Position numbers and translations under genes: made by a program
Origin: an uncultured Acidobacteriota bacterium
Lineage (GTDB): Bacteria > Actinomycetota > Acidimicrobiia > Spongiisociales > ZC4RG35
Length of the DNA stretch: 64,000 nt
Direction: 5' to 3'
Assembly: GCA_963828465.1 (NCBI GenBank)
Contig: CAWHEU010000022.1
Location: 4,577-68,576, forward strand
Shown here: positions 1 to 64,000 of the stretch, in pieces
How the letters are laid out: every line of letters starts with the position of its first letter
How positions within the stretch are numbered: position 1 is the stretch's first letter
The notes under the pieces: model-generated
Seen by the model: the letters and a program-made list of their open reading frames with translations, nothing else
The model's database searches: none
What the model was told of the DNA's origin: nothing

Positions 1-1
1 G

Positions 2-310
2 CTCGAGGTGGTTTACAAAACTGGGGAGAATGTCCATCTCCCGGAACTTCTCCGCTTGCGAGCCGTGTACTCGTTGGCCCAGGGAGGCGATGAGATGGAG
101 GCGGTGGCCGACCTGACCGAGGCGATGCGGGTTGCATCGGAGCAGGGGGCACGGGTGGCCCGGCTCCGTGCCGGCATCGAACTGGCCCGGCTCCCTGAGG
201 CTGTGCGACCCCACGACTGGCGCATCCTGCTCACGCAGGCGAGAGGCGACATCACATCATCGCTTCCAACAGGCGAAACGGCCGACGCCGACGATTTGCT
301 CGCCGTTTGA
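2..310 (+). CDS. 3'-end fragment of a gene truncated by the window start; helical C-terminal region, product unknown
   Basis: Open frame runs from the window edge to a TGA at 308-310. The frame is Ala/Leu/Arg-rich and helical-looking. No diagnostic motif. Confidence 0.3.
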   Translation, partial: LEVVYKTGENVHLPELLRLRAVYSLAQGGDEMEAVADLTEAMRVASEQGARVARLRAGIELARLPEAVRPHDWRILLTQARGDITSSLPTGETADADDLLAV

Positions 311-311
311 C

Positions 312-2378
312 GTGTCCCTGCCGCGCGTTGTCATCCTGGGGGGCGGCATGGCGGGGCTGGCCACTGCCTGGGAGCTGAGCTCGGGTGAATGGAGGGAGCG
401 TCTCGGATCGATCACCGTCTACCAGCGTGGCTGGCGGCTCGGGGGCAAGGGAGCGAGCAGCCGTGGCCGCCACGGACGCATCGAAGAGCACGGGCTCCAC
501 GTCCTGCTCGGTTACTACGACGCCACCTTCAGGTTGCTTCGGGAGGTGTACGACGAGCTGGACCGGACGGTCTCCGACCCGAATTGCCCCATCCGCAGTT
601 GGCAGGAAGCGGTGGCCCCCACGGGTGACGTCGGGCTCGCCGAACACGACGGGTCCGCCTGGTCCCATTTCGTCACCACGTTCTCCCAAAACGGCTCCCT
701 CCCCGGGGAGCTCGGGGCCGAGGACCGGCCTCTGCCTCCCCTGGAAGTTGCAGTACGCGCGATGCGGCTTCTCGTCGATTTCCATCGGTCGTTGGGCTCG
801 TCGTCGGATTCCACCCGACTCCACCTGAGTGGCTCCCCGGTGCCCAGGTCGAGGCGGCCCGATCTGGAGACTCTGATCCGAGCTGGTGGGCTCACCGCCC
901 TTGCCGCATTGTTGGAGGCCACTGAGCGCGCCGCCCGGATCGCCGCAGATGCCGCCCTCCCTTCCTCCACGGTGCAGACACTCGCTGGCGTCCTCGGTGG
1001 GTGGCGCGACGGGATACGGGCGGCGGTCATGGCCGATCCGGCGGCGCGTCGCACCTGGCAGCTCGTTGACCTCGTGGTGACCAACGTTGTGGGGATGTCG
1101 GCCGACGGGCTGTTGTCGGGCTCCGGCTACGAACGAATCGACCATCTCGACTACCGGGAATGGCTGGCCATGCACGGCGCCGCAAGAGAGACACTCGACT
1201 CGCCCATCGTGCGCGGCATGTACGACCTCACCTTCGCCTACGAGGGGGGCGACCGGGCCAGACCCCGTTTCGCGGCGGGGCTTGGACTCCAGTTGGCGAG
1301 CCGGATGCTGTTCGACTTCAAAGGCTCCATCTTCTGGCGGATGCAGGCCGGGATGGGCGAGGTGGTTTTCGCCCCTCTCTATCAGGCCCTGATCGGTCGT
1401 GGTGTCGAGTTCCGCTTCTTTCACCGCCTCGACCGGCTTGGCCTGACCGATGGCGGCGCAATTGGGTTGATCGAGCTCACCCGGCAGGCCGAACTGGCGG
1501 CGGGTCGGAGCAGCTACGACCCCCTGGTCCGGGTGGGTGGTCTTCCCTGCTGGCCGGCTCGCCCAGTCGTCGAGCAACTCGACGCCGATCCCGGGGATCA
1601 TCTCGAATCGCATTGGGGACCGGAGCCCGGAACTGGGAACGAGCGGCTTCTCGCCGGCGAGCACTTCGACGTCGTGGTTCTCGCTGTGTCGTTGGGGATG
1701 GTGCCCTACGTTGCATCGGAACTGGTGGGCGCCGACCGGGCCTGGCGGGACATGGTGGACCGGGTAGCGACGGTTGCCACAAGGTCCGCGCAGCTGTGGC
1801 TCACCGCCACCGAGTCCGACATGGGGTGGGACGGCCCGCCTGGTGTCACTCTCAGCGGGTTCGGCGACTCCTTCGACACCTGGGCCTCGATGTCGCACCT
1901 CCTCCCGATGGAAGCCTGGCCAACCGCCAGGCCGCCGCAGAGCATCGCCTACCTCTGTGGCGCCACAACCGATATCGACCCGGCAGACGGTGAGGAGGCG
2001 GTGCGCGGCGCCCTCGCCCGTTTCCTCGACGAGGAGGTCGGTGCACTTTGGCCCGCAGCTCAGGAGGCCGATGGGTTTCGCTGGGATTTGCTGTGGGACG
2101 AGCAGGGGCGGAGGGGAAGCGACCGGCTGAGCGGGCAGTACTTCAGGGCCAACCTCGACCCCTCGGACCGCTATGTGCAGTCACTGCCTGGCTCGGGCCG
2201 GTATCGCATCGCCCCAGGCGAGACTGGGTTCGACAACCTCGTCGTGGCCGGCGATTGGACCGCATGCGGTCTCGACGCCGGTTCCGTGGAGGCGGCCACG
2301 CGCTCTGGCATCCTGGCTGCGCGCTCCATCCTCGATGGCTCCATCGGCGATATGCATGGGATGGAGGGAGTGGCATGA
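312..2378 (+). CDS. FAD-dependent oxidoreductase, amine-oxidase/phytoene-desaturase-like family
   Basis: N-terminal Rossmann dinucleotide motif VVILGGGMAGLATAWEL followed by YQRGWRLGGK...EHGLHV. The C-terminal AGDWTACGLDAGSVEAATRSGILAA is typical of the FAD-binding tail of this family. A GTG start at 312 lies just upstream of the GxGxxG motif. The stop overlaps the next start (ATGA at 2375). Confidence 0.8.
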   Translation: MSLPRVVILGGGMAGLATAWELSSGEWRERLGSITVYQRGWRLGGKGASSRGRHGRIEEHGLHVLLGYYDATFRLLREVYDELDRTVSDPNCPIRSWQEAVAPTGDVGLAEHDGSAWSHFVTTFSQNGSLPGELGAEDRPLPPLEVAVRAMRLLVDFHRSLGSSSDSTRLHLSGSPVPRSRRPDLETLIRAGGLTALAALLEATERAARIAADAALPSSTVQTLAGVLGGWRDGIRAAVMADPAARRTWQLVDLVVTNVVGMSADGLLSGSGYERIDHLDYREWLAMHGAARETLDSPIVRGMYDLTFAYEGGDRARPRFAAGLGLQLASRMLFDFKGSIFWRMQAGMGEVVFAPLYQALIGRGVEFRFFHRLDRLGLTDGGAIGLIELTRQAELAAGRSSYDPLVRVGGLPCWPARPVVEQLDADPGDHLESHWGPEPGTGNERLLAGEHFDVVVLAVSLGMVPYVASELVGADRAWRDMVDRVATVATRSAQLWLTATESDMGWDGPPGVTLSGFGDSFDTWASMSHLLPMEAWPTARPPQSIAYLCGATTDIDPADGEEAVRGALARFLDEEVGALWPAAQEADGFRWDLLWDEQGRRGSDRLSGQYFRANLDPSDRYVQSLPGSGRYRIAPGETGFDNLVVAGDWTACGLDAGSVEAATRSGILAARSILDGSIGDMHGMEGVA

Positions 2379-3004
2379 CCACCGATCGGTCCGCCAAGGA
2401 AGCCCTTCGGGCCAGGCATCTGGTCGGAGACGTGCAGCGTTTCGGATTGTTCTCGGCCGCCTCGGTGGTCGATCGCTACAACGCCATGGTGGATCGGGCC
2501 ATGGTCGACGACGGAATCGCATCGGTGCCTCCGTCGGGGGACGGGCTCGACCCCGGGTCGCTCGTCGACCGAGCAGCACGGCTGGCAGAGGCCTATCTAC
2601 GGCTTCTCGAGACCACGGCGGTGATCGCATCTCAAGTCGGACGGGGCCAGGCCAGGCCAGAGATGGAAACGATCATCTTGCCCCCGGCGCGGCCGGCGAG
2701 CAGCTCCGAGACTTCGCTGTGGTTGCACAATCCCACCTCGGCGGCGTCGACCGGCATCGAGATCTCGGTGACCGGGCTCATCTCCCCGAAAGGTGCGACC
2801 ATCCCTGCCTCGGCGGTGCGGACTACTCCTCGGAGCGTCGACCACCTCGACCCCTCGACCAGCCGGGAGGTCCGGCTGAGCGTCGATATCCCCCAAGACC
2901 AGCCGGCGGGCATGTACTTCGGATTGGCCCTGATCTCGGATAGTCCCGGTGACGCCATCTCACTCTTGCTGAAGGTGGAACCTTCGGAGGAGGCCAGATC
3001 ATGA
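2375..3004 (+). CDS. hypothetical protein (~209 aa), translationally coupled on both sides
   Basis: ATGA overlap with the upstream stop (2375-2378) and with the downstream start (3001-3004). Good coding periodicity. No recognisable motif. Confidence 0.55.
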   Translation: MTTDRSAKEALRARHLVGDVQRFGLFSAASVVDRYNAMVDRAMVDDGIASVPPSGDGLDPGSLVDRAARLAEAYLRLLETTAVIASQVGRGQARPEMETIILPPARPASSSETSLWLHNPTSAASTGIEISVTGLISPKGATIPASAVRTTPRSVDHLDPSTSREVRLSVDIPQDQPAGMYFGLALISDSPGDAISLLLKVEPSEEARS

Positions 3005-4035
3005 CCACGGTCGGCACCGATTTCCTCGACGAACTCGAGACGTACACCGAGATGGCTCGTCGCGCCGCCCTCTCGTATCTCCCGGAACGGAGAGAGACGG
3101 ATTACCTAGTCGACCCCGCTTTGGAGTATCTGGGGCGACCCGGGAAGGGACTTCGGCCGGCGTTGTGCCTGGCCACCTGCGAGGCCTTCGGAGGTGGGGT
3201 CGACGAAGCGATGCCGACGGCGGCCGCCCTCGAGCTCCTCCACACCGCCTTTCTGGTCCATGACGACGTCGAGGACGACAGTGAACTGCGCCGGGGCGAG
3301 CCCACCCTGCATCGCACCTACGGCCGTGCCCTCGCCATCAACGCCGGTGACGGACTCGCTGTTTTCGCACTCGGCGCTCTGAGGGAGAACGACCGAAAGC
3401 TGGGACGTCGTCTCGCCGCCCGGATCTGGTCCGAGTTCGACTTCATGGCACGTCAGACCGTAGAAGGACAAGCCATCGAGCTGGGATGGCAGCGTGATGC
3501 ACACCACGACCTGACCCCCGACGACTATCTCGACCTGATCATGAAGAAGACCTGCTGGTACACCACGGTGTTGCCGCTGAGGGTGGGGGCGCTGATCGGT
3601 AGCAAGAGGGCGGTGGAGCTCAGACCGATGCTGCGATTCGGGTTCTTCCTGGGCGCGGCCTTCCAGATCCGCGACGACATCCTCAACCTGACCGGGTCTC
3701 CCGAGCTGTATGGCAAGGAGCCCCTGGGAGATATCCGCGAGGGCAAGCGGACGTTGATTCTCCTTCATCTACTCGCCGCCACCACCCCTGCGGACCAGGA
3801 GCAGGTCGAGCGTTACCTTGCCATGGACCGGGTTGACCGATCCGACGCTGTGATCGCGGAGATCTTCACGATGATGCAGGACTACGGGAGTGTGGCGTTT
3901 GCCGAGGAGTTCGCCCGAGGTATCGCCCGATCAGCCGCGGTCGCATTCGACGAGGCCTTCGCCGATGTACCGGATTCGCCTGCCCGACGTTTCGTGCGCG
4001 ATCTCGTCCCTTATATGGTGGAGCGGGATCGATGA
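3001..4035 (+). CDS. polyprenyl diphosphate synthase (GGPP/FPP synthase family, trans-isoprenyl diphosphate synthase)
   Basis: First Asp-rich motif FLVHDDVEDDSELRRG and second motif FQIRDDILN. Length 344 aa. Confidence 0.9.
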   Translation: MTTVGTDFLDELETYTEMARRAALSYLPERRETDYLVDPALEYLGRPGKGLRPALCLATCEAFGGGVDEAMPTAAALELLHTAFLVHDDVEDDSELRRGEPTLHRTYGRALAINAGDGLAVFALGALRENDRKLGRRLAARIWSEFDFMARQTVEGQAIELGWQRDAHHDLTPDDYLDLIMKKTCWYTTVLPLRVGALIGSKRAVELRPMLRFGFFLGAAFQIRDDILNLTGSPELYGKEPLGDIREGKRTLILLHLLAATTPADQEQVERYLAMDRVDRSDAVIAEIFTMMQDYGSVAFAEEFARGIARSAAVAFDEAFADVPDSPARRFVRDLVPYMVERDR

Positions 4036-4045
4036 GCCGGTACGG

Positions 4046-8772
<4,727 letters not shown>

Positions 8773-8805
8773 CTGACGCGCCCGCGGACGAACCGAGGGA
8801 CCGGG

Positions 8806-9003
8806 TCAGCCCTCCTCGGGCATGATCACCCAGAGGACGATGTAGATGAGGACCTGGGGGCCGGGGAGAATCAGCGAGAGCACGAACAGGAGCCTCATCA
8901 CCCCGTGGCTCATTCCGAAACGGTCGGCCAGGCCCGCAGCAACCCCGGCAATCATCCGATCTTCCTTGGGCCTCACCAGTCGAGGCGTCTGACGATCAGT
9001 CAT
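8806..9003 (-). CDS. PspC-domain small membrane protein
   Basis: MIAGVAAGLADRFGMSHGVMRLLFVLSLIL matches the PspC domain core. One TM helix. Confidence 0.7.
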   Translation of the reverse strand: MTDRQTPRLVRPKEDRMIAGVAAGLADRFGMSHGVMRLLFVLSLILPGPQVLIYIVLWVIMPEEG

Positions 9004-9061
9004 CTTTCCACCCTATCGGAGTCCGATCCCCGGACCTCCCGGTCGCTAGCTTCCTGGCTCC

Positions 9062-10090
9062 ATGGCTCCGGATCGCAACGGACCTCGAACAATCGACATC
9101 CACACCCATGTGATACCGCGCCAACTCGCCGAATCGGCCGAGCGAGGGGAGGCTCGTCACGGCATCATCTTTGGACGCGATACGAACGGACGAATCACGG
9201 GCTCGGTAGGGCCGACGACCTTCTCCATAGCATGGCCGAACATCCTGGAGACAGCCGAGGAGCGGATTCGGGCGATGGACGAGATGCGGGTCGATATGCA
9301 GGTCCTCTCGCTGAGCCCATTGATGCATTGGTACGAGCTCGACGCCAGTGCAGGTGTGCCTATGGCGAAGGAAGCGAATGACGACCTCGCCGAGATGGTT
9401 GCCACCAGCCCCGACCGGTTTGCCGCTCTCGCTTACCTCCCGCTGCAGGACCCAGCTGCAGCCGTCGCCGAGCTGGAGCGGTGCATCAGGGACCACGGGT
9501 TCCTCGGTGTGATGGTGGGGAGCCACGTCAACGGTCTCGACTGGGATGCCGAGGGGCTGTTCCCCGTCCTGGCCGCGGCCCGAGACCTGGGTGCGCTGGT
9601 GTTCGTCCATCCCGCCCATGGCCGGGCCAATTCATTTCTCACCCGTTATCACCTGCGCAATTTGATCGGCAACCCCTTCGAAACCACCGTCGCCATCGCC
9701 AGCCTGATCTTCGGTGGCGTGCTCGACCGGCTCCCCGATCTCGACATCTGCTTTGCACACGGGGGTGGGTACGCCTGCCTAGGCGCTGCTCGACTCGACC
9801 AGGGCCGGCAAGTCCGGGACGAGGCAGACTCATCCAGTCTTCCGTCTGACTATCTCCGGCGCCTCTACTTCGACTCTCTGGTGTTCAGCAATCGCGGACT
9901 GAGCAATCTGATCGAGGTCGTCGGCGCCGACCGGGTCGTCCTGGGCAGCGACTATCCGGCCGACATGGGAGAGCCGCGGCCCGTCGAGTTCATCGAGTCA
10001 CATCCTGAGCTGACCGACGACGAGCGTCGGCTCATCCTCGGTGTGAATATGGAGAGACTGCTGATTCGACCGGTCAGCTCGACGCCCTGA
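9062..10090 (+). CDS. amidohydrolase-2 family metal-dependent hydrolase/decarboxylase (ACMSD-like)
   Basis: IDIHTHVIP near the N-terminus, then ...VFVHPAHG... and FAHGGG. Paralog of the 11264..12274 gene. Confidence 0.85.
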   Translation: MAPDRNGPRTIDIHTHVIPRQLAESAERGEARHGIIFGRDTNGRITGSVGPTTFSIAWPNILETAEERIRAMDEMRVDMQVLSLSPLMHWYELDASAGVPMAKEANDDLAEMVATSPDRFAALAYLPLQDPAAAVAELERCIRDHGFLGVMVGSHVNGLDWDAEGLFPVLAAARDLGALVFVHPAHGRANSFLTRYHLRNLIGNPFETTVAIASLIFGGVLDRLPDLDICFAHGGGYACLGAARLDQGRQVRDEADSSSLPSDYLRRLYFDSLVFSNRGLSNLIEVVGADRVVLGSDYPADMGEPRPVEFIESHPELTDDERRLILGVNMERLLIRPVSSTP

Positions 10091-11111
10091 CAAGGAACGT
10101 GGCCATCTGGTCGCGTCGGATCGGATCGTCCGGGCAGTACCTGGTGTTCTCCGGTGGGTTGCAGCCGAGTGTGATCCCGGCTGCGCCCAACCGGTTGATG
10201 GCATCCTCGAAGATGTGACCGCGGTCGTCACCGAAGTAGTCGGTAGTGGCGGCCGGGAGATCAAAGGCGCGAACCAGGAACGCCGCCATCTCGCCTCGAG
10301 TCATCGTGCGGTCGGGACAGAACCTGGTGTTCTGGGGCGGGTTGCAGCCCTGCGTTATGCCCGTGGTGGCAACCTGGTTGATCGCGTTCTCGAACGTCGA
10401 GGCGCTGTCGTCGTTGAAATGGTCTCCGTCGGCTCGGGGCAAATCCAATGCTCGAGCGATGAACGCAGCCATGGCCCCGCGGGTGACGGAGTCATCAGGG
10501 CAGAACAGCGAGTTGTCGGGTGGGTTGCAGCCGACAGTGATCCCTTTGGCCGCGATGGCCTCGATGTTCGGTTCGTGGAGGTTGCCGTCATCGTCGGCGA
10601 AGGTGCCGTTGTAGCCGGGCGTGCGGGTGGCGCTGGCATCAGTTGGTGGTGGTTCGGCGCTCGTGTCGCCCCTCCCGACGAAGACCACCGTGACATACAG
10701 AGAGCCGCCACTGGTGTCGGTCCCGATCCCGACGTAGTTGTAGTCACCCAGCATGTTCGCTTTATGACCGGGGGAGGCCATGAACGCGTTGTGAAGTGAG
10801 GTTGGGGAGCTCCCCTTCCCGACGTTCTCAGCGATCCCTGACCAGCCGGGGCCGGCTGCGGCGGTCAGCTCTGCTTCACTGGAGTGGTAGAGCTCACCCG
10901 CCGCCGCCATTTCTTCAGCATGGCTTCGGGCGTACGAGCGCAAATCCGCGTCGAGCTGCAGAGCGCCGAGGCCATTCGCGGCCCGGGTCGCATTGATCTT
11001 CGACAGGAATTCTGACTCGGTCTCGCTATCCGCGGCCGCGACAGGGGCAAGGGCGAAAAGAGTCAGCGCGACGAAAACGAGCGACATCATCCAACGACTG
11101 CTTCCGCGCAT
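10074..11111 (-). CDS. secreted CAP (SCP/PR-1, YkwD-like) domain protein with three C-terminal SLH-like tandem repeats
   Basis: Signal peptide MMSLVFVALTLFALAPVAAA. CAP motifs (LRSYARSHAEEMA, GHKANMLGDYNYVGIG). Three ~48-aa repeats GIT(V/Q/L)GCNPPxNxxFCPDxxxTRGxMAAFLxRAxDLP resembling S-layer-homology domains. Start chosen at the ATG at 11111; the ORF extends to 11198. Confidence 0.75.
   Translation of the reverse strand: MRGSSRWMMSLVFVALTLFALAPVAAADSETESEFLSKINATRAANGLGALQLDADLRSYARSHAEEMAAAGELYHSSEAELTAAAGPGWSGIAENVGKGSSPTSLHNAFMASPGHKANMLGDYNYVGIGTDTSGGSLYVTVVFVGRGDTSAEPPPTDASATRTPGYNGTFADDDGNLHEPNIEAIAAKGITVGCNPPDNSLFCPDDSVTRGAMAAFIARALDLPRADGDHFNDDSASTFENAINQVATTGITQGCNPPQNTRFCPDRTMTRGEMAAFLVRAFDLPAATTDYFGDDRGHIFEDAINRLGAAGITLGCNPPENTRYCPDDPIRRDQMATFLVRASS
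10080..10560 (-). repeat. three tandem ~144-bp coding repeats (SLH-like modules) inside the CAP-domain gene
   Basis: The near-identical peptide blocks ...GNLHEPNIEAIAAKGITVGCNPPDNSLFCPDDSVTRGAMAAFIARALDLP / ...FENAINQVATTGITQGCNPPQNTRFCPDRTMTRGEMAAFLVRAFDLP / ...FEDAINRLGAAGITLGCNPPENTRYCPDDPIRRDQMATFLVRA recur three times. Confidence 0.7.
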
Positions 11112-11263
11112 CCGTGAGTAATCGGCGCCGGCGACGATTTTCTTTAGGTGGTGGCCTGCCCTCCTTTCCTGCACACGTTTGTGGTATATACCGATCACGA
11201 GCGGCGGCTCATCGTTGGAGGAGACATGGAGCGACTGCGGGCGGCTTTGACTGGCACCCCGGC
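11112..11263. promoter_or_regulatory. divergent intergenic/promoter region with an AT-rich patch (cgtttgtggtatatacc)
   Basis: Lies between the divergently transcribed CAP/SLH gene and the second amidohydrolase. It is the only AT-rich stretch locally in ~70% GC DNA. Confidence 0.3.
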
Positions 11264-12274
11264 GTGACAGGCACCGAGGCTCGTTCGGTGGTAGATGTCC
11301 ACAGCCATCTCCTTCCGAGGTCGGCCATCGCCGCTGCCGAGAAGGGTACCGACTGGTTCGGGTCGCGAATCGAGATCGACGACCTCGGCCGTCCCGAGAT
11401 CGTGACCGGCGACTACCGGGTCTCGATGGGCGGCCCGGCGCACTGGGAATCGATCGAGAAAAGGATCGCCCGCATGGACGACACGGGCGTCGACAGCCAG
11501 GTCATCTCACTCAACCCGATCCTGTTCCGCTACTACCTCGACCCCGACGACGCCATCGAATGCTCGAAGGCAGTCAACGACGAAATCGCCGGCATTGTCG
11601 CCGACCATCCCGATCGATTCGCCGGCTACGGGACCCTGCCAATGCAGGAACCCGCCGCCGCAGTGGGCGAACTGGAGCGGGTGATGTCCACCGCCGGGAT
11701 GGTCGGGGTGAGCGTCGGCACCCACGTCGGCGGGCTGAACTGGGACGAACCCGACCTCTTCCCGGTCCTCGAGGCTGCCGAGCAATCCAATGCCCTTGTC
11801 TTCGTCCACCCAGCCGCCTCCCGGCTGAAGGAGGCACTGCCTCGATATCACATGCGCAATTTCATCGCCAACCCCACCGAGACCACCATCGCCATCGGGT
11901 CTCTCATCTTCGGCGGCATCCTCGATCGTCTGCCCGGTCTCCGTCTCCTCTTCGCCCACGGTGGCGGCTACGCGTGTTGGGCCTACGCCCGTTTCGACCA
12001 TGGTCACGAGGTCAGACCCGAGGCCCGCGAGCATATTTCCAAGCTTCCGTCCGACTATCTGAGTGCCCTGTGGTACGACTCGCTGGTTCACGGGTACGGC
12101 AATCTGCGTCGGCTCGTCGACGTAGTCGGGATTGACCAGGTGGTATTGGGAACGGATTTCCCTGCCGACATGGGCCAGCCCGACCCGGTGGCCTGGATCG
12201 AGGGGAGCGACCTGTCCGAAACGGAGAAGGTCGCGGTGCTCGGTACGAATGCAGAAAGGTTGCTCGGATGGTGA
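11264..12274 (+). CDS. amidohydrolase-2 family hydrolase/decarboxylase (paralog of the 9062 gene)
   Basis: VDVHSHLLP, VFVHPAASR and FAHGGGYACWAYARFDHG are collinear with the 9062..10090 protein. The ORF is open from 11114. The GTG at 11264 gives an N-terminus matching the paralog; the 11114 start is also possible. Confidence 0.75.
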   Translation: MTGTEARSVVDVHSHLLPRSAIAAAEKGTDWFGSRIEIDDLGRPEIVTGDYRVSMGGPAHWESIEKRIARMDDTGVDSQVISLNPILFRYYLDPDDAIECSKAVNDEIAGIVADHPDRFAGYGTLPMQEPAAAVGELERVMSTAGMVGVSVGTHVGGLNWDEPDLFPVLEAAEQSNALVFVHPAASRLKEALPRYHMRNFIANPTETTIAIGSLIFGGILDRLPGLRLLFAHGGGYACWAYARFDHGHEVRPEAREHISKLPSDYLSALWYDSLVHGYGNLRRLVDVVGIDQVVLGTDFPADMGQPDPVAWIEGSDLSETEKVAVLGTNAERLLGW

Positions 12275-13218
12275 AGGACCCGTCAATCGAAACCGTCATG
12301 CCGGCTGGCGCCGCCAGGCTTCGTGAGCTCTTCCAGCGTCTCGATCCCAATTTCGCCAAGCTGTCGTCGACTCATCTGTCCAGGCTCCTCAGCCGGCCCG
12401 GGCTCGACGCCCGGACCAGGCTCCTGGTCCTGACGGGCCAGTACGCCACCACCGGGCGACACGACCAGTTGGGGGAAACCATCGAAGCCGCCCTCGATTC
12501 CGAAGTGCGCTCCTCCGACGTCCTCGAGGTCATCCTCCAGTGCTACGTATACACCGGGCCCTGGGTGGTGGCTGCCGCCGGTGGGGTGTATCTCCGAGTC
12601 CTGGAGCGACGGTCGGAGATCGAAGATGACCTGTCGGCCCGTGTCGACGACGGCGCCAACCGCAACTTGGAGGAGGAGCGTGCCACGTGGAGTGACGCTG
12701 ACCGCGACGACCCTCGGCTCCCCGACCTTATCGAACGGTACGGCTGGCACGGGATCTCGACTGGGCTCCGCCTCCGACCCCGTCATCACCTCAACCTCGC
12801 CGCCACCCTCGATGCTCTCGACCCCGACTACCTGCAGACCTGGCTCGACGCGATCTACGGAGGGATGTACGTCCGGGGCGTGCTCGACGACCGCACCAGG
12901 GTCATCTGCGTGGTGGGCAACACGCTGGCGGCGGGGGAGCAGCACCAATCCCGACGTCACATGCGATCCGCCCTCCGCAGCGGCGCCACACCCAAAGAGC
13001 TCCTCGAGGTGATCTTCCAGACCACGGGTCTGTTTGGCCACACCCATCTCATGCCGGCAGCCGTCGACGACCTGGTGCGGATCGTCGACGAGGAGGGACG
13101 TCTCGACGAGCTGGTTGCCCCTGACCGGATCGAAGAAGTCCGTCGGATCGTTGCGGCCCGGGCGGCCAGCCGTGGCGGCATCGCCGAGATCGATCTGAAG
13201 ACATCTGGAGGGGAAGGA
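12268..13218 (+). CDS. carboxymuconolactone decarboxylase (CMD/AhpD-like) family protein, two CMD-like halves; no stop codon before the downstream ketopantoate reductase
   Basis: Start ATG at 12268 overlaps the upstream stop (ATGGTGA). AhpD-like helical sequence. The frame continues without a stop into MSKRIGVLGAGAIG of the next gene. Confidence 0.6.
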
Positions 13219-14245
13219 ATGAGCAAGCGGATCGGGGTGCTCGGTGCCGGGGCCATCGGGAGCAGTGTCGGGGCCGACTTCACCGAGGCGAGGGAAGGAC
13301 GTCGTCCTGATCGACCAGTGGCCGGCCCACGTGGAGACGATGCGCACCGAAGGGCTGCGGGTGGTGATGCCGGACCGAGAGGTGAACGAGAAGGTCCGGG
13401 CGCTCCACATCGGTGAGCTGGCCACCGAGCGGCCCACATTCGATCTCGTGCTCCTCGCCGCCAAGTCCTACGACACCGTCTGGATGTGTCACCTGATCAA
13501 GCCATACCTGGCCGATGACGGTGTGTTCGTCGGCCTTCAGAACGGGATGAACGAGGAGATGATCACCCCGATCGTGGGCAGCGAGCGGTGCATCGCATGT
13601 GTCGTCGAGCTCTCCGCCGAGATCTGGGAGCCGGGGCTGGTGCAACGGGACACCACCAGGGAGGGGACCTGGTTCGCGGTGGGAGAGATCGACGGGGCGA
13701 TCTCCGATCGGGTCGAAGAAGTGGCGGCCTTGCTCCGGCATTCGGCCCGGGTCGACGTCACCGACAACATCTTCGGCGCCAAGTGGTCCAAGCTCGTCGT
13801 CAACTCGATGACCATGGGTCCTTATACACTGCTCGGGCTGAAGAACTGGGAGGCCTCGGCGCTACCGGGGATGACCGAGATCTCGGTGCGGCTCGGACGG
13901 GAGTCGGTGGCCGTAGGGGAGGGGCTCGGATACCGGCTCGAGCCGATCTTCGGGATGAGCGCCGAGCAGTTCAGCGGTACAGGCGACGAGATGCTGGTCA
14001 ACGCGATCCGGGTCCTGCATGGTCACATCGGGAAGGATGCGACCACGGCCACCGTCCAGGATCAGAGGAAGGGCCGCCGCACCGAACTGGAGCACATCAC
14101 GGGGACTGTGGTCCGCAAAGGGCGGGAGGTTGGGGTGCCCACCCCGGCCAACGATGCGGTTATGAAGCTGGCCGGTGAGATCGATCGGGGCGATCGGAAC
14201 ATGGAGCCGGCCAACCTCGACGCCTTGAAGACGCTTCTCGACTGA
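13219..14245 (+). CDS. 2-dehydropantoate 2-reductase (ketopantoate reductase, PanE/ApbA family); 1-nt frameshift at ~13291
   Basis: MSKRIGVLGAGAIGSSVGADFTEA is in the upstream frame and KDVVLIDQWPAHVE...LLAAKSYDT... in the +1 frame. Deleting one A in gaggcgAgggaagg restores TEAGKDVVLID. RBS GGAGGGGAAGGA precedes the ATG at 13219. Confidence 0.75.
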
Positions 14246-14248
14246 GGG

Positions 14249-15337
14249 TCAGGGTCTCTCGACCGCCACCGCCTCACCGGTGCGGGAGGCCTCCTCGATC
14301 GCCAGCGTGGCGGCCAGGGTCACCAGCGCCTCCTTGCCGGTGGAGAGATGACATGGTGTGCCGGCGGTGAGATAGTCGAGCCACGTCCGTGTTTCCTCGG
14401 CGACCCGACCGAACATGCGCCCGTCCGCCCACTCGCCAGCGGACTGGCTCCCCAGGAAGTAGAGGTTGACTTCCTGTTCGCCGGCATAGGCGTTCTGATG
14501 GCCCTGCTCGGTGTAGAGCATCTGCTCGCGATGGTCGTCGTCGATAAGCAGCGCCCCCTCGGAGCCGAACATCTCGAACCGGATGCTCTGCCCTGTGGTG
14601 GGGAACCCCATGGGGAGCATGTAGCAGACGTCGAATCCGAACACCGACCCATCCGAGTAGGTGAGCGTGGCCGACGTGACATCGTCGACATCGAACCCGT
14701 TCTCCCTGAAGACGATGCCGTGACCACGGGCCAGCGCCTCCACCGGGACCACGTCCTCCCCGACGTACCAGCCGACCAGATCCACCAGATAGGTCAGGAC
14801 GTCCATGACCGGTGTGGCGTGGACACTGCGGCGCAGGATGGCCAAACCCTGGGCCCGGGTGGAATAGACCCTTGCCCATCCACCGACCACCTGGCCTATC
14901 GCTCCCCGGTGCACGTGGTCGCGACCGACGAAGTACTTCTGCAGGAATCGGGCGGAATAGGCGACCCGGAGATCAACGCCGGCGGCGGCGGCCTCCGCCA
15001 CCATCTTCGAGCCGCCCACGATCTCCAGCGCCAACGGCTTCTCGACCATGACCGGCCGTCCCGAAGCGCAGGCGGCCACCACCGCATCGACGTGGGTGTC
15101 CTCGGGAAGCGACACGATGACCGCGTCGACGCGGGGGTCGTCGATCACGGCTGCGAGATCGTCGCCATAGGCGTCTGCTTCGGTGGTCTTGGCCAGACGC
15201 TCCGCCGCCTCTAGCGATTTGTCCATGACCCGGAGGTACTCCACCCCGGGATGGGCTGCGGCCAGCCGGGCCCGGTGGGTCCCCATCCGCCCGGAGCCGA
15301 CCACTCCGAGCCCGATGCTGCGATGACTGCTCATCAT
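14249..15337 (-). CDS. Gfo/Idh/MocA family NAD(P)-dependent oxidoreductase
   Basis: N-terminal Rossmann IGLGVVGSGRMG, then EKPLAL. 362 aa. Immediately downstream of the ABC permease genes. Confidence 0.85.
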   Translation of the reverse strand: MMSSHRSIGLGVVGSGRMGTHRARLAAAHPGVEYLRVMDKSLEAAERLAKTTEADAYGDDLAAVIDDPRVDAVIVSLPEDTHVDAVVAACASGRPVMVEKPLALEIVGGSKMVAEAAAAGVDLRVAYSARFLQKYFVGRDHVHRGAIGQVVGGWARVYSTRAQGLAILRRSVHATPVMDVLTYLVDLVGWYVGEDVVPVEALARGHGIVFRENGFDVDDVTSATLTYSDGSVFGFDVCYMLPMGFPTTGQSIRFEMFGSEGALLIDDDHREQMLYTEQGHQNAYAGEQEVNLYFLGSQSAGEWADGRMFGRVAEETRTWLDYLTAGTPCHLSTGKEALVTLAATLAIEEASRTGEAVAVERP

Positions 15338-15345
15338 TGATTCTC

Positions 15346-16242
15346 CTATTTCGCAGACCCGGAAACGAGACCAGCCACCATGTACCGCTCGATTCGGTTG
15401 TACATGATCAGGAATGGCAGCACGGTGAGGAGGGCGAAGGCGGCCTCGGCGGGGAAGTTGGCGATGCCCTGCCCGGTCTGCAGCATGAACAACTCGAAGG
15501 GGAGAGTTCGCTTGCCTGGGGTCGAGGTCAGGACCAGGGCGAGGGTGAACTCGTTCCAGGCCTCCCGGAAGGCCAGAGCGGCGATGGTGATGGTGGCCGG
15601 GGCGGCCAGGGGAAGCACCACACCTCGGAGACGCTGCCAGAGCGTTGCCCCGTCGACGCTGGCCGCCTCCTCGATGTCACGTGGTATCTGCTGGATGAAA
15701 CCGACCAGTAGCCACACCGCCAGCGGTAGGAGCGTCCCCGTATAGACGAAGATCAGCGTCGTGAGCTTGTCCAGCTGCCCGGTCTCCGCCGCCAGACGGT
15801 AGAGAGGAATCATGGTGCCCAGGCTGGGGACGAGCCGGGGGAGCAGCACCAGAAGCAGTAGGAGGTGTCTGCCCCGGAACCGGAACCGGGCGAAGGCATA
15901 GGCGGCGGGGACGGCCAGCAAGATGGTGAGCAGGGCGGTGCCGAATCCGACGATCACGCTGTTCCAGAAAGCGGCCCGGAAGTTGGGGTCGGCCAGGACC
16001 TGCTGGTAGGCCTGGATGGTCGGGTTCTCCGGGATGAGGTTGTAGTTGGCGAACGTCTCACCCTTGGTCTTGAAGGAGACCGAGATGGTCACCAGGAACG
16101 GGATGACGGTCCACAGCACCAAACCGATCAACGGCAGAGACAGCACCAACCGGCGAACCCACCGGCCCCGACGTGACAGACCAGGAGTGCTGGAGCCCCG
16201 CACCGTGGGCCCGGCCTCCTCGCGCGCCGTGGTGCCCACCAT
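15346..16242 (-). CDS. carbohydrate ABC transporter permease (MalG/BPD_transp_1-like)
   Basis: Six TM segments. EAA-like loop ...IEEAASVDGATLWQRLRGVVLPLAAP. Start ATG overlaps the upstream stop (TGATG on the minus strand). Confidence 0.85.
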   Translation of the reverse strand: MVGTTAREEAGPTVRGSSTPGLSRRGRWVRRLVLSLPLIGLVLWTVIPFLVTISVSFKTKGETFANYNLIPENPTIQAYQQVLADPNFRAAFWNSVIVGFGTALLTILLAVPAAYAFARFRFRGRHLLLLLVLLPRLVPSLGTMIPLYRLAAETGQLDKLTTLIFVYTGTLLPLAVWLLVGFIQQIPRDIEEAASVDGATLWQRLRGVVLPLAAPATITIAALAFREAWNEFTLALVLTSTPGKRTLPFELFMLQTGQGIANFPAEAAFALLTVLPFLIMYNRIERYMVAGLVSGSAK

Positions 16243-17184
16243 CAGAGAGCGACCTCGTAGCGGCGGGAGACCCGAACGTAGGAAAGGGTGAGCAGGGCGT
16301 TGAGCACCAGGATGAAGGTGGCGATGGCCAGTGCCCGGTTGAACTCCAATGACCTGAAGGCGGTCAGGTACATGTCCATGGCGAGGGTGGTGGTGGCATT
16401 GAGCGGCCCGCCCCCGGTCAACGCCAGGACCACTCCCAATCCGGTCAGCGTCGAGTAACTCAGCCAGACGGTGCTGATCACGATCTGAGGTGTGAGCAGC
16501 GGCATGGTGACGTATCTCGCCCGGGTCCAGCCGGTAGCGCCATCGACGAGCGCCGCATCGAGGTACGACCTGTCGATCGTCATCAACCCGCCGAGGAGGA
16601 GGAGGATCGTCAACGGGAGATCGGTCCACACCTGGGCGAAGATGACCACCAGCATCGCTGTCACCGGCTGGGACAGCCACGACGGCCCGTCGATCCCGAT
16701 CTGGCCGAGCAAGCCGTTCACCAGGCCGAACTGGGAGTTGAACAGGATGCGGAACATCAAGGCGGCGGCCACGTTCGAGATCAGGTACGGGCGCGAGCGA
16801 GATCGACCTCAGGAATCGTGCCCGCCCGACCACCTGGAACAGGGCGAATGCGAAGAGCAGCCCGAGGGTGGTCCCGACGATCAGACAGCCTCCGACGAAG
16901 ATGAATGTGCGAATCAGGGAGCTCCAGAACATCTCGTCCTGAAACATCTCGGCGTAGTTCTGGAGGCCGACCCACTCCTCTGGAGCGCCGAGGATCTCGG
17001 GCCGGAACAGGCTCTCCCAGACGCCGTACAGCACGGGAAAGGCCAGAACCGCCGCAACGACGATGATCGTTGGCAGTGAGAACAGATACGGAGTCGACCG
17101 CCCCTGGCCGAGCATGACGCTGTTGTTGGGGTCGGACGGACGCGGCTCCCGTTTTCGGCGGGCCCGCTCGGCGAGCGCCGTCAT
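16242..17184 (-). CDS. carbohydrate ABC transporter permease (MalF-like); 1-nt frameshift near 16795-16805
   Basis: The N-terminal frame (…FLRSISLAP) and the C-terminal frame (…PYLISNVAAALMFRILFNSQFGLVNGLLG…DAALVDGATGWTRARYVTMP) join only after a 1-nt shift in gcgcccgtacc. Confidence 0.75.
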
Positions 17185-17273
17185 GTGTCCACTCTCAGTC
17201 CTCCAGCCGGCCGCAGACGCGCCCGCCCCGGCTGAGCGGGACGGGCACGCAGGTCATAGGTTGATGTTCCGGC

Positions 17274-18593
17274 CTATAGCTCGTCGAGTTGTGGTTGATA
17301 CTCGTCGGCCAGCTCTTGAGCGGTCTTGTCGGTGCCCACCACGATCTCGCCGAACATCTGCTCCAGCACGGCTTCGACATCGCCACCGTTGAGCGCGGCC
17401 GGGACTGAAGCGCTTCCGGCGTACGCCTCCCGGAGCTGATCGGTGAAGAACGGCCAGATCTCATCCAACCGGGGGTCGGCGAGGTGTCTCGAGTTGCGCA
17501 TCGGCACCGACCCATTGGCCGCCGCATCGACCAGCGTCTCGTTGACATAACGCATGGCGAGGCCAGCCTCGTACGGATGCTCGGTGCCGCTGGTGAGGAA
17601 CCAGGTCCGGGCGTTCGAGATCTGGTGGCCGTCTATCTGAGCACCGGTCTGTGAAGCCGGGACGGGGATAACGCCCCACACGGTCTCATAATCGAAGCCG
17701 GGTTCCTCGCCAAGGTCGCCGGCCACCGTGAAGCCGTCGAGGATCATCGCAGCGTCCTGAGCCAGGAAGACGCCTCGCGCCTGGTCCTCGTCCCAGCTGA
17801 TGGCGTCCGGGGGCATGAGACCCTCTTCAGCGGCAGTCAGGAACCACTCCAAGGTGTAGATGCCACCCGGCGACTGCAGGTCGGGGGTCGCGCCCTCGAA
17901 GGGAGCGCCCGCGGCGCTGAGGAAGGTCTTGAACAAGGTGACGCCGGTGGTCGGCAATGCCTGCACGGTGAGCGGGATCCCGTCCGGCCGGGCTGTCTTG
18001 GCTGCCCGCAATGCCTCGAGGACGCCGTCGAGAGAGTCGATGGTCGACGGGTCGACCCCGGCCTCTTCCATCCACGGGACGTTGAAATAGAAGATGTCGA
18101 AGTTGGCGGTCAGGGATGAACCGAGAGTCTGCCCTTCGAGCAGGTTCTCCTCCCAGGCGATGGGCAGGATGTTGGCGAACTCCTCGGGGTCCTCCTCCTC
18201 CCACGTCGCCATTTCCTCGTCGAAGGGCATGACCAACCCGGCCGCGTTGTAAGCCTCGATCAGGAAGGTGTCGTCCTGGACGAGGTCAGGCATCGGCTGA
18301 TCTGCGTCCTGCATGCGCTGCAGCTGCTGGAGGATGTCGTCGTTCGCCTGGACGTCCAGGGTCACGTGGATCTCTCCCTCGTGCCGTTCGTTGAAGGCGT
18401 CGTAGTTGTCCGGTGGGGCATACCAATCACGAGATGCCCACACGAGGAGCTCGACCGGCTCGCCTCCTCCCTCAGCTCCTGTGCCGCCCGTCGTGGTGTC
18501 GGTCGATTCGCCACTATCGCAGGCAGCGAGAACCAGCACCATCGCCAGGAACAGCGACCCGAACCGGACAGCTCGTCTTGATTGCGACTTCAT
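17274..18593 (-). CDS. ABC transporter substrate-binding lipoprotein (extracellular solute-binding family 1, sugar-type)
   Basis: MKSQSRRAVRFGSLFLAMVLVLAAC gives a lipobox (LAAC). RBS GGAGGAGGA lies upstream of the ATG at 18593. SBP-like sequence. The ORF extends to 18656. Confidence 0.85.
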   Translation of the reverse strand: MKSQSRRAVRFGSLFLAMVLVLAACDSGESTDTTTGGTGAEGGGEPVELLVWASRDWYAPPDNYDAFNERHEGEIHVTLDVQANDDILQQLQRMQDADQPMPDLVQDDTFLIEAYNAAGLVMPFDEEMATWEEEDPEEFANILPIAWEENLLEGQTLGSSLTANFDIFYFNVPWMEEAGVDPSTIDSLDGVLEALRAAKTARPDGIPLTVQALPTTGVTLFKTFLSAAGAPFEGATPDLQSPGGIYTLEWFLTAAEEGLMPPDAISWDEDQARGVFLAQDAAMILDGFTVAGDLGEEPGFDYETVWGVIPVPASQTGAQIDGHQISNARTWFLTSGTEHPYEAGLAMRYVNETLVDAAANGSVPMRNSRHLADPRLDEIWPFFTDQLREAYAGSASVPAALNGGDVEAVLEQMFGEIVVGTDKTAQELADEYQPQLDEL

Positions 18594-18747
18594 CCCTGGT
18601 CCTCCTCCGTGGTACCTGAATGTGTTGCCTGGCGGGTTGGACTCGCCATCCTGCAATATACGTGATGCATGATATCCGTGCGGCGTCGAGCAGGGAATGG
18701 CGATTGCTAGGCAAATACCTCGGTTCGAATCGAGCTCCTAGGGACGA
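18594..18747. promoter_or_regulatory. promoter/operator region of the sugar ABC operon, with an AT-rich element ATATACGTGATGCATGATAT
   Basis: Upstream of the SBP start on the minus strand. An isolated AT-rich stretch with an internal ATGCAT palindrome. Confidence 0.3.
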
Positions 18748-19113
18748 TCAGGAGAAGAACTCGGTGATCGCCGCGGTGTCGTCGGAGAAGGCCCAGCGGT
18801 GGGTGACCTTGCCGTCGCGAATGTGATAGATCTCGGCCACCTTGTAGTCGAGGGTTCGGCCATCCCTCTTGCCGGTGGCGTTGATCAGAGCGATGGCATG
18901 TTCGTCGTTGGCGACGACGTCGTGGACCGACCCGTCGATCTCCCAGAGACCAGCCTGCTCCTCCATGTGGGCCAGCAAGGCTGCCTTGCCGACTATCGGC
19001 TCATCCCGGCCGATCTCCCACCATTCGACGGCATCGTCGATGCCGTTGGCATAGTCCTCGACTTCTCCTTCGAAGTATTGGCGAACCAGCGCCGCGTTGG
19101 GGTGGTCTGTCAT
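18748..19113 (-). CDS. SnoaL-like/NTF2-like (ketosteroid isomerase-fold) small protein
   Basis: 121 aa. MTDHPNAALVRQYFEG...HIRDGKVTHRWAFSD is typical of the SnoaL_2/limonene-epoxide-hydrolase-like fold. Confidence 0.65.
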   Translation of the reverse strand: MTDHPNAALVRQYFEGEVEDYANGIDDAVEWWEIGRDEPIVGKAALLAHMEEQAGLWEIDGSVHDVVANDEHAIALINATGKRDGRTLDYKVAEIYHIRDGKVTHRWAFSDDTAAITEFFS

Positions 19114-19244
19114 ATGGGCCTCCTTCGTCCGGCCGCTTCCGACACAAACCTACGCCTCGGCAGGTTGCCAATGGGTGGCCTCAGTAGAGCCTGATCAACG
19201 ACGGCGCGGCGGCGTAGCCTGATACCGCGCACGGACAGGGGGAC

Positions 19245-20812
19245 ATGACCGGAAGCACATCGCTTTGGGGAACGACCTACTTCCTGGCGCTGTTCGCCGC
19301 GATACTGGCCCTTCCCACCAGCTGGTTTCTCTTCCGTCGCTACCGGCGGTCGATTCTTCGGCTGATGAACGAGCGCTCCTCTGGCGATCAGATGGCGGAG
19401 GACATTGGTCCGATCCCTGACCACCCCCGGCCCACGGCGTCACCGCACACCGACGTCATCGAGGCGGGGTTGCGACGGAACGTGATCGTGGTGGTCATCG
19501 TCGCACTCGTCTCCGCGTTCGCCTTCGCCGCGTTGTTCCTGGTCTGGAACGAAGTCGGCCTCTCGGTCTGGCGGCTCTCGACCTTCGGCATTCTCTACTC
19601 CTGGCCGGCGGTGATCGGAGTCTGGATCGTCACCGGCGGGCGGCGACGATGGGTCCTTACTTCCCTGGCCGTGTACTTCGTCTCTCTGGCTATCGCCGTG
19701 ACCGTCGCCGGCGGCTCATGGGACGTGCCGGCGCAGTTGTTCCTGTTCAGCCTGGTCCCCACCGCGGCGATCATCGGGTTCCTCTCCCGCCGCTTTCGCG
19801 GTGTGGGCGCTTTGGTGCTCGGCACGATGATGCTTGCCCTGGCCGGCTCTCAAGCCTTCGCTTTCACCGTTTTCGGTAACGAGGTCTTGATCACAGCTTG
19901 GGCCGAGATTCTCACTGCGCTCGGCGTCACCAGCGGCATGGTGGCGTGGTTGGCTCTGATTGGGGTGGGGTTCGTGTTGTCCCTCCTCCTCGGAGTCGTC
20001 GCAACCAGGCTGCTGGCTGGGTGGTACGCGCGATTTGGCTTCTCGGATCAGATGCTGCTCCTCGGCTCGACCTTCCTGGTCTTCGCCGTCGACCAATCCG
20101 GGTCGGCGAGCACGACGGAGGGAGGCCCCTTTGGAATAGGGCTGCTCATCTATGTCGCCGCCGCCGTGGTCGCCTTCGTTCTGTATCGCCTCATCCATCG
20201 CCGAGCCGGTGGACCCGTCAACTCTGCTGATGCTCAGGGTGTTCTCATCCGACCCCACACGCCAACGTCTGCTCGACCAGATCGCGTCCAAATGGCGGTA
20301 TCTCGGCCCGGTCATGATGATCGGAGGGCCTGACCTGGCCGTGAACAACGTCGAGCCGGATGAATTCCTCGCCTTCGTGAGCGGCCGGACGCGGCGACTC
20401 TTCGTCAGCGGCCCCGAAGATCTCGCCGAGAGGATTGCGGAGCCTCGAGATACGGACCGACCGGGACGCCCGCTACCGGATCGACGAGTTCTTCTGTTTC
20501 GACGACACGTGGCGTTCCACCGTGAGCGAGCTGCTCGCACATAGCGACGCCGTGGTCATGGACCTGCGTTCGTTTGGCCCCGAGAACCGGGGGTCGAGCC
20601 ACGAACTAGAGCTGCTCGCCTCACGAGGCGCATTGGGCCGGACCGTCCTTCTGGTGGACCAGAGCACCGATCGCGCCCTGCTCGACACGATCCTCGCTTC
20701 AGTGCCTGAGTCCAAGCCCCCACCGTTCTCGTGCGTCCACGACGACCAAGCCGATGAGGCGACGCTGGCCTGCCTGGCAGCAGTTGAGGACGCCGTTGCA
20801 AGTCACGGGTAG
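19245..20812 (+). CDS. polytopic membrane protein (~8 TM) with a cytoplasmic C-terminal domain of unknown function; two apparent frameshifts (~20205 and ~20460)
   Basis: Three consecutive ORFs (19245.., 20152.., 20435..) are in three different frames. Each carries protein-like sequence: TM helices, then TLLMLRVFSSDPTRQRLLDQIASKWRYLGPVMMIGGPDLA…, then RYRIDEFFCFDDTWRSTVSELLAHSDAVVMDLRSFG…. This suggests one gene broken by indels. Confidence 0.5.
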
Positions 20813-20892
20813 TCGACCATCGGTAGCCTGGATGTCCCACGAATGAAGGGATTCTGACCATCGTCGATCCCTGAGGTCTGAAGGGGGGACTA

Positions 20893-22398
20893 ATGACCGG
20901 CGCAATGTCGGCACCGAATCCGACATCGCGTCCCAGTGACGCTGTCTTCATCAGCTACACACACGTAGACAACAAGCCGTTCGGCCCCGAGAAGCAACGT
21001 TGGATATCGCTCCTCGACGAGCATCTGAGCGTTCGACTCGAGCAACTTGCACCAGAGCATCACGTGTCGGTGTGGCGGGACGACAAGCTCCAAGGCAACG
21101 ACGTGTTCTCCGAGTCGCTGAAGGAGCGACTGGGGGAGGTAGCAGTGTTGATTTCGGTGTGTTCGCCCAGGTACTTGGTCTCGGAGTGGTGTCAGAGAGA
21201 ACTCAATGAGTTCGTGCAGGCCCAGGCGAAGCGGGGGCTCGAAGTAGGGACGAAGAGTCGGGTATTCAAGGTGATGAAGACACCGGTGCCTCTAGACGAA
21301 CTCCCTCCTCCGCTCGCTCCGCTGTTGGGGTACGAGTTCTATGAGGTATTGCCGGAAGGCGACCACTTTCGAGAATTCCTTCTCAACCCGAATGAGGAGG
21401 CGCGATGGAAGTTCTACGCTCGAGCGGACGATCTCGCCCAGGACATCGCCGATCTGCTCGACGAGTTGGCCGATGAGGCCGTCCGCCCCGAACCGGTCAC
21501 CTCCAGCACCGTGTATCTAGCTGCGACCACATCGGATGTCTCGGAGGGCCGGGACGACCTCAAGCGGGAACTGCAGCGACGCGGCTTCCGGGTATTTCCC
21601 GATCGCGACCTGCCTTTCGTGGCAGACGACCTGTCAGCGGCCATCACTGGCTGGTTGTCCGAGTCGGACTTCTCGATCCATCTCCTCGGTGCCCGGTACG
21701 GCGCCAGGCCAGAGGGTGACGATCGGTCGATTCCCGACCTGCAACTGGAGCTTGCCCGAGGGTTCGCCAACCGACAGGTTCTGACTCAGCTCATCTGCAT
21801 CAACGACGGGCACGAGGTGGTTGAAGAAGAGCAGGTCGAACTCATCGAGAGAGTCGAGACGACGAACGTCGGCCGAGGAGTCGAAGTGGTGAAGGCTCCG
21901 TTCGATAGGTTCAAGGAACATGTCCTGGACACGATGTCTCGGAGCCCGCTGGCGACAAAAGTGGATACCGGAGCAGAGGGTAGGACCGTCTACCTCGCCT
22001 ACGACCGGGTAGACAGCGAGGCAGCTGAAGCGCTGCAGACCTTGATCGAGGATCGGGGGTACAACGTTTTGTCGCCACTCATGGAGGGATCCGAGTCTGA
22101 AGTGCGTGAAGTCCACGAAACATCGATGGTGCTGAGTGACGCAGTGCTGATCTACTACGGCAAATGCACTGAGCACTGGGTGCGAATGCGGCTCTTCGAT
22201 CTCATGAAAGTGCGCGGGTGGGGCAGAACTGAGCCTTACCTGGCTCAAGCCCTGTGGGTCGGTGCTCCCGACACGCCACACAAGGCGAAGGTGCACATCA
22301 CACAGACTCTGCTCCTGAACGGCATGGCCGATCCCGCGCTGACGGCACTCGAGCCATTCCTCGTACGTCTGGAAGGGCGCGACGCGAGCAACGGATGA
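20893..22398 (+). CDS. TIR-domain protein (N-terminal canonical TIR plus two further degenerate TIR-like modules)
   Basis: DAVFISYTHVDNK…WRDDKLQGNDVF…AVLISVCSPRYLVSEWCQRELNEF is a textbook bacterial TIR. Two later blocks beginning TVYLAATTSD… and RTVYLAYDRVDSEAAEALQ… repeat the fold signature. Stop overlaps the next start (ATGA at 22395). Confidence 0.8.
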   Translation: MTGAMSAPNPTSRPSDAVFISYTHVDNKPFGPEKQRWISLLDEHLSVRLEQLAPEHHVSVWRDDKLQGNDVFSESLKERLGEVAVLISVCSPRYLVSEWCQRELNEFVQAQAKRGLEVGTKSRVFKVMKTPVPLDELPPPLAPLLGYEFYEVLPEGDHFREFLLNPNEEARWKFYARADDLAQDIADLLDELADEAVRPEPVTSSTVYLAATTSDVSEGRDDLKRELQRRGFRVFPDRDLPFVADDLSAAITGWLSESDFSIHLLGARYGARPEGDDRSIPDLQLELARGFANRQVLTQLICINDGHEVVEEEQVELIERVETTNVGRGVEVVKAPFDRFKEHVLDTMSRSPLATKVDTGAEGRTVYLAYDRVDSEAAEALQTLIEDRGYNVLSPLMEGSESEVREVHETSMVLSDAVLIYYGKCTEHWVRMRLFDLMKVRGWGRTEPYLAQALWVGAPDTPHKAKVHITQTLLLNGMADPALTALEPFLVRLEGRDASNG

Positions 22399-25300
22399 CG
22401 GCTACGTCCCCACTATTCAATCCCTTCCCCGGTCTTCGGCCGTTTCGCGAGGACGAGACACCTCTCTTCTTCGGCCGAGATGCCCAGATCGACGAGCTCC
22501 TCGCCGAACTGGGTAGGTCCCGATTCGTAGCAGTCATGGGAGCCTCCGGAAGCGGTAAGTCGTCCCTGGTCACCGCAGGGCTTCTGCCCGCGCTCCAGGG
22601 TGGACTCTCACCGCGATTGGGGGCCAATTGGCGCATCGCCAGCTTGCGCCCCGGGGGCGACCCGGTGCGCAACCTGGCCAGGGCCCTCGTCGAACCCGGC
22701 GTCCTCGATCGAGACGGCTCCGATGAGACCAGAGGCGTCGATCAAACGGAGGCGTTGCTCAGACGAAGCGGTCTTGGTCTCGCCGATCTGGCAAGACGTG
22801 ACGAGAGCCTGAGAGACGGCCGCCTACTGGTCGTTGTCGACCAGTTCGAGGAGTTGTTCCGATTTCAGGACGCTGGGGGCAGGGCACACGACGGCGCGGA
22901 CAATCCGGCATTCGTCCGGCTCCTGATCGAGGCTGTCGCCGACGAATCCAACGTGAGTGTGATCTTGACCATGCGATCCGACTACTTGGGGGATTGTTCC
23001 CAGTTCGACCAGCTGCCCGAGACGATCAACCAAGGGCTCTATCTCGTTCCCCGGCTTACACGCACGCAGCTCCGCGGGGCGATCACCGGTCCAGTCGCCG
23101 TCGGGGGCGGAACGATTGCCCCTCGACTTGTGCAACGGCTCCTGAACGACGCCGGCGCGGATCCCGACCAGCTGCCCGTGTTGCAGCACGCCCTGATGAG
23201 GATCTGGGACCTGTGGACTGGGGACGTGACTGCTCCTGGGCCAATCGACCTCGAGCATTACGAGGCTGCCGGCGGACTCGAGGAGGCGCTCGCCCGGCAT
23301 GCCGACGAGGCATATGACGATCTGACCGACGATCGGAGCCGGCGGATCGCGGAGCTTGCCTTCAAGCGCCTCACTGAGCTCGGAAACGATGGTCGCGAGG
23401 GCCGTCACCCGGCCACGTTGGCCGAGATCGCCTCTGTTGCAGATGCCACGGTCGAAGAAACGCGCGAGGTGATCCGTCACTTCGAGCAGCCGGGAAGATC
23501 CTTCGTCATGGTGTCTGATGACGGAGTCGTCGACATCTCCCACGAAAGCCTCATTCGCCAATGGCCGAGACTCCGTGACTGGGTTGGCGAGGAGGCGGCC
23601 TCCCGAGACACGTATCACCGGCTGGCCGAGTCCGCCGGCCGATGGCGTCGAGGTGAGGCTGCTCTCATGCGAGATCCGGATCTGCAGCTAGCTGTGAACT
23701 GGTGGACGGACAACCAGCCGAGCGGTGCCTGGGCCGAGCGGTACGGCTCGACATTCCAGGACGCAGCCGACTACCTGGATCGGAGCCGCAAAGCCGAGAG
23801 AAGCCGGCGGCTTCTGACGTGGTCCGGTGTCGCAGGGCTGGGCGTCCTGGCAGTCCTGTTCGCGGTGTTGGCTGTATGGGCGATAACGGCAGAACAGGAC
23901 GCGAAGTATCAGGAACGTCTTGCTGTCGGAAGGCAACTCTCCGCGGTCTCGACCGAGCACGGACCGGAGCGTCGGACAACCAGCATCCTCACCGCATTGG
24001 AGGCTCTTCGGACTACCGAGACCGACGGACTGCGTCTCCCGGAGGCCGAGGAGGCACTGCGTGCTGCGATGCACGACCCGCTCGGCATCCGACTCCCCGG
24101 CCAGCCGGGTCAGCTCGGCCATGACGAGGATGTGACGACACTGGGTTTCAGTCCCGACGGGAGATGGTTGGCGACGGGTAGCGCTGACGACACGGTGTTG
24201 CTATGGGATCTGGAGGACACGGAAGGGGACCCGCGTCCGTTGCCCGGTCATGCCGACGACGTGGTGGCGTTGGCGTTCAGCCCCGACGCCCGTTGGTTGG
24301 CCACCGGCAGTCTCGACGGCACCGCCATGTTGTGGGACCTGGAAGATGCGGAAGCCAAGCCCCGGATCCTGGACGGCCATACAGATGAGGTGACATCACT
24401 TGCCTTCAGCCCCGATGGCAGCTGGCTTGCCACCGGGAGCGTCGACGAAACCATCCAGCTCCGTGAATTGGACAACCCGGATCTCGTGGCCCGTGTCCTC
24501 CAGAGCGAGGCGGGATTCATCCTCTGCCTGGCCTTCAGCCCTGACGAGAGGTGGCTGGCGGCCGGCACTGGCACCGGCGTCGGGTATCTGTGGGACATGG
24601 GGAATCCCGGCGGCGACCCCGAGACGCTCAGCGGTCACAACGATGCTGTGGTCGCTGTCGCTTTCAGCCGTGACGGTGCTTCGCTGGCCACCGGGAGCAG
24701 GGATGCGACGATCCGGCTATGGGACCCCGACGTTCCGACCAATCCGTTTGCCAGGCTGGAACAAGGCGACGCGGTGCTCGGCCTGGTGCTCAGCTCCGAC
24801 GGGAGATGGCTAGCCACCGGCGGTGAGGACAACGCCGCCCGTGTTTGGGACCTCCAGCGGTTGAGAGGATCCCCTGACCCGTCACTAGTCCTCGTGCACT
24901 CCGGCCCCGTGGAACGGGTCTCCTTCAGTGCTGACAACCGCTGGCTGGCCACCGGTGGTCCTGGTGACCCGGCTCGGCTCTTCCAGGTCAACGACGCGTC
25001 TCTGCCGCCCGTGGTGCTCGCCGGCCCGGTCACGGCCCTCGGGTTCAGCACCGACGACCGATGGCTGGCGATCGGATCGGATCAGGGCTCGGCTCGCCTT
25101 TGGGGGACGGACCAACTCCCAACACAACCGGCAGTGCTCGATCACGACGACAAGGTCTCAGCGATCGAATTTGGCCCGGACGGTCGTGTGGCCACGGGGA
25201 CCACAGCCAATGTCACGCGTCTGTGGAGTCTCGACGACCCTTCGGCTGAGCCCGAAGTGCTAGCGCAAACGGATTTCGGGTTCGATATGGCACAGGTGGA

Positions 25301-26141
25301 AGCGATCGCGTTCAGACCCGACGGACGTATGTTGGCCACCGGCAGCGGTGACATGCGGGTCCGGTTGTGGACGCTGGATCCTTCAGGGTCCCAACTCGTA
25401 TCCGAGGAGCCTCTCGAGGCTGGAATCAATGATCTGGCCTTTAGTGCGGACGGGGACCGGCTTGCTATCGCGGTGAAGGAAGAGGATGTCTTGCTGTGGG
25501 ATGTGGCGGAGCGGTCGTTCGAGCGTCTCGAGGGTCACAGTGCTGAGGTGCGGAGCGTGGCCTTCAGCCCGAACGGACGTTTGCTGGCCACTGGAGACCT
25601 GGACGGGGAGATCCGGGTCTGGAATCTCGAAGATCTGGAGGTTCCTCCGGAGTCTCTGCGCGCCCATGCCGAGCGGGTGACATCGTTGGCCTTCGACGGA
25701 GAGGGACGTCAGCTCGCGTCCGGGAGCTGGGATCAGACCGTCCAGATCTGGGAGGTCGACACGCGGAGCTACATCACGTTGAACACAGATGGTCGGGTCG
25801 ACAATGTAGCCCTTCGACCCGATGGGAAGTTGATTGCAGTGGCAGCCGATCAACCTCATTTATGGGATCTGACCGCCCCCGACCAGAACGACCCGATCGC
25901 CAATCCTGTCATTCTGCGGGACCACACCAGCGTCGTGAACGCGGTTGCATTCAGCGCGGACGGGAGATGGCTCGGTACCGGGAGTGACGATCACTCCGTT
26001 CGTCTCTGGCTCCAACTGGAGGAATTGGCAGAGCTCGGCTGTGCCAGCGCGGGACGGAACCTGAGTCACGACGAGGTGCAGGAAATCAATCCCGGCGCCA
26101 AGAGCGTTAGCACGTGCGAAGAATGGCCCGAGGGGTCTTAG
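22395..26141 (+). CDS. nSTAND-type P-loop NTPase (NACHT-like) with a central TM helix and ~15 C-terminal WD40 repeats
   Basis: PFPGLRPFREDETPLFFGRDAQIDELL…RFVAVMGASGSGKSSLVTAGLLP carries a Walker A motif. Walker B is LLVVVDQFEE. The hydrophobic segment LLTWSGVAGLGVLAVLFAVLAVWAI is a TM helix. Then ~15 repeats of the type GHxDxVxxLAFSPDGRWLATGSxDxTxxLWDL. Confidence 0.85.
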   Translation: MTATSPLFNPFPGLRPFREDETPLFFGRDAQIDELLAELGRSRFVAVMGASGSGKSSLVTAGLLPALQGGLSPRLGANWRIASLRPGGDPVRNLARALVEPGVLDRDGSDETRGVDQTEALLRRSGLGLADLARRDESLRDGRLLVVVDQFEELFRFQDAGGRAHDGADNPAFVRLLIEAVADESNVSVILTMRSDYLGDCSQFDQLPETINQGLYLVPRLTRTQLRGAITGPVAVGGGTIAPRLVQRLLNDAGADPDQLPVLQHALMRIWDLWTGDVTAPGPIDLEHYEAAGGLEEALARHADEAYDDLTDDRSRRIAELAFKRLTELGNDGREGRHPATLAEIASVADATVEETREVIRHFEQPGRSFVMVSDDGVVDISHESLIRQWPRLRDWVGEEAASRDTYHRLAESAGRWRRGEAALMRDPDLQLAVNWWTDNQPSGAWAERYGSTFQDAADYLDRSRKAERSRRLLTWSGVAGLGVLAVLFAVLAVWAITAEQDAKYQERLAVGRQLSAVSTEHGPERRTTSILTALEALRTTETDGLRLPEAEEALRAAMHDPLGIRLPGQPGQLGHDEDVTTLGFSPDGRWLATGSADDTVLLWDLEDTEGDPRPLPGHADDVVALAFSPDARWLATGSLDGTAMLWDLEDAEAKPRILDGHTDEVTSLAFSPDGSWLATGSVDETIQLRELDNPDLVARVLQSEAGFILCLAFSPDERWLAAGTGTGVGYLWDMGNPGGDPETLSGHNDAVVAVAFSRDGASLATGSRDATIRLWDPDVPTNPFARLEQGDAVLGLVLSSDGRWLATGGEDNAARVWDLQRLRGSPDPSLVLVHSGPVERVSFSADNRWLATGGPGDPARLFQVNDASLPPVVLAGPVTALGFSTDDRWLAIGSDQGSARLWGTDQLPTQPAVLDHDDKVSAIEFGPDGRVATGTTANVTRLWSLDDPSAEPEVLAQTDFGFDMAQVEAIAFRPDGRMLATGSGDMRVRLWTLDPSGSQLVSEEPLEAGINDLAFSADGDRLAIAVKEEDVLLWDVAERSFERLEGHSAEVRSVAFSPNGRLLATGDLDGEIRVWNLEDLEVPPESLRAHAERVTSLAFDGEGRQLASGSWDQTVQIWEVDTRSYITLNTDGRVDNVALRPDGKLIAVAADQPHLWDLTAPDQNDPIANPVILRDHTSVVNAVAFSADGRWLGTGSDDHSVRLWLQLEELAELGCASAGRNLSHDEVQEINPGAKSVSTCEEWPEGS
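24100..26010 (+). repeat. ~15 tandem WD40 repeat units (coding repeats) forming two beta-propellers
   Basis: The recurrent peptide AFSPDGRWLATGS…RLWDL is visible ~15 times, including the degenerate units at ~25142 and ~25860. Confidence 0.8.
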
Positions 26142-26151
26142 GCGCGGTCGC

Positions 26152-27213
26152 TCAGGACGGCGGGGGGGAGATCAGGGTCACTACTGCCAAGAACTCGCCG
26201 TCGTTGTTGGTGACGCCGATGTCGTTGATCCCGAGGTAGAGACGACCGTCGGATTCGACGGTCGTCTGGAACTCACTGCCCACTTCGAACGGGACCCCAT
26301 TCTCTCCGATTTTTCCGATGAGCCCGGCATGATTGGCATCCTCGACCCCGGGCAGATTGGATTCGTGTCCCGGAAGGTTGGGGTCACCATCAGGAGTGAG
26401 CAGCGGGCCGTTCTCGGAGTGCTTTATCCGGCCGCCGGCTTCGATGTCGAGTGTGACTCCCGTGACGACATCGATACCGGAGTCCGTCCACAACACCGTG
26501 CCGGGCACCCGGACAGTCTGAGTTTTCGATGGCTCGGCATCGCATGCCTGAAATCCACCGACAAACTCTCCAAGCGGCGGAGCATCCGGGTCCAGCCGCG
26601 CCTCCTCGAACCACGCATTGAATTCTTGGGTGGGAACGCATATCGCGGGCCCCGGGGCCTGGCCTTTGGTCAGAAACGCGGCCTCGGTATAGGTTCCCTC
26701 CCTTGCCTCGTAGGTCTGGGAAAGACCCTCGGAGGTGAGCTCGATCGACCCCTTCTTGACCACGACACACGTGTTCTCAGTCGGCGGCTGACAAGCCGTG
26801 AACACCGTGGCGGGCTCCAATGCCGTGATGGTCGAGCTCGACGTTTCCAGTGTCAGACGGGTGTCGCTCACTTCGTCGTCGGTGAAGGTGACATGACCGC
26901 CGCCGAGGTACGCCCTCGCTTCCGCCGGTTCCCAGCTCTCGAGTTGGATGGCCGCCTGCCTGGACAACTCGAATCTGCCCAGGTCTCGGATCGTGAGGAG
27001 CCCACTGGCGCCGGGCCCCAACGTGATCTGGTTTCCCAGATCGATCGATTCACCGTCCCCGGTGCCGATCTCGGTTTCGCTCACCGAAATAGGGCCCTTA
27101 TAGACAACCAGATCTGCCTGCATGGGCGGTGTGACTTCATCTCCTCCGCAGGCAGCTAAGGCGAGGGTGATGAGCGTGATAGCCAGTCCCCCCCGAGACT
27201 TCCGTCGCAACAT
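26152..27213 (-). CDS. secreted lipoprotein with a beta-rich C-terminal domain, function unknown
   Basis: MLRRKSRGGLAITLITLALAACGGDE gives a lipobox LAAC. The Gly/Thr/Asp-rich C-terminus looks like a beta-sandwich. The ORF extends to 27258. Confidence 0.65.
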   Translation of the reverse strand: MLRRKSRGGLAITLITLALAACGGDEVTPPMQADLVVYKGPISVSETEIGTGDGESIDLGNQITLGPGASGLLTIRDLGRFELSRQAAIQLESWEPAEARAYLGGGHVTFTDDEVSDTRLTLETSSSTITALEPATVFTACQPPTENTCVVVKKGSIELTSEGLSQTYEAREGTYTEAAFLTKGQAPGPAICVPTQEFNAWFEEARLDPDAPPLGEFVGGFQACDAEPSKTQTVRVPGTVLWTDSGIDVVTGVTLDIEAGGRIKHSENGPLLTPDGDPNLPGHESNLPGVEDANHAGLIGKIGENGVPFEVGSEFQTTVESDGRLYLGINDIGVTNNDGEFLAVVTLISPPPS

Positions 27214-27395
27214 GCTCCCTCCAGTCCGGTCAACTCTATCCGAGGTCTGGTGGCCCAACAGGGCGAGAACCGCATATGGGCCACCATCCCGAAAGGAGCG
27301 GGTTGGAGCGGCGCTGATACGAGGATCGGGCCGCCCACGACGGCCGTCTCCGGTTAGCCCAGCCGCGTAGGCTCGGCCGTCGAAAGGGGGACTCG

Positions 27396-28344
27396 ATGGC
27401 CCATGTGACTTTCGTTCACGGAATCATGAATCAGCCTTCGCCCGCACGTCTGCTCAGGGAGTGGAAGCGGGACTTGGCCGACGGTGGGGACGGAGTGGAT
27501 CTCGATGTGTACGGCGTGACGTCATCGATGGTGTACTGGGCGGACGTCATGTATGCCGCCGCCACCGACGCCGGGGGCAGCCTCTCACGAGTCGATCGAG
27601 TACGAGGGCATCGAGTCGGGCGCCCTCACCGAGGTCGACGAGTCGTACATCGCCGAAGCGAGCGGGGACGAGAAGGACTTCATCGAGTCGATGATCGCCA
27701 ACTACGACCTCGACCATCCCGACGTGCCGGCAGCCGAGGCCGCTCCGGACGCGGGGGCAGAGGCCAGGGTGGCGGCGGCGTCGGCGTTGGAGGCAATACC
27801 TCTGCCGTGGTTCGTCAAGCGGCCGCTGATGCGGCTGCTGTTGCGTGACGTCCACCACTATCTCTTCAACACCAGTCATTCGCCTCGAACCGGGTCCAGC
27901 TACAAGGTCCGCGATGAGGTGAGGAAGCGGTTCGGCGCCGACCTCGGGGCCGTCGACGGTGGGCCCCATGTCGTAGTTGCGCACAGCCTCGGCTCGGTGA
28001 TCGCGTATGACTGTCTCAAACGGGTTGCCGGCACCAAGAAAGTGGACCTGCTGATCACGATCGGCACGCCGCTCGGCATGTCCGAGGTCCAGCACAACTT
28101 GAAGCCAGAGTGGTCGAAGGACGACGGCTACCCCGGAGAACTGCCGCGCTGGGTGAACGTGGTCGATCGTCTCGACCCGGTTTGTGTGGCCGACCCGATC
28201 ATCGCCAACGACTACATGCGGAAGAAGGCAGGCGTGGTGGTCGACGAGGTCGTGTCCAACGGCGGGGTGATGCGCCATCCGTCCGGCAAGTACTTCCGAC
28301 AGGCGGTCGTTCAGGATGCGGTGCGCAATGGATTGGGTGTCTGA
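27396..28344 (+). CDS. alpha/beta-hydrolase fold (lipase/esterase-like, GxSxG = AHSLGS); 1-nt frameshift in a G5 run near 27580
   Basis: N-terminus VTFVHGIMNQP, the nucleophile elbow VVVAHSLGSVIAYDCL and LLITIGTPLG are in two frames. These join at gccGGGGGcagc (27575-27586). RBS aaagggggac before the ATG. Confidence 0.7.
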
Positions 28345-28353
28345 GGGAGCCGG

Positions 28354-29919
28354 ATGTCGTTCTTCGACTCGCCACTTGGTGAGCAGCTCCGCTCCAGCCT
28401 CGATGCGGGGAAACCAGAGGACATCGCCGCCGCGGTAGGGGTGGTCAAGGGGAAGGTGTGGTCGGGGACAGTGCAGCCCGATCAGGTCGACGAGGTCCTC
28501 GCAGAACTGCAGCGACAACGACAGGTTCAGCACGTCATCGACATCGCCGATGCGGCCACCGCGGTCGGCTCGATCACGACGTCGGGCCGTCGCCGCTACT
28601 GCCAGATGCTGATCGAGTCGGGAGCCCTCCATGCCGGCGAGCTCGCCTGCGCAGAGCTTCTCGATCTGGCCGAGGATGCGAAGGAGCGGGGGGAGGCACT
28701 GGGGCTGCTCGGGCGGATCCGCAAGCAGCGTTACGTGACCAGCCGCCGGCCCGAGGATTTGATCGGCGCAATTGCCGCCTATCAGTTCGCATACGCGGGA
28801 GGCGGCGACCCGCTCTGGCATGGCATCAATCTCCTCGCACTCACCACCCGGGCCCATCGTGACGGAATCCTCGTTCCCCAACCGGTCGACACGGACGCTC
28901 TGACACGCACGCTCCTCGACGTAGTCAGGCAGACGGCACCCGAGTTGCAAGAGATCTGGGAGCGCACCACCGAGGTCGAGGCCCTGGTCGCCCTGGGCGA
29001 CAAGGCGTCGGTGGACGAAGCGGTGTCGGTGGCACAGAAACTCGCCAGCAGCAAGAGTGTCCGGCCGTTTGAGCTGGAGAGCCTTCGCCGTCAGCTGGCC
29101 GACATCTGGGAACTCGAGCCGCATCACCCGGTGCTGGTGGCCATCGCAGCGCAGAAGCTCCAACTCGGGGCCAGGGCCCATGTCGAGCTGCCCGATTCCG
29201 CGGGCCAGTTGGAGAAGATCTTCGGGACGGCCCTGCCTGTGGGGTACAAGCACCTGATGAGGGGTCTCGAGTGCGCAGAATCGGTGGGAAAGATCACCGA
29301 CGCATCCGAAGAGCCGTGGGGCACGGGATTCCTCCTACGCGGGAATCTGATCCATCCCGACTTCGGCGATGGACTGGTGCTGGCTACCAACGCCCACGTC
29401 TGTAGTCCAGAGCCCGGAGTGGGCAAGCTGCTGCCGAGCGAGGCGAAGGCTGTCTTCGACGTGACCAAGTCGGTCGATGGGGAGCAACTCGTCCTCACCG
29501 GCTTCGAGTGCCTGTGGAGCTCACCACCCTCGGTATGCGATGTCACCATCCTTCGCTTCACCGGACCCGAGCCGGCGCTCAAAGGCCAGCTCGACGTCGC
29601 CGCGTTGCCCCAGCCAGTGACGGAGGGCGCATATGTCTATGTCATCGGCCATCCGGCGGGGGGTGGGATCAAGTTTTCGATCAGGGGCAACGACCTTCTC
29701 GCCTATGACGCCGACATGTTCAAAGTCCACTACACCGCCCCCACCGAAGGGGGCAGCTCCGGGAGCCCGGTCTTCAACCAGGCATGGCAGCTGATGGCTG
29801 TTCATCACGCTGGAGATTCGAAGATGCACCGACTGGACGACCCTTCCGCTACGTATCAGGCCAACGAGGGGATCACGATCAAGGGGATCAGAGAGGAGTA
29901 CTCCAAGAATGGAAAATGA
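28354..29919 (+). CDS. N-terminal alpha-helical (TPR-like) domain fused to a C-terminal trypsin-like serine protease
   Basis: Catalytic triad context: LATNAHV (His), YDAD (Asp), GGSSGSPVF (Ser) in the C-terminal ~220 aa. The N-terminal ~300 aa is helical. No signal peptide. Confidence 0.8.
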   Translation: MSFFDSPLGEQLRSSLDAGKPEDIAAAVGVVKGKVWSGTVQPDQVDEVLAELQRQRQVQHVIDIADAATAVGSITTSGRRRYCQMLIESGALHAGELACAELLDLAEDAKERGEALGLLGRIRKQRYVTSRRPEDLIGAIAAYQFAYAGGGDPLWHGINLLALTTRAHRDGILVPQPVDTDALTRTLLDVVRQTAPELQEIWERTTEVEALVALGDKASVDEAVSVAQKLASSKSVRPFELESLRRQLADIWELEPHHPVLVAIAAQKLQLGARAHVELPDSAGQLEKIFGTALPVGYKHLMRGLECAESVGKITDASEEPWGTGFLLRGNLIHPDFGDGLVLATNAHVCSPEPGVGKLLPSEAKAVFDVTKSVDGEQLVLTGFECLWSSPPSVCDVTILRFTGPEPALKGQLDVAALPQPVTEGAYVYVIGHPAGGGIKFSIRGNDLLAYDADMFKVHYTAPTEGGSSGSPVFNQAWQLMAVHHAGDSKMHRLDDPSATYQANEGITIKGIREEYSKNGK

Positions 29920-30721
29920 CGCAATCCCTCCGGAGTTCCTGGAGCCCGAGGGCGACGCCGAGCGCCAGGATCCCGACCTCGTCTTCGAGACGACGTCAGC
30001 GACACTACGGGGGCTGTGGAATGACTGGATGTGCAAACGAGGTGACGGGACTTTCGTCGACGTCGAATTCTTCGGCCGCCGGATCGGCGGAGTGCCGACC
30101 CCGGCGGTCGACGCCTATCGGGCGCTCGAGGTAGCCCTGCGCTCCGCCGGTTACAAGCCAGATTCGCGGTGGGCGTACAACTGCAGGCTCATCGAGGGGA
30201 CGGACAAGCCCTCGCTGCACTCGGCCGGGATCGCAGTTGACATCGACCCGGACGAGAACCCGTTCTCGAAGGGTGACCCCTTCGCCGGGAAGATGGGTCC
30301 CGACCATGTCGCCGCGGCGCTGGCCATTCGCAACAGCGCCGGCGCCCGGGTGTGGTCCTGGGGCGGGCATTGGAACAAGCCCGATCGGATGCACTTCCAG
30401 CTCGACAGGGGGCCTGCGGCGGTGGATGTGGATTGGCGAACCGTCCCCGGTGGTGGCCCCGAAAGCGCCAGTTCGGGGTCAATGGACGTGAAGGAGGAAG
30501 AGATGGTTCTGTCCAAGAGCATGAAAGGCCCAGCAGTGGAGCGGTTCCAGCAGTGCCTGCTCGATTGGAATGCCAAGGCGCTGCCGAAGGACGGAGCCGA
30601 TGGTGTTTTTGGGAGCGAGACCGTCGAATGGGTGGGGCGGTTCCAGGAGGCCCTTGGTCTGGAGAAGACCGGAGTGATCGACGGGGTGACCGCGGCCTTG
30701 CTGGTCGCCCACGGGAAGTAA
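29909..30721 (+). CDS. M15 family (VanY/D-Ala-D-Ala carboxypeptidase-like) zinc peptidase with a C-terminal peptidoglycan-binding (PG_binding_1) domain; no signal peptide
   Basis: SLHSAGIAVDID (H…D zinc ligands) and GGHWNKPDRMHFQ (His). C-terminal GPAVERFQQCLLDWN…DGVFGSETVEWVGRFQEALGL matches the PG-binding fold. 11-nt overlap with the upstream stop. Confidence 0.8.
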   Translation: MENDAIPPEFLEPEGDAERQDPDLVFETTSATLRGLWNDWMCKRGDGTFVDVEFFGRRIGGVPTPAVDAYRALEVALRSAGYKPDSRWAYNCRLIEGTDKPSLHSAGIAVDIDPDENPFSKGDPFAGKMGPDHVAAALAIRNSAGARVWSWGGHWNKPDRMHFQLDRGPAAVDVDWRTVPGGGPESASSGSMDVKEEEMVLSKSMKGPAVERFQQCLLDWNAKALPKDGADGVFGSETVEWVGRFQEALGLEKTGVIDGVTAALLVAHGK

Positions 30722-30727
30722 CAAGCC

Positions 30728-32245
30728 ATCAAGGTCTTCCTGAGCTACCGGCGGGACGACACGGCGGGGCGCGCCGGAAGGCTCCACGACGCCCTGGCCT
30801 CGAGTTTCGGCACCCGCAACGTGTTCATGGACGTTTCCGCCATCGCGGTCGGCACCGACTTCGTCGACCAGGTGGAACGAGCGATCTCGACGAGCGACGC
30901 CTCGCTGGTGGTGATGGGGCCGAATTGGCTCGGGGCCACTGACCCCGAAGGCCGTCGGCGGCTCGACGATCCCCAGGACCACGTGAGGTCTGAGGTGCGC
31001 TCCGCGCTGGCCTCACCCAACCCGGTGGTTCCGGTGCTGGTCGGGGATGCATCGTTGCCGACCGAGGACCAACTGCCTGACGATCTGAAAGCCCTGGCGC
31101 GCCGACAAGCCGTGGAATTGCGGGACGAGACATGGTCTGAAGATGTCGAGATGCTGGTCCGGCGTCTCGAAGGCAAGGAGACGGTCCGGGAACCCCGCCG
31201 CTGGATTCTGCTGGCCATTGGCTTGATACTCCTGGGTGGCGTCGGCGCCGCTATCTGGATGGCTCAGGCAGGCGGCGAGGATGAGTTGACCCAATGCTCG
31301 GTGCCGGACGAGACATGGACCACGATCGACGTGGAACCCGGCGCCACGGACGTCGAACAATTGGAGCGGGATCGGGCACTCCGCTACACGGTGGTGAGTA
31401 CGGATTTCAGGGATGAACCCGGGGACGAGTGGTACGTCGTGCTCCATGTGAGGCTGGAGAACGAGTCCACGGACGTGGCGGGAAACGACGACCACACCGG
31501 GTACGGACCGTCGATCTTCGACGCCCTGCACGTCGATGAGATCTCGGTCGGGGGCCCTTACTGCTTTGGCGAGAACAGTGGTGACAGCGATCTCGCCCCG
31601 GGGGAGGCGGCCAACGCACGGGTTGGATTCCTCTCCGTACCTGGACCCCACCGAGGCAAGTCTGATGCTCGAGACCGATGGGCCCCTCTTTATCGAGATC
31701 ACCCCGGGCGCGTGATGCCGACGGTCCTGTTCTCGGGCCACATGGTCGATGCACCAGACCGGCCGTCTCCACGCTTCCCACCCGAGCGTGTTCCCCTGGT
31801 GCGGCGGGCGATCGCGGAAGCCGTCTGGCTCATCGATGACACCGACGCGGAGGCGATCTCGGGACTCGCCTGCGGGGGCGATCTCCTCTTCGCCGAGGAA
31901 TGGCTGAAGACCGGGCGGCCCTTGCACGCCTATCTGCCACGTGAAGAGGCGGATTTTCTCGACGAGTCGGTTCGTTTTGCCGGCTCGGAGTGGGTGGACT
32001 CGTTCCGTGAAGTGACCGCTGATCCGAACCTGGTCCTGATCGGTCCGGACCAAGAGATGCTTGGTTTGAACGAACCGCACACCGCGAACAACCTCCGCAT
32101 GCTCGAAGCTGCGTTGCTGCGGCCCGGCGCCCTCAACGGTCTGTTCCTTTGGGACGGCAAGGGAGGCGACGGTCCGGGAGGCACCGAGCACCTGGCCTCT
32201 GAGGTGGTCGAGCAGGGCGGGAGTGTCACCGTTCTCCGTCCGTAG
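30728..32245 (+). CDS. TIR domain – TM helix – C-terminal Rossmann-like (LOG/SLOG-like) domain protein; non-canonical start (ATC where ATG is expected)
   Basis: (I/M)KVFLSYRRDDTAGRAGRLHDALASSFGTRNVFMDVSAIAVGTDF…ASLVVMGPNWL is a canonical TIR. TM helix RRWILLAIGLILLGGVGAAIWMA. The C-terminus has ISGLACGGDLLFAEEWL … LFLWDGKGGDGPGGTEHL, reminiscent of LOG/SLOG Rossmann domains. The reading frame is open only from the TAA of the upstream gene (30719-30721). The first in-frame ATG (30830) lies inside the TIR domain. Confidence 0.65.
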   Translation: MKVFLSYRRDDTAGRAGRLHDALASSFGTRNVFMDVSAIAVGTDFVDQVERAISTSDASLVVMGPNWLGATDPEGRRRLDDPQDHVRSEVRSALASPNPVVPVLVGDASLPTEDQLPDDLKALARRQAVELRDETWSEDVEMLVRRLEGKETVREPRRWILLAIGLILLGGVGAAIWMAQAGGEDELTQCSVPDETWTTIDVEPGATDVEQLERDRALRYTVVSTDFRDEPGDEWYVVLHVRLENESTDVAGNDDHTGYGPSIFDALHVDEISVGGPYCFGENSGDSDLAPGEAANARVGFLSVPGPHRGKSDARDRWAPLYRDHPGRVMPTVLFSGHMVDAPDRPSPRFPPERVPLVRRAIAEAVWLIDDTDAEAISGLACGGDLLFAEEWLKTGRPLHAYLPREEADFLDESVRFAGSEWVDSFREVTADPNLVLIGPDQEMLGLNEPHTANNLRMLEAALLRPGALNGLFLWDGKGGDGPGGTEHLASEVVEQGGSVTVLRP

Positions 32246-32285
32246 GTTTCGACGAGGAAGCTGTCCTTCCGCATAAGGTTGAAGG

Positions 32286-33128
32286 ATGGGATTTCGCCTG
32301 GCCCTCGTCCAGCCGGTCGCCCATCGTCCGCCGGACGACGAGCGGAATGTGATGGATGCACTGGGGCAGATCTCTTACGCCGGCTCACAGGGTGCGGAAG
32401 TCGTGGCGTTTCCCGAGACCTACCCGGGCCCGTGGCGCACACCGATGACATTCGATCCCACGGAGGCGATGGCGGCTGCAGCGAGAGAGCACGGCGTTAC
32501 GATCCAGTTCGGAACGCTGGAAGCAATCCCAGGTGAACCCGAGGCGGCGTACAACGTCCTCAAGCTGATCGGCCCTGACGGAAGCATCAGCGGTGTCTAC
32601 CGCCGCACTCACCCGCCCGGGCCATGGATCTACGCCGGTGGGGTCTGGGATTTCGACTATCGGGTCGGCAACGAGTACCCGGTGTTCGAGAGTGAACATG
32701 GGACCGTCGGGCTGGCGATGTGCAGCGAAGCGTTCATGCCCGAGGTGACCCGTGCCCTGGCGCTGCGCGGGGCTGAGATCATCTTCATGCCCGCCGGAAT
32801 CGACAAGAAGAAACTGTGGGCCGCCTGGCGAAACCTGATCTGGGCCCGGGCCACAGAGAACCTGGCCGTGGTTATCACGACTCAGAACCTCTTCGACAGA
32901 TCCGAGCGAGGTCTGGCCATGGTTGCGCAACCCGAAGAGGTGATTTTCGAGGATGACGGCCCCGGCACCTTTCTGATCGACCTCGACCTCACGAGGATCC
33001 GCGAGATGCGGGAGCAAGTGGACGGCCCGAAGTCATCGGAGGAATACGGCGCCAAGCCTGGTGTGCTCACCCAGTGGCAAAGACCCGAGATGCGGGACAA
33101 GGTCTATCCCGCGGTAACCCGCACATAG
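32286..33128 (+). CDS. carbon-nitrogen hydrolase (nitrilase superfamily)
   Basis: Catalytic triad context: FPETY (Glu), AGIDKKK (Lys), LAMCSEAF (Cys). 280 aa. Confidence 0.85.
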   Translation: MGFRLALVQPVAHRPPDDERNVMDALGQISYAGSQGAEVVAFPETYPGPWRTPMTFDPTEAMAAAAREHGVTIQFGTLEAIPGEPEAAYNVLKLIGPDGSISGVYRRTHPPGPWIYAGGVWDFDYRVGNEYPVFESEHGTVGLAMCSEAFMPEVTRALALRGAEIIFMPAGIDKKKLWAAWRNLIWARATENLAVVITTQNLFDRSERGLAMVAQPEEVIFEDDGPGTFLIDLDLTRIREMREQVDGPKSSEEYGAKPGVLTQWQRPEMRDKVYPAVTRT

Positions 33129-33145
33129 AGAGCGGTGACCCGCAT

Positions 33146-36065
33146 CTAGGACCGGTCCTCGATGGCCTCCGGGGGCTCGATCCACTGCAATACCGTTCGG
33201 TAGTCGGCGGCGGCCCCTTCGGCGATCAGGCGGTCCCGCTCCGGTGGAAGGAGACCACCCTCGACCTCTTCACGGAATCGGGCCATTTCGTCCGGACTGG
33301 CCCCGACCCGGTTCCGCTCGACGCTGCCGAGAAACCGGGCGGCTGCAGACAGGTCACCTTCCGCCAGAGCAAGACGGAGGGCCTGTGCCGGGATCCCGGC
33401 CTGGACCTCTCGATCGAAGAGGAGGAGACGGTGGGCGGCCGATGTGAGCTCGACCCTGGCCGCCGCGAGACGTCCTTCATCGATGTGGCTGCGGATCGCA
33501 CGGGCGCCCGATCGGGCGGAGCAGGGCAGATCACCCACTTCGGCCAAGATCCCGGCTGCCTCGGCCAGATCGTCGGTTGAGGCCCCCAGTCCGAGATCCT
33601 GGGTCACCGCCCCGTGGTAGTAGAGGGCATGGCCCAACCCGTGACGGGATCCCAGATCACTCAGGATCTCGATGCTCTGGCGCAAGTTGGCCAGGACCCA
33701 CTCATCGTGACCGGATCCGATGTGGCTGGCCGAGGTCATCATCGATGCCGCGGCCAGATATCCGTCGCCGACCGTCAGCGCCTTCGAGATCGCGGCTTCG
33801 ACATGCTCCCGCCGCTGTTCCGGAGGACCGGCCTGCCCGAAGGCGAGCATGAACTCGATGATCGCCTGATCCCATTCCGGGTCCCACATCGGCGGGTGCC
33901 GGACATTCGCCAGAATCTGACGACCCTCCTCCATCCAGCCGCCCGCGTCCTGATGACCGACGAGGTTGGAATAGGCCATCCCGCGGGTCAGCGTGAGCCA
34001 CCCGACGAGCGCGTCGTCCCCGGCGCTCCGGGCACATTCGAGACCCAGATCTGCATAGTTCACCGCGGCCGGGTCGGTGAGGAAGGTCGCCAGCAGAGAA
34101 GCGGCCAGCCACGCCCTGGCGGCCATGGCGGGCGAGGCTTCGTCGCCATGTGATCGGAGCGCTCCCACCAACAGGTCCCGGCCTTCGACCTGGAGACTGG
34201 ATTGGGCCCAGAACCAGGTCAGATCGAATCCGATGTCGAGGAATCGGTCGATCTCCCCACGGCCGAGCAACGTGGACATGGCAACGCGGATGTTGTCGTT
34301 CTCCAAACAGGAGACTGCGGTTGGCCTGACGCTGGTCGGGACCGCGCAAGCTCGGGGCGATCTGCGCCACTGCGTTGGCGTAGTGAATGGCGTGGAGGAG
34401 CCGTACTTCGTCTTCCTCTCCTTCATCGGCCAGACGGGCCTGTCCGTATTGGCGGATCGGCTCGAGGAGTCGGAAGCGAGAAAAGCGAGCTTGCTGGATA
34501 GGCACCACGAGCGACTTGTCCACCAGCTGATCGAGCAAACCGAAGACATCGGTGGTGTCTCCGACGTTCTCAGCAGCAGGGAGATCGAACCCGCCGGCGA
34601 AGACCGAAAGACGTCGGAAAAGCGCCGACTCTTCCTCGCTGAGCAGGTCGTAGGACCAGCCGATCGTGTTCTCGAGGGTTCGCTGCCGGCGCACCGTCGT
34701 CTTCGAGGCTGCGGTGAGGACCCGGAACGACGTCTCGAGCTGGTCGGCGAGGTCGAGGAGGGTGAGAGTGCGGACCCGTGCCGCGGCCAGCTCGATGCCG
34801 AGAGGAATCCCGTCGAGACGACGGCAGATCCTGGCGATGGCTTCCAGGTCGGCGTGCGAAGGGGCGAGATCCGGCTTCATCCTGGCGGCCCGGTCGAGGA
34901 AGAGACGCACCGACTCCGATCGCGCCAGGTCCGATCCCTCTCCGGGCAGGCCAAGCGACGAGACCCGGAACACGATCTCGGCGGAGGTCCCGAGCGTCTC
35001 CCGTGATGTGGCCAGGATCGACAGGCCGGGGCTGGATCCGAGCATTTCTACCGCGATCGCCGCAGCCTCTTCGAGGAGGTGCTCACAGTTGTCCAGCAGC
35101 AATAGGAGCTTTCTTCGGGCTAGGTGAGCCTTGATCACCTGGATCAGGCCCATCCCGTCGCCGGCGCGCAGGCCCCAGACGTCGGCCACCTCATTCACGA
35201 CCAGGGCCGGATCTGCGATGTCGGCCAGCCCGGCCATCCAAACGCCATCAGGGAAGTCGTCTCCGAGGGCTCCGGCTACTTCCATGGCGAGACGGGTCTT
35301 GCCGGTCCCACCAACCCCGGTGAGGGTTACCAGCCTGTTGGACTGGAGCAGGGCCTTTACTTCCTCGAGGTCCTCGCGCCTCCCTACAAACGAGGTGAGT
35401 TGCGCCGGGAGATGAACCAGGTCGACCGGCTCGGTGCGCAGTGGCTCGGTTACCTCGGGCAGATCGGGATGGAGCAGCTCGAAGAGGCGCTCCGGGCGTT
35501 CCAGGTCCCTGAGAGGATGGACCCCTCGGTCCTGCAACTCCATGGGGGCTTCAACCAATTCTGCGGTCAGCTCAGCAGTGGCTCCCGACACCAGAATTTG
35601 CCCACCGTTCGCCGCTGCCATCACGCGGGCCGCCCTGTTCACATCGGGCCCGAAGTAATCGCCGGCCCGTTCGTACGAAGTGCCGGTATGGACCCCAATC
35701 CTGACGCGGATCGCCGGCCCTTCCCAAGCTTCGTCCAGAAGACCGAGCTGGGCCCGCATTGCGGCGCCAAGCGCGGCCAACGGCGTGGTGAAGGCGGCGG
35801 CAAAAGAATCCCCGGCGCTGGAGAAGACGTACCCATCGAGGTCAGCGATGGCGGATTCGAGAATGCGGTCGTGGGCGATCAGGCTCGCCGCCATGCCGTC
35901 ACGGTCCGCTTCCCAAAGACGGGTCGAACCGGCCACGTCGCTGAACAGGAACGAGACCGTGCCGGTGGGCCTGGAGTCCACCGTCGGAGGGTATCGGGGT
36001 CCCACGCGGGCCGCTAAGACGTCGGGTTCTACCGCGTCGGCAGGAACCAGTAGACGTAGCCGCAC
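33146..36065 (-). CDS. class III adenylate cyclase – NB-ARC/AAA ATPase – TPR STAND-family protein (paralog 1); frameshift near 34306-34328
   Basis: TGTVSFLFSDVAGSTRLWE…GDSFAAAF (cyclase). TLTGVGGTGKTRLA (P-loop). LLLLDNCEHL (Walker B). TPR-like C-terminus. The last ~390 aa are in another frame (33146..34549). Confidence 0.8.
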
Positions 36066-36099
36066 TCGGCAGCTCTCGTGAATGCACCCATCGCCGGGG

Positions 36100-37497
36100 T
36101 CAGTCGCCGGTTGTCAGCCAGCCCGGCTCGGGGTCGCCGAACATCTCGAGCAAGTAGTCGCGTGAGGCCTCGACCGCTCGGCGGGGCGCATCGAGCGAGG
36201 CCTTGAGCTTGAAGTCCTCCTTGAGCACCTCGCCGTCGACGAGGACGGTTTTCACATTGGAGATGTCGGCCGCGCAGACGACCGCACCCACCGGGTCGAT
36301 GATCGGGGCGATATTCACAGCCGACCCGTCGATGATCACGACGTCCGCCTTCTTCCCGGGTGTCAGCGACCCGGTGCGATCGGCGATTCCCGCCACATCG
36401 GCACCACCGATCGTGGCCCAGGCGAGTGCATCACGGGCGGTGATGAGGCCAGGCGATGCTTCCAAGCCGTCGAGGTCATCGTCCCAGGCCTCCTGGTGCT
36501 TGCGCCCCCGCTCGGACCCGAAGACGGCATGCATCTGGGTGAACTGGTCGGCCGACGCGGTAGTTGCAACGTCCGACGAGAGCCCGATCGGGATGTTGTA
36601 CTCGACAGCCGTGACCGCCGGCGCCCACCCGTGTCCCATCTGGATCTCTATCTGCGGGGCGAAGCTGACGTTCCCGCCCGAATCGCTGACGAGCTGCCAC
36701 TCCTCGTCGGTGAAATGCGAGGCGTGGACATACGTCGTGCCCGGATAGAGGAGGTCCATGTCCCGTAGCGCCGTGATCTGGCCCTTCGTGTAGCCGAACC
36801 GGTCCATGGCGACGTGCACGGTGATGTCGATGCCGAGCTCGTTGGCCAGCTCCCAGTCGTGACGCACGACTTCGGGCTTGCAAAAGCCGGGTCCTCGGGT
36901 GGCCAGGCCCATGGTGACCCGGCCCTCGTCGCTGCTGAAGTACTGCGACCGCAAGCGGCGTGCCTCGTCACCGTCCGACGTCAGGACGCTTCCGGTGTAG
37001 TCGGGGCCGAACCACCAGTCCACCAGCGATGTGTTCGGGAAGCCGTATGCGAAGACCGATCGGATGCCCGTCTCTTCGAGCGCGGCGACCGAGGCGTCGG
37101 CATGCTCGGGCGTGTTCATGATGTGGGCCCAGTCGACCAGCGTTGTGATGCCGGCGTTGATGCACTCGAGCGCTCCCCACTGTGTCGCCGAGTGGACATC
37201 CTCAGGCCGGTAGTGCGGGGCGAACTTGTCGAGGATCGCGCTGAAGTATGTGATCAGAGCGAAGTCGGGGGCACATGTCCGGATGCACGTCTCCCAGGTG
37301 TGCCGATGGGTGTCTATGAAGCCGGGGATGACAATGTCGCCGGTCGCATCGATGACCCGGGCATCGTCGGCCGACAGGTCGGTGCCGATGGCGGCGATCT
37401 TGTCGTCCTCGATCAGCACGTCAGCCTTCGGCAGCTCGCCGAGCTCAGGGTCCTGGGTCAGGACGATCCCGCCGCTCAAGAGGATTCGATCAGTCAC
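36100..37497 (-). CDS. amidohydrolase superfamily protein (cytosine deaminase/chlorohydrolase-like, metal-dependent)
   Basis: PGFIDTHRHTWE (HxH metal motif). 465 aa. Typical TIM-barrel amidohydrolase sequence. Confidence 0.85.
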   Translation of the reverse strand: MTDRILLSGGIVLTQDPELGELPKADVLIEDDKIAAIGTDLSADDARVIDATGDIVIPGFIDTHRHTWETCIRTCAPDFALITYFSAILDKFAPHYRPEDVHSATQWGALECINAGITTLVDWAHIMNTPEHADASVAALEETGIRSVFAYGFPNTSLVDWWFGPDYTGSVLTSDGDEARRLRSQYFSSDEGRVTMGLATRGPGFCKPEVVRHDWELANELGIDITVHVAMDRFGYTKGQITALRDMDLLYPGTTYVHASHFTDEEWQLVSDSGGNVSFAPQIEIQMGHGWAPAVTAVEYNIPIGLSSDVATTASADQFTQMHAVFGSERGRKHQEAWDDDLDGLEASPGLITARDALAWATIGGADVAGIADRTGSLTPGKKADVVIIDGSAVNIAPIIDPVGAVVCAADISNVKTVLVDGEVLKEDFKLKASLDAPRRAVEASRDYLLEMFGDPEPGWLTTGD

Positions 37498-37616
37498 ACC
37501 TAATGCCTTTCTCCTTGGCCTCGGTCAGGATCGTAACCCCTCCAAGCAAGAGGTTTCCGAGCAGCATGCCTCGTTCGGAAAGGAGCGGATTCAGACCGAC
37601 TAACCAGTGAACCGGC

Positions 37617-39201
37617 CTAGTTCTCGCGTCGGGTGGAGAGAGCTTTTTCCGTCAGGGCGAACACCTTGACCGGTCTCTGTACACCCTTCATCACCAGGTC
37701 TTCGACCGGAACCCCATCGACCCGGTCCTGTACCGCTGCCATGGTCCGCTCAGAGACCAGGACCTGACGCGGCTCGGCAGCCGTGGCAAGTCGAGCCGCC
37801 ACGTTCACGTGGTTTCCCACCACCGTGTAGTCGGTCCTCGTCGACGAACCGATGTTGCCCACCGTGACATATCCGGTGCTGATCCCGACGCCGACGGAGA
37901 GCTCCTCCTCAGAACGCATCCACGTGGCCCGCAGCTCCTCCACCTTGGCCAACATCTCGAATGCGGTAGCCACGGCCCGTTCGGCATGATCCTCGAACGG
38001 GATGGGATCACCGAAGAAAGCAAGCACTCCGTCCCCCAGGTACTTGTCCAGCGTGCCCCCGTTGGAGAAAACGATGTCGGTCATGGCGCTGAAGTACTCG
38101 TTCAGGGCATCGACGAGCTCCTCTGGCTCCATTCGCTCCGCGATCTGTGTGAAACCCCGGATGTCCGAGTAGAGGATCGTCAGATTGCGTCGGACCGAGG
38201 CGAAGGCCACCGGCTCGTCCCCGGCGAGTATCGCGTCCGCCACTTGCGGAGAGACGTATCGCCTCAGCTGCTCGGTCCGCTGCAGCTGGGTGACCTGTTC
38301 TTCGATGGTCTGCTCCAGATTGGCATTGAGCTGGCTCAATCCCTCGTACAAGGTGGAGAGCTGCCTGCTCGTCCGGTTCAGGTTGACCGTCAGCCTCCCG
38401 AACTCGTCACGGTTGGGGACTTCTACTTCCTGGCCGAAGTCGCCGTCGGCGATCCTTCCCAGTGCCAGATCGATCTTTCGCACCGGGCGCACCAGCGACC
38501 ACGACAGGATGGCTCCCATCGCCAGAGCGGTGAGCAGGCTGACCCCGGCGAACGCGGCAACAGTCACCGTGAGGAAGCGGCGATTCCCCCGGAAGTTCTC
38601 GAGCTCGGACGCAATGTCTTCCCTCCAGCGAGCCGATCATCAGGTTGAGATCGTCTTCCAGCTCATGTGAGATCTCGTGCTCGGCCGAGATGTGAACATC
38701 GGAGGCTCGGGTCATGTCGCCGGCCTCGTAGAAAGCCAAGACTTCTTCAGCTGCCTCGGCGTACCGGAGGTCGGTTGCGTCGATTCGGTCGACGATGGCG
38801 ACCAGCTCTTCGTCTGCCACATCTCTGATCGCCTGCATGTCGTTCGTGAAGTTCTCTTTGGCCTGGGCGATCTTGTCGTTCCACGAGTCGACCTGGGTGA
38901 TCAGGGCCATAGCCCGGTAATGGCTCTGCGCTGTCACTGCATAGATGCCCTGCTGGGCGAGCTCCAGCTGATCTTGGAGCTCGATCACCTGGTCCATCTG
39001 CCGGTTCATCGCGTTGATCACGACGATGCTGAAGACCCCCATGGCAAGAAGGAGCAGCGCACTCAACAGGAAGCCGGCGAGCAGCTTGGTGTGGATCGTC
39101 GCCGGCGCACGCGCCACCATGTCGATGAGCGGGCGCACCCAACGGACGGGGAGTGGATCTGGATTTGGTTCCGGCGCGCCCTGATTGACCGCGTCTGTCA
39201 T
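37617..39201 (-). CDS. membrane sensor adenylate/guanylate cyclase with a HAMP domain; frameshift near 38620-38635
   Basis: N-terminal TM, periplasmic helical sensor, second TM, HAMP (DGDFGQEVEVPNRDEFGRL), cyclase (ILYSDIRGFT…LDKYLGDGVLAFFG). The two halves are in different frames. Confidence 0.8.
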
Positions 39202-39322
39202 GTGCCTCCCACCTGACCGATGCCCGGCTTTAGAGCGATGAAGCCTATTCCCTCGAGCTGATCGTCGTAGGGGTGTTTATCCCCATGCCAGCGGCGTGCC
39301 AGATCGGAGACAGCGCTACCGG

Positions 39323-39787
39323 TTAGGCCAGCCGATGCTCGTAGTGAATCAAAGTGATGTCGGGGAACACGGTCTCACCGACTCTCACAAAGCCAAGCCT
39401 CTCGTAGAAATGTTGATTGCGGGTGGCGTACGCCGGTGTGTCCAGTGTCCAGACGGTGGCCGGAAACGTCCGCTCGATGAATCCCATCGCCTGAGTGCCG
39501 ATGCCTTGGTTGTGGTGGGCGGGATCGATGGCGAGGACGCCGAGATGGAAATGCCCCGCACCTTGATCGATGACAGTCATCCCTCCGATGATCTCGCCAT
39601 TCAATGAGACCTTGTAGCCCTCGCCGCGGGCAATCGTGGCCAGAGTCTCCTCCACCGAGTCGTAGCCGGGAGGGCCGCCGATCTCGACCCCTGGATAAAG
39701 GCGAGCATCATCGTGGAAAGCCGCGATCTGCACTTTGACCAGGTCCTCGGCGTCAGCGGGAGTCGCCAGCTCGAAATCGATGTTCAT
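39323..39787 (-). CDS. GNAT family N-acetyltransferase
   Basis: …HNQGIGTQAMGFIERTF… is the acetyl-CoA binding motif Q/RxxGxG/A. 154 aa. Confidence 0.85.
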   Translation of the reverse strand: MNIDFELATPADAEDLVKVQIAAFHDDARLYPGVEIGGPPGYDSVEETLATIARGEGYKVSLNGEIIGGMTVIDQGAGHFHLGVLAIDPAHHNQGIGTQAMGFIERTFPATVWTLDTPAYATRNQHFYERLGFVRVGETVFPDITLIHYEHRLA

Positions 39788-40987
39788 CGACGTTCCGCCC
39801 GGAAGATCGTCACCGGGTCGGCGATACCCTTCAGCTCGAATTCACCGATCTCGGTGAGCCTGAAAGCCGTCCCCCGAGACGATCCCCACCACCGGCTCAC
39901 CGACGTACACCTCGGCTGCGTCAGCCTGGGAAGCGATCCGGGCCGCGAGATTGACGGTCCGCCCGAAGTAGTCACCTTCGTCGTAGAGCATTGGGCCGGC
40001 ATTGACCCCGATATGGGTGTCGGGGAGCCCGCGGCTGGGTGCGCTGTCGACCATCTCCAGGGATGCCATCACGGCATCGTCGGGATCGCGGAACTGGAGG
40101 AACACGCCGTCGCCCAGCAACTTGATCACGTTGCCCCGATAATCGGCGGCCACCTCGGTCGCCAGCTGAGCAAAGGTGAGGGCGACCTCTGCCGCCACAT
40201 CGTCACCGGATTCCTCGGTCAGTTCCGTGAAGCCGCTGAGATCGGCAAACACCGCGGTCTCCAACTGGTGCGGCTGGCGTTGCCGAACACCGGCCTGCTC
40301 GAGGGCGGTCTCGACGTGCCCGAACTGATGCTCGGTGGAGAATGTCTCCGAGTGTCGACGGAACAGCCAGCTCAACAGGTCCTCGCCCGAGCGGCCAACC
40401 CGGAGGCCGACTTCACGCAGTGCCGCCTCGTACGCGTCATTGTCGTTGAGTCCTCTTCGCCGAAACTGTTCCTCGACTGTCTGATGGAAGTAATGGGGCA
40501 GGTACTGGGCAACGCGACGCGTGCTGTCTCCCCAGACCCGCGCCATCCGGATCACGTCCCGTTCATCCAGACCCGCGGCGAAGAGGATCCGGACCTCCCG
40601 CAGGGCTTCGAGGTCCTCTTGGCGGACGAACTCGTCCGCCTCGGGCCGGGGCAAGCCAAAGGCCATGTAGATGCTGTCGAGCGTGGCAAATGGGATCCCG
40701 ATCGCTTCGGCCTCTTCGGCAAAGGTGACATCCGACCGAGGGAATCGCCGGCCCGCGCTCTCGAGGTAGCCGAGCGACAGATGACCTGATGCCAGCGCAG
40801 TGGCCAGCGACTCCTCCTCGATTCCCATCTCATCGAGCTGACGGACCACCCGCACCTGCATGACGTCCCGACGCTCGAACGCGCCGTCCTCGGATTGAAG
40901 GATTCCCAGGTCTACGAGCCTCCTGATGTGCGCAGGGCTCGTGCCGGACCGATCGGCGAGCTCCTCTTCGGAGAGGCGGTCGGCCAT
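39784..40987 (-). CDS. MerR-like HTH + class III adenylate cyclase; frameshift near 39865-39875
   Basis: N-terminal LSEEELADRSGTSPAHIRRLVDLGIL (HTH). C-terminal cyclase TAVFADLSGFTELTE…IKLLGDGVFLQF…. The last ~25 aa (RLTEIGEFELKGIADPVTIFRAERR) are in another frame. Confidence 0.75.
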
Positions 40988-40998
40988 CCGACCGCCTC

Positions 40999-41148
40999 TC
41001 AGTCGGCGTAGGCGAGTGGGTCGGTCATGAAGACGTCGTGACAGACCTGGGAGCAGAAGTAGTAGGTCTTGCCTTCATATTCAGCCGTCGCCGCGGCGTC
41101 ATCCGTGTCGATCTTCATCCCGCATACGGGGTCCGTGACCATCGCCAT
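40999..41148 (-). CDS. YHS/TRASH-domain small metal-binding protein
   Basis: MAMVTDPVCGMKID…AEYEGKTYYFCSQVCHDVF. RBS AGGAGG lies 6 nt upstream of the ATG at 41148. The ORF is open to 41232. Confidence 0.65.
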   Translation of the reverse strand: MAMVTDPVCGMKIDTDDAAATAEYEGKTYYFCSQVCHDVFMTDPLAYAD

Positions 41149-41249
41149 CGACAACCTCCTGGAGCCAATCCGTTCGTCATACCCGAGCGTATTCACGCGG
41201 AAACCAGGATGCATGGGCCCGGAATGTCCCATCTACGCTCCGGAACCGT

Positions 41250-42200
41250 GTGAGGGCAGTTGTCTACGACCGGTACGGGACCCCCGATGTGCTGCGAATC
41301 GAGGAGGTGCCGACGCCGACCCCGGGACCAGGTCAGGTGCTCGTCGACGTCATGGCGACATCGGTCAACCTCTCCGACTGGGAGTGCTTGGTTGGCTCAC
41401 CCTTCTACGCCCGCTTCGGTGGCCTGCGCAAGCCGCGACGCCGGACGCTGGGCTCTGACATCGCCGGCCGGATCCGGGAAGTCGGGTCTGGAGTCACCCG
41501 CTTCCGACCCGGTGACGAGGTGTACGGCGAGATTCCGATGGGGGGCTTCGCCGAGTACGCCGTGGCTCCTGAGTCGGCGCTGGCCCACAAGCCGGAGGCG
41601 CTCACCTTCGCCCACGCCTCGACGATTCCACAACCTGGGCCCATCGCCTTGCAGGGCACGGCCACGGTCAAACCCGGACAGCGAGTCGCGATCAACGGCG
41701 CCGGTGGTGGGTCGGGTTCCTTCGCCATCCAGCTCGCCAAGCGAGCCGGTGCACATGTGACCGGAGTCGACAATGCCCAAAAGCTCGACCACATGCGGAC
41801 GATGGGGGCTGATGAGGTGGTCGATCATGGAACTCAGGACTTCACCAGGCTCGAGCCATTCGACCTGATCCTGGACATGGTTGCCCACCGCTCCGTGTTC
41901 GCTTATCGACGGGCATTGGCCCCGGGTGGCCGATACCGGTGTGTCGGCGGATCGGTCCGGGCCTTGCTGCGCGTCCTGACGGTGGGTGTGGTCATCGGCC
42001 GGCTCACCGGTCGCCGGCTCGGGGTGCTCGCTGTGAGACCGGGCCCGGCCCACTTCCGGCCCCTCGCCGACCTCTGTGTCTCAGGTGACGTCCGCATCCA
42101 CATCGACAGGACGTTTTCGATGGATGAGGTGCCCGAGGCGCTGGCTCGCGTCGGTGAAGGGCGTGCCCTAGGCAAGGTGGTCGTCCAGAACGCCCGATGA
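41250..42200 (+). CDS. MDR-family zinc-binding alcohol dehydrogenase / quinone oxidoreductase
   Basis: MRAVVYDRYGTPDVLRIEEVPTP… and nucleotide-binding AINGAGGGSGSFAIQLAK. Confidence 0.85.
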   Translation: MRAVVYDRYGTPDVLRIEEVPTPTPGPGQVLVDVMATSVNLSDWECLVGSPFYARFGGLRKPRRRTLGSDIAGRIREVGSGVTRFRPGDEVYGEIPMGGFAEYAVAPESALAHKPEALTFAHASTIPQPGPIALQGTATVKPGQRVAINGAGGGSGSFAIQLAKRAGAHVTGVDNAQKLDHMRTMGADEVVDHGTQDFTRLEPFDLILDMVAHRSVFAYRRALAPGGRYRCVGGSVRALLRVLTVGVVIGRLTGRRLGVLAVRPGPAHFRPLADLCVSGDVRIHIDRTFSMDEVPEALARVGEGRALGKVVVQNAR

Positions 42201-42222
42201 CAACCCGCGTAGCCTGGCCGGC

Positions 42223-42690
42223 ATGAGCTACGGCTGGTGGAAATTCATCCATCTCGCCGGTGTCGTGGGCTTCGTTGCCGCTCACGGCACCTCCATGGCG
42301 GCCACCGTCTTGATGAGGCGGATCCGTGAGCCGCAGCAGGTGGCGGGAGTCCTCCAGCTCAGCGCAGCCACGGTGAGCACTTTCTATGTCTCGACGTTGG
42401 TTCTGCTGGTGGGAGGGATCGGCGCCGGGGTGGTCGGTCAATGGTTCGATCAGGGGTGGATCTGGTTGTCACTGGGCCTGCTGATCGGGGTCGGGGTCCT
42501 CATGTTCCCCATGGCCCGACGCCACTTCCGTCGGATCCGCATGATCCTCGAGCTGATGGAAACCGGGACAGCCGTTTCCCAAGACGATTTCGCTCGGGTC
42601 GTCAACTCGGGTAGCCCGGTCCTCACCGCAGGCACCGGGTTCGTGGCGCTTCTGTTCATCCTCTATCTGATGGTCCTGAAGCCGTTTTGA
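42223..42690 (+). CDS. small integral membrane protein (DUF2269-like, 4 TM)
   Basis: Hydrophobicity pattern and length (155 aa). No catalytic motifs. Confidence 0.55.
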   Translation: MSYGWWKFIHLAGVVGFVAAHGTSMAATVLMRRIREPQQVAGVLQLSAATVSTFYVSTLVLLVGGIGAGVVGQWFDQGWIWLSLGLLIGVGVLMFPMARRHFRRIRMILELMETGTAVSQDDFARVVNSGSPVLTAGTGFVALLFILYLMVLKPF

Positions 42691-43691
42691 GCGCCTACCG
42701 CCGGATCATCGTCGGGGCTCACGGCTCACCCACCTCGGCAGTGGCCGAGGAGGCCGCCGCCCGGCTCGCCAACCAACTCGGAGCGGAGCTGGTCCTGATC
42801 AATGTCGACGAAACGGGGAGCGGCGAGGACATTCTCCGAGCCGCGGCCGACCGGGCCCGCACCTTCGGCATCGAGGCGCAGACCCTGCATCGCGAAGGTG
42901 AGGTCGCCGAGTCGATAGTTGCCGCCGCGGCCGAGCTCCGTGCCGATCTGTTGGTCATCGGGGACCACGGGATGGGACCGGACAGCCGGTTCAGCCTCGG
43001 CGGCATCCCTAGCCAGGTGGCACATCACTCACCAGTCGACATCCTGGTGGTGAGAACCTCCGACCCCACCCGGGAGCACGACTACCGCAGAGCCCTGCTC
43101 GCCACCGATGGTTCCCTTACTGCCCACCAGGCGACCCGCCACGGTGACGCCCTGGCCCAGGCACTCGGGGCCGAGATCACCCTGATCTACGTCGGTGACG
43201 AGCTCATTGGCGACATCGTGCTCCGGGACACCGCCGCCCGACTCGATCGTGACGGAATCGAGCGGATCGTCACCAAGGGAAATCCGGCGGTGCAGATCTC
43301 GAGACATGCCGGCGACTATGACCTGGTCGTTGTGGGGAACAAGGGGATGACCGGCTCCCGGCGATACATTCAGCGGGCAGTGCCCAGCAGGGTTGCGCAC
43401 GAAGCCGGGTCGGATGTCCTTATCGTTCGGACGGTGAGTAGGTCATTCTTCGATCTCCGCCCCGGGGAAGGCGCCGTCGTCGAGGTCGATGGGGAGAAGG
43501 TCGCGGCATACCTCCACGAAGACGGGACGACCTTTGCCCTCTCCGCTCGGTGCCAGCACATGGGGTGCATCGTCGACTGGAACAGTCGGGCCAAGACCTG
43601 GGATTGTCCCTGCCACGGCTCCCGCTACGAGTACAGCGGCGCCATCATCAACGGTCCCACCACCAAGCCGCTGCCCCCGGTCCAGGCCTGA
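42687..43691 (+). CDS. tandem universal stress protein (UspA) domains fused to a C-terminal Rieske [2Fe-2S] domain
   Basis: Two USP-like halves (…LLVIGDHGMG… and …LVVVGNKGMTG…). C-terminal CQHMGC…CPCHGS are the Rieske ligands. TTG start overlapping the upstream stop. Confidence 0.8.
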   Translation: MSAYRRIIVGAHGSPTSAVAEEAAARLANQLGAELVLINVDETGSGEDILRAAADRARTFGIEAQTLHREGEVAESIVAAAAELRADLLVIGDHGMGPDSRFSLGGIPSQVAHHSPVDILVVRTSDPTREHDYRRALLATDGSLTAHQATRHGDALAQALGAEITLIYVGDELIGDIVLRDTAARLDRDGIERIVTKGNPAVQISRHAGDYDLVVVGNKGMTGSRRYIQRAVPSRVAHEAGSDVLIVRTVSRSFFDLRPGEGAVVEVDGEKVAAYLHEDGTTFALSARCQHMGCIVDWNSRAKTWDCPCHGSRYEYSGAIINGPTTKPLPPVQA

Positions 43692-43706
43692 GGGCTCCGA
43701 CCGAAA

Positions 43707-46700
43707 GTGCTGCCTTCCGGTCTCGTCACCTTCGTCCTGACCGACATCGAGGGTTCGACACGACTCTTCCGCGAGCTCGGTGATGAGTACCCCAGACTGC
43801 TGGCAGACCATTACGAGCTGCTCCGCGCCGCGGTGACCGGCCATGGAGGCGCTGAGGTCGGGACCGAGGGCGACTCGCTGCTGATCGCATTTCCTGATGC
43901 GGCCGAGGCGGTCGCCGCTTGCCTCGAAGGTCAACTCGCACTGTCCGCCCATGTCTGGCCCCTCGGTGTAAAAGTCCAGGTGCGGATGGGAGTGCACACG
44001 GGAGAGGCGACACCGGTTGATGGCAACTACGTAGCCCTTCCGCTTCATCAAGTTGCCCGCATCTCTGCCGGAGCCCACGGTGGCCAGATCCTGGTCTCTC
44101 AGACCACTGCCACCAACATCGAAGGGAGGCTCCCGCCAGGCACACACCTGGCCGCCCTCGGGTCTTTCCAACTGCGAGGCTTCGCTACTCCGGAGCCCTT
44201 GTATCAGCTGCGGCACCCTGACCTCCAGGACGATTTTCCGCCGCTGCGCGCCATCGGGGTCCTTGCCCACAACCTGCCCTTCCGCCGCGCCAGCTTCGTC
44301 GGACGGGCCCAGGATCGGGCGACGCTGGCCGGGATGCTCGGCACGACGGGCCTGGTCACGGTCGTTGGCCCTGGTGGCGTCGGGAAGACACGGCTCGCCC
44401 TCCAGGTGGCCTTCGACGTGCTCGACGAGTTCGACGACGGAGTCTGGCTGGTCGAGCTGGCACCCTTAGCCGATCCTGTCTCTGTGCCCAGGGCAGTCGC
44501 CTCTGCCATGGGCATTGCCGAGGTTCCCGGCCAGAGCACTGAAGAGGCTCTGACTTCGGCTCTTGGGGGCAAGGCTGCCCTGCTCGTCCTGGACAACTGC
44601 GAACACCTCCTCGACGCCGTCGCCGGCCTCGCCCAGATGCTTTCAGAGCGCTGCCCCAACCTGGTGATTCTCTCCACGAGCAGAGAGCCGCTCGACATCG
44701 ACGGGGAGGTTGTCTGGCGGGTAGAGCCACTTCTCACCCTCGACCCCGATCAGACGGTCGGCATCGCCGAGCTGAAGGCGTCGGACGCCGTGCAGCTGTT
44801 CACCGAAAGAGCCGCCTCGGTTCGACCCGGATTCGAGCTCACCGAGGACAACGCCGGCGATGTCGCGAGGATCGTCTTTCATCTGAGCGGCATGCCGCTG
44901 GCGATCGAGTTGGCCGCAGCCGCCCTGGCCGATCGGTCGTTGAGCGGTGTGCTCAGCGGGCTCGAAGACCGGTTCTCGCTGTTGGTCCGGGGACGGCGGA
45001 CCGCCCCCACCCGTCATCAGACGCTTCGCGCCGCGATCGAGTGGAGCCTCGACCTGTTGGAGCCATCCGAGCGACTCCTGTTCGACCGGCTTTCGGTATT
45101 CGCCGGCAGCGGGACCAATGCTGCCGCCGGTGAGGTCTGCGCCGGTGGCGCAGTGGAGGGCAGCGAAGTCTCCGAGATCATGGGTCGTCTGGTCAGGGCA
45201 TCGCTGGTCTCGATCGAGTCGGAATCACCCGATCGTTGGACCATGCTCGAGTCGATTCGCGAATTGGGTGTGCTGGAGCTGGCCGAGTCGGGTGGAACGG
45301 AAGAGTTCTCCCGTCGACACCGGACCTGGGCTGTAGGGCGCGTCGAGGCGGTCGAGGATCGAATCGGCCGAAAAGGGCAGGAGGCCGTCTTGGCCGAGCT
45401 GGCCGACGAACGCGACAACATCCGGCGGGCCATCGAAAACGCGCTCTCGGCCCACGACACGGAGATCGGGTTGCGGATATGCACCGCCATGACCCGCTAT
45501 TGGACGTCGCACGGAGACTGGACCGAGGGATCAGAGCAGCTCGGCAACGTGCTGGCTCTGAGCGGGGGCGACCCGGGACTTCGTGGTCGTGCGCTGGTCG
45601 CTCTGGGCAGCCTCCTTCAACTCAGGGGGGAGCTCGAGGAGGCCGACAAGCGGTTTGGGGAGGCAAGAGAGTTGGCCACCGCTACGGGCGACGACGTCAA
45701 CCTGGCTCGTGCTCTTTTGTATGCGGGTTATGTCGCATTCCGACACTCCCACCTATCGGAGGCCCAGGGTCTTTGGGAGGAGGCTCTAGCCCGCGCTCGC
45801 AGCGGCGGAGACCAGCGCGTGGAGGCCAGTGTCCTCAGAAGTCTCGCCATCGTCGCCGGCACCGAAGGGCGCCAGGACCTCGCAGGCGAACTGTTGGACC
45901 AGGCCATCGGGTTGGCCCAAGCTTCAGGAGACGACCAGCTGCTCCGCCTCCTGCTCGGCTCCTCGGCCGAGATGAACATCTGGCTGGGTCGTTATCAGGT
46001 GGCAGAAAGGGCCTACGGAGACGCTCTATCCCTTGCCGCAGAGATCGGCGATTTCTCGGCCCGCCCACTTTTGCTCGCTGAGTTGGGCTGGGTGGCGATC
46101 CTGCGTGGGGATCCACTCACAGCGCAGCGCCTCTCCATCGAAGCGGTCGAGTTCGCCGAAGACCTGGGAACACCCAGGGTGCTCACCCATGCCCTTCGTC
46201 TGGGCGGAGAGGCCATGATGCGTCTCGGAGACCTGGCCGCCGCGTCCGAGACTCTCGACCGTGCCCTCGCCGTCGCCGAGAGCCTCAACGCTCCCGCCGA
46301 GTTGGCCGGCGTGCGCTGCTCACAGGCGTGCCTGGCCTTGGAGCTCCAGGATTGGGAACTGGCTCGAGTCCACGCCGGAGAGGCGATCGAGACTTCGGGC
46401 TTGGCCCACACGATGCGCCGGACCACCCCGCAGTGGGTTTTGGGGATGGTCAGCCTGCTCGAAGGCGACCTCGGGTCCGCGGGACGACAGTTCCAGGAGG
46501 CCCTCGCCGCGGCGGTAGAGCGGGGCGCACTCCGTCACGAGGCCACCTTCAGCTTGGGTCTGGCCGCGGTAAACACTGCACAGGGGCGAACCACCGAGGC
46601 GGCGAGCCTCTGCAGGCGCGCCCTCGACCTGTGGCAAAGCCTCGGCGACCCGCTTGGCGTGGTCGAGTGCCTGGTCGTGTTGGCGCAGCTCGCGGCGACA

Positions 46701-46928
46701 ACAGAGCCCGAAGGTGCTGCGGAGTTGCTTGATGCGGCCGGGTCGCTTCGGGATCATGCCGGGGCCAAGGCGACACCTCGTGAAGCGGCGCAGGTGGCAG
46801 CCATATCAGGCTCGCTTGGGCAGGTTCTCGCCTCCGAGGGCCTCGAGGCGGCAGCGAAGATGGGTCAAGCAGATGCGGTCGCCGCAGCCGGACGGATCAT
46901 CTCGATGATCGAGACCGGAAATCAATAG
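43707..46928 (+). CDS. class III adenylate cyclase – NB-ARC/AAA ATPase – TPR STAND-family protein (paralog 2, intact, 1073 aa)
   Basis: GLVTFVLTDIEGSTRLF…GDSLLIAF (cyclase). VTVVGPGGVGKTRLA (P-loop). LLVLDNCEHLL (Walker B). Long TPR C-terminus. GTG start. Confidence 0.9.
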   Translation: MLPSGLVTFVLTDIEGSTRLFRELGDEYPRLLADHYELLRAAVTGHGGAEVGTEGDSLLIAFPDAAEAVAACLEGQLALSAHVWPLGVKVQVRMGVHTGEATPVDGNYVALPLHQVARISAGAHGGQILVSQTTATNIEGRLPPGTHLAALGSFQLRGFATPEPLYQLRHPDLQDDFPPLRAIGVLAHNLPFRRASFVGRAQDRATLAGMLGTTGLVTVVGPGGVGKTRLALQVAFDVLDEFDDGVWLVELAPLADPVSVPRAVASAMGIAEVPGQSTEEALTSALGGKAALLVLDNCEHLLDAVAGLAQMLSERCPNLVILSTSREPLDIDGEVVWRVEPLLTLDPDQTVGIAELKASDAVQLFTERAASVRPGFELTEDNAGDVARIVFHLSGMPLAIELAAAALADRSLSGVLSGLEDRFSLLVRGRRTAPTRHQTLRAAIEWSLDLLEPSERLLFDRLSVFAGSGTNAAAGEVCAGGAVEGSEVSEIMGRLVRASLVSIESESPDRWTMLESIRELGVLELAESGGTEEFSRRHRTWAVGRVEAVEDRIGRKGQEAVLAELADERDNIRRAIENALSAHDTEIGLRICTAMTRYWTSHGDWTEGSEQLGNVLALSGGDPGLRGRALVALGSLLQLRGELEEADKRFGEARELATATGDDVNLARALLYAGYVAFRHSHLSEAQGLWEEALARARSGGDQRVEASVLRSLAIVAGTEGRQDLAGELLDQAIGLAQASGDDQLLRLLLGSSAEMNIWLGRYQVAERAYGDALSLAAEIGDFSARPLLLAELGWVAILRGDPLTAQRLSIEAVEFAEDLGTPRVLTHALRLGGEAMMRLGDLAAASETLDRALAVAESLNAPAELAGVRCSQACLALELQDWELARVHAGEAIETSGLAHTMRRTTPQWVLGMVSLLEGDLGSAGRQFQEALAAAVERGALRHEATFSLGLAAVNTAQGRTTEAASLCRRALDLWQSLGDPLGVVECLVVLAQLAATTEPEGAAELLDAAGSLRDHAGAKATPREAAQVAAISGSLGQVLASEGLEAAAKMGQADAVAAAGRIISMIETGNQ

Positions 46929-46942
46929 GAAAGGAACACAGC

Positions 46943-47749
46943 ATGGGATGGCTCGATGGTGAGGTGGCAGTGATCACCGGCGCCGGGTCGGGGCTGGGAC
47001 GGGCCCTGGTGGATCGTTTCGTTGCAGAAGGAGCCCGGGTCGTCGCCGTCGACCGCGCCGAGGACCGGGTGGCCGAGGTCGAGAAAGCCCACGGGGAAGA
47101 GGTTGCAGGAGTCGTTGCCGACGTGACCAGCGCCGAGGACAACGAACGTGCCGTGGCCCAGGGCCTGGCCCGCTTTGGCCAGATCGATGTCTTCATCGGG
47201 AACGCTGGGATGTTCGACTTTGGTGCCAGCTTCGTCGACACTCCCATCGATCGACTGGAAGAGGGCTTCGACGAGTTGTTCGCCCTCAACGTCAAGGGTT
47301 ACCTGCTCGGAGTGAAAGCGTCGGTCAATGCCCTGTTGGAGAGCGGTGGCTCGGTCCTGCTCACCGCGTCGATGTCCTCATGGCACGCCGGGGTGGGAGG
47401 TGTGGTCTATACGGCCTCGAAGCACGCCGTCGTCGGGTTGGTCCGCCAACTGGCCCACGAGCTGGCGCCAAAAGTGCGGGTCAACGGTGTGGCGCCCGGC
47501 TTCATGCGCACCGACATCCGTGGCCCCAAGGCACTGGGCCTCGGTGATGTCACCCCCTCATCCCTTCCCGATCTGGAACAGATCGCCGTCGCCACCACGC
47601 CTCTCAGATTCCTGCCCCGGCCGGAGGACTACACCGGTCATTTCGTTCAGCTCGCGTCGCGCAGCAACGCCCCAGCCACCACCGGAACCGTTGTCGCATG
47701 CGACGGCGGGCTCGACGTGCGGGGAATCGGGCTGCCCCAACCTGGGTGA
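46943..47749 (+). CDS. SDR family oxidoreductase (cis-dihydrodiol/3-hydroxyacyl dehydrogenase-like)
   Basis: VAVITGAGSGLGRA (TGxxxGxG), NAG, YTASKHAV (YxxxK). Confidence 0.9.
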   Translation: MGWLDGEVAVITGAGSGLGRALVDRFVAEGARVVAVDRAEDRVAEVEKAHGEEVAGVVADVTSAEDNERAVAQGLARFGQIDVFIGNAGMFDFGASFVDTPIDRLEEGFDELFALNVKGYLLGVKASVNALLESGGSVLLTASMSSWHAGVGGVVYTASKHAVVGLVRQLAHELAPKVRVNGVAPGFMRTDIRGPKALGLGDVTPSSLPDLEQIAVATTPLRFLPRPEDYTGHFVQLASRSNAPATTGTVVACDGGLDVRGIGLPQPG

Positions 47750-47815
47750 CCCAGCCCGCGGCTTCAAAAGTGAGTCCACCTACGCTTCGGGCATTCCGGC
47801 GCGAGGGAGTGATAG

Positions 47816-48776
47816 ATGGATCACCCGACGACCCTGGGTCGCAGCAGCCTGAGAGTTCCCCGCCTCGGCGTCGGGGCTATGACGTGGGGCGAGCCACGAG
47901 GGCTGGCACGTTTCCACCCGGCGCAGATGGCCTATGGGGGCGCCCACGGGTACGAGGAGGAGGAACGCGCCCTCGAGGCGAGTCTGGAGGCGGGTGTCGA
48001 CTTGGTCGATACCGCTGCCTTCTACAGCGGGGGAGCCTCGGAGCTGCGAGTTGGCAAGCTGGCGCAGGGCAAAGACGTGCTGATCGCCAGCAAATTCCCG
48101 TCCGGGATCCGGTTCAAGGCCGATGACTTCCCGGGAGAGTTGGAGGCGAGCCTGACCAGGCTGGGGCGCACAAACCTCGACCTGTACCAGCATCACTTCC
48201 CGGGACGGGTGTCGATACCGGATTTGATGAACCACATGGCGGATGCTGTTGAAGCAGGGAAGGTGACGGCGGTAGGAGTCAGCAACTACTCGGCGGACCA
48301 GATGCGCCAGGCCCACGCCGCGCTCGCCGATCGGGGAGTACCGCTTGCATCCAATCAGGTCGAGTACTCACTTTTGCATCGACAACCGGAGACCAACGGT
48401 GTTCTCGACGCCTGCCGTGAGTTGGGTGTCACTCTCATCGCCTATACCCCACTCGCTGGGGGAATGCTGACAGGGAAGTACTCGGCCGAGAATCGTCCCA
48501 CCGGGTTCTACCGACGTGTCCTGCCCCGGTATCGCCGCAAAGCGCTGGACGCCATACAACCCGTGGTTTCCGCTCCTCCGCGAGATCGGTGATCGACATT
48601 CGAAGACCCCGAGTCAGGTGGCCATTCGCTGGCTCATCGAGGACCCGATCGTGCTGCCCATACCTGGCGCCAAGAACGGCAAGCAGGCAACAGATAACGC
48701 GGCCGCCCTCGGCTTCTCGTTGGCGGCCGACGAAGTCGCCGCCTTGAGCGATGCAACCCGAGCATGGAGGGCCTGA
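47816..48776 (+). CDS. aldo/keto reductase; frameshift near 48550-48565
   Basis: The AKR core (…LVDTAAFYSGG…, …LIAYTPLAGG…) is in the 47816 frame. The C-terminus (LREIGDRHSKTPSQVAIRWLIEDPIVLPIPGAKN) is in the 48516 frame. Confidence 0.8.
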
Positions 48777-48811
48777 GTCCCCGCTGGAAGCCGGAGATGT
48801 AGCTTCCGTCG

Positions 48812-50482
48812 GTGTCGAGGACTCGTCTGTGGGAGCGTCTCAGTGGTGTGGGCGACGAGATGGTCTCTTCCATCCGTCACCTTGTCGAGGCGCTCCGTGT
48901 CAGGGACATGCGGCGGGTGCTCGCTGCGTACCTCGGCTTCAGCGTGGCCGAGATGGCGAACTTCATCGCCATCCTCATCTACGCCTACGAAGTGGGTGGC
49001 GCCTCGGCTCTCGGCCTGGTCGCGTTCCTCCAGCTCGCCCCGGCCACCGTGTTCGCCCCCGTTGGCGCCACCCTCGGAGACCGCTACCGCCGCGAGCTCA
49101 TGCTCATCGTGGCGTACGCGGTCTTTGCCGCCTCCTCGGCCTCGATGGCGATCGCGCTCTACGCCGATTGGCCAGTGGGCGTGATCTACTTCCTCGCCGC
49201 GGTCAACGGCACGGTTCTGACCCTGGTGCGACCGTTTCACGAGTCCCTCCTCCCCGCCCTCGCCCGGAGCACGGAGCAACTGACGGCGGGGTATGTCGCC
49301 GGCGGAACAATCGAAAACCTGGGCTGGATCGCCGGGCCTCTTCTGGCCGGCGTCACCGCGGCTGCCTGGGGAATAGGCACCACCTTCGTCATCACGACGG
49401 CGCTTCTACTCGTCGGCACGATCTTGGTCTGGAGTGTTCAGACCACCACGGCAGCCGACCGTGGCACCGGCCAGAGCGCAATTCAGATGACATTGGAGGG
49501 GTTCGGCGCCTTCCGCGGCCCCCGCCCCAGGGTCATCCTCCTCTCCTCGACCAGCGTCTTCTTCCTAGCCGGTGTTCTCGAGGTCGCCACCATCGTCCTC
49601 GCCTTCGAAGTGTTCGCCACGGAAGATTCCGGGGCTGCCTGGCTCAATGCCGCTATCGGTATTGGTGCCGCAGCAGGCTCGGTCCTTGCGATCGTTCTGA
49701 TCGGAAAGAGACACCTCGCTCCATCGATGCGGCGGGGACTGCTACTCATCGCTGTATCCGTGTCTTTGATCCCGATCTTTGGATCGCAGGCAGTCGCCCT
49801 TGTCGCTTTGGCCGTCATGGGCGCCGGCTGGACCTTCGTCGATGTGTCGGGTCGGATCATGCTGCAACGGGTCATCCCGCTCGGCGGTCTCTCCCGGGCG
49901 TTTGGGGTCGTGGAAGGAACCTCCACCGCCGCCGAGGCGTTCGGCTCGGTAGCGGGGGCGATCCTCATCGGCTGGTTGGGCGTCGGGTGGACGCTGGTCG
50001 TCGCCAGTCTGCTCATCATCCTTGTCGTCCTGGTCAACCGCGGGGCGCTCCAGGAGGCGGACGTTGGGGTGATAGTCCCCATCGAGCACCTCCACTTGTT
50101 GAGGTCGACGCCGATGTTCGCCGCATTAGGCCCGGCCGAGTTGGAGCGCCTGGCATTGACCATCGATGAGGAATCGGTCGGCCCGGGCTCTGCCGTCTGT
50201 GTGCAGGGGGAGCCGGGGGAACACTTCTACTTCGTGGAGCGGGGGACGGCCCGGGTCGTACGTGACGGCACAGATGTCGCAACCCTGGCGACCGGGGACT
50301 TCTTCGGGGAGATTGCCTTGTTGCGGGACATCCCCCGAACCGCCACCGTCGAGGCCGTGAGCGACCTGGATCTATTGGTCCTCGAAAGGGGGCCGTTCCT
50401 AGACGCGATCAAGTCGTCGGCGTGCCAGATCGAAGCCGCCCAAGCGGTATCCCAGACTCGCATGGACGAGTTGGGAATGTGA
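48812..50482 (+). CDS. MFS transporter fused to a C-terminal cyclic-nucleotide-binding (CAP-effector) domain
   Basis: 12 TM MFS body. The C-terminus has GDFFGEIALLRDIPRTATVEAV, the canonical cNMP-binding motif. Confidence 0.85.
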   Translation: MSRTRLWERLSGVGDEMVSSIRHLVEALRVRDMRRVLAAYLGFSVAEMANFIAILIYAYEVGGASALGLVAFLQLAPATVFAPVGATLGDRYRRELMLIVAYAVFAASSASMAIALYADWPVGVIYFLAAVNGTVLTLVRPFHESLLPALARSTEQLTAGYVAGGTIENLGWIAGPLLAGVTAAAWGIGTTFVITTALLLVGTILVWSVQTTTAADRGTGQSAIQMTLEGFGAFRGPRPRVILLSSTSVFFLAGVLEVATIVLAFEVFATEDSGAAWLNAAIGIGAAAGSVLAIVLIGKRHLAPSMRRGLLLIAVSVSLIPIFGSQAVALVALAVMGAGWTFVDVSGRIMLQRVIPLGGLSRAFGVVEGTSTAAEAFGSVAGAILIGWLGVGWTLVVASLLIILVVLVNRGALQEADVGVIVPIEHLHLLRSTPMFAALGPAELERLALTIDEESVGPGSAVCVQGEPGEHFYFVERGTARVVRDGTDVATLATGDFFGEIALLRDIPRTATVEAVSDLDLLVLERGPFLDAIKSSACQIEAAQAVSQTRMDELGM

Positions 50483-50570
50483 AGAATCCTCGATGGACGA
50501 CGCCAACAGCATGGCGGGTCCGTTCTTCGCTATGTTCCGGCATGCACCCGGAGCGAGGAGGAGAAGAACA

Positions 50571-50822
50571 GTGCCCACATTCATGGACGTCCACAATATG
50601 GACGGGGGAGTATCCGCGGCAGATGTTGCCGGGGCTCACCAGGCGGATCTGGCCCACCAGGATCAGTACGGCGTCAATTACAAGAGCTACTGGGTGGACG
50701 AGTCCAACGGCAAGATCTTCTGCCTCGTCGACGCTCCAGACTCCGAGACTGCGGTGAAGGTGCACCGGGAGGCGCACGGTCTGGTCGCCGACGAGATCTA
50801 CGAGGTCGTCGAAGGGTCTTGA
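50571..50822 (+). CDS. DUF4242-family small protein
   Basis: VPTFMDVHNMDGGVSAADVAGAHQADL…YWVDESNGKIFCLVDAPD. RBS GAGGAGGAG precedes the GTG at 50571. The ORF is open from 50493. Confidence 0.6.
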   Translation: MPTFMDVHNMDGGVSAADVAGAHQADLAHQDQYGVNYKSYWVDESNGKIFCLVDAPDSETAVKVHREAHGLVADEIYEVVEGS

Positions 50823-50880
50823 TGCGGCGCCTGACAGTGCGCAGGCCCGTCTGAAAGCAGCTCCCACGTAGGGTCTTGGG

Positions 50881-52458
50881 ATGGCGGATGTCGCCCTCCC
50901 AAACTCGAGCGGGGTTCGAACCGCTGAGATCATCGCCGCGATCTCGATGGCGACAGACCTGGCCGTCGGCTTCCCGCTGGAGCATGGTTTACGAAGCTCC
51001 GTGATCGCTACGCGCCTATGCGATCGTCTGGGGGTCGACCGGGAGACCGCGTCGCAGGCGTACTTCCTCAGCCTCCTCTTCTACGTTGGCTGCAATGCCC
51101 CGGCCGAGGTGGGCTGGGACGTGTTTGGCGACGACGACTCGCTCACCACATACGCCAGTCCATTCCGATTTGGCAGCCGGGCGGAGATGGCCAAAGGAAT
51201 GATGCGGGCGGTGGCACCGCCAACCGCACCGGCTCATGTCCGTGTCTGGCGTGTCAGTCGCCACCTGCCGGAGTTGGCCATCGGGTTTGCCGGGGTGGTC
51301 GACGCCACCTGCGAGGTCGCGCGGATGCTCACGGACGAGCTGGGCCTGGGGTCACCTGTCTCCAACCTCGTGGCTTTCGAGTCGGCGCGTTGGGATGGCA
51401 AGGGGTTTCCGGGCGGGGTCGGCGGAGACGAGATCCCACTTGCGGTGCGGATAGCCCACGTCGCCCGGGACGCCGCATTTCAGCTCATTCTGGGTGACGT
51501 CGAGTTCGTTTCCGATGTGATCGGCCAGCGGTCCGCCCAGGCGTTCGACCCGATAGTCGCCAGGACTTTCATACAGGACGCGGCCGAGATCGTCGAGATC
51601 GAATCAGAGCTCCCGCTCTGGGACCTGGCGCTCGGCTGCGAGCCCAAACCCTGGTCGTTGCTCGACGGAGAGGCGATCGACCGAGCGCTGGCCGCGATGG
51701 GTCACTTCACCGATATGGCCATTCCCGAATTCGTGGGGCACTCCTCTGGAGTGGCGACTGCGTGCCTGGCTGCGGCCCAGGTGCTTTCGTTCGACTCAGC
51801 GGACACTCTGACCGTTCATCGTGCGGCGTTGGTGCACGACCTGGGACGGGCCGCGGTTCCGGTCCGCATCTGGAGCAAGAGAAAGTCGTTGACGCTGGAC
51901 GACTGGGAGCGAATACGGCTGCACGCCTACCACACCGAGCGGATCCTGACCCAGTCTCCTTTCCTCTCAGACCTGGTTCCGGTCGCCGGGTTTCACCATG
52001 AACGCGTCGACGGAACGGGTTATCACCGTGGTGTCGGGGCGTCGTCCATGGAGCGACCGGCCCGTGTCCTTGCCGCTGCCGACGCCTATCACGCCATGAC
52101 CGAGCCCCGACCGCATCGGCCTGCCCTTTCGCGCGGAGCGGCGGCGGAGGTGCTCACTGGAGAGGCCAAAGCCGGGCGCCTCGATCCGGAAGCGGTCGCC
52201 GCTGTGCTGGAGGGCGGCGGGCATAGCGCTGCTTCGGTGCCCTGGCCTGCCGGCTTGACCGAGCGCGAGATCCAGGTGGTGAGGCACCTCGCACGGGGTC
52301 TTCAGACCAAGCAGATCGCCCGGGCCCTCGAGATATCGCCGAAGACCGTCGACTTTCACATTCAAAGCGCCTATCGCAAGATGGGCGTATCGACCCGGGC
52401 CGGCGCCACCCTGTTCGCCATGCAGCACGGACTCACCACCTGGGAGAACTCCCGATAG
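50881..52458 (+). CDS. HD-GYP-like phosphohydrolase domain protein with a C-terminal LuxR-type HTH
   Basis: HDLGRAAVP… and GFHHERVDGTGYHRG fit HD-GYP with P→H in GYP. The C-terminus LTEREIQVVRHLARGLQTKQIARALEISPKTVDFHIQSAYRKMGV is a LuxR/GerE HTH. Confidence 0.8.
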   Translation: MADVALPNSSGVRTAEIIAAISMATDLAVGFPLEHGLRSSVIATRLCDRLGVDRETASQAYFLSLLFYVGCNAPAEVGWDVFGDDDSLTTYASPFRFGSRAEMAKGMMRAVAPPTAPAHVRVWRVSRHLPELAIGFAGVVDATCEVARMLTDELGLGSPVSNLVAFESARWDGKGFPGGVGGDEIPLAVRIAHVARDAAFQLILGDVEFVSDVIGQRSAQAFDPIVARTFIQDAAEIVEIESELPLWDLALGCEPKPWSLLDGEAIDRALAAMGHFTDMAIPEFVGHSSGVATACLAAAQVLSFDSADTLTVHRAALVHDLGRAAVPVRIWSKRKSLTLDDWERIRLHAYHTERILTQSPFLSDLVPVAGFHHERVDGTGYHRGVGASSMERPARVLAAADAYHAMTEPRPHRPALSRGAAAEVLTGEAKAGRLDPEAVAAVLEGGGHSAASVPWPAGLTEREIQVVRHLARGLQTKQIARALEISPKTVDFHIQSAYRKMGVSTRAGATLFAMQHGLTTWENSR

Positions 52459-52499
52459 GCGACGATCGCCGATTCTCATACCTTGGTCACGAGACCGAG

Positions 52500-53606
52500 A
52501 TGAGCGAGCACATCGACACAATCGTCATCGGTGGCGGTCAGGCGGGTCTAGCCGTCGGCTATCACCTCCACCGCAATGGCATGCCGTTCCTGATCCTGGA
52601 TGAGAACCCCCGAATAGGGGACGTCTGGCGGAACAGGTGGGACTCCCTCCGGCTATTCACCCCCGCCGCATATAGCGGGCTGCCGGGCATGCCCTTCCCA
52701 GGCCCCCGATCTGCTTACCCCACCAAGGATGAGACCGCCGCCTATTTCGAGGCGTACGCCGAAAGATTCGGGCTCCCGGTTCGAACAGGGGTCAGGGTGG
52801 ACCGGCTCTCTGGGAGCGGCGATGGCTTCGTGGTGTCTGCCGGAACTGACCAACTTCATGCCCAAAACGTCGTGGTGGCGACCGGTGCCTATCAGCAACC
52901 GCACATCCCATCCTTCTCGACGCAGCTCGACAACACCATCCTCCAGCTCCATTCGACCGAGTACCACAATCCCGACCAGCTGCGTGAGGGTGGAGTCCTC
53001 GTCGTCGGAGCCGGCAACTCGGGTGCCGAGATTGCTCTCGATATCGCCAGTCACCACCGGGTTTGGCTCTCCGGCCCGGATCCCGGACAGGAGCCCACCC
53101 GCGCCGGGACCATCCCCGACCGGTTGTTGACCCCGATTCTGTGGTTGGCCGCAACCCGGCTGACGGTGAGGACCGCACCCGGACGAAAGCTCCGCGACCG
53201 CTTCATCGATCCCCCCCGTGGCATTCCGCTGGGGCGGGTACGACGGAAGGACATCATCGCCGCCGGGATCGAACGAGTGCCCCGGACCGTCGGAGTGAGC
53301 AATGGCCACCCCGTGCTCGAGGATGGAACGGTGCTCGAAGTATCGAACGTCATCTGGTGCACCGGATTCACACATGACTACGGCTGGATCGACCCCCCAA
53401 TCGCGACGGACAAGGGCTTCCCGATTCACAACCGGGGTATCGTCGAGTCCCGTCCCGGTCTGTACTTCATCGGGCTCCGCTTCCTCTACTCGCTGAGCTC
53501 GGCTCTCCTGGGCGGTGTGGGACGGGACGCTGAATACATCGTCGATCACATCGTTGCCACGCGGCAGGGGAGAAAGGATTTGAGTGACCAGCGAGCGCAG
53601 CGGTGA
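52500..53606 (+). CDS. flavin-containing monooxygenase / NAD(P)-binding FAD-dependent oxidoreductase
   Basis: IVIGGGQAGLAVG (FAD GxGxxG), VLVVGAGNSGAEIA (NADPH GxGxxG), and the C-terminus …WCTGF…. Confidence 0.85.
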   Translation: MSEHIDTIVIGGGQAGLAVGYHLHRNGMPFLILDENPRIGDVWRNRWDSLRLFTPAAYSGLPGMPFPGPRSAYPTKDETAAYFEAYAERFGLPVRTGVRVDRLSGSGDGFVVSAGTDQLHAQNVVVATGAYQQPHIPSFSTQLDNTILQLHSTEYHNPDQLREGGVLVVGAGNSGAEIALDIASHHRVWLSGPDPGQEPTRAGTIPDRLLTPILWLAATRLTVRTAPGRKLRDRFIDPPRGIPLGRVRRKDIIAAGIERVPRTVGVSNGHPVLEDGTVLEVSNVIWCTGFTHDYGWIDPPIATDKGFPIHNRGIVESRPGLYFIGLRFLYSLSSALLGGVGRDAEYIVDHIVATRQGRKDLSDQRAQR

Positions 53607-54252
53607 GAGCTCTCTGCCGCCAGCACGGAAGCGAGCGAAAGACATCGAGCGCAAACGTCGCATCTACGCCGACGAAGCCCCCACCTATGACGATGAGATG
53701 GATTTCTTCGAGAGGCGGATCACGGGGACGGAGCATCGCGGTTGGGCATGCTCACGAGCGAACGGAGCCACGCTCGAGGTTGCCATTGGCACCGGTCTAA
53801 ATCTTCCCCACTATCCGACTGGTCTGAACCTGACAGGAATCGATCTGAGCCCCGAAATGCTCGACGTGGCACGCGCCAGAGCCCAACACTTGGGTCGAGC
53901 AGTCGAGTTGCTCGAGGCAGACGCTCAGAACCTGCCATTTCCGAACAACTCAGTCGACACCGTGGTGTGCACTTACGCGCTGTGCAGCGTCCCCGACGAC
54001 GCCCGGGTCGTCAGCGAGATGAGGCGCGTCCTCAAACGAGGTGGCCGTCTCATCCTCGTGGACCATGTCCGCAGCACATCCCCACCACTGTTCTGGCTGC
54101 AGTGGTTGTACGAATTCATCCCGAGGCGGACAAAGGGCGAGTTCATGACACGTCAACCAGCCCAACATGTCATAACGACGGATTTCGAGATCGTGGACCA
54201 CGATCGTCTTCGAGTTGGAATTGTCGAGCGACTGATGGCGGTCAAGCGGTAG
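53584..54252 (+). CDS. class I SAM-dependent methyltransferase
   Basis: LEVAIGTGLNL (motif I GxGxG), …VDTVVCTYAL…, …LKRGGRLILVDH…. Confidence 0.85.
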   Translation: MTSERSGESSLPPARKRAKDIERKRRIYADEAPTYDDEMDFFERRITGTEHRGWACSRANGATLEVAIGTGLNLPHYPTGLNLTGIDLSPEMLDVARARAQHLGRAVELLEADAQNLPFPNNSVDTVVCTYALCSVPDDARVVSEMRRVLKRGGRLILVDHVRSTSPPLFWLQWLYEFIPRRTKGEFMTRQPAQHVITTDFEIVDHDRLRVGIVERLMAVKR

Positions 54253-54342
54253 TCGGTAGCGGCCCGTGCGACTTTGCTCGCGAACTATCTGCACGTGTGG
54301 CCGACCCTCCCCATCAGGCTTCGGTGTTTCCCAAGTGGATGC

Positions 54343-55833
54343 CTAGGCGCCGAATCGTTCCCGAAGCAGACCGTGACGCAGCCCCCGATCGCTCACCGTG
54401 AGACTCTCCTGACCGAGCTTTCCCATCACAGTGCGGACGATGCAGCACCCGGCCAGGATCACGTCGGCGCGTTTGGGTTGGAGCCCGACGATCGAACGGC
54501 GGGCCTCGGCGTCCTGTGTCCGGTACATCTCGATCTGGCGGTCGATCTCGTCACGTTCCAGGATGGTTCCCTGGACCACGTCGGGGTCATAAGTCGCCAA
54601 CCGGTGAAAGACCGCTGTGATATTGGTCACTGCGCCTCCCATGGCCACCAGGGCGTCGGGCCGGGGGCGGCCGTCGAGAGCGGAGAGATCACGGGAGATC
54701 GCCTCGAGTGCCGAGGCGAGCACATCCGCCTCCACCGCATTGTCCAGCCCGAAAGTCTCGGTGTATCGCACCGCGCCGACAGGGACGCTGAAGCGCTCCA
54801 CTACCTCGTCACCATCGCCGAAGGTGAACTGAGAGCTTCCCCCTCCGGTGTCGAACACCACCAACGAGCCAGGATCCAGTCCGAGCTCGGCCTTGACCGC
54901 CAGATAGGCGAGTCGAGCCTCCTCCTCACCGGAGATGGCCTCGACGGTGAACCCGGTTCGTCTCCGGATGAGGTCGATCACCTGGTCACGATTGGAGGCG
55001 GTCCGCAATGCCGCAGTCCCGACCATGACGATGGCCCTGGCCCGATTCTGTCTCGCATCGTCGACCATCTCTGCGATCGCCTTTGCGGTGCGCTCCATCG
55101 CCTCGTCGGATATTGGGCCGTTCGGCTCCTGCCCCTCGCCGAGGCGGGTCAGTTCGGCCCGGTCGACGACGGCTCTCCATCCATCGGCGGTCTGCTCGGC
55201 CACGTGGAACTTGACCGAGTTCGTGCCGACGTCGACGACCGCGTACCTCACTCCTCCGTCGACGAGGATGATGGTCATGCCCCGGACGAAGTTGTGGTTC
55301 AGCAGCGTCTGCATACCGGTTGTGTTGACAGCATCGATCACTTTGTCGGGGTCTTCGGACTCGATGGCGATCGTCCTCATCGGGACGCTGTCCACCACCA
55401 AATCGGTCAGCTCGGCCATGCAGCCGTCCAACGTGTAACGCACCCGTCTCTTGTGGATCGGCACCGCGCTCACCTGAGGATGGGACGCCAACACCTCGGA
55501 GTGGAATTGGTCGAGCGTGTATGAGTCACGGTTCAGTGGCGGTGGGTCGATCGCCAGCATCGCAAAGACCTTTGCCACATCCGTCGCCGCCAGCGGGAAG
55601 CCCTCCTTCATGACGGGGACCCACTGTTCGAGACCTTCTGGGCTCACCTCCTGGAGGACCTTCACGTCCATCAGTTCGTCGCGGATCTTGACGATCGGGC
55701 CCGATCCTGTGCGCAGATAGACCTCATCGGACTCCTGGATCCCCGTCGGTTCGAGGGCGGCGAACACCGCTTCGGCGGCATCGAAATCGGTGCCGAAGGT
55801 GCGCCACTCCCAGCGAGGGACGATTGTCGTCAT
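54343..55833 (-). CDS. Ppx/GppA family phosphatase (exopolyphosphatase / guanosine pentaphosphate phosphohydrolase-like) with an N-terminal ~150-aa extra domain
   Basis: VVDVGTNSVKFHVAE and VVFDTGGGSSQF (ASKHA ATPase-fold phosphate motifs). Start taken at the ATG at 55833 (MTTIVPRWEW…). The ORF is open to 56133 but that upstream part looks non-coding. Confidence 0.75.
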   Translation of the reverse strand: MTTIVPRWEWRTFGTDFDAAEAVFAALEPTGIQESDEVYLRTGSGPIVKIRDELMDVKVLQEVSPEGLEQWVPVMKEGFPLAATDVAKVFAMLAIDPPPLNRDSYTLDQFHSEVLASHPQVSAVPIHKRRVRYTLDGCMAELTDLVVDSVPMRTIAIESEDPDKVIDAVNTTGMQTLLNHNFVRGMTIILVDGGVRYAVVDVGTNSVKFHVAEQTADGWRAVVDRAELTRLGEGQEPNGPISDEAMERTAKAIAEMVDDARQNRARAIVMVGTAALRTASNRDQVIDLIRRRTGFTVEAISGEEEARLAYLAVKAELGLDPGSLVVFDTGGGSSQFTFGDGDEVVERFSVPVGAVRYTETFGLDNAVEADVLASALEAISRDLSALDGRPRPDALVAMGGAVTNITAVFHRLATYDPDVVQGTILERDEIDRQIEMYRTQDAEARRSIVGLQPKRADVILAGCCIVRTVMGKLGQESLTVSDRGLRHGLLRERFGA

Positions 55834-55897
55834 GCGCAGGTCGGTCCAATCTGGTTGGATTCGGGACCGTCCGACCCTAGACGACCCGAAGGAGACC

Positions 55898-58639
55898 ATG
55901 ACCACCCAAGTAACTGAGCGCGCCGATTGGTACGCCATGGAAGCGGCCGATGCGGCTCTCACGCTCGAGGTGGACCCGAATCTCGGGCTGAAAGCACCCG
56001 AGGTCGAAGAGCGCGTGGCGAAGTACGGGACGAATCGGCTTGCCGAGGGGGAGAAGGAGTCTGGGTTCCGGGCCTTCATCCGCCAATACGAGGACTTCAT
56101 GCAGATCGTGCTGTTGGCGGCAGCGGTCGTCAATCAGCTGGTGACCGGGGATACGCCGACCACGGTCCTTCTCGCCGGTCTCACCGTCTTCAACGCGGTG
56201 ATCGGTCTCCGGCAGGAGGCGAAGGCCGAGGAGAGCGTCGCCGCCCTGGCTTCGATGATGAAGACCATTGCCCGTGTCCGCCGGGATGGTCAGGTACTCG
56301 AAGTGGACGCGGTCGAGCTGGTGCCGGGGGATGTCGTCCTGGTGGAGGCGGGGAACCTGGTTCCTGCCGATGGCCGGATCACCGTCGCCGCGACGTTGGA
56401 GATCGAAGAGGCAGCCCTTACCGGGGAGAGTCTTCCGGTCAGCAAGGCCACTGCCCCGGTCACGGGTGCGGACGTACCGCTGGGAGACCGCACCTGCATG
56501 GCCTACATGAACACCTCCGTGACCCGAGGGCGCGGGGAGATGGTGATCACCGCCACCGGGATGGAGACCGAGATCGGGCATATCGCCGGGATGCTGGCCA
56601 GCACCGAGTCGGAGAAGACCCCGCTGCAAAAGCAACTGGACGCGCTGTCCAAGATCATCGCCTCGATCGCTGCGGTGGCCCTGGTCGTGGTGGTCTTGTT
56701 GGGGCTGTCCCAGGGCCAGACCTTCGACACCCTGTTCATCACCGGGGTGGCGTTGGCCGTGGCCGCCATCCCGACCGGGCTTCCGGCGGTCGTGACCGCG
56801 CTGCTGTCGATCGGCACCCGGGAGATCGCCCGGCGGAATGCGATTGTGAAACGTCTCCCCGCCGTCGAAACCCTGGGCTCGACTTCGGCGATCTGCTCCG
56901 ACAAGACCGGGACCTTGACCCTGAACAAGATGACCGCTCGGGAGATGGTCATTCCCGGCCAGAACGTCTTCCAGGTCTCCGGCGAGGGATATTCGACGGT
57001 CGGTGACATCACACATGTTGGCGGGGCCAACATCGATCTCGACGCATGTCTCCTACCGATGGTCCTCTGCGCCGACGCGGTCCTCGACGGAGAGAGCCTC
57101 ATCGGTGACCCCACGGAAGGCGCTCTGATCGTTCTCGGTGCCAAAGGCGGGCTGGATATCGAACGCACCCGATCGACCTATCCGAGAGTCGCCGAGGTCC
57201 CGTTCGACTCGGAATACAAGTTCATGGCCACCTTCCACGAGATGACGGACCGTGACGGCGATCCGGTCATCCGCTGTTTTGTGAAGGGCGCGCCCGACGT
57301 ACTCATCGGCAGGGGTGGCTCCTACCTCAGCCCCGATGGGGAGGAAGTGCCGGTCACCGACGAGAACAAGCATCTCGCCCTCGAGGCAAACGACCGCATG
57401 GCGGCTTCGGGGGAGCGGGTGATGGTCGTCGCCCGGAGGGACTTTGACCCGGATTCCTTCGATCCGAACGGGAATTTGCTCGATCTCGTCCAGGACCTGA
57501 CCTTGCTGGCAATGGTGGGGATCGTCGATCCGCCCCGGTCTGAAGCCAAGGCTGCCATCGCCAAGTGTCACGACGCAGGGATCCGGGTGCGGATGATCAC
57601 CGGGGACCATGCCACTACCGCTGCTGCCATCGCCGGAGAGCTCGGGATCGAAGGCAGGGCGATCACCGGCGCCCAGTTCGCGGCGATGCCCGACGACCAG
57701 CTCATCGAAGAGCTACCGGAGATCGGGGTGATTGCCCGGGTCGCCCCCGAAGACAAGGTGCGTCTGGTCCGGATGCTCCAGCAGTCCGAAAACGTCGTGG
57801 CGATGACCGGGGACGGGGTCAACGACGCCCCGGCGTTGAAGGCCGCCGACATCGGTGTGGCCATGGGGATCACAGGCACCGAGGTCTCCAAAGAGGCGGC
57901 GGTGATGATCCTCACCGACGACAACTTCGCCACCATCGTCGGCGCCGTCGAGTACGGGCGCGCCCTCTACGACAACCTGCTCAAGTATCTCCGCTTCCAG
58001 ATGTCGACGCTTGTGGCCTATATCGCGGTGTTCATCGGCGCCGGCATCTTCGGCATCGCCGGCGGTGTCCCCCTCAACCCGCTCCAGATCCTGTGGCTGA
58101 ACATGGTGATCGACATTCCCATCGCCATCGCCCTCGGCTTCGACGAGCCCACCCCCGGCCTCATGCAACGTGCACCACGGCCGGTGGGTGCCCCGGTCCT
58201 CTCCGCCCGGGATTGGGTCCGGTTGTGTGTGCAGGGCTTTGTCATGACCGTTGGCACTCTTGCCGTCTATCTGCTGGCAGAACCCGAATACGGAGCCGCG
58301 GTCGCCTCGACCATGCTGTTGACCACGCTGTCGCTGTTCCACCTGATCGCCGGTTACATGGCCCGAGACCCGGACAGCACCGTGTTCGACCGGGCCGCAC
58401 TGCCCGGATCCACTCAGCTGAAGCGCTATGGGCTCGCTCTCCTGGCCATGATCCTGGTGACCACACTGGGGATCCTCCAGCGCATCTTTTCGACGGTCGA
58501 GCTGGGCTTCAACCAGTGGGTGATTTGTGGCGGGATCGCGTTGAGCCTGCTCGTGGTCGAAGAGCTCATCAAATTGTTCCTCCGTCGAAGGAAGTCCGTG
58601 CCCGAGAAGACCCCGGCCCAGCCGGCTCTGGCGGCGTGA
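55898..58639 (+). CDS. P-type cation-transporting ATPase (P2-type, Ca2+/Mg2+-like)
   Basis: TGES, ICSDKTGTLT (phosphorylation site), MITGD, TGDGVNDAPALK. RBS GAAGGAGA before the ATG at 55898. Confidence 0.9.
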   Translation: MTTQVTERADWYAMEAADAALTLEVDPNLGLKAPEVEERVAKYGTNRLAEGEKESGFRAFIRQYEDFMQIVLLAAAVVNQLVTGDTPTTVLLAGLTVFNAVIGLRQEAKAEESVAALASMMKTIARVRRDGQVLEVDAVELVPGDVVLVEAGNLVPADGRITVAATLEIEEAALTGESLPVSKATAPVTGADVPLGDRTCMAYMNTSVTRGRGEMVITATGMETEIGHIAGMLASTESEKTPLQKQLDALSKIIASIAAVALVVVVLLGLSQGQTFDTLFITGVALAVAAIPTGLPAVVTALLSIGTREIARRNAIVKRLPAVETLGSTSAICSDKTGTLTLNKMTAREMVIPGQNVFQVSGEGYSTVGDITHVGGANIDLDACLLPMVLCADAVLDGESLIGDPTEGALIVLGAKGGLDIERTRSTYPRVAEVPFDSEYKFMATFHEMTDRDGDPVIRCFVKGAPDVLIGRGGSYLSPDGEEVPVTDENKHLALEANDRMAASGERVMVVARRDFDPDSFDPNGNLLDLVQDLTLLAMVGIVDPPRSEAKAAIAKCHDAGIRVRMITGDHATTAAAIAGELGIEGRAITGAQFAAMPDDQLIEELPEIGVIARVAPEDKVRLVRMLQQSENVVAMTGDGVNDAPALKAADIGVAMGITGTEVSKEAAVMILTDDNFATIVGAVEYGRALYDNLLKYLRFQMSTLVAYIAVFIGAGIFGIAGGVPLNPLQILWLNMVIDIPIAIALGFDEPTPGLMQRAPRPVGAPVLSARDWVRLCVQGFVMTVGTLAVYLLAEPEYGAAVASTMLLTTLSLFHLIAGYMARDPDSTVFDRAALPGSTQLKRYGLALLAMILVTTLGILQRIFSTVELGFNQWVICGGIALSLLVVEELIKLFLRRRKSVPEKTPAQPALAA

Positions 58640-58699
58640 ACGGGTCCCACGCTCTGCAGGATGACGGGTCTTTGGAATCCTCGGGCATAGCCTGGGTGG

Positions 58700-59110
58700 A
58701 TGGCGGTCGACCGAAGTCGTAAGGCGAGGAGCGCCCGCAAACGCAAGCGCCGAATGGGTCGCCTCGAACACGACCTCAGCGAAGAGCAGTGGGCGACCCT
58801 CAAGGCGGCCTGGGGTGGCTGCGCATATTGCGGGGCCGTCGACAAGCCGCTCCAGCGCGATTGCGTGCTGGCTATCTCGCGGGGCGGGCGATACACCCTC
58901 AACAACATCGCTCCCGCCTGCCAGTCCTGCAATGCCAGCAAGGGCAATCACGAGGTGACCGGCTGGCTGCGACGCAGGCGGCTCGACGAGAGCGCCTTTT
59001 TGCTGCGTCATTTCGAGATCAACGCCGAGCTGGCAGAGCGGTTCCCTGGCGAATTGGCCGCCGAGCTCGATTCCACCACCGCCCAGACTCGGCCTGACCG
59101 GGCTCGCTGA
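58700..59110 (+). CDS. HNH-family endonuclease-like small protein (the usual DH catalytic His is Cys)
   Basis: CAYCGAVDKPLQRDCVLAISRGGRYTLNNIAPACQSCNASKG matches the zinc-finger spacing of the HNH motif C-x2-C…C-x2-C. An alternative start is at 58754. Confidence 0.6.
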   Translation: MAVDRSRKARSARKRKRRMGRLEHDLSEEQWATLKAAWGGCAYCGAVDKPLQRDCVLAISRGGRYTLNNIAPACQSCNASKGNHEVTGWLRRRRLDESAFLLRHFEINAELAERFPGELAAELDSTTAQTRPDRAR

Positions 59111-59280
59111 ATCACGGAGACAACCTTGCGCTATTCGCGCGCTCCCCTCCCGCGCTCCGCCGACGCCATCGGCAGCGGCGGCGAAGTTTCCAGGCTCGGG
59201 GGCAGATCAGGATTGGCCATGGGGAGCGAGCCGGTATCGGGATTCACTCCGATAGGTCGTGATGTCACGGCCCATATAGA

Positions 59281-59308
59281 TGTCGCCCCGCTCGATCGAG
59301 CGGGGCGA
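59281..59308 (-). terminator. perfect 12-bp inverted repeat GTCGCCCCGCTC-GATC-GAGCGGGGCGAC, a candidate intrinsic terminator for the mutarotase gene
   Basis: The hairpin is ~25 nt downstream of the minus-strand stop at 59333. It is followed on the minus strand by a T/A-rich tract (ATCTATATGG). Confidence 0.5.
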
Positions 59309-59332
59309 CTGTCTATGGCGAGTCTCCGCGTG

Positions 59333-60550
59333 TCAGCGGTCGGTGCTGAAGGCGTAGACGGTGGTGGTCTCGTACACCTCGCCGGGGGACAGAACCGTCG
59401 ATGGGAAATTGTCATGGTTGGGTGAGTCCGGGAAGTGTTGGGTCTCGAGGGCAAAGCCGGCGCTCTGCCGGTACATCTTCCCGCTGGTCCCGATCAAAGT
59501 CCCGTCGAGGAAGTTGCCGGCATAGAACTGGATCCCGGGCTCGGTGGTCAGCACCTTCAGCGTGCGGCCACTCTCCGGATCCGTGGCCTTGGCGGCCAGC
59601 TCGAGCCGATCGTCGGTCTTGCGGTCGAGGACCCAGTTGTGGTCATAACCACGACCGATCACCAGCTGCTCGAAGGTGCCGTCATTGATCCGCTCCCCGA
59701 TGGCGGTGGACTTGTTGAAGTCCATCGGCGTTCCTTCCACCGGATCGATAGGCCCGGTGGGGATCAGGGTGTCGTTGACCGGCGTGTACTCATCGGCGTT
59801 GATGAAGAGCTTGTGGTCGTAGATATCGCCGTTGCCCTCACCCGCCAGGTTGAAATAGGCATGGTTGGTGAGGTTGACGATCGTCTCCAAACCCTCGCCC
59901 TCCTCCAGTTCTGCCCGATAATCCATCCTGATCTCGTTCTTCGGGGTGAGCAGATAGGTGACGGTGACGTGCAGGGTCCCCGGATAGTTCTCCTCGCCGT
60001 CCGGGCTCGTGTAGGTGAGCCGGAGACCGACGTTCTTCCCGTCGTCGATCGGCTCGGCAGCCCAGATCCGCTTGTCGAACCCGAAGTCGCCGCCATGGAG
60101 ATGGTTGGGATCGTTGTTGGTGGCCAGCTGGTACGTCTCGCCGTTCAACTCGAACTGTCCCAGCGCGATCCGATTGGCGTAGCGACCGGTGATGTTCCCG
60201 AAGTAGGGGTTCTCGTTCACGTACTGGTCCAGGTTGTTGAAACCCAGGGTGACGTTGGTAAGCCGCCCCCTGCGCCCCGGGATCTCGATGGATTGGAGGA
60301 TCCCCCCATAGGTGAGGATGTTCACCTTCATCCCCTTGCGGTTGGTGAGGGTCCATATCTCGACCGGGTTGCCCTGTTCCGGGTGTTCCGGGTTGGTCGA
60401 GTTGACCTCACCGAATGGCTGGCTGGTGATACTCGCTCCTTGCGTGGTGGCGGCCTGATTGGCGGCCGCGGCGGGCACAACCGCGAGGGCTGTGAGCAGG
60501 AGAACGAGAGTCGTGGCGAAGACTCTGCTTCGCTTGATTGCTCTCCGCAT
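59333..60550 (-). CDS. secreted aldose 1-epimerase (galactose mutarotase)
   Basis: Signal peptide FATTLVLLLTALAVVPAAAA. Mutarotase motifs …NHLHGG… and …HAYFNL…. Confidence 0.9.
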   Translation of the reverse strand: MRRAIKRSRVFATTLVLLLTALAVVPAAAANQAATTQGASITSQPFGEVNSTNPEHPEQGNPVEIWTLTNRKGMKVNILTYGGILQSIEIPGRRGRLTNVTLGFNNLDQYVNENPYFGNITGRYANRIALGQFELNGETYQLATNNDPNHLHGGDFGFDKRIWAAEPIDDGKNVGLRLTYTSPDGEENYPGTLHVTVTYLLTPKNEIRMDYRAELEEGEGLETIVNLTNHAYFNLAGEGNGDIYDHKLFINADEYTPVNDTLIPTGPIDPVEGTPMDFNKSTAIGERINDGTFEQLVIGRGYDHNWVLDRKTDDRLELAAKATDPESGRTLKVLTTEPGIQFYAGNFLDGTLIGTSGKMYRQSAGFALETQHFPDSPNHDNFPSTVLSPGEVYETTTVYAFSTDR

Positions 60551-60628
60551 GACCTTCTCCTTTGGTCGCGGATGAGCAACCCTAGGTCTGAATTGCTAAA
60601 GCCGCAAGCGTGTGCCTGCATACGTAAT

Positions 60629-63600
60629 TCAGGATGTTGTCGCCAGTACCTCCCGCGCCGCGACCAGGTCGTGTTCCTCGAGGCCTTCGGTGAATGTGGC
60701 GTAGAGCGATGCCAGCTCCTCGCTGCCGTCGGGGGTCTTGCCCATCTCCCGATGGAGGTCGACCAGCCGGGTCAGTGCCTGCAACTCGACGAGGTGGAAC
60801 CCTCCCGCCCCTCCTCCTAGAGCCGCGATCAGATAGGCCTGTTCGGCGGCCTCCAGATCGGGGTCGGGGAATGTCCTCAGAATGTCACCTCTGACGATGA
60901 GGAACTCAGGATTGGTCAAGACGTCGGGCCCGCCGGTCGTGACGGCCTCATCGATCAGCTCCAGGGCTCGCTCGGAAAGACCCGCGATGTTGTGCACCAA
61001 AGCTCGCAGACGGAGCAGATCGGGCCAGAACACCGGGGGCGCGGTCAGCCCGTGGTACAGCTCGATTCCCTTCTCGGTCATTGTGAGACCGGTCTCGGGG
61101 TCCCCCAGATAGGACGTCGCCACCCCATCGCAGACGGTGGAGAGGGTTCGCCATACCGGATAGTCGTTCTGCTCGGATACCACGTCCAGCTCCCTGGCCC
61201 GATCCCGCGCCTCCTCGTACCGCCCGCGATAGAGGGCGAGAAGACCGTTGTGATGGAGTCCATAGGCGATGCTGTAGGGGTGGCCGATCTGCCGTGCCAC
61301 ATCGAGGGCGTCCTCGACGCGGTCTACGGCCTGCTCCAACTTCCCGCACTGCCAGAGGAGGATTCCCGAGGCGGTTCGGGCCACCACACCGGTGTTGGGG
61401 CCGAGCCGAAATCGGCCAGAGTCATGGACCTGAGGGTCGTGAAGCTCGATAGCCCGGTCGAGGCTGGGGAGCCCCACCTCGAGGTTCCCGGTGAAGGCGG
61501 TTGCGGCCCCGTAGACATAGTGGCCCTCGATCAGCATCGAGTCGTCGCCGGCCTGCTCACCGAGCTCGAGCAGCTGCTGGCCGAGTTCGGCGACCGCGGC
61601 GAATTGAGCGATACCCATGTAGTAGGTAGCCAGGGCACGGAGCACCGGAAACCGTTGGGTCGGAGTCCCGACCGTCTCCGAGGCCTCCATGGCTTTCTTG
61701 TACGCCGCCTCGGTTTCTGGTCCGTAGCCGCGGACGGCCATCATCGCCCGCGCCAGACTCATCCGGAGTGCCAGCTGCTCGGCGGCGACCTTCGGTGACG
61801 GCTCGACCCCATCCAGCATTTCGATCCCGTCGTTGGCCAATTCGATTGCGGCCCGGTACCAACCCCTCGACTCGTGGAGAGCCCACATCCCCTCGATCAT
61901 CCCGAATATCTGCTCGACTCCGCCTTGGGCGATCCAGTAGTCCCAGGCGGTCCTCAGGTTGCCCAACTCCCGCTCCAGATCGTCCAGCGCTGCCTGCCGG
62001 TCCGCAGCGTGCAGGCGCCCGCCTATGCCGTCGACCAACCTGCAGAAATAGTCGGCGTGGGAGTGCCGGCCCGCCGCTTCCCGGTCCGGCGACTCGGCCA
62101 GCTTCGACTCGGCGAATTCCTTGATCATGAGCAGCATCGAGAACCGCTGGGTCAGCCCCGTGTCTGCACGTCGCACAAGGCTCTTGTCCACCAGCGAGCC
62201 GAGAGTGTCGAGGGCGTCGACCCCACCGAGGACTTCGGCGGCCACGGCCTCTAGCGCGCGAAGGTCGGTGGCGGAGAACACCGACAGCAGTTCGAAAACT
62301 TCACGCTCGTTCTGGTCGAGTAGCTCGTAGCTCCATCCGATCGCCCCCCAAAGGGTGCGTTGACGATCGGGCAAGTCTCGGCCACCCGCACCGAGGACGT
62401 CGAGCCGCTCCCGGAGCCGTTCCAACAGATCCGACGGGGTGAACACGTTGAGCCGAGCCGCGGCTAGCTCGATTGCGAGCGGGAGCCCGTCGAGTCGGAG
62501 ACAGATCTCGGCGATCGTGGAAGCGTTGTCATCCGTCACCGTGAACTCGGGGCGCACTGCCCGGGCTCGGTCGGCAAACAGAGCCACCGCCTCCGACTCG
62601 GCGATGACGGAGGCCTCGTCGTCAGGATGAGGGAGGCCGAGCGGGGGCACCGGGAACACCTTCTCCGCCCGGACCCGAAGTGTCTCCCGGCTGGTAACGA
62701 GGACCTTGATCCCTGGTGCGTGTTGGAGGAGCTCAGACAGCCCCACGGCGGCGGGTGCCACCTGTTCGAAGTTGTCGAGGACGAGGAGCATCCGGGAATC
62801 GCGCAGTCGGGTCTTCAGCACTTCGAGAGCATCGCTACCGCCCGACACAGGGATGGCGAGCGTCGCTGCGACCGCATCGAACACGTTGTCCGGTTCTCGT
62901 TCGGAGGAGAGATCGACGAAGAAGACACCGTCCAGGTAGTGGTCCAACTCATCGGCGGCGACCTGGAGACCGATCCGTGTCTTGCCCGCACCGCCTGGGC
63001 CGGTGATAGTGAGCAGCCTTGTGGTCGGGGATTCCAGCATGAGGTGGATGGCCGCCAGCTCGTCCTCACGACCCAGGAACTCGGTGGCCTGCTGGGGGAG
63101 GTTGTTCGGTCTTCCGTCCAGGGTCCGTGGCGCCGGGAATTCGGAACGGAGGGCGTCGTGGATCACCTGATAGAGATGCTCGGGCTCGGTGAGGTCCTTG
63201 AGCCGGTGGATCCCGAGATCTCGCAGCTCTACACCTGGCGGCAGATATCCGGACGCGGAAGACGTGCCAGAAACCAAGCACTTGGCCTCCGTGCCCGGCG
63301 GCCATGATCCGGGCGGCGCGGTTCATCGCCGGCCCGAAGTAGTCGCCCTCACGGCTCTCGGTGTCTCCGCTGTGGATCCCCATTCGGACCCGGAGAGGGC
63401 CCGTCGGTCCCCACTGCTCCTCATCCAGTGAGCGTTGGCTGTCGACGGCTGCGGAGACGCCATCCGAGACCGAGTCGAACATGGCGATCATTCCATCACC
63501 CGTGGTCTTCAACACCGAGCCCCCGGCTTGGGCTATCGCCTGGTTGAGTATCTGGTCGTGACGAGCGAGTGCGGCTGCCATCTCGTCGCCGTGTTCCTCC

Positions 63601-63647
63601 CAGAGACGTGTGCTTCCTTCGATGTCGGTGAAGAGGAACGTCTGCAT
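60629..63647 (-). CDS. class III adenylate cyclase – NB-ARC/AAA ATPase – TPR STAND-family protein (paralog 3); frameshift near 63275
   Basis: MQTFLFTDIEGSTRLWE…GDGMIAMF (cyclase, 63066..63965 frame). Then GYLPPGVELRDLG…LLTITGPGGAGKTRIG…LLVLDNFEQV and TPR repeats (60629..63277 frame). Confidence 0.8.
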
Positions 63648-63687
63648 CGACGGGGGAATATACGAAATGGCGGGCCACCGCCGCGTC

Positions 63688-64000
63688 TCAGCTGTCGTCG
63701 AGCACTTTTCGCAAGGCGCCGGCGAAAGCCTCTGGGTCGCCCGTCTGGCCATATTCGCCGCCCAGGAAGCCTCCATGGTCACTGGGGAACGTGGTGACTT
63801 TCGTCCCGAGGTGTTCGGCCGCTGCCTCCGCTCCGCGATGGGCCAGTTCGCCATCCGATTCGACGCCGGCGGCGAGGATGATGCGCGTGGAAGCGGCTCC
63901 CAGCGCATCGAAGTCGGGTTGGTAGTGGGTGTTCGTGATGAGGTTCTGCCCGAGCAGCACGTCATCCCGGGAGCCGTCGTCTCCCGTCGGCAGTCCGAAC
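63688..64000 (-). CDS. alpha/beta-hydrolase fold protein, C-terminal fragment (gene continues past the window end)
   Basis: …FPSDHGGFLGGEYGQ… is a hydrolase-like C-terminal region. Open to the window end. Confidence 0.45.
   Translation of the reverse strand, partial: FGLPTGDDGSRDDVLLGQNLITNTHYQPDFDALGAASTRIILAAGVESDGELAHRGAEAAAEHLGTKVTTFPSDHGGFLGGEYGQTGDPEAFAGALRKVLDDS

Follow-up and report, generated by a model that had tools for sequence, protein, structure and literature searches.

The STAND/NLR receptors of bacteria, plants, and animals are regarded as intracellular sensors, and sensing at the cell surface combined with TIR signaling is regarded as a feature of the Toll-like receptors of animals. 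Among the closest described bacterial systems are the Avs proteins, including the NIR(DUF4062)-Avs2 of Pseudomonas chlororaphis (10.64898/2026.09.04.749371), in which an effector, a STAND NTPase, and a C-terminal repeat sensor are combined; an Avs protein is one polypeptide with its effector at the N-terminus and a cytoplasmic sensor for phage terminase, portal, or another core protein. Experiments have shown that DUF4062/NIR domains act as NADase effectors in Avs and in other systems and that they depend on a Glu (10.64898/2026.09.04.749371; 10.64898/2026.05.01.722283); E-to-Q mutants of these domains are inactive, and the catalytic Glu is E87 in Eva01, E97 in KpSwz, and E108 in PsAvs2. The single-gene DUF4062 systems Swarozyc, Evangelion, and Vulcan and the two-gene system Vesta need this Glu (E97, E87, E98, and E103) and have no STAND partner. 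The nSTAND1 systems of Kaur, Iyer, Burroughs, and Aravind 2021 (PMC8195603) are described, in the accessible portion of that paper, as fusions of nSTAND1 to FGS/C-lectin sensors that are coupled via EAD or Death-like adaptors; a counter-invader role is predicted for them there, and TIR is among the linked effectors. In eukaryotes, the DUF4062(NIR)-NACHT-WD40 proteins TEP1, NWD1, and NWD2 are cytoplasmic, and each is one polypeptide that combines a NACHT NTPase with a catalytically competent NIR (E1008 in TEP1).

The gene pair described here, A and B, is chromosomal and is surrounded by metabolic and transport genes in a 64-kb window (the whole stretch of DNA that was analyzed). An earlier note on this DNA had described a 501-aa TIR protein whose gene ends in an ATGA overlap with that of a protein of about 1,250 aa, the latter carrying an nSTAND-type P-loop NTPase, a single predicted transmembrane helix, and about 15 WD40 repeats. 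All of these elements were recovered, and the Pfam profiles for TIR, nSTAND, and WD40 each gave strong matches. Two observations are additional to that note: A has two more TIR-like domains, and the WD40 module is predicted to lie across the membrane from the NTPase. The features are as follows.

20880..20889, plus strand: purine-rich ribosome-binding site of gene A, GAAGGGGGGA, 3 nt 5' of the ATG (sequence read directly)
20893..22398, plus strand: gene A, 501 aa (ORF and translation)
20944..21483, plus strand: D1, TIR_2 domain (A residues 18-197), with the invariant motif S97-x-W99-C100-x-x-E103
21508..21939, plus strand: D2, DUF4062/NIR-like domain (A residues 206-349), catalytic Glu missing
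21985..22374, plus strand: D3, TIR/N-deoxyribosyltransferase-like domain (A residues 365-494), flavodoxin-like, with conserved E427-x-W429-x-R431
22395..22398, plus strand: ATGA overlap of the stop of A and the start of B (sequence read)
22395..26141, plus strand: gene B, 1,248 aa, predicted single-pass membrane STAND protein, predicted sensor and switch
22422..23804, plus strand: nSTAND1 NTPase module (B residues ~10-470), with NPFPGLRxF, Walker A, Walker B, TMRSD, and DISHES motifs
23811..23900, plus strand: predicted transmembrane helix (B residues ~473-502), with RSRKAERSRR just N-terminal to it
24117..26072, plus strand: fifteen WD40 repeats (B residues ~575-1226), predicted extracytoplasmic beta-propellers, sensor
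26152..27258, minus strand: predicted lipoprotein, 368 aa, lipobox LAAC, convergent to B

Gene B was also listed as an ORF with a GTG start (22254-26141). This start was rejected; the conserved N-terminus NPFPGLRPF begins at the ATG at 22395, which overlaps the TGA stop of A and gives a protein of 1,248 aa. The overlap points to translational coupling, and A-like and B-like genes likewise overlap by 1 to 4 nt or abut at many related loci. Both reading frames are backed by GC3. Scanning the locus for promoters and terminators gave nothing exceeding shuffled expectation, and no tRNA gene, repeat at the flanks, or edge of a mobile element was detected around the pair. Just the closest loci, those of Acidimicrobiales type, keep the 368-aa lipoprotein gene next to the pair, and it is listed here as a neighbor of the A-B system.

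Protein A does contain the TIR domain claimed for it, but it is not a simple TIR protein. It is predicted to be a cytoplasmic effector built from three tandem TIR-superfamily domains, the second of which is a degenerate DUF4062/NIR-like domain. A hydropathy scan found no hydrophobic segment in A, and the AF2 model (pLDDT, 86.9) has three alpha/beta domains. Homologues number 534 by word indexing, at least 576 among species-representative genomes, and about 880 as clusters at 50% identity (880 representative clusters at E<=1e-30); relatives with additional TIR_2 or CHAT domains exist.

D1 matches Pfam TIR_2 (PF13676) at residues 18-112 with an E value of 4.1e-15 (56.8 bits; cutoff, 28) and is the most conserved region of A, at 68 to 72% versus 44 to 54% for D2 and D3. 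E103, the predicted catalytic Glu (codon 21199-21201), is invariant across 38 A homologues together with S97, W99, and C100, and lines up with the Glu of the plant TIR motif WCLDEL (WCxxEL context). In TIR domains, NAD+ cleavage requires a Glu of helix alpha-C in a WxxxE or WCxxEL setting. Foldseek matches to D1 include SPARTA TIR-APAZ, MyD88, SARM1, and AbTir. On sequence grounds, we infer NADase activity for this domain.

D2 falls just under the cutoff of Pfam DUF4062 (PF13271; E value, 3.2e-5; 24.5 bits versus 24.7), while several A relatives score 27 to 48 bits and the PF13271 assignment is precomputed for many A homologues. When D2 was aligned to canonical DUF4062 proteins with hhalign (E value, 3.7e-5; probability, 44%; 131 columns), the residue facing the second Glu of the SYTExE motif (the E of E-Y/F in canonical members) was Q284. 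The Q284 column is at least 90% identical in 38 sequences, with Q in about 36 of the 38 when the alignment was read by eye, and D282, which occupies the other SYTExE Glu position, is variable across the family (D, E, H, Q, V). The conserved catalytic Glu of the DUF4062/NIR SYTExE-Y/F region is absent from D2, which is probably homologous to the NIR core of KpSwz found in the PDB. No similarity of D1 to D2 or D3 was detectable with hhalign, and that between D2 and D3 was suggestive, no more. Compared with the PDB, the A sequence gave weak plant-TIR matches and spurious repeat-protein matches and nothing else. D3 may have a role in docking or regulation.

Protein B matches Pfam nSTAND1 (PF20703) over residues 10-420 with an E value of 2.8e-102 (343.6 bits; cutoff, 27.1). 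The FFGRD motif, the Walker A motif GASGSGKSSLV (residues 47-58; G49-S57 at 22539-22565), and the Walker B motif DQFEE (D149-E153; 22839-22853) are all intact, and the nSTAND1 motifs, including GxSGSGKSS and DQFEE, are at least 95% conserved in 68 partner proteins. The C-terminal part matches Pfam WD40 (E value, 1.5e-114) and also the model of the second beta-propeller of TEP1; 15 WD40 anchors (xxFSPDG-type) recur with a period of about 43 aa at residues 583-1184, and the repeats are visible in the DNA as 129-nt repeats. With 44 to 49% identity to the closest genome loci versus 65 to 67% for the NTPase, the WD40 region is the faster evolving, and the C-terminal modules of nSTAND1 relatives, TPR among them, are exchangeable. 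D1 and an NTPase that evolve more slowly than the WD40 region, swappable C-termini, and patchy spread make up a pattern that is typical of sensors.

Our comparisons demonstrate that A and B occur as an obligate module. At 78 of 80 genome loci in about ten phyla, the A-like gene has an nSTAND1 gene beside it in the same orientation, and the remaining two loci are cut by contig ends. The pair is also intact in the metagenome contexts (4/4) and in longer variants (2/2), and, reciprocally, all three nSTAND1 homologues that were chosen independently of A have an A-like gene upstream. The conservation of the pair that the earlier note had proposed to check is therefore found, and the genes are not core housekeeping genes with uniform synteny; A and B alone are common to all genome loci compared, and the flanking genes are unrelated. 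The distribution is patchy across multiple phyla, and the closest genome-resolved relatives, at about 55% identity, are in Acidimicrobiales and Thermoleophilia metagenome-assembled genomes. One polypeptide (P0310, a single, contig-truncated representative) is a fusion of A and nSTAND1, and another (P0222) is an nSTAND1-TIR fusion. Because a fused A-nSTAND1 protein exists, the logic of effector, STAND protein, and sensor in A-B is strengthened.

No named system in PADLOC-DB 2.0.0 was matched by both A and B, in agreement with the earlier note, which had not recognized the pair as a named system. The PADLOC matches of A were weak and lay in the TIR region (SAVED_TIR, 3e-6; PDC-S66, 2e-4; ThsB, 0.02), and those of B were weak P-loop matches to mad3 and mad8 and a WD40-driven match to HEAT-ARM_XIII, with no system match for the NTPase. 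No description of the arrangement was found in the accessible portions of the literature searched, which included a 2020 eLife paper on conflict systems and a 2026 STAND survey. Four assignments were considered and rejected: Thoeris (given the weak ThsB match), FxsC (NF040588; 52.2 bits for A versus an equivalog-domain cutoff of 130), Avs families 1 to 5 and later (no Avs model matches, the effector has a gene of its own, and the STAND protein carries a predicted membrane helix), and a single-gene DUF4062 system (D2 lacks the Glu needed).

The likeness to NLR and Avs proteins that had been proposed for the pair holds for the logic of effector, STAND NTPase, and repeat sensor, and the likeness to Avs ends there. 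Avs and A-B both have effectors of the TIR/NIR NAD+-cleaving class and modular, fast-evolving sensors. Unlike in Avs, the effector of A-B has three TIR-like domains and is encoded by its own, translationally coupled gene, its NIR-like domain has Gln for the catalytic Glu, and the NTPase of B is of the nSTAND1 clade. Since the membrane helix of B separates the NTPase from the sensor, sensing is predicted to be extracytoplasmic, unlike in Avs or bNACHT. B shares its NTPase clade (PF20703) with the systems in PMC8195603; unlike these systems as described in the accessible portion of that paper, A-B has no shared adaptor (no EAD-type domain common to A and B was found) and its WD40 module, or in relatives TPR, dCache, CAP, or others, stands behind a membrane helix. 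That portion of the paper does not mention a triple-TIR partner, a membrane topology, or a link to TonB-dependent receptors. The trio of NIR-like domain, STAND NTPase, and WD40 repeats is shared with TEP1, NWD1, and NWD2, from which A-B differs in being split in two, in its nSTAND1 NTPase, in its predicted span of the membrane, and in having a degenerate NIR-like domain and an added canonical TIR_2 domain. The catalytic cores of Swarozyc, Evangelion, Vulcan, and Vesta are probably homologous to D2, but the A family has Gln in place of their Glu and, unlike them, a STAND partner. By analogy only, the predicted extracytoplasmic repeat sensor, single helix, and cytoplasmic TIR output resemble Toll-like receptors, and the TonB-dependent receptor gene beside a single-pass inner-membrane transducer in diderm loci resembles FecA-FecR. 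The sensor and transducer modules of A-B are not homologous to either, and unlike in both, a STAND switch stands between the helix and a separate TIR protein.

The reading that we favor, with moderate confidence, is that A-B is an NLR-like conflict system that spans the membrane: the sensor would lie outside the cytoplasm, the STAND switch inside it, and a TIR NADase would be the effector. B would be inserted N-in/C-out, with the nSTAND1 NTPase in the cytoplasm and the 15 WD40 repeats facing out, at the cell surface in the source organism (probably a monoderm actinobacterium) and in the periplasm in diderm relatives. Binding of an envelope-side cue to the propellers would release NTP-dependent oligomerization of nSTAND1 at the inner face of the membrane; candidate cues are a bacteriocin, a foreign cell, damage to the envelope, and the apparatus with which a phage adsorbs or injects. 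A would be the N-terminal effector part of this STAND protein, split off as a protein of its own. It would be drawn to the same site and cluster, and clustering would assemble the D1 active site with its invariant Glu. D1 would then cleave NAD+, and depletion or an ADP-ribose-derived signal would lead to growth stop or cell death. D2 and D3 would most likely serve docking, oligomerization, or regulation and not catalysis.

The neighboring genes raise the possibility, which we consider unlikely, that A-B is a non-immune trans-envelope signaling device that regulates physiology and does not kill the cell. B would sense a periplasmic or surface ligand (e.g., TonB-dependent receptor occupancy, in the style of FecA-FecR) or envelope status, A would make or bind an NAD-derived second messenger or act as a scaffold, and the output would be a change in physiology, e.g., in ion flux via a 2TM-TrkA_N-RyR protein or a transporter. 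In diderms, B is followed on its own strand by a gene for a TonB-dependent receptor (16 of 34 downstream ORFs; one 19-locus cluster) or for another outer-membrane barrel, and 16 to 19 loci have a TonB-dependent receptor gene directly downstream. At 10 loci, a gene for a multi-pass membrane protein of about 414 aa comes after the pair. In 12 Bacteroidota loci, the upstream region encodes a 2TM-TrkA_N(NAD-binding)-RyR protein, which is also encoded near one Thermoleophilia locus. The TonB-dependent receptor and transporter neighbors fit non-immune envelope signaling equally well. About 3 of 50 immediate upstream same-strand neighbors match PADLOC models, and this limited test on raw counts therefore gives no defense-island enrichment. 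Toxin-antitoxin, TIR, PIN, HNH, or Schlafen-type genes do surround individual A-B loci, and in the window genes for TPR-S-trypsin, cyclase-NB-ARC, and a second TIR protein are found within 10 kb of the pair. The position of the pair amid metabolic genes and the lack of an evident catalytic Glu in two of the three TIR-like domains of A also favor a physiological role. However, TonB-dependent receptor, TrkA_N-RyR, and 414-aa membrane protein genes are missing from the 64-kb window and from most loci, and because they are absent from the window they are placed outside the core. Patchy occurrence with unrelated flanks, swappable and fast-evolving sensor modules, fusion of A relatives to CHAT protease and extra TIR domains, the invariant Glu of D1, and the lack of DNA-binding or other regulatory output domains in A and B likewise argue against this explanation.

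It is quite improbable that A-B is a conventional cytoplasmic Avs-like antiphage sensor, with the hydrophobic segment a tether or buried and the propellers binding a phage protein inside the cell, like Avs or Apaf-1-like STAND TPR or WD40 sensors. Every characterized bacterial STAND defense protein senses in the cytoplasm, TEP1 and NWD1 are cytoplasmic with the DUF4062-STAND-WD40 architecture, and WD40 repeats are mostly cytoplasmic modules. B, however, has one strongly hydrophobic stretch (Kyte-Doolittle 19-mer peak, 2.67), and a helix is predicted at the matching place in 68 B-like partners (hydropathy, 2.3 to 3.2) with a positive-inside bias (K/R, 6.4 on the N-side versus 3.3 on the C-side; the N-side is richer in 61 of 68). 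Such a predicted helix follows the NTPase in 87 of 106 evaluable nSTAND1 homologues and is a trait of the nSTAND1 subclade of B. The NTPase needs cytoplasmic NTP, and because a single helix lies between the two modules, the WD40 repeats would be on the other side of the membrane. In sister proteins, the module behind the helix is dCache_1, which a second helix closes off, or else CAP, ARC6-IMS, trypsin, or DUF2914, and the SpoIIE variant, the sole one with a cytoplasmic-type C-terminal enzyme, lacks the helix. The outer-membrane barrel genes that appear to be cotranscribed with the pair also speak against a cytoplasmic sensor. A buried helix was rejected in view of the conservation, the charge bias, and the downstream modules of the sister proteins. 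On hydropathy, charge bias, and comparative context, including the TonB-dependent receptor genes of diderm loci, the N-in/C-out topology of the favored reading, with the WD40 repeats outside the cytoplasm, is probable.

That the adjacency is fortuitous, with A alone a single-protein TIR/NIR system of the Swarozyc, Evangelion, or Vulcan type and B unrelated, is very improbable and effectively refuted because of the conservation data (78/80 loci and 3/3 in the reciprocal test), and although single-gene DUF4062 defense proteins exist, the ATGA overlap, the fused A-nSTAND1 protein, and the absence from D2 of the Glu that those systems require stand against it as well.

Our results describe a large family in which a STAND switch appears to be wired between a TIR effector and a sensor that is predicted to be extracytoplasmic. 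Should the proposed topology and function of the transmembrane conflict system hold, the pair would stand for a type of bacterial conflict or immunity system able to detect envelope attack before or during genome entry. It would also provide a natural case of a pseudo-enzymatic NIR domain and an experimentally tractable link between TonB-dependent receptors and STAND proteins, and it would connect TLR-like with NLR-like architectures in evolution. Tentatively, the nSTAND1 subclade may consist of widespread transmembrane NLR-like receptors whose sensors survey the periplasm or cell surface, often guarding or listening to a TonB-dependent receptor in diderms, and which fire a cytoplasmic triple-TIR effector. 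If this broader proposal is true, these proteins would be the first STAND/NLR-type immune receptors shown to sense outside the cytoplasm, and would unite two designs, that of Toll-like receptors (sensor outside, then helix and TIR) and that of NLRs (oligomerization driven by an NTPase).

The gene for the TIR-superfamily protein (A) and the overlapping gene for the nSTAND1-helix-WD40 protein (B) are two ORFs in the same orientation:

20893-22398, + strand: gene A, ORF, 501 aa
22395-26141, + strand: gene B, start set at the conserved N-terminus, 1248 aa

A purine-rich ribosome-binding site lies upstream of A, and both reading frames are backed by third-position GC. The longest ORF of B begins with a GTG at 22254; its conserved N-terminus (NPFPGLRPF...) begins with the ATG at 22395, which overlaps the TGA stop of A as ATGA and was therefore taken as the start. 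In Pfam searches, A matched TIR_2 (E 4e-15), and B matched nSTAND1 (E 3e-102, residues 10-420) and WD40 (E 1.5e-114). B contains one strongly hydrophobic stretch (residues ~473-502), with RSRKAERSRR just before it and 15 WD40 repeat anchors with a period of ~43 residues after it, and no stretch of that kind is found in A. Across 68 partner proteins, the N-terminal NPFPGLRxF, Walker A (GxSGSGKSS), Walker B (DQFEE), TMRSD, and DISHES motifs of B are at least 95% conserved, which implies that its nSTAND1 module is an active NTPase. These data bear out what the earlier note had read from the sequence, namely, a 501-aa TIR protein joined by an ATGA overlap to an nSTAND protein of ~1,250 aa with P-loop motifs, a single transmembrane helix, and ~15 WD40 repeats. 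The pair is genuine, both genes are intact, and the family to which they belong is large and conserved.

Within this family, the association of the two genes is strict. An nSTAND1 gene adjoins each of four diverse A homologues on long metagenome contigs, with the gene order reversed in one and a SpoIIE phosphatase instead of WD40 at the C-terminus of the nSTAND1 protein in another. When one genome per species was scanned, at least 576 relatives of A came up. The best 80 of these loci come from the Actinomycetota, Acidobacteriota, Bacteroidota, Verrucomicrobiota, Cyanobacteria, Pseudomonadota, Spirochaetota, Chloroflexota, and other phyla. In 78 of them, the A homologue has an nSTAND1 gene as a same-strand neighbour, and the remaining 2 reach a contig edge; conservation as neighbours, for which the earlier note had proposed a check, holds across many phyla. 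A and B are the only genes common to these loci. Reciprocally, three nSTAND1 proteins with differing C-terminal modules were picked from a search with B, and upstream of all three lies a TIR_2(+DUF4062) gene of 461-525 aa. Fusions also occur: the representative P0310 is A joined to nSTAND1 in one polypeptide, and P0222 is nSTAND1 joined to a TIR domain. Other relatives of A carry an extra TIR_2, a second DUF4062, a CHAT protease, or a ParA-like domain, and an exhaustive HMMER scan gave 880 representative clusters of A at E<=1e-30. Chance adjacency is excluded, and A-B is an obligate, mobile module. At one locus, the pair is followed 2 kb farther on by a second, more divergent nSTAND1-like gene (L075:7465-9834; 209 bits; helix at residues 584-607).

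An alignment of 38 full-length homologues of A (identity to the window protein, 37-82% in this set and up to 92% over all matches) and an AlphaFold2 model (pLDDT 86.9) divide the protein into three alpha/beta domains:

residues 18-197: D1, TIR_2 domain
residues 206-349: D2, DUF4062/NIR-like
residues 365-494: D3, third alpha/beta domain

D1 is the most conserved part of A (68-72% identity versus 44-54% for D2 and D3). Its residues S97, W99, C100, and E103 are invariant in the alignment, the catalytic Glu of plant TIR domains stands opposite E103, and the Foldseek matches for D1 include SPARTA TIR-APAZ, MyD88, SARM1, AbTir, and plant TIRs. D2 falls just under the Pfam DUF4062 cutoff in the window protein and over it in relatives, and hhalign aligns it with canonical plasmid-borne DUF4062 proteins at E 3.7e-5. 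In A, the stretch S279-I-P-D282-L-Q284-L lies opposite the canonical SYTExE-Y/F motif of the latter. At the first Glu position (D282), A homologues vary, and at the second, where Evangelion has its E-Y glutamate, A has Gln (Q284); this column is at least 90% identical in the 38 sequences, with Gln in about 36 of them by eye. In three 2026 preprints (including 10.64898/2026.09.04.749371 and 10.64898/2026.05.01.722283), DUF4062, now renamed NIR, is shown to be a TIR-like NADase that needs one Glu and provides the effector function in Avs2, Vulcan, Vesta, Swarozyc, Evangelion, and human TEP1. The exchange of this catalytic Glu for Gln abolishes NIR activity experimentally (2026 NIR preprints), and because A has Gln at that position, D2 is, judging from the alignment, most likely a pseudo-enzyme.

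The WD40 region of B evolves faster than the NTPase (44-49% versus 65-67% identity to the closest genome loci). A hydrophobic helix directly follows the NTPase module in the 68 partner proteins; of 106 evaluable nSTAND1 homologues, 87 have it at a strict threshold. Lys and Arg are richer on the N-terminal side of the helix (mean, 6.4 versus 3.3; 61 of 68 proteins), which predicts an N-in/C-out orientation. The modules that follow the helix in sister proteins are dCache_1 closed by a second helix, CAP, ARC6 intermembrane-space, trypsin, DUF2914, and TPR repeats, several of which are typically extracytoplasmic, and the SpoIIE variant, with a cytoplasmic-type C-terminal enzyme, has no helix. Together with the outer-membrane barrel genes next to B in diderm lineages (below), this makes an extracytoplasmic position of the WD40 module very probable. 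The SpoIIE (PP2C) phosphatase variant (L004/L013, nSTAND1 gene L004:9515-11677; P0131) has no repeat sensor.

In diderm lineages, a TonB-dependent receptor gene comes next after B on the same strand at 16 of 34 loci, within a 19-locus cluster. At other loci an OMP_b-brl_2 or MetA-type barrel gene follows, and the stop and start codons of B and the downstream barrel gene often overlap. A 2TM-TrkA_N-RyR protein is encoded upstream in 12 Bacteroidota loci and a multi-pass membrane protein downstream in 10 loci; none of these accessory genes is present in the window. The extended operon (2TM-TrkA_N-RyR, A, B, TonB-dependent receptor, and a multi-pass membrane protein of ~414 aa) occurs in Bacteroidota and some Acidobacteriota (L033:5031-6980, L033:11632-14202, L043:14328-15500, and 10-19 similar loci), and a TrkA_N-RyR gene is also close to the Thermoleophilia locus L002/L003.

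Window positions 19233-20791 (ORFs 19245-20333 and 20435-20812) hold the remnant of a gene for a 535-aa multi-pass membrane protein without a Pfam match, of which the closest related contig, L001, has an intact copy (83% nucleotide identity) 60 bp before A; the homology in the window crosses three reading frames, so this stretch is a pseudogene or contains assembly indels. Convergent with B, after a 10-bp gap, is the following gene:

26152-27258, - strand: 368-aa protein with an N-terminal lipoprotein signal (lipobox LAAC)

This protein has no Pfam match, and only the closest loci, of Acidimicrobiales type, conserve its gene at this place after the pair (L007, L008, L010, L011, and the P0005 contig). 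In monoderm lineages it may serve the WD40 module as a partner outside the cytoplasm, or its position may simply reflect synteny within the lineage. Farther downstream (28354-30721), a TPR-S (sensor TPR) + Trypsin_2 gene overlaps a Peptidase_M15_4 + PG_binding_1 gene, and both accompany the pair in synteny on the P0005 contig; in L002, a CHAP + PG_binding_1 gene follows the TIR gene. A second TIR_2 protein (30821-32245, 474 aa) has a TIR match without the first ~27 profile positions, a predicted membrane helix (residues 127-150), and a C-terminal region with a GGDGPGGTEH motif that, by eye, seems LOG/SLOG-like, and a 442-aa TIR_2 gene is also close to the pair in L002. An adenylate/guanylate cyclase fused to an NB-ARC-type STAND NTPase (33702-36065, - strand) and a HAMP-cyclase protein (37617-38567, - strand) form a second STAND-type signalling/conflict gene less than 8 kb from the pair. 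Elsewhere, a related locus (L091:2-6366) lies in a dense toxin-antitoxin island (ParE/YoeB-Phd, PIN-VapB) with a pentapeptide-TIR protein and a nucleotidyltransferase, and L090 has AAA_35/AAA_21 and HNH genes upstream.

The pair shares its logic with Avs, bNACHT, and NLR-like STAND systems and with the nSTAND1 conflict systems predicted by Kaur et al. 2021 (PMC8195603), and it mirrors the module trio of the eukaryotic NIR-NACHT-WD40 proteins TEP1 and NWD1. A STAND switch with a TIR effector in a conflict system is a known kind. PADLOC 2.0 gave only weak TIR-region matches for A and no match for the NTPase of B, and the NCBIfam FxsC and Thoeris models fell far under cutoff; the pair is outside any named system, as first supposed. 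A full-text literature search of partial coverage found no description of the pair, for which an earlier description is possible, or of a membrane-spanning STAND receptor. The new traits are a predicted triple TIR-like effector carried by a separate protein, with an NIR domain that appears degenerate; a STAND protein that very probably spans the membrane with its sensor outside the cytoplasm; and, in diderm bacteria, a link of the module to outer-membrane receptors.

A transmembrane NLR-like switch is the best-supported model for the pair. The main alternative is that it conducts non-lethal envelope signalling, in line with the transporter and receptor neighbours and with the low PADLOC signal next door (about 3 of 50 adjacent genes). 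A cytoplasmic, Avs-like mode of action is disfavoured by the topology evidence. In the transmembrane switch, the WD40 propellers would bind an envelope-side cue, the cytoplasmic nSTAND1 modules would undergo NTP-dependent oligomerisation, and the oligomer would gather protein A into clusters. The active site of known TIR NADases forms only in oligomers, and clustering would allow the D1 TIR active site to cleave NAD+, with D2 and D3 serving in docking or regulation. Where TrkA_N-RyR or SLATT genes neighbour the pair, gating of a membrane effector by an NAD-derived signal is possible; for the two-gene core, NAD+ depletion itself would be the likely output.

Follow-up and report, generated by a model that had tools for sequence, protein, structure and literature searches.

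A bacterial TIR protein carrying two further domains of predicted flavodoxin/TIR-like fold is encoded next to an nSTAND1 NTPase in many phyla

We analysed a 64,000-nucleotide stretch of bacterial DNA (the window) and found in it a gene for a 501-residue protein that consists of a TIR domain, a NIR-like (DUF4062) domain with glutamine at the catalytic position and a probably TIR/NDT-like third domain, in this order. The gene (20893..22398, + strand) overlaps the start of a gene for an nSTAND1 NTPase with WD40 repeats, and an nSTAND1 gene accompanies nearly all relatives whose loci we inspected. Our preferred reading, which we hold with moderate confidence, is that the two genes form an NLR-like conflict system, probably with an anti-phage or abortive-infection role, in which the 501-residue protein is the effector, and that its second and third domains act as an adaptor or regulatory part.

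The gene is supported by the open reading frame listing, by full-length homologues and by their alignment, and the open reading frame contains the peptide strings quoted in the original prediction. The protein has three alpha/beta modules at residues 14-195, 203-350 and 362-495 (blocks 1, 2 and 3), so that the boundaries proposed earlier for the last two modules (~180-330 and ~350-500) were about right. At least 534 relatives were present in a large protein collection, nearly all of them about 500 residues long and covering 95-100% of the query, and an alignment of 57 sequences contained invariant residues in each of the three blocks. Because the layout is kept at full length in so many homologues, with invariant residues in every block, it is not a product of chance. 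Among 192 relatives, the mean pairwise identity was 45% for block 1, 40% for block 2 and 42% for block 3, and columns with at least 90% conservation made up 13-14% across the three blocks. The blocks are about equally conserved, and purifying selection acts on all of them. A search of the whole window identified no further copies of blocks 1-3; the other TIR_2 gene of the window, at 30821-32245, is not related to the cassette. A promoter and terminator scan of positions 20300-26500 found no promoter-like sites and one terminator-like site, which is fewer than expected by chance; the latter site precedes the TIR gene, at 20551.

Block 1 (residues ~14-195; 20932..21477, + strand), delimited with Pfam TIR_2 and a family HMM of the block, is a standard TIR domain by sequence. 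It matched TIR_2, a member of the Pfam clan STIR, over residues 18-112 (E=4.1e-15, 56.8 bits with a cut-off of 28), just exceeded the threshold of the TIR model PF01582 (22.0 versus 21.3) and matched the TIR-like NCBIfam model FxsC_Nterm with E=7e-14, under the cut-off of that model. The predicted catalytic residue, E103 (codon 21199..21201, + strand), lies in the motif SEWCQRELNEF and is glutamate in 191 of 197 relatives (97%). Alignment placed this motif opposite 'SSSWCLDELLEI' in ADR2, a plant TIR whose WCLDEL motif aligns with E103, and paired the block 1 motif SPRYLVSEWCQRELNEF with 'SKNYASSSWCLDELLEI' from a plant TNL TIR. We take the E103 position to be that of the glutamate on helix alphaC that is catalytic in TIR NADases (WxxxE or SxWCxxE motif). 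The canonical N-terminal TIR domain described in the original prediction is therefore confirmed by the TIR_2 match and the retained glutamate, and block 1 most likely cleaves NAD+, judging from this residue. When block 1 was compared with the PDB by phmmer, the highest-ranking entries were 'Bagel' designer propellers, which lacked a single significant stretch and were discarded as repeat artefacts; TIR structures ranked below them.

Block 2 (residues ~203-350; 21499..21942, + strand) belongs to the DUF4062/NIR family in degenerate form. The Pfam model PF13271 (DUF4062) scored 26.7 bits when the block was scanned alone (cut-off 24.7) and a borderline 24.5 bits at residues 207-285 of the full-length protein, against the same gathering score of 24.7. 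PF13271 is among the precomputed annotations of many relatives, and databases automatically annotate many members with TIR_2 plus DUF4062. Profile-profile comparison with hhalign aligned block 2 with a KpSwz-like DUF4062 profile (Prob 95, P=4.1e-8; reversed control 0.4). The predicted structure is a five-stranded alpha/beta fold of the TIR/NDT type, and its top fold matches, namely TIR, CMP hydrolase and Rcl, are the same as those reported for the NIR domain of PsAvs2. Block 2 and the DUF4062/NIR proteins have scaffold motifs in common in the profile alignment, including GxRYG, S...A and the aspartate after strand A.

DUF4062, renamed NIR, has been shown by experiment to be a TIR-like NADase of phage defence that is also present in human TEP1, with the catalytic glutamate at E97 in KpSwz, E108 in PsAvs2 and E87 in Eva01; function is lost in KpSwz E97A, PsAvs2 E108Q, Vulcan E98Q and Vesta E103Q (2026 preprints 10.64898/2026.05.01.722283 and 10.64898/2026.09.04.749371). 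PDB entry 10wc is the KpSwz E97A mutant and reads TEKAF where KpSwz homologues have TEKEF, which identifies the second glutamate of TEKEF as the catalytic residue of KpSwz. In our profile alignment this glutamate paired with Q284 of block 2 (codon 21742..21744, + strand), and S279, the acidic residue at 286 and A288 matched alongside; the alignment has about 18% identity, and four flanking motif positions support the placement. Among 239 relatives, position 284 was glutamine in 221 (92%), glutamate in 12 (5%) and another residue in 6. Q284 is the same glutamate-to-glutamine change that experimenters use to kill NIR enzymes. Two further DUF4062 motifs were absent from block 2 in the profile alignment: the Q/W/E motif of helix alphaB, where EEQWEF stood opposite DDLSAA, and the N-terminal aromatic 'STF' motif, where the phenylalanine stood opposite threonine. 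Both motifs are as defined in the Evangelion paper, and we equated the phenylalanine with Eva01 F11. Given the glutamine at the catalytic position and the loss of both motifs, block 2 is a true, if degenerate, NIR domain and is probably catalytically dead.

Block 3 (residues ~362-495; 21976..22377, + strand) is a flavodoxin-like, probably TIR/NDT-like domain that lacks the catalytic glutamate. Its AF2 model (pLDDT 90.7) is a five-stranded beta/alpha sandwich of flavodoxin-like form, and the four best Foldseek matches in the PDB were NDT, the SARM1 TIR, TIR-1 and TIR-STING, all marginal and none reaching E<=1e-3. No Pfam family scored above threshold for the copy in the window or for 37 members of the family. 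Below threshold, TIR_2 appeared in 12 of the 37 members (best E=7.3e-5), the next family appeared in 3, and the window protein itself gave a weak TIR_2 match with E=0.17. A PDB profile search returned only de novo designs, a cytochrome trimer and the like with E of ~0.01 and was uninformative. The clearest sequence relationship of block 3 is with block 2: hhalign gave P=6.4e-4 over 98 in-register columns (reversed controls 0.19-0.64), and in 113 of 120 relatives a block 3 HMM matched block 2 at its first beta-alpha-beta unit. Block 3 did not match the KpSwz-like DUF4062 profile (P=0.64). Hence, the likeness of block 3 to TIR/NDT domains is confined to marginal matches in fold and sub-threshold matches in sequence, and block 3 is probably a diverged relative of block 2. 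In the alignment, L434 stands opposite Q284, and R431 is the fifth residue of alphaC. A polar set of positions, D374, H408, W429, R445 and K464, is near-invariant and may form a pocket for a ligand or a surface for docking.

Profile-profile alignment revealed no in-register similarity of block 1 to either of the other two blocks; even the best match (P=0.004; controls 0.2-0.6) was shifted out of register. A triplicated TIR was rejected on this basis, and the architecture is best read as TIR plus NIR-like plus NIR-like. The original prediction had proposed a canonical TIR followed by two degenerate TIR-like modules. Its assignment of the fold withstood the refuting test that it had set, as the high-confidence predicted structures of blocks 2 and 3 are flavodoxin/TIR-like, and the identity of block 2 can now be refined to DUF4062/NIR with a glutamine (P=4e-8). 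The covalent tandem triple TIR that it inferred was not borne out. It had also called the arrangement unusual, which was an overstatement for a family with at least 567 genome loci, many members of which are already annotated with TIR_2 and DUF4062. The suggested pre-assembled or regulatory scaffold would be compatible with the split NLR-like system proposed below.

The most informative fact about the cassette, which the original prediction had overlooked, is its near-obligate nSTAND1 partner. In the window, the downstream gene (22395..26141, + strand) encodes a protein of 1248 residues with strong Pfam matches to nSTAND1 (E=2.8e-102) and WD40 (E=1.5e-114). The NTPase spans residues ~10-420 with an intact Walker A motif (GASGSGKS) and is followed by ~12-14 WD40 repeats, matched in 12 stretches. 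Direct reading of the sequence shows an ATGA overlap at 22395..22398 (+ strand), in which the nSTAND1 start codon ATG occupies 22395-22397 and the TGA stop codon of the TIR gene 22396-22398. The nSTAND1 model begins at residue 10 and the TIR domain is on the separate gene, leaving no effector fused N-terminally to the NTPase. Pfam searches identified no recognisable EAD/Death-like adaptor in either protein of the window. The nSTAND1 clade of STAND NTPases has been defined as belonging to prokaryotic conflict systems (PMC8195603). We fetched 80 of the at least 567 loci, from many phyla; 78 of these have an adjacent nSTAND1 gene in the same orientation, which lies immediately downstream in 75 and upstream in 3. 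The two loci without nSTAND1 have only 11 and 302 nt of downstream flank.

These loci, collected in a scan of one genome per species, span Acidimicrobiales, Thermoleophilia, Acidobacteriota, Bacteroidota, Verrucomicrobiota, cyanobacteria, Pseudomonadota, spirochaetes and others; the closest relatives are from Acidimicrobiales, with 55% identity. A profile search with block 3 returned 2456 cluster representatives. Among the best 145 of these, the B1-B2-B3 cassette was constant and carried variable N-terminal additions, such as a protein kinase, CHAT, extra TIRs or EAD1, and variants with a doubled block 2 (B1-B2-B2-B3) also exist in the family. In the kinase, CHAT and EAD1 versions, the nSTAND1 gene was still downstream. 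One relative is paired with an nSTAND1 protein that has a SpoIIE (PP2C phosphatase) tail in place of WD40, and one multi-TIR relative lies within a locus with EAD9, iSTAND, MoxR and VWA genes. In the window, the immediate upstream neighbours are ordinary transport and metabolic genes, and the defence-island context is therefore only partial. Genes for a TPR-S-trypsin protein, the second TIR_2 protein and a peptidoglycan hydrolase are also nearby, and TIR, TPR-S-trypsin and peptidoglycan hydrolase genes are found near the cassette of a related locus as well. PADLOC matched neither protein to a known system, giving weak matches to TIR motifs only, and NCBIfam has no named model for the system or the family.

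We propose that the nSTAND1-WD40 protein, translationally coupled to the effector gene, would serve as both sensor and switch. The WD40 propellers would recognise a trigger, upon which the STAND NTPase would oligomerise, and the 501-residue protein would deliver the output in trans, its TIR domain cleaving NAD+ for depletion or to generate a signal. TIR activity generally requires assembly of TIR domains with one another. Blocks 2 and 3, as putative pseudo-enzymes of TIR-like fold, may dock the effector on the active nSTAND1 oligomer, control the self-assembly of the TIR domain, or both. The three blocks occur as a unit and with nSTAND1 irrespective of any upstream fusion, which makes blocks 2 and 3 most likely the adaptor or regulatory part. 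A more specific version, which we put forward only tentatively, is that the pair represents a new type of adaptor or sensor, made of dead NADase domains, that couples a TIR acting in trans to the nSTAND1 oligomer. In this version, the 'E-to-Q trapped' NIR and its diverged twin might bind NAD+ or a nucleotide made by the TIR domain; alternatively, the pair might template the head-to-tail assembly of TIR domains. Either way, it would take the role that Death-fold or EAD adaptors have in other NLR systems.

Other readings concern the nature of blocks 2 and 3. Block 3 could be no relative of TIR and NIR domains but another kind of flavodoxin-fold module (receiver-like or B12-binding-like, for instance), leaving the protein with two TIR-like domains instead of three. 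The Foldseek matches that all miss E<=1e-3, the Pfam families that all stay below threshold and the failure of hhalign to connect block 3 with either the KpSwz-like DUF4062 profile or block 1 are in line with this view. However, the four best structural matches are NDT and three TIR domains, and TIR_2 is by far the commonest sub-threshold Pfam match (12 of 37), in register from strand A. Block 2 and block 3 also align with P=6e-4, well apart from the reversed controls (0.2-0.6), 113 of 120 relatives show a match of the block 3 HMM to the beginning of block 2, the block 3 sequence contains neither the acidic pocket of receivers nor a P-loop, and the B1-B2-B2-B3 variants illustrate that tandem duplication of modules does occur in the family. 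We consider an unrelated origin of block 3 unlikely. It is also conceivable that blocks 2, 3 or both are active enzymes that use other residues, in which case the protein would be a multi-enzyme nucleotide processor: the TIR domain would make an ADP-ribose-type product and an NDT/NIR-like domain would modify or degrade this or another nucleotide. True N-glycosidases (MilB, Rcl/DNPH1, NDT and BcmB) are among the top fold matches of both blocks, the conservation of the two equals that of the TIR domain, and both retain highly conserved polar residues, E274, S279 and E/D286 in block 2 and D374, E401, H408, E427 and D/E436 in block 3. The acidic residues in this set (E274 and E286; E401, E427 and D436), together with the 5% of relatives that have glutamate at position 284, leave room for residual or different catalysis. 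Yet the proven catalytic glutamate is replaced in both blocks, by glutamine in block 2 (92%) and by a hydrophobic residue in block 3, three NIR proteins lose their function as E-to-Q mutants, and block 2 aligns without the Q/W/E and 'STF' aromatic motifs. Enzymatic activity of these blocks is, in our judgement, improbable.

A different question is whether the gene pair serves immunity at all. It could instead be a housekeeping or developmental signalling device, with an NLR-like switch acting on NAD-linked signalling in environmental bacteria. The lack of PADLOC matches to known defence systems and the metabolic and transport genes upstream in the window would suit such a role, as would the SpoIIE (PP2C) tail on one nSTAND1 protein and the kinase fusions elsewhere, which are typical signalling parts. 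On the other hand, the family is distributed patchily across phyla, and the CHAT, EAD1 and extra-TIR fusions and the one iSTAND/MoxR/VWA context are hallmarks of conflict systems (PMC8195603, PMC7159879). The TIR, TPR-S-trypsin and peptidoglycan hydrolase genes near the cassette, both in the window and at a related locus, point in the same direction, and phage defence is the function of those bacterial TIR and NIR proteins that the cited papers tested. A non-immune role is improbable in our view, and the split, NLR-like conflict system with a TIR effector in trans remains our preferred interpretation.

TIR domains and the recently recognised NIR domains are NAD+-cleaving executioners in the immunity of bacteria, plants and animals, human TEP1 among them. 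If the dead domains are adaptors, ligand sensors or assembly templates, NADase folds would have been recycled into regulatory parts, and the proposed system would be an example of an NLR that controls an effector on a separate chain. Should the adaptor or sensor version be correct, the cassette would mark a split-NLR immune system that is widespread and as yet unnamed, and it would be the first case of a NIR fold serving as a pseudo-enzyme. The system, which is found abundantly in soil and aquatic phyla, consists of only two genes, for which clear mutants can be specified (E103Q, Q284E and deletion of blocks 2-3), and is therefore directly testable.

Overall, the system is widespread and cleanly defined, and for specialists in bacterial immunity it is conceptually unsurprising. 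Its parts, TIR, NIR/DUF4062, STAND NTPase and WD40, are known. The literature searched on tandem TIRs in bacteria, nSTAND1 and DUF4062 did not describe the architecture, and absent from this literature are the fixed cassette of TIR, dead NIR and NIR-like domains, the natural glutamine at the catalytic site and the near-obligate pairing with nSTAND1 in trans. Block 1 shares the TIR_2 signature and the SxWCxxE motif with canonical TIR NADases, such as SARM1, plant TNL TIRs and bacterial proteins of the TIR_2/ThsB type. Tandem TIRs exist in mollusc Tolls (PMC4929906), whereas the extra modules of the protein described here, which we take to be of the NIR type and which lack the catalytic residue, are not duplicated TIRs.

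Block 2 belongs, according to Pfam, profile-profile comparison and fold, to the same family as the DUF4062/NIR NADases of Swarozyc (KpSwz, PDB 10wc), PsAvs2, Vulcan, Vesta, Evangelion and human TEP1. In these proteins NIR is the N-terminal effector, whereas block 2 is internal, between the TIR and the third domain, and has glutamine instead of the catalytic glutamate in 92% of the relatives. The DUF4062/NIR preprints make no mention of a tandem of TIR and DUF4062. EAD and Death-like adaptor systems recruit effectors in trans to an NTPase core (Kaur, Burroughs, Iyer, Aravind; eLife 2020, 2021, work that includes nSTAND1 systems and defined this clade), as we propose here, and some relatives of the cassette carry EAD1 or adjoin EAD9, iSTAND, MoxR and VWA genes. 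An adaptor formed by blocks 2 and 3 would consist of two TIR-like pseudo-enzymes, a kind that is not described in the parts of those papers drawn on here. With Avs and other NLR-like STAND proteins and with Apaf-1, TEP1 and NWD1, the gene pair shares the logic of a STAND NTPase, a C-terminal repeat sensor and a NAD-targeting, TIR-type effector. It differs from them in that the NTPase is of the nSTAND1 clade, not NACHT or Avs1-5, and in the two extra pseudo-enzyme domains of the effector. TEP1 and NWD1 have the order DUF4062-NACHT-WD40 in one chain (2026 DUF4062/NIR preprint), a striking parallel to the NIR-like domains and the nSTAND1-WD40 protein of the window. Whereas Apaf-1, TEP1 and NWD1 join effector, NTPase and WD40 in a single chain, the system described here has its effector on a separate, translationally coupled polypeptide.

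The nSTAND1 domain of the partner encoded directly downstream of the TIR gene (22395-26141) is better conserved across phyla than the three-block TIR cassette itself, with 46-72% identity to the window copy versus 31-56% for the cassette. In one Acidobacteriota relative (locus L005, 9515-11677), the partner ends in SpoIIE, a PP2C phosphatase, in place of the WD40 repeats, showing that the partner's sensor or output end can be swapped.

The cassette is also found in several variant forms among its relatives. Block 2, the DUF4062/NIR-like module, is duplicated (B1-B2-B2-B3) in P0257 and P0331 (667-670 aa) and in P0269, indicating that tandem duplication of this module is ongoing in the family. 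In other relatives the entire cassette is preceded by varied N-terminal domains, namely a Ser/Thr kinase (P0288, P0263, and P0310), a CHAT protease (P0245), an EAD1 adaptor (P0376), or additional TIRs (P0324). Within the loci covering these fusion forms (L006-L009), nSTAND1 still follows the kinase, CHAT, and EAD1 forms, while the multi-TIR form has EAD9-DUF4062, EAD9-iSTAND, MoxR-like AAA, and VWA genes as neighbors instead.

Directly 5' of the TIR gene, the region 19245-20812 (+) holds a multi-pass membrane ORF of 362 aa with an apparent continuation in two other frames (20152-20544 and 20435-20812). These downstream pieces had no match in Pfam; the ORF may belong to a gene broken by a frameshift or to a pseudogene, or an error in sequencing may have split it. 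Shortly 3' of the TIR/nSTAND1 pair are three more genes of conflict type (28354-32245, +), encoding a TPR-S and Trypsin_2 protein (28354-29919, +), a Peptidase_M15_4 and PG_binding_1 protein (29909-30721, +), and a second TIR_2 protein of 474 aa (30821-32245, +), which is unrelated to the cassette and has ∼360 residues without assignment. A comparable set is present close to the cassette in the related locus L001 (CHAP with PG_binding_1, a TIR_2 protein of 442 aa, Peptidase_C11, and TIR_2-WD40).

At the species level the window is closest to MAGs of Acidimicrobiales, pointing to an actinobacterial origin at 64% GC. The top NCBIfam match of block 1, over residues 19-143 (20947-21321), has E=7e-14 and scores below the model's cut-off. 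It is to FxsC of the FxSxx-COOH system, in the TIR-like domain at the N terminus of that protein, and may point to the TIR subfamily of block 1.

Follow-up and report, generated by a model that had tools for sequence, protein, structure and literature searches.

A pair of adjacent genes, here called A and B, forms a conserved module found in hundreds of species across many phyla. Gene A encodes the putative effector, a protein of 501 amino acids with three TIR-like domains, and gene B the putative receptor and switch, a predicted single-pass membrane STAND NTPase of 1248 amino acids with WD40 repeats. The pair considered here lies in a stretch of DNA of 64,000 nucleotides (the window). Its domain logic and genomic context look like those of an antiphage or programmed cell death system, and the account that we moderately favor is a two-gene conflict system consisting of a transmembrane receptor and a pre-docked effector.

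The gene pair and its surroundings

Gene A occupies positions 20893..22398 of the forward strand and gene B positions 22395..26141 of the same strand. Both open reading frames are as the first-pass annotation had described them: a 501-aa protein ending in an ATGA overlap with one of about 1,250 aa (1248 by computation). Within the overlap (22395..22398, +), consistent with translational coupling, the ATG of B starts at 22395 and the TGA of A takes up 22396-22398. A Shine-Dalgarno-like purine run, GAAGGGGGGA, can be read from the sequence at 20880..20889 (+), 3 nt 5' of the ATG of gene A. A longer form of B, starting from a GTG at 22254, was considered and rejected: homologues begin at an N-terminus of the form M-x7-NPFPGLRPF, and since their N-termini lend the longer form no support, the start of B is placed at 22395. 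A scan of positions 20300-27600 for promoters and terminators gave nothing promoter-like and a single terminator-like site, fewer than expected by chance. No RNA sequencing run is listed for the stretch, and the DNA runs that contain it carry small shares of it. The stretch comes from a MAG, and the gene just upstream of A is broken in frame; local sequence errors may be present around the locus.

Homologues of A, about 500 aa in length, number more than 534. Eighty loci were drawn from the matching loci, of which there are at least 504, in many phyla. In 78 of the 80, again from many phyla, a gene encoding an nSTAND1 protein adjoins the homologue of A, and the remaining two loci stop directly after A, so the proposed partners are indeed kept as neighbours. 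The nSTAND1 gene is mostly directly downstream of A with a 4-bp overlap, and in most of the 80 the two genes either overlap by 4 bp or 1 bp or lie less than 20 bp apart. The same pair is also found on independent metagenome contigs, amid different neighbours.

Among the relatives of the source organism, A is rare. It was found in one of 24 other species of the genus, but neither in 16 genomes representing the order's other families nor in 400 genomes sampled from the phylum. The site is variable between conserved flanks: the block is inverted in one congener (G006), and other cargo lies between the same flanks in another (G008). These are not housekeeping genes with uniform synteny. The best inverted-repeat pair at the edges of the invertible block (20674-20706 and 27310-27342) was rejected as a recombination site; although it lies inside the two breakpoint intervals, complementarity over its 33 nt reaches just 73%.

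No third gene conserved across all 80 loci was found. The neighbours that do recur are lineage-specific: actinobacterial loci have a lipoprotein, 14 loci of Bacteroidota have TrkA_N+RyR, and nine loci have CHAT-TPR. The lipoprotein of the window (353 aa, with a lipobox L-A-A-C and a PA-IL/LecA-like C-terminal region) is predicted from a gene convergent with B (26152..27213, minus strand, the frame favored by GC at third codon positions). This gene moves together with A-B in the block inverted in G006, and homologues are convergent genes directly after B in three other loci (L009, L011, and L012). The homologue in a further locus (L004) matches PF07828 with 21 bits, under the cut-off of 22.5. 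Perhaps the lipoprotein is a third component of the system. Conflict-type genes are found near the pair in the window (encoding TPR-S+trypsin and TIR proteins) and in other loci (TIR-WD40, Peptidase_C11, CHAT-TPR, and Schlafen/AlbA_2). PADLOC returned no system matches for the neighbour genes, and protease-level matches to the TPR-S/trypsin protein were weak.

Protein A: a canonical TIR domain and two TIR-like domains

The AF2 model of A (mean pLDDT 86) consists of three beta-alpha domains. The first (20935..21483, +; aa 15-197) is a canonical TIR domain, with a strong match to the Pfam profile TIR_2 at residues 18-112 (E 4e-15, 56.8 bits against a cut-off of 28) and, by VIA-align, the fold of the TIR domains of RPP1 (Z 13.3, rmsd 2.7, 138 aligned) and SARM1 (Z 11.8). 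Its E103 (codon 21199-21201) lies in helix alpha-C, is kept in 36 of 36 homologues, and pairs in alignment with the Glu in WCxDEL (WCLDEL) of the ADR2 TIR, which we take to be the catalytic residue established for plant TIRs. Only this domain of the three keeps the catalytic Glu, and its sequence suggests a TIR-type NAD-cleaving enzyme with the catalytic residue intact. The first-pass annotation was therefore right to call A a TIR protein, but it overlooked the two further TIR-like domains (a DUF4062 match at 207-285 and another domain at 362-497).

Domain 2 (21499..21948, +; aa 203-352) is DUF4062/NIR-like by its fold and by a weak match to PF13271 at 207-285, which scores 24.5 bits against the whole of A (just under the cut-off of 24.7), 26.9 bits against the domain by itself, and 27.7 bits in a genome scan. 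The closest folds by VIA-align are those of MilB (Z 12.1), the TIR of IL-1RAcPb (Z 11.9), and RCL (Z 11.6). DUF4062/NIR domains are TIR-like NADases whose Glu-to-Gln mutants are inactive (bioRxiv 10.64898/2026.09.04.749371, 10.64898/2026.05.01.722283). Their hallmark is a conserved catalytic Glu followed by an aromatic residue where helix alpha-C begins, and this Glu is lacking in A: alignment with eight canonical DUF4062 domains puts Q284 (codon 21742-21744) in its column, where 36 family sequences have Q (34 cases), E (one), or V (one). With Gln so widespread at the catalytic position (34 of 36 family members), NADase activity of domain 2 is unlikely. Given the reported inactivity of the corresponding NIR mutants, the domain would most likely act as a scaffold or a nucleotide-binding regulator and not as an enzyme. 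Residues W302, Q314, and E331 are conserved in the family; the window's own A has Cys at 302, where 34 of 36 homologues have Trp.

Domain 3 (21976..22383, +; aa 362-497) is a divergent TIR/flavodoxin-like domain with beta-alpha topology in the AF2 model, through which A is predicted to dock onto B. It carries Arg431 at the helix position of the catalytic Glu. Its fold matches by VIA-align are generic (TIR-STING with Z 11.4, but also CheY and Rab-like folds). Comparison of domains 2 and 3 by hhalign gave a weak relation (E 8e-4, probability 24%, 103 columns), and comparison of domain 1 with each of them gave none. Searches of PDB sequences with domains 2 and 3 found matches at the level of chance, and Foldseek with the whole model of A was uninformative (tandem-Rossmann dehydrogenases at TM 0.13-0.24).

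Rather than deplete NAD+, the TIR domain might produce a nucleotide signal, such as a cADPR isomer of the Thoeris type, to be read either by the DUF4062-like domain with its Gln or by some unlinked protein. Many bacterial TIRs produce signals, as is established for Thoeris, and A does have a second nucleotide-fold domain, probably non-catalytic, to which the three conserved family residues just named belong. The profile of Thoeris type III ThcB4 from NCBIfam also matches A weakly, at 22.9 bits, but this is far under its cut-off of 220; ThsB_TIR gives an E of 0.068. Across the 80 loci, the neighbours of the pair include no recurrent ThsA-like (SIR2, Macro, SLOG) or caspase-like effector, and A-B is not a Thoeris system, that is, a ThsB-type TIR with a ThsA-type effector. 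All told, a signalling nucleotide seems quite improbable, and hydrolysis of NAD+ is the output preferred here.

Protein B: NTPase, helix, and WD40 repeats

The N-terminal part of B (22422..23654, +; aa 10-420) is an nSTAND1 NTPase. PF20703 matches residues 10-420 with an E of 2.8e-102 (343.6 bits against a cut-off of 27.1), and B is the top nSTAND1 match in a scan of its own genome. The motifs FFGRD (aa 25-29), Walker A (G49-S57, at 22539-22565), and DQFEE (149-153, within the Walker B and acidic pair region, aa 144-153, at 22824-22853) are invariant or nearly so in 34 homologues; G49, G54, K55, S56, D149, E152, and E153 are invariant. Downstream comes a hydrophobic helix (23811..23891, +; aa 473-499), predicted to be a type-II signal-anchor transmembrane segment. 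Its Kyte-Doolittle mean of 2.67 over 19 aa makes it the sole strongly hydrophobic segment of B; the second best, at 1.48, is inside a WD40 strand. The WD40 region (24117..26024, +; aa 575-1210), a putative sensor that is predicted to be extracytoplasmic, matches the Pfam profile with an E of 1.5e-114 and has 15 blades, 14 recognized by motif and one, at about aa 1099, by eye. A P-loop NTPase of the nSTAND type with the motifs quoted, a single predicted transmembrane helix, and some 15 WD40 repeats were all claimed for B from the start, and all are present.

Like other STAND proteins, B has C-terminal repeats that form a superstructure, and its homologues carry either WD40 or TPR. Apaf-1 is a cytosolic STAND NTPase with a 15-blade WD40 sensor; its likeness to B is an analogy, with no homology claimed beyond the shared domains. 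The sensor of B evidently evolves fast: the WD40 region is 47% identical to that of a congeneric orthologue, compared with 70% for the NTPase.

The helix is a feature of the family. Of the nSTAND1 partners in the 80 loci, 72 are long enough to judge, and 68 of these have one helix straight after the NTPase. Counts of lysine plus arginine in its flanks have means of 6.5 (N side) and 3.4 (C side), and the N side is the richer one in 61 of the 68. Three of the four partners without the helix have instead cytoplasmic-type domains, SpoIIE/PP2C (two loci that comprise one and the same contig) or PAS, and the fourth is an artefact of ORF calling. Since B has only one helix, its two ends lie on opposite sides of the membrane if the helix spans it, and hydrophobicity, charge bias, and the structure model together indicate that the NTPase is probably inside the cytoplasmic membrane and the WD40 repeats outside.

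Such a topology would be unusual. To our knowledge, all characterised prokaryotic STAND/NLR-like sensors work in the cytoplasm, kept inactive by their own sensor domain. In canonical STAND proteins, autoinhibition depends on a sensor folded back against the NTPase, and a few family members do without the helix. One might therefore suppose that the segment of B does not span the membrane or is a mere tether, and that B, its WD40 repeats in the cytoplasm, senses phage proteins there as the usual cytosolic NLR-like proteins do. This is very unlikely. The segment has 19-27 uncharged residues bracketed by charges, it recurs in the same place in nearly all partners with a consistent positive-inside bias, and AF2 models it within one long, exposed, continuous helix (aa 454-542, pLDDT >90) and not as a buried core helix. 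If B does span the membrane, the membrane between sensor and NTPase would exclude any fold-back, so the activation step must differ from that of known NLRs, speculative as this is. The NLR-like or Avs-like domain logic of the first-pass annotation is supported by the TIR, nSTAND1, and WD40 profiles, with a refinement in topology: the single helix implies a sensor outside the cytoplasm, unlike the cytosolic sensors of Avs and bNACHT.

An external sensor raises the possibility that the same architecture serves something other than antiviral defense: it might signal across the membrane or decide cell fate in response to a cue from outside (cell-wall damage, contact with kin or competitors, or a developmental signal), with the TIR enzyme as its output. 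Known Avs and bNACHT systems sense phage proteins that do not occur outside the cell, and genes adjacent to A-B encode exported or wall-active proteins, namely the lipoprotein, which ends in a lectin-like region, and a peptidase of the M15 family that carries a PG-binding domain. Similar receptor-like TIR-ParA systems have been predicted to sense breaches of peptidoglycan (bioRxiv 10.64898/2026.10.19.760177). However, the patchy distribution, the variable site, and the fast-evolving sensor suit conflict systems better than a developmental pathway. A non-antiviral role is thus unlikely, and it overlaps in any case with the explanation favored here, a conflict system, since detecting a breach of the wall by phage would still be immunity.

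Docking, activation, and known relatives

The predicted complex of A and B scores 0.75, and the best control 0.00. Of solved complexes, 58 of 80 reach this score, as do 2 of 110 mismatched pairs, counts that apply roughly, since custom alignments were used. The three model runs have at least 74% of their contacts in common, with pLDDT of at least 75 for the partner. The modelled interface joins A 322-350 and 396-444 to B 22-37, 65-79, and 222-251, and most of it is formed by domain 3 of A with the NTPase of B. The residues of the interface are no more conserved than the rest (permutation p ~0.5 for A and ~0.1 for B), so conservation gives the interface no independent support.

In the account favored here, B would insert as a type-II single-pass protein, a topology read from its sequence and conserved in homologues, with its nSTAND1 domain in the cytoplasm and its 15 WD40 blades outside; the long helix would cross the membrane and continue as a stalk. 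The ATGA overlap would keep synthesis of A in step with that of B, and A would bind the N-terminal face of the NTPase, mainly through its non-catalytic third domain, as in the modelled complex. An extracytoplasmic ligand or a disturbance of the envelope might then cluster or reorient the receptors, whereupon the STAND NTPases would exchange nucleotide and oligomerise, as STAND and NLR proteins are established to do. Oligomerisation would gather the TIR domains of A (with Glu103) into active sites that hydrolyse NAD+, ending in a stop of growth or in death, by analogy with the TIR NADases of bacteria, plants, and SARM1. In its specific form, a transmembrane NLR-like immune receptor whose outside WD40 or TPR repeats sense an external event and signal through helix and nSTAND1 to a pre-docked TIR NADase, the proposal is tentative, and it is no firmer in naming phage adsorption or a breach of the envelope as that event.

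The pair had not been recognised as a named system by the first-pass annotation, and PADLOC and NCBIfam likewise give it no name; PADLOC matches B at the level of WD40 to HEAT-ARM_XIII and weakly at the P-loop. A literature search, non-exhaustive, found no description of the pair. Its nearest published relatives are TIR-ParA systems, apoptosis systems (TIR-FC/FxsC with ParA-sensor proteins) predicted by comparative genomics, in which the upstream gene fuses an active conventional TIR to at least one inactive TIR domain and the downstream gene combines an NTPase switch with variable sensors (bioRxiv 10.64898/2026.10.19.760177). A has a TIR and two TIR-like domains without the catalytic Glu, and the best NCBIfam match of its TIR is FxsC_Nterm (52.2 bits, under the cut-off of 130); B has an NTPase switch and a putative sensor. 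Among the subtypes of TIR-ParA are nSTAND1 fusions and a type-II single-pass form that resembles a receptor, its sensor being extracellular; the variants without ParA are direct TIR-STAND fusions and not two genes (bioRxiv 10.64898/2026.10.19.760177). B, however, has no ParA domain, nor room for one, given nSTAND1 at residues 10-420 and the helix at 473. In A-B, the STAND NTPase itself would be the cytoplasmic module of a type-II receptor, with WD40 or TPR as the outside sensor. The middle domain of A, moreover, is DUF4062-like, and no FxsC C-terminal model of NCBIfam matched.

With Avs, bNACHT, and TIR-NLR systems the pair shares an effector, a STAND NTPase, and a repeat sensor, and the same oligomerisation and abortive infection would be expected. 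Those systems, though, are single cytosolic polypeptides (effector, NTPase, and sensor in one chain) that sense phage proteins in the cytoplasm, whereas the effector of A-B is a separate gene, no Avs or bNACHT profile assigns the pair to them, the NTPase of B is of the nSTAND1 clade, and a predicted transmembrane helix separates NTPase from sensor. The NIR/DUF4062 effectors (PsAvs2, Vulcan, Vesta, Swarozyc, and Evangelion) resemble domain 2 of A, whose fold likewise matches MilB, RCL, and TIR, and eukaryotic TEP1/NWD1 (NIR-NACHT-WD40) also combine such a domain with a STAND NTPase and WD40 propellers. In A-B, by contrast, the DUF4062-like domain follows a canonical TIR in a protein distinct from the NTPase, and it has Gln for Glu. 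Toll-like receptors offer an analogy only, with repeats outside, one transmembrane helix, and TIR signalling inside; they lack an NTPase, and their TIRs are scaffolds.

As a compact two-gene unit, A-B can be cloned and tested. Protein A offers a natural Glu-to-Gln DUF4062/NIR domain in which the role of that domain may be studied, and in the modelled complex the contact of a TIR-like domain with a STAND NTPase would be an adaptor interface of a new kind. If the receptor model is true, then hundreds of species possess a prokaryotic receptor that in effect joins the topology of Toll-like receptors to the switching of NLRs. Activation in a widespread family whose sensor and NTPase are on opposite sides of the membrane would have to follow another principle, and such a family would show that bacteria survey the exterior of the cell with machinery of the NLR type.

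Genes A and B and their domains

Gene A, which encodes the TIR protein, is an ORF of 501 aa at 20893-22398 (+), with a Shine-Dalgarno-like purine-rich run 3 nt 5' of its ATG. Gene B, its nSTAND1-WD40 partner, is an ORF of 1248 aa extending from an ATG at 22395 to 26141 (+), and this ATG is shared with the TGA of A in an ATGA overlap. ORF calls and reading of the sequence bear out the first-pass annotation, which had placed two genes at these positions with that overlap. A longer version of B, beginning with GTG at 22254, finds no support in the N-termini of 34 homologues, which have M-x7-NPFPGLRPF in common at their start.

The domains proposed in the first-pass annotation were found as well: Pfam detects TIR_2 in A (E 4e-15) and, in B, nSTAND1 (E 2.8e-102), a family defined in eLife 2021 (PMC8195603), and WD40 (E 1.5e-114). 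Walker A and Walker B residues of the nSTAND1 module are invariant among homologues. The single transmembrane helix attributed to B coincides with its one strongly hydrophobic segment (aa 473-499), which lies within one modelled helix (aa 454-542, pLDDT above 90), and the estimate of about 15 WD40 repeats agrees with a count of 15 blades, with WD40 strands from about aa 580.

The AF2 model of A (mean pLDDT 86) has three beta-alpha domains in a row. Domain 1 (aa 15-197) can be identified as a canonical TIR by its structural matches (RPP1 TIR, Z 13.3, rmsd 2.7, 138 residues aligned; SARM1 TIR, Z 11.8) and by Glu103, which is invariant in 36 homologues and is aligned with the Glu of the WCLDEL motif in a plant TIR, a residue whose catalytic role is established. 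Domain 2 (aa 203-352) is DUF4062-like, with a Pfam score right at the threshold and a fold similar to MilB, RCL and TIR (Z about 12), a likeness already published for DUF4062/NIR. When domain 2 is aligned with eight canonical DUF4062 domains from related genomes, Gln284 occupies the column of the conserved Glu that precedes an aromatic residue, and within the A family this column holds Q in 34 of 36 sequences, with E and V once each. Because published Glu-to-Gln mutants of NIR domains are inactive (10.64898/2026.09.04.749371), domain 2 probably lacks NADase activity. Domain 3 (aa 362-497) has a divergent flavodoxin/TIR-like fold according to its structural matches; profile alignment shows a weak relationship to domain 2, and Arg occupies the catalytic helix position.

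Related sequences occur elsewhere in the source genome. Another DUF4062 domain (contig C2:173535-173735, -; 39 bits), with which a 1030-aa open frame begins, still has the Glu-aromatic motif (…EREF…) that domain 2 of A lacks. A second nSTAND1 match (contig C18:182385-183490, -) lies in four pieces in different frames, one with an internal TGA, and probably reflects either a paralogue in decay or faulty assembly.

Spread of the pair, predicted membrane topology and predicted contact

Homologues of A form more than 534 clusters, nearly all with a length of about 500 aa. At least 504 loci in one-genome-per-species collections have a match to A, and these belong to Acidimicrobiales, Thermoleophilia, Acidobacteriota, Bacteroidota, Cyanobacteria, Verrucomicrobiota, Proteobacteria and other groups. 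Among the best 80 of these loci, an nSTAND1 gene adjoins the A homologue in 78, and the remaining two both stop just after A. The partner usually follows A immediately and in the same orientation, and the two genes either overlap by 4 bp or are separated by a short gap. The pair is found again in metagenome contigs, amid unrelated neighbours.

The helix is conserved along with the linkage. Among 72 partners whose length allows a judgement, the NTPase is followed at once by one hydrophobic helix (19-27 residues) in 68, and K+R around this helix average 6.5 in the N flank vs 3.4 in the C flank, with N exceeding C in 61 of the 68. The position of the helix and this charge bias predict an NTPase inside the cell and repeats outside, the predicted outside module being either WD40 or TPR. 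Of the four partners scored as lacking the helix, three have SpoIIE/PP2C (loci L003 and L014, on the same contig) or PAS (L059) in its stead, and the fourth, L050, is an artefact of ORF calling.

A complex of A with residues 1-470 of B, predicted from custom alignments, scored 0.75, and the best control scored 0.00. Of 80 solved complexes, 58 attained that score, as did 2 of 110 mismatched pairs, a calibration that is only rough with custom alignments. Three runs shared at least 74% of contacts, with partner pLDDT of at least 75. In the model, residues 396-444 (domain 3) and 322-350 (end of domain 2) of A face residues 22-37, 65-79 and 222-251 of B. To our knowledge, no complex of this kind has been solved, so it is unlikely that the model derives from a remembered template. 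In the homologue alignment, the interface residues are no more conserved than the rest of their domains, and conservation therefore lends the interface no support.

A variable site and its neighbours

The source genome, a 3.07-Mb MAG, belongs to a genus in which A is patchily distributed: it was found in one of 24 other species, in none of 16 genomes from the rest of the order and in none of 400 in a phylum sample. The site is variable. In G006, the sole congener bearing A, the flanking genes are the same and the block of A, B and an adjacent lipoprotein gene is inverted; in congener G008, the same flanks surround another cargo of 3.1 kb, consisting of a Big_9+TPR protein and a hypothetical protein. 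Identity between the window and G006 is 70% in the NTPase vs 47% in the WD40 region. The arms of a 33-nt imperfect inverted repeat (20674-20706 / 27310-27342) lie within the two breakpoint intervals of the inversion; at 73% complementarity, the repeat is too weak to be taken as a recombination site.

The lipoprotein, a predicted one encoded at 26152-27213 (-), is convergent to B, moves with the pair in the inversion and has a PA-IL/LecA-like C-terminal region. Homologues occupy the same place at three other actinobacterial loci (L009 8664-10832, L011 13340-14395 and L012 13282-15324), and the protein may be an extracytoplasmic partner of the B sensor. On the 5' side of A, a gene at 19245-20812 (+), matching no Pfam family, is split among three frames, the frame changing near 20210 and again near 20420. 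Its counterpart in G008 is an intact single ORF of 527 aa (L104 8529-10112), and the split gene is either a pseudogene or an error in the MAG assembly.

On the right flank, four abutting genes at 27553-32245 (+), encoding an abhydrolase-like protein, TPR-S+Trypsin_2, Peptidase_M15_4+PG_binding_1 and a membrane TIR protein, are kept in congeners G001, G006 and G008 and constitute a putative separate conflict operon. In the last of these, a second TIR_2 protein (30722-32245, +), a TIR domain is combined with one hydrophobic helix and a C-terminal region. The TIR domain is complete and starts 4 codons past the TAA of the M15-peptidase/PG-binding gene (29909-30721), in the same frame. No ATG, GTG or TTG precedes its first strand, and if translation began at the first canonical start, GTG 30821, the TIR would be lost. 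A non-standard start codon, readthrough, fusion or an error in the sequence could account for this anomaly.

Other loci have company of their own. In 14 from Bacteroidota (e.g., L033 6031-7980), the gene immediately 5' of the A homologue, in the same orientation, encodes a 649-aa protein with TrkA_N (NAD-binding) and RyR; this gene is absent from the window. In L001, from Thermoleophilia, a TrkA_N+RyR gene lies about 7 kb from A, and the locus also encodes a TIR_2-WD40 fusion (1018 aa; 816-3872, -), another TIR_2 protein (442 aa; 11961-13289, -) and a Peptidase_C11 protein. This locus is a dense cluster of conflict-type genes.

Known relatives and a possible mechanism

The closest described relatives of the pair are the TIR-ParA apoptosis systems, in which an upstream gene for an active TIR of FxsC type, together with inactive TIR domains, is paired with a downstream gene for an NTPase-sensor protein; nSTAND1 fusions and a receptor-like form of type II are among their subtypes (10.64898/2026.10.19.760177). 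The logic of TIR plus NTPase-sensor is the same, and the best NCBIfam match of A is FxsC_Nterm, below the cut-off. However, a ParA domain is missing from B, in which the cytoplasmic module of the predicted receptor would be the STAND itself. The pair is not Avs, a bNACHT protein or Thoeris. Like TEP1/NWD1, it combines DUF4062, a STAND NTPase and WD40, but its DUF4062-like domain lacks the catalytic Glu and resides on a separate protein. A literature search found no published description of the pair. At the level of comparative genomics, the conflict or defense role suggested by the first-pass annotation is supported.

By the mechanism we propose, B would be a type-II membrane receptor whose repeats act as sensor outside the cytoplasm and whose STAND acts as switch within it, and A would be docked beforehand on the NTPase through its third domain, as the predicted contact suggests. 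An external cue would lead the NTPase to oligomerise, and the TIR domains of A, so clustered, would cleave and deplete NAD+; the Gln-bearing middle domain might have a scaffolding or regulatory role. The activation step poses a difficulty for this scheme, since in known STANDs autoinhibition comes from a sensor folded back onto the NTPase. With the predicted topology the membrane would block such fold-back, so the activation step of B would have to differ from theirs and be new. A transmembrane STAND with its sensor outside would, if confirmed experimentally, be conceptually important.

Follow-up and report, generated by a model that had tools for sequence, protein, structure and literature searches.

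What does a bacterial gene for a TIR protein do when its end overlaps the start of a gene for a large P-loop NTPase with WD40 repeats? Such a pair lies in the 64,000-nt stretch of DNA analyzed here (the window). The initial annotation had described a TIR gene of 501 aa joined by an ATGA overlap to a ~1,250-aa gene, and this layout is what we found:

20893..22398, + strand: P0001, putative effector, TIR-NIR-TIR/NDT-like, 501 aa (ORF, Pfam, AF2 model, VIA)
20932..21489, + strand: TIR domain, residues ~14–199 (VIA, HMM alignment)
21499..21963, + strand: DUF4062/NIR domain with a DRHyd/NDT-like fold, residues ~203–357 (Pfam DUF4062, VIA)
21970..22398, + strand: C-terminal TIR/nucleoside-2'-deoxyribosyltransferase-like domain, residues ~360–501 (VIA)
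22395..22398, + strand: ATGA overlap, P0002 ATG (22395-22397) over P0001 stop TGA (22396-22398)
22395..26141, + strand: P0002, putative sensor, nSTAND1-TM-WD40, 1248 aa (ORF, Pfam, homologs)
22422..23654, + strand: nSTAND1 P-loop NTPase, residues 10-420 (Pfam PF20703, E 2.8e-102, 343 bits)
22539-22562, + strand: Walker A, GASGSGKS, residues 49-56 (motif position)
22827-22853, + strand: Walker B-like, LVVVDQFEE, residues 145-153 (motif position)
23829..23885, + strand: single predicted transmembrane segment, residues 479-497 (hydropathy, conservation)
24117..26141, + strand: WD40 β-propeller region with ~15-16 WD-like repeats, residues ~575-1248 (Pfam, motif spacing)

The ORF finder had picked an upstream GTG at 22254 as the start of P0002. 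We placed the start at the ATG at 22395 because the homologs are equal in length and each carries Walker A at residue ~49. Judged by its sequence, the ATGA overlap is a translational coupling of P0001 and P0002.

The Pfam matches of P0001 are TIR_2 at residues 18-112 (E 4e-15), TIR at 63-118, and DUF4062 at 207-285. Its AF2 model (26-sequence MSA, pLDDT 81.7) gave weak, mixed Foldseek matches as a whole because it covers three domains; structural re-alignment with VIA separated them into three α/β domains. The first matches the plant TIRs RPP1, RUN1, SNC1, and RPV1 and the SPARTA TIR (VIA Z 11-12.5), so that both Pfam and fold uphold the naming of P0001 as a TIR protein. In the HMM alignment E103 (nt 21187-21189), located in the αC motif SEWCQREL, coincides with the αC glutamate of RPS4 and RUN1. 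It is invariant in 26 close homologs (alignment A1/A2 sets) and in six partner proteins. P0001 thus carries the αC catalytic-type glutamate of TIR NADase enzymes, and its TIR is predicted to be an NADase-type effector domain.

The second domain, DUF4062 or NIR, had been overlooked by the initial annotation. It matches DNPH1, the CMP N-glycosidase BcmB, and MilB (VIA Z 13-14). An NADase family described only recently, NIR has been shown by experiment to be an NAD+-degrading immune effector (10.64898/2026.09.04.749371; 10.64898/2026.05.01.722283). Avs proteins carry the domain too, as does human TEP1. Single-sequence and profile searches for the catalytic glutamate did not align the P0001 NIR to KpSwz (10wc), the TIR domains dominating the matches; candidate glutamates are E274 in a conserved HLLGARYGARPEG loop and E286 on the predicted αC. 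The C-terminal domain resembles NDTs, SPARTA TIR-APAZ, TIR-STING, AbTir, and the SARM1 TIR (VIA Z 10-12).

P0002 had been read as a P-loop NTPase from the motifs FFGRD (residues 25-29), GASGSGKS, and DQFEE, and Pfam confirms this by assigning nSTAND1 to residues 10-420; NACHT is absent among the best 25 of the 57 families listed. A sequence search of P0002 against solved STAND structures gave no match. Neither P0002 nor its ~118-120 closest STAND homologs, in which Walker A lies at residues ~45-66, contain an N-terminal effector of their own, consistent with an obligate split partner. Toward the C-terminus, the estimate of ~15 WD40 repeats agrees with the ~15-16 counted by motif spacing, 11 of which are significant in Pfam, and the Pfam matches include β-propeller families, among them Beta-prop_TEP1_2nd. 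A single-sequence AF2 model of residues 530-1248 is mostly β, with low confidence (pLDDT 52.6), and was for this reason used neither for a propeller count nor for a fold search.

The NTPase and the WD40 region are separated by a hydrophobic core, VAGLGVLAVLFAVLAVWAI, with a Kyte-Doolittle window peak of 2.67. Scanning P0002 by hydropathy revealed no second transmembrane segment and no signal peptide. The segment, 19-25 residues long, is kept in 118 of 120 STAND homologs from acidobacteria, cyanobacteria, and proteobacteria, which places it far above chance; hydropathy and conservation thus agree with the single transmembrane helix noted initially. One homolog, P0102, lacks the helix and retains a TIR partner. 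On its N-terminal side the helix is flanked by the K/R-rich DRSRKAERSRR, and in 109 of 117 homologs the charge bias, by the positive-inside rule, points to an intracellular NTPase and a WD40 region on the outer side. The WD40 region of P0002 is accordingly predicted to be outside the cytoplasm; it could stay cytoplasmic if the helix fails to span the membrane.

The coupling recurs far from the window. In all eight further loci examined (G006/L011, Scytonema L012, Competibacteraceae L013, Synechococcus PCC 7336 L014, L015, and the metagenome loci L017, L018, and L019), the start of the STAND gene adjoins the end of a TIR-type gene. The junction is ATGA in G006 and L015, TGATG in L012 and L013, and a 6-nt gap in L014. 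The hosts comprise an acidimicrobial, cyanobacteria, a gammaproteobacterium, and metagenome contigs of an acidobacterium-like lineage and others. All partner proteins combine TIR, NIR, and TIR-like domains, to which the Scytonema partner adds a CHAT protease. The one natural fusion found, P0244, joins TIR-NIR-nSTAND1-TM-WD40 in a single chain that lacks the C-terminal TIR/NDT-like domain, and lends Rosetta-stone support to two proteins acting together.

Conservation as neighbors, which the initial annotation had proposed to check, therefore extends across phyla, and a coupled unit of this reach argues against housekeeping genes. So does the distribution of the pair, carried by a single genome among 401 in the phylum and a single one among 24 of the same genus: this patchiness fits a defense gene and contradicts the uniform synteny of housekeeping genes that had been named as the refuting outcome. 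Searched with PADLOC and NCBIfam, the pair gave matches below cut-off (SAVED5 TIR, FxsC_Nterm TIR-like, HEAT-ARM_XIII), and in the window as a whole these searches gave no known defense genes beyond weak matches. The genes flanking the pair are mostly metabolic, with a TPR-S-trypsin and TIR block downstream that is conserved within the genus; in G006, the pair adjoins two further genes, for a protein with TPR-S and Trypsin_2 domains and for another TIR_2 protein. Neighbors in distant homologs differ (FGE-sulfatase, Eco57I, M17 peptidase, PIN, Uma2). The sequencing runs that carry the locus are of soil-metagenome DNA, with no RNA run listed.

On balance we lean toward a split, membrane-anchored bacterial NLR-like immune module, in which a signal sensed by the WD40 region would make the NTPase oligomerize and switch on the TIR/NIR NADase. 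The domain assignments and the conserved pair agree with the NLR/Avs-like logic proposed at the outset, namely a TIR NADase-type effector, a STAND switch, and a WD40 repeat module; oligomerization, NADase activity, trigger, membrane topology, and antiphage role of the pair are what we infer from them. P0002 would be the sensor and switch, held at the cytoplasmic membrane by its single helix. Its nSTAND1 would lie inside, and the positive-inside rule would place the two WD40 β-propellers, with ~15-16 blades (compare Apaf-1), outside. A trigger bound by the WD40 region, under the predicted topology a cue from phage or envelope, would free the NTPase from autoinhibition, so that it could swap its nucleotide and oligomerize into a membrane-bound platform. 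The effector, presumably made 1:1 with the sensor through the ATGA coupling, is likely to bind the NTPase domain in the cytoplasm, because it has no domain of its own for joining a platform and because TIR-NIR sits directly N-terminal to the NTPase in the fused relative. Clustering would gather the TIR domains, with their conserved αC glutamate, and the NIR/DRHyd domains, as the TIRs of plant TNL resistosomes require. NAD+ would then be cleaved to ADPR and nicotinamide or to a cyclic ADPR-type signal, and loss of NAD+ would likely halt the infected or damaged cell in an abortive-infection defense.

Where the trigger is sensed divides the possible forms of this switch. Tentatively, the pair may be a transmembrane bacterial NLR whose WD40 double propeller, outside the membrane, senses an extracytoplasmic cue, for example adsorbing phage, its DNA-injection machinery, or a damaged envelope; the signal would cross the membrane, the cytoplasmic nSTAND1 would oligomerize, and the co-translated TIR-NIR NADase would be turned on. 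The propellers would then be extracellular in the host of the window, likely an acidimicrobial monoderm, and periplasmic in diderm hosts. In the literature searched, no bacterial STAND protein that combines a membrane anchor with an extracytoplasmic sensor is described, which is not proof of absence. The same two-protein NADase switch with a cytoplasmic sensor is, in our estimate, rather unlikely. Its hydrophobic helix would anchor the protein or be buried, and its propellers would fold onto the NTPase as in Apaf-1 and sense an intracellular phage protein. All characterized bacterial STAND immune receptors sense phage proteins in the cytoplasm (PMC13581612), Apaf-1-like autoinhibition by WD40 requires contact between propeller and NTPase, it is uncommon for a single transmembrane helix to follow 470 aa of cytoplasmic N-terminal domain, and P0102 keeps its TIR partner without the helix. 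Against a cytoplasmic sensor, the length, the near-universal retention, and the charge bias of the hydrophobic segment are typical of spanning helices.

The purpose and the output of the switch could also differ from the module that we favor. Instead of acting against phage, a membrane STAND protein could respond to a self cue or to a damaged envelope by depleting NAD+ or releasing an NAD-derived messenger, and so serve as a cell-death, stress, or developmental switch. We consider this improbable, since NIR and TIR recur as antiphage effectors and a patchy distribution with varied TIR/CHAT effectors is typical of defense modules. In its favor, PADLOC, NCBIfam, and the flank survey give the window no defense-island context, and Aravind and colleagues associate numerous conflict systems of the STAND class with bacterial multicellularity and with cell-death programs (PMC7159879). 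Comparable non-immune roles have been proposed for TEP1 in vaults and NWD1 in purinosomes, and eukaryotic NWD1 and NWD2 act in non-immune processes. Human NWD1 and NWD2 lacked NADase activity in vitro; a NIR-STAND-WD40 protein is thus not necessarily an NADase switch. A Thoeris-like relay appears more doubtful still: the TIR/NIR protein would make a cyclic ADPR-type messenger for a separate effector, for instance the trypsin-like protease with TPR-S or the other TIR protein of the downstream block. In type IV Thoeris, cADPR isomers made by TIR proteins activate protease effectors (10.1101/2024.10.24.620036), nucleotide-signal sensing has been proposed for TPR-S, and G006 keeps candidates for both beside the pair. 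However, the neighbors vary in distant homologs, so no common second effector travels with the pair. Chance adjacency of two unrelated genes, finally, is extremely improbable; it is ruled out by the start-stop coupling conserved in 8 of 8 loci and by the natural fusion.

We then compared the pair with described systems. The split, transmembrane form matches no named system in the papers found, and the initial statement that none was recognized stands, with no match in PADLOC/NCBIfam or the literature found. Thoeris (ThsB TIR with ThsA or others, types I-XI) shares immune signaling by NAD+-processing TIRs but contains no STAND protein; the match of the pair to ThsB_TIR in Pfam (E 0.088) is below cut-off, and no gene for a SIR2, SLOG, or Macro Thoeris effector is adjacent to the pair in the window or the G006 locus. 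The MoxR AAA+ ATPase and vWA genes of the VMAP/iSTAND ternary systems (Kaur et al. 2020) are missing from the pair and its flanks. Avs2 with an NIR effector (PsAvs2) and Avs/bNACHT proteins likewise couple a STAND switch to a TIR/NIR NAD+-degrading effector in an abortive-infection logic. In Avs, however, the effector is fused N-terminally and a cytoplasmic TPR/helical sensor binds the phage terminase or portal, whereas here the effector is separate and the sensor is a WD40 region predicted to lie outside.

Plant TNLs (RPP1, Roq1) share with the proposed mechanism the ligand-triggered oligomerization of an NTPase that clusters TIR NADase domains, and the best structural matches of the P0001 TIR are those of RPP1, RUN1, and SNC1. 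The Apaf-1 apoptosome shares a WD40 double propeller as sensor. Both differ from the bacterial pair, which has nSTAND1 instead of NB-ARC, a split effector, and a membrane anchor, and WD40 repeats where TNLs have LRRs. If the topology holds, extracytoplasmic repeats, one transmembrane helix, and cytoplasmic TIR signaling would recall Toll-like receptors. In these, however, the TIR is an adaptor fused to the receptor, whereas here it belongs to a separate effector next to an NTPase switch, and the likeness is an analogy and not receptor homology.

The closest parallel is the NWD1/NWD2/TEP1/NPHP3 group, whose combination of NIR (DUF4062), STAND NTPase, and WD40 is present here in full; in NWD1/TEP1-type proteins, NIR occupies the place of CARD in Apaf-1. 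By this analogy, the pair looks like a bacterial version, divided over two proteins, of NWD1, NWD2, and TEP1, in which NIR, NACHT, and WD40 are fused. It differs in being prokaryotic and in having two coupled proteins, an NTPase that Pfam assigns to nSTAND1 where the animal proteins have NACHT, and a membrane anchor, and its effector adds a full TIR and a third, TIR/NDT-like domain. The single-chain order of NWD/TEP1 is repeated by P0244, whereas the pair in the window is divided between two polypeptides.

Bacteria, plants, and animals all possess STAND/NLR receptors whose activation leads to NAD+-based cell death. The locus would represent a widespread bacterial version in which an NADase-type TIR + NIR effector and its sensor are separate yet coupled in translation, and in which the sensor combines a conserved membrane anchor with WD40 propellers resembling those of Apaf-1 and TEP1. 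Should the predicted topology be true, this would be the first bacterial NLR to sense outside the cytoplasm, linking a TLR-like extracellular detection to intracellular NAD+ signaling. Because of its start-stop coupling the pair should be easily expressed and assayed, and through it the NIR-NACHT-WD40 architecture of human NWD1, NWD2, and TEP1 may become accessible to study in a bacterial model. The fusion of NIR, STAND, and WD40 in these human proteins, and its bacterial variant, had escaped the initial annotation.

The two genes of the pair are directly coupled: the ATG of P0002, the nSTAND1-TM-WD40 sensor, shares an ATGA with the TGA stop codon of P0001, the TIR/NIR effector, so inspection of the ORFs agrees with the overlap described in the initial annotation.

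20893-22398, + strand: P0001, 501 aa, stop TGA at 22396-22398
22395-26141, + strand: P0002, 1248 aa, starting at ATG 22395

An ORF finder called GTG 22254, further upstream, as the P0002 start; we rejected it because Walker A spacing and the recurring coupling favor ATG 22395. Counted from the ATG, Walker A lies at residue ~49 in all P0002 homologs of equal length, and close start-stop coupling of this kind is found again in related genomes.

Pfam matches P0001 to TIR_2 (residues 18-112), TIR, and DUF4062 (207-285); the match to NCBIfam FxsC_Nterm is weak. In an AlphaFold2 model (26-sequence alignment, pLDDT 81.7) re-aligned to PDB chains by VIA, the protein comprises three α/β domains. Residues 14-199 form a TIR domain, with TIRs of plant NLRs (RPP1, Z 12.5; RUN1, SNC1, and RPV1), the SPARTA TIR, and MyD88 as best matches. 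TIR NADases use the αC glutamate of the TIR domain for catalysis. E103, in the αC motif SEWCQREL, is in register with this glutamate of the RPS4 and RUN1 TIRs in an HMM alignment, and is invariant in 26 close homologs as well as in 6 partners that other genomes encode. Pfam hits, plant-TIR fold, and conserved E103 bear out the TIR identity first assigned to this protein. The DUF4062 region (203-357) resembles DNPH1, the CMP N-glycosidase BcmB, and MilB (Z 12-14; DRHyd/NDT fold), and residues 360-500 match nucleoside 2'-deoxyribosyltransferases, SPARTA TIR-APAZ, TIR-STING, AbTir, and the SARM1 TIR (Z 10-12). DUF4062 has been described as an NAD+-hydrolyzing immune effector domain and renamed NIR (preprint 10.64898/2026.09.04.749371); a further recent preprint, on Swarozyc and TEP1 (10.64898/2026.05.01.722283), and evidence from Evangelion point the same way. 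These fold matches and the equation of DUF4062 with NIR argue that P0001, as modeled, is TIR + NIR + TIR-like, made wholly of NAD/nucleotide-processing N-glycosidase folds.

P0002 opens with an nSTAND1 P-loop NTPase (residues 10-420; Pfam E 2.8e-102) bearing three motifs.

Residues 25-29: FFGRD
Residues 49-56: Walker A, GASGSGKS
Residues 145-153: Walker B-like, LVVVDQFEE

The C-terminal part is a long WD40 region, with 11 significant repeats by Pfam and about 15-16 WD-like repeats (~575 to 1248) by motif spacing, a predicted number that is enough for two propellers (cf. Apaf-1). One strongly hydrophobic segment (VAGLGVLAVLFAVLAVWAI, core 479-497) separates NTPase and WD40 and is kept in 118/120 STAND homologs (32-83% identity), a set that spans acidobacteria, cyanobacteria, and proteobacteria. 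The nSTAND-type NTPase, single predicted TM helix, and ~15 WD40 repeats proposed for the large protein are all recovered. The 120 closest STAND homologs all lack an N-terminal effector of their own, with Walker A always at ~45-66.

Lys and Arg are more frequent in the 20 residues before the segment than in the 20 after it in 109 of 117 homologs (mean 6.8 vs 3.9). By the positive-inside rule, this bias predicts that the NTPase is cytoplasmic and WD40 lies beyond the cytoplasmic membrane, an arrangement also seen in PknB-type receptor kinases. Such a topology, if true, could make the pair a bacterial NLR that senses outside the cytoplasm; in the host, probably an Acidimicrobiia actinobacterium and a monoderm, WD40 would then be exposed to the cell wall and environment. 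This placement of the host rests on an MMPL transporter and a UspA protein encoded in the window, whose fully identical cluster members bear the name 'Acidimicrobiia bacterium'.

The genes are also neighbors elsewhere, distant lineages included: in 8/8 loci checked, a TIR-type gene runs up to or into the start codon of the STAND gene.

L011, in G006 of the same genus (contig of 201756 bp): pair inverted in orientation, same ATGA overlap
L012, Scytonema hofmannii PCC 7110, 3926-6001: partner with an N-terminal CHAT caspase-like protease domain, then TIR-NIR
L013, Competibacteraceae MAG: coupled TIR-type gene
L014, Synechococcus PCC 7336: coupled TIR-type gene
L015, GCA_947259095: coupled TIR-type gene
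L017 and L018, metagenome contigs: TM-less P0002 homolog (P0102) with coupled TIR-type gene
L019, Pyrinomonadaceae-like metagenome contig: coupled TIR-type gene

Each partner has the same architecture, TIR + NIR + a TIR-like domain at the C terminus. Surrounding genes differ from locus to locus and only the pair is constant; the homolog lists of P0001 and P0002 contain contigs of equal size, in agreement with pairing. A search for longer P0001 relatives yielded a natural fusion, P0244 (1291 aa; 3946-bp metagenome contig seen in 2 samples), in which TIR + NIR, without the C-terminal TIR-like domain, runs directly into nSTAND1, TM, and WD40. This Rosetta-stone evidence argues that proteins of the two types act together. 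The Scytonema partner represents a protease-plus-NADase effector variant, its NADase part being predicted. In L017 (~2617-3234) and L018 (1422-2039), a SLATT_3/DUF4231 gene lies upstream of the TIR-NIR partner, two genes away; its product, a predicted nucleotide-signal-responsive membrane effector, may be an additional effector in some variants.

In a scan of 401 genomes across the phylum, a close, full-length ortholog (E <= 1e-150) turned up in none but the source genome of the window (3.07 Mb, 64% GC; contig ~604 kb); within the genus, G006 is the sole carrier among 24 genomes. Such a patchy spread is typical of defense genes. DNA of the locus is found in soil metagenomes. The flanking genes are mostly metabolic, and no tRNA was found in the flanks. 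Downstream, a block at 27553-32245 (+) is kept in the same genus (G006, L011 14848-19757). It encodes an alpha/beta hydrolase, a TPR-S + Trypsin_2 protease with catalytic His and GxSGSP motifs, an M15 peptidase of the D-Ala-D-Ala carboxypeptidase type with a PG-binding domain, and another TIR_2 protein, unrelated to P0001; it is possibly a separate TIR-signal-to-protease module. Between pair and block lies a 368-aa lipoprotein (26152-27258, -; lipobox LAAC), absent in G006, in which Pfam found no domain.

At the sequence level, the pair is confirmed as a real, conserved, coupled two-gene NLR-like module with a predicted NADase and a likely, putative antiphage function. On the best reading of these components, P0002 would be a membrane-anchored switch: ligand binding by the WD40 propellers, probably outside the cytoplasm, would permit nucleotide exchange and oligomerization of the cytoplasmic NTPase, which would recruit and cluster the TIR-NIR effector, co-translated 1:1. 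Clustered TIR (with its conserved catalytic Glu) and NIR domains would hydrolyze NAD+, and NAD+ depletion or an ADPR-derived signal would halt infection by self-arrest. Plant TNL resistosomes activate TIRs, and Avs2 its NIR effector (10.64898/2026.09.04.749371), in a matching way, and the TIR-NIR-STAND-WD40 fusion agrees with this mechanism.

One rival is a cytoplasmic rather than transmembrane sensor; the charge bias, which predicts that WD40 lies outside, speaks against it. The pair could also serve in cell death or stress rather than in defense, along the lines suggested for NIR proteins of eukaryotes; NWD1 and NWD2 are inactive as NADases in vitro (10.64898/2026.09.04.749371), which favors this reading. 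A Thoeris-like signal feeding the neighboring TPR-S protease is a weakened alternative, because this neighbor is not conserved outside the genus.

The TIR/NIR, nSTAND1, and WD40 domains match the effector, switch, and repeat-sensor logic initially proposed. NLR/Avs systems of bacteria follow the same logic, as does the NWD1/TEP1 family. Human NWD1, NWD2, and TEP1 are single-chain NIR-STAND-WD40 proteins with DUF4062 in place of the Apaf-1 CARD (10.64898/2026.05.01.722283), an order recreated by P0244. In contrast to the defining organizations of these groups, the effector is unfused and a TM anchor is present; Pfam assigns the NTPase to nSTAND1, with NACHT not among the best 25 of 57 matching families, where those groups have NACHT/NB-ARC, and WD40 repeats take the place of a TPR/LRR sensor. 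Because of these differences, we file the pair as a variant of STAND-NADase immune systems and keep it apart from Avs, Thoeris, TNL, and NWD/TEP1. As initially suspected, the literature searched describes no named system with this split, TM-anchored two-gene form, although undescribed examples in supplementary data are possible.

Elsewhere, the window encodes several class III adenylyl/guanylyl cyclases. Two of them are cyclase-STAND signaling proteins, in which the cyclase is joined to an NB-ARC-like STAND NTPase and TPR/MalT repeats; one has HAMP and another Ad_Cy_reg. The list below ends with a CAP-domain protein.

4272-5327, - strand: cyclase
33702-36065, - strand: cyclase
37617-38567, - strand: cyclase
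39842-40987, - strand: cyclase
43707-46928, + strand: cyclase
10074-11198, - strand: CAP-domain protein with S-layer homology (SLH) domain
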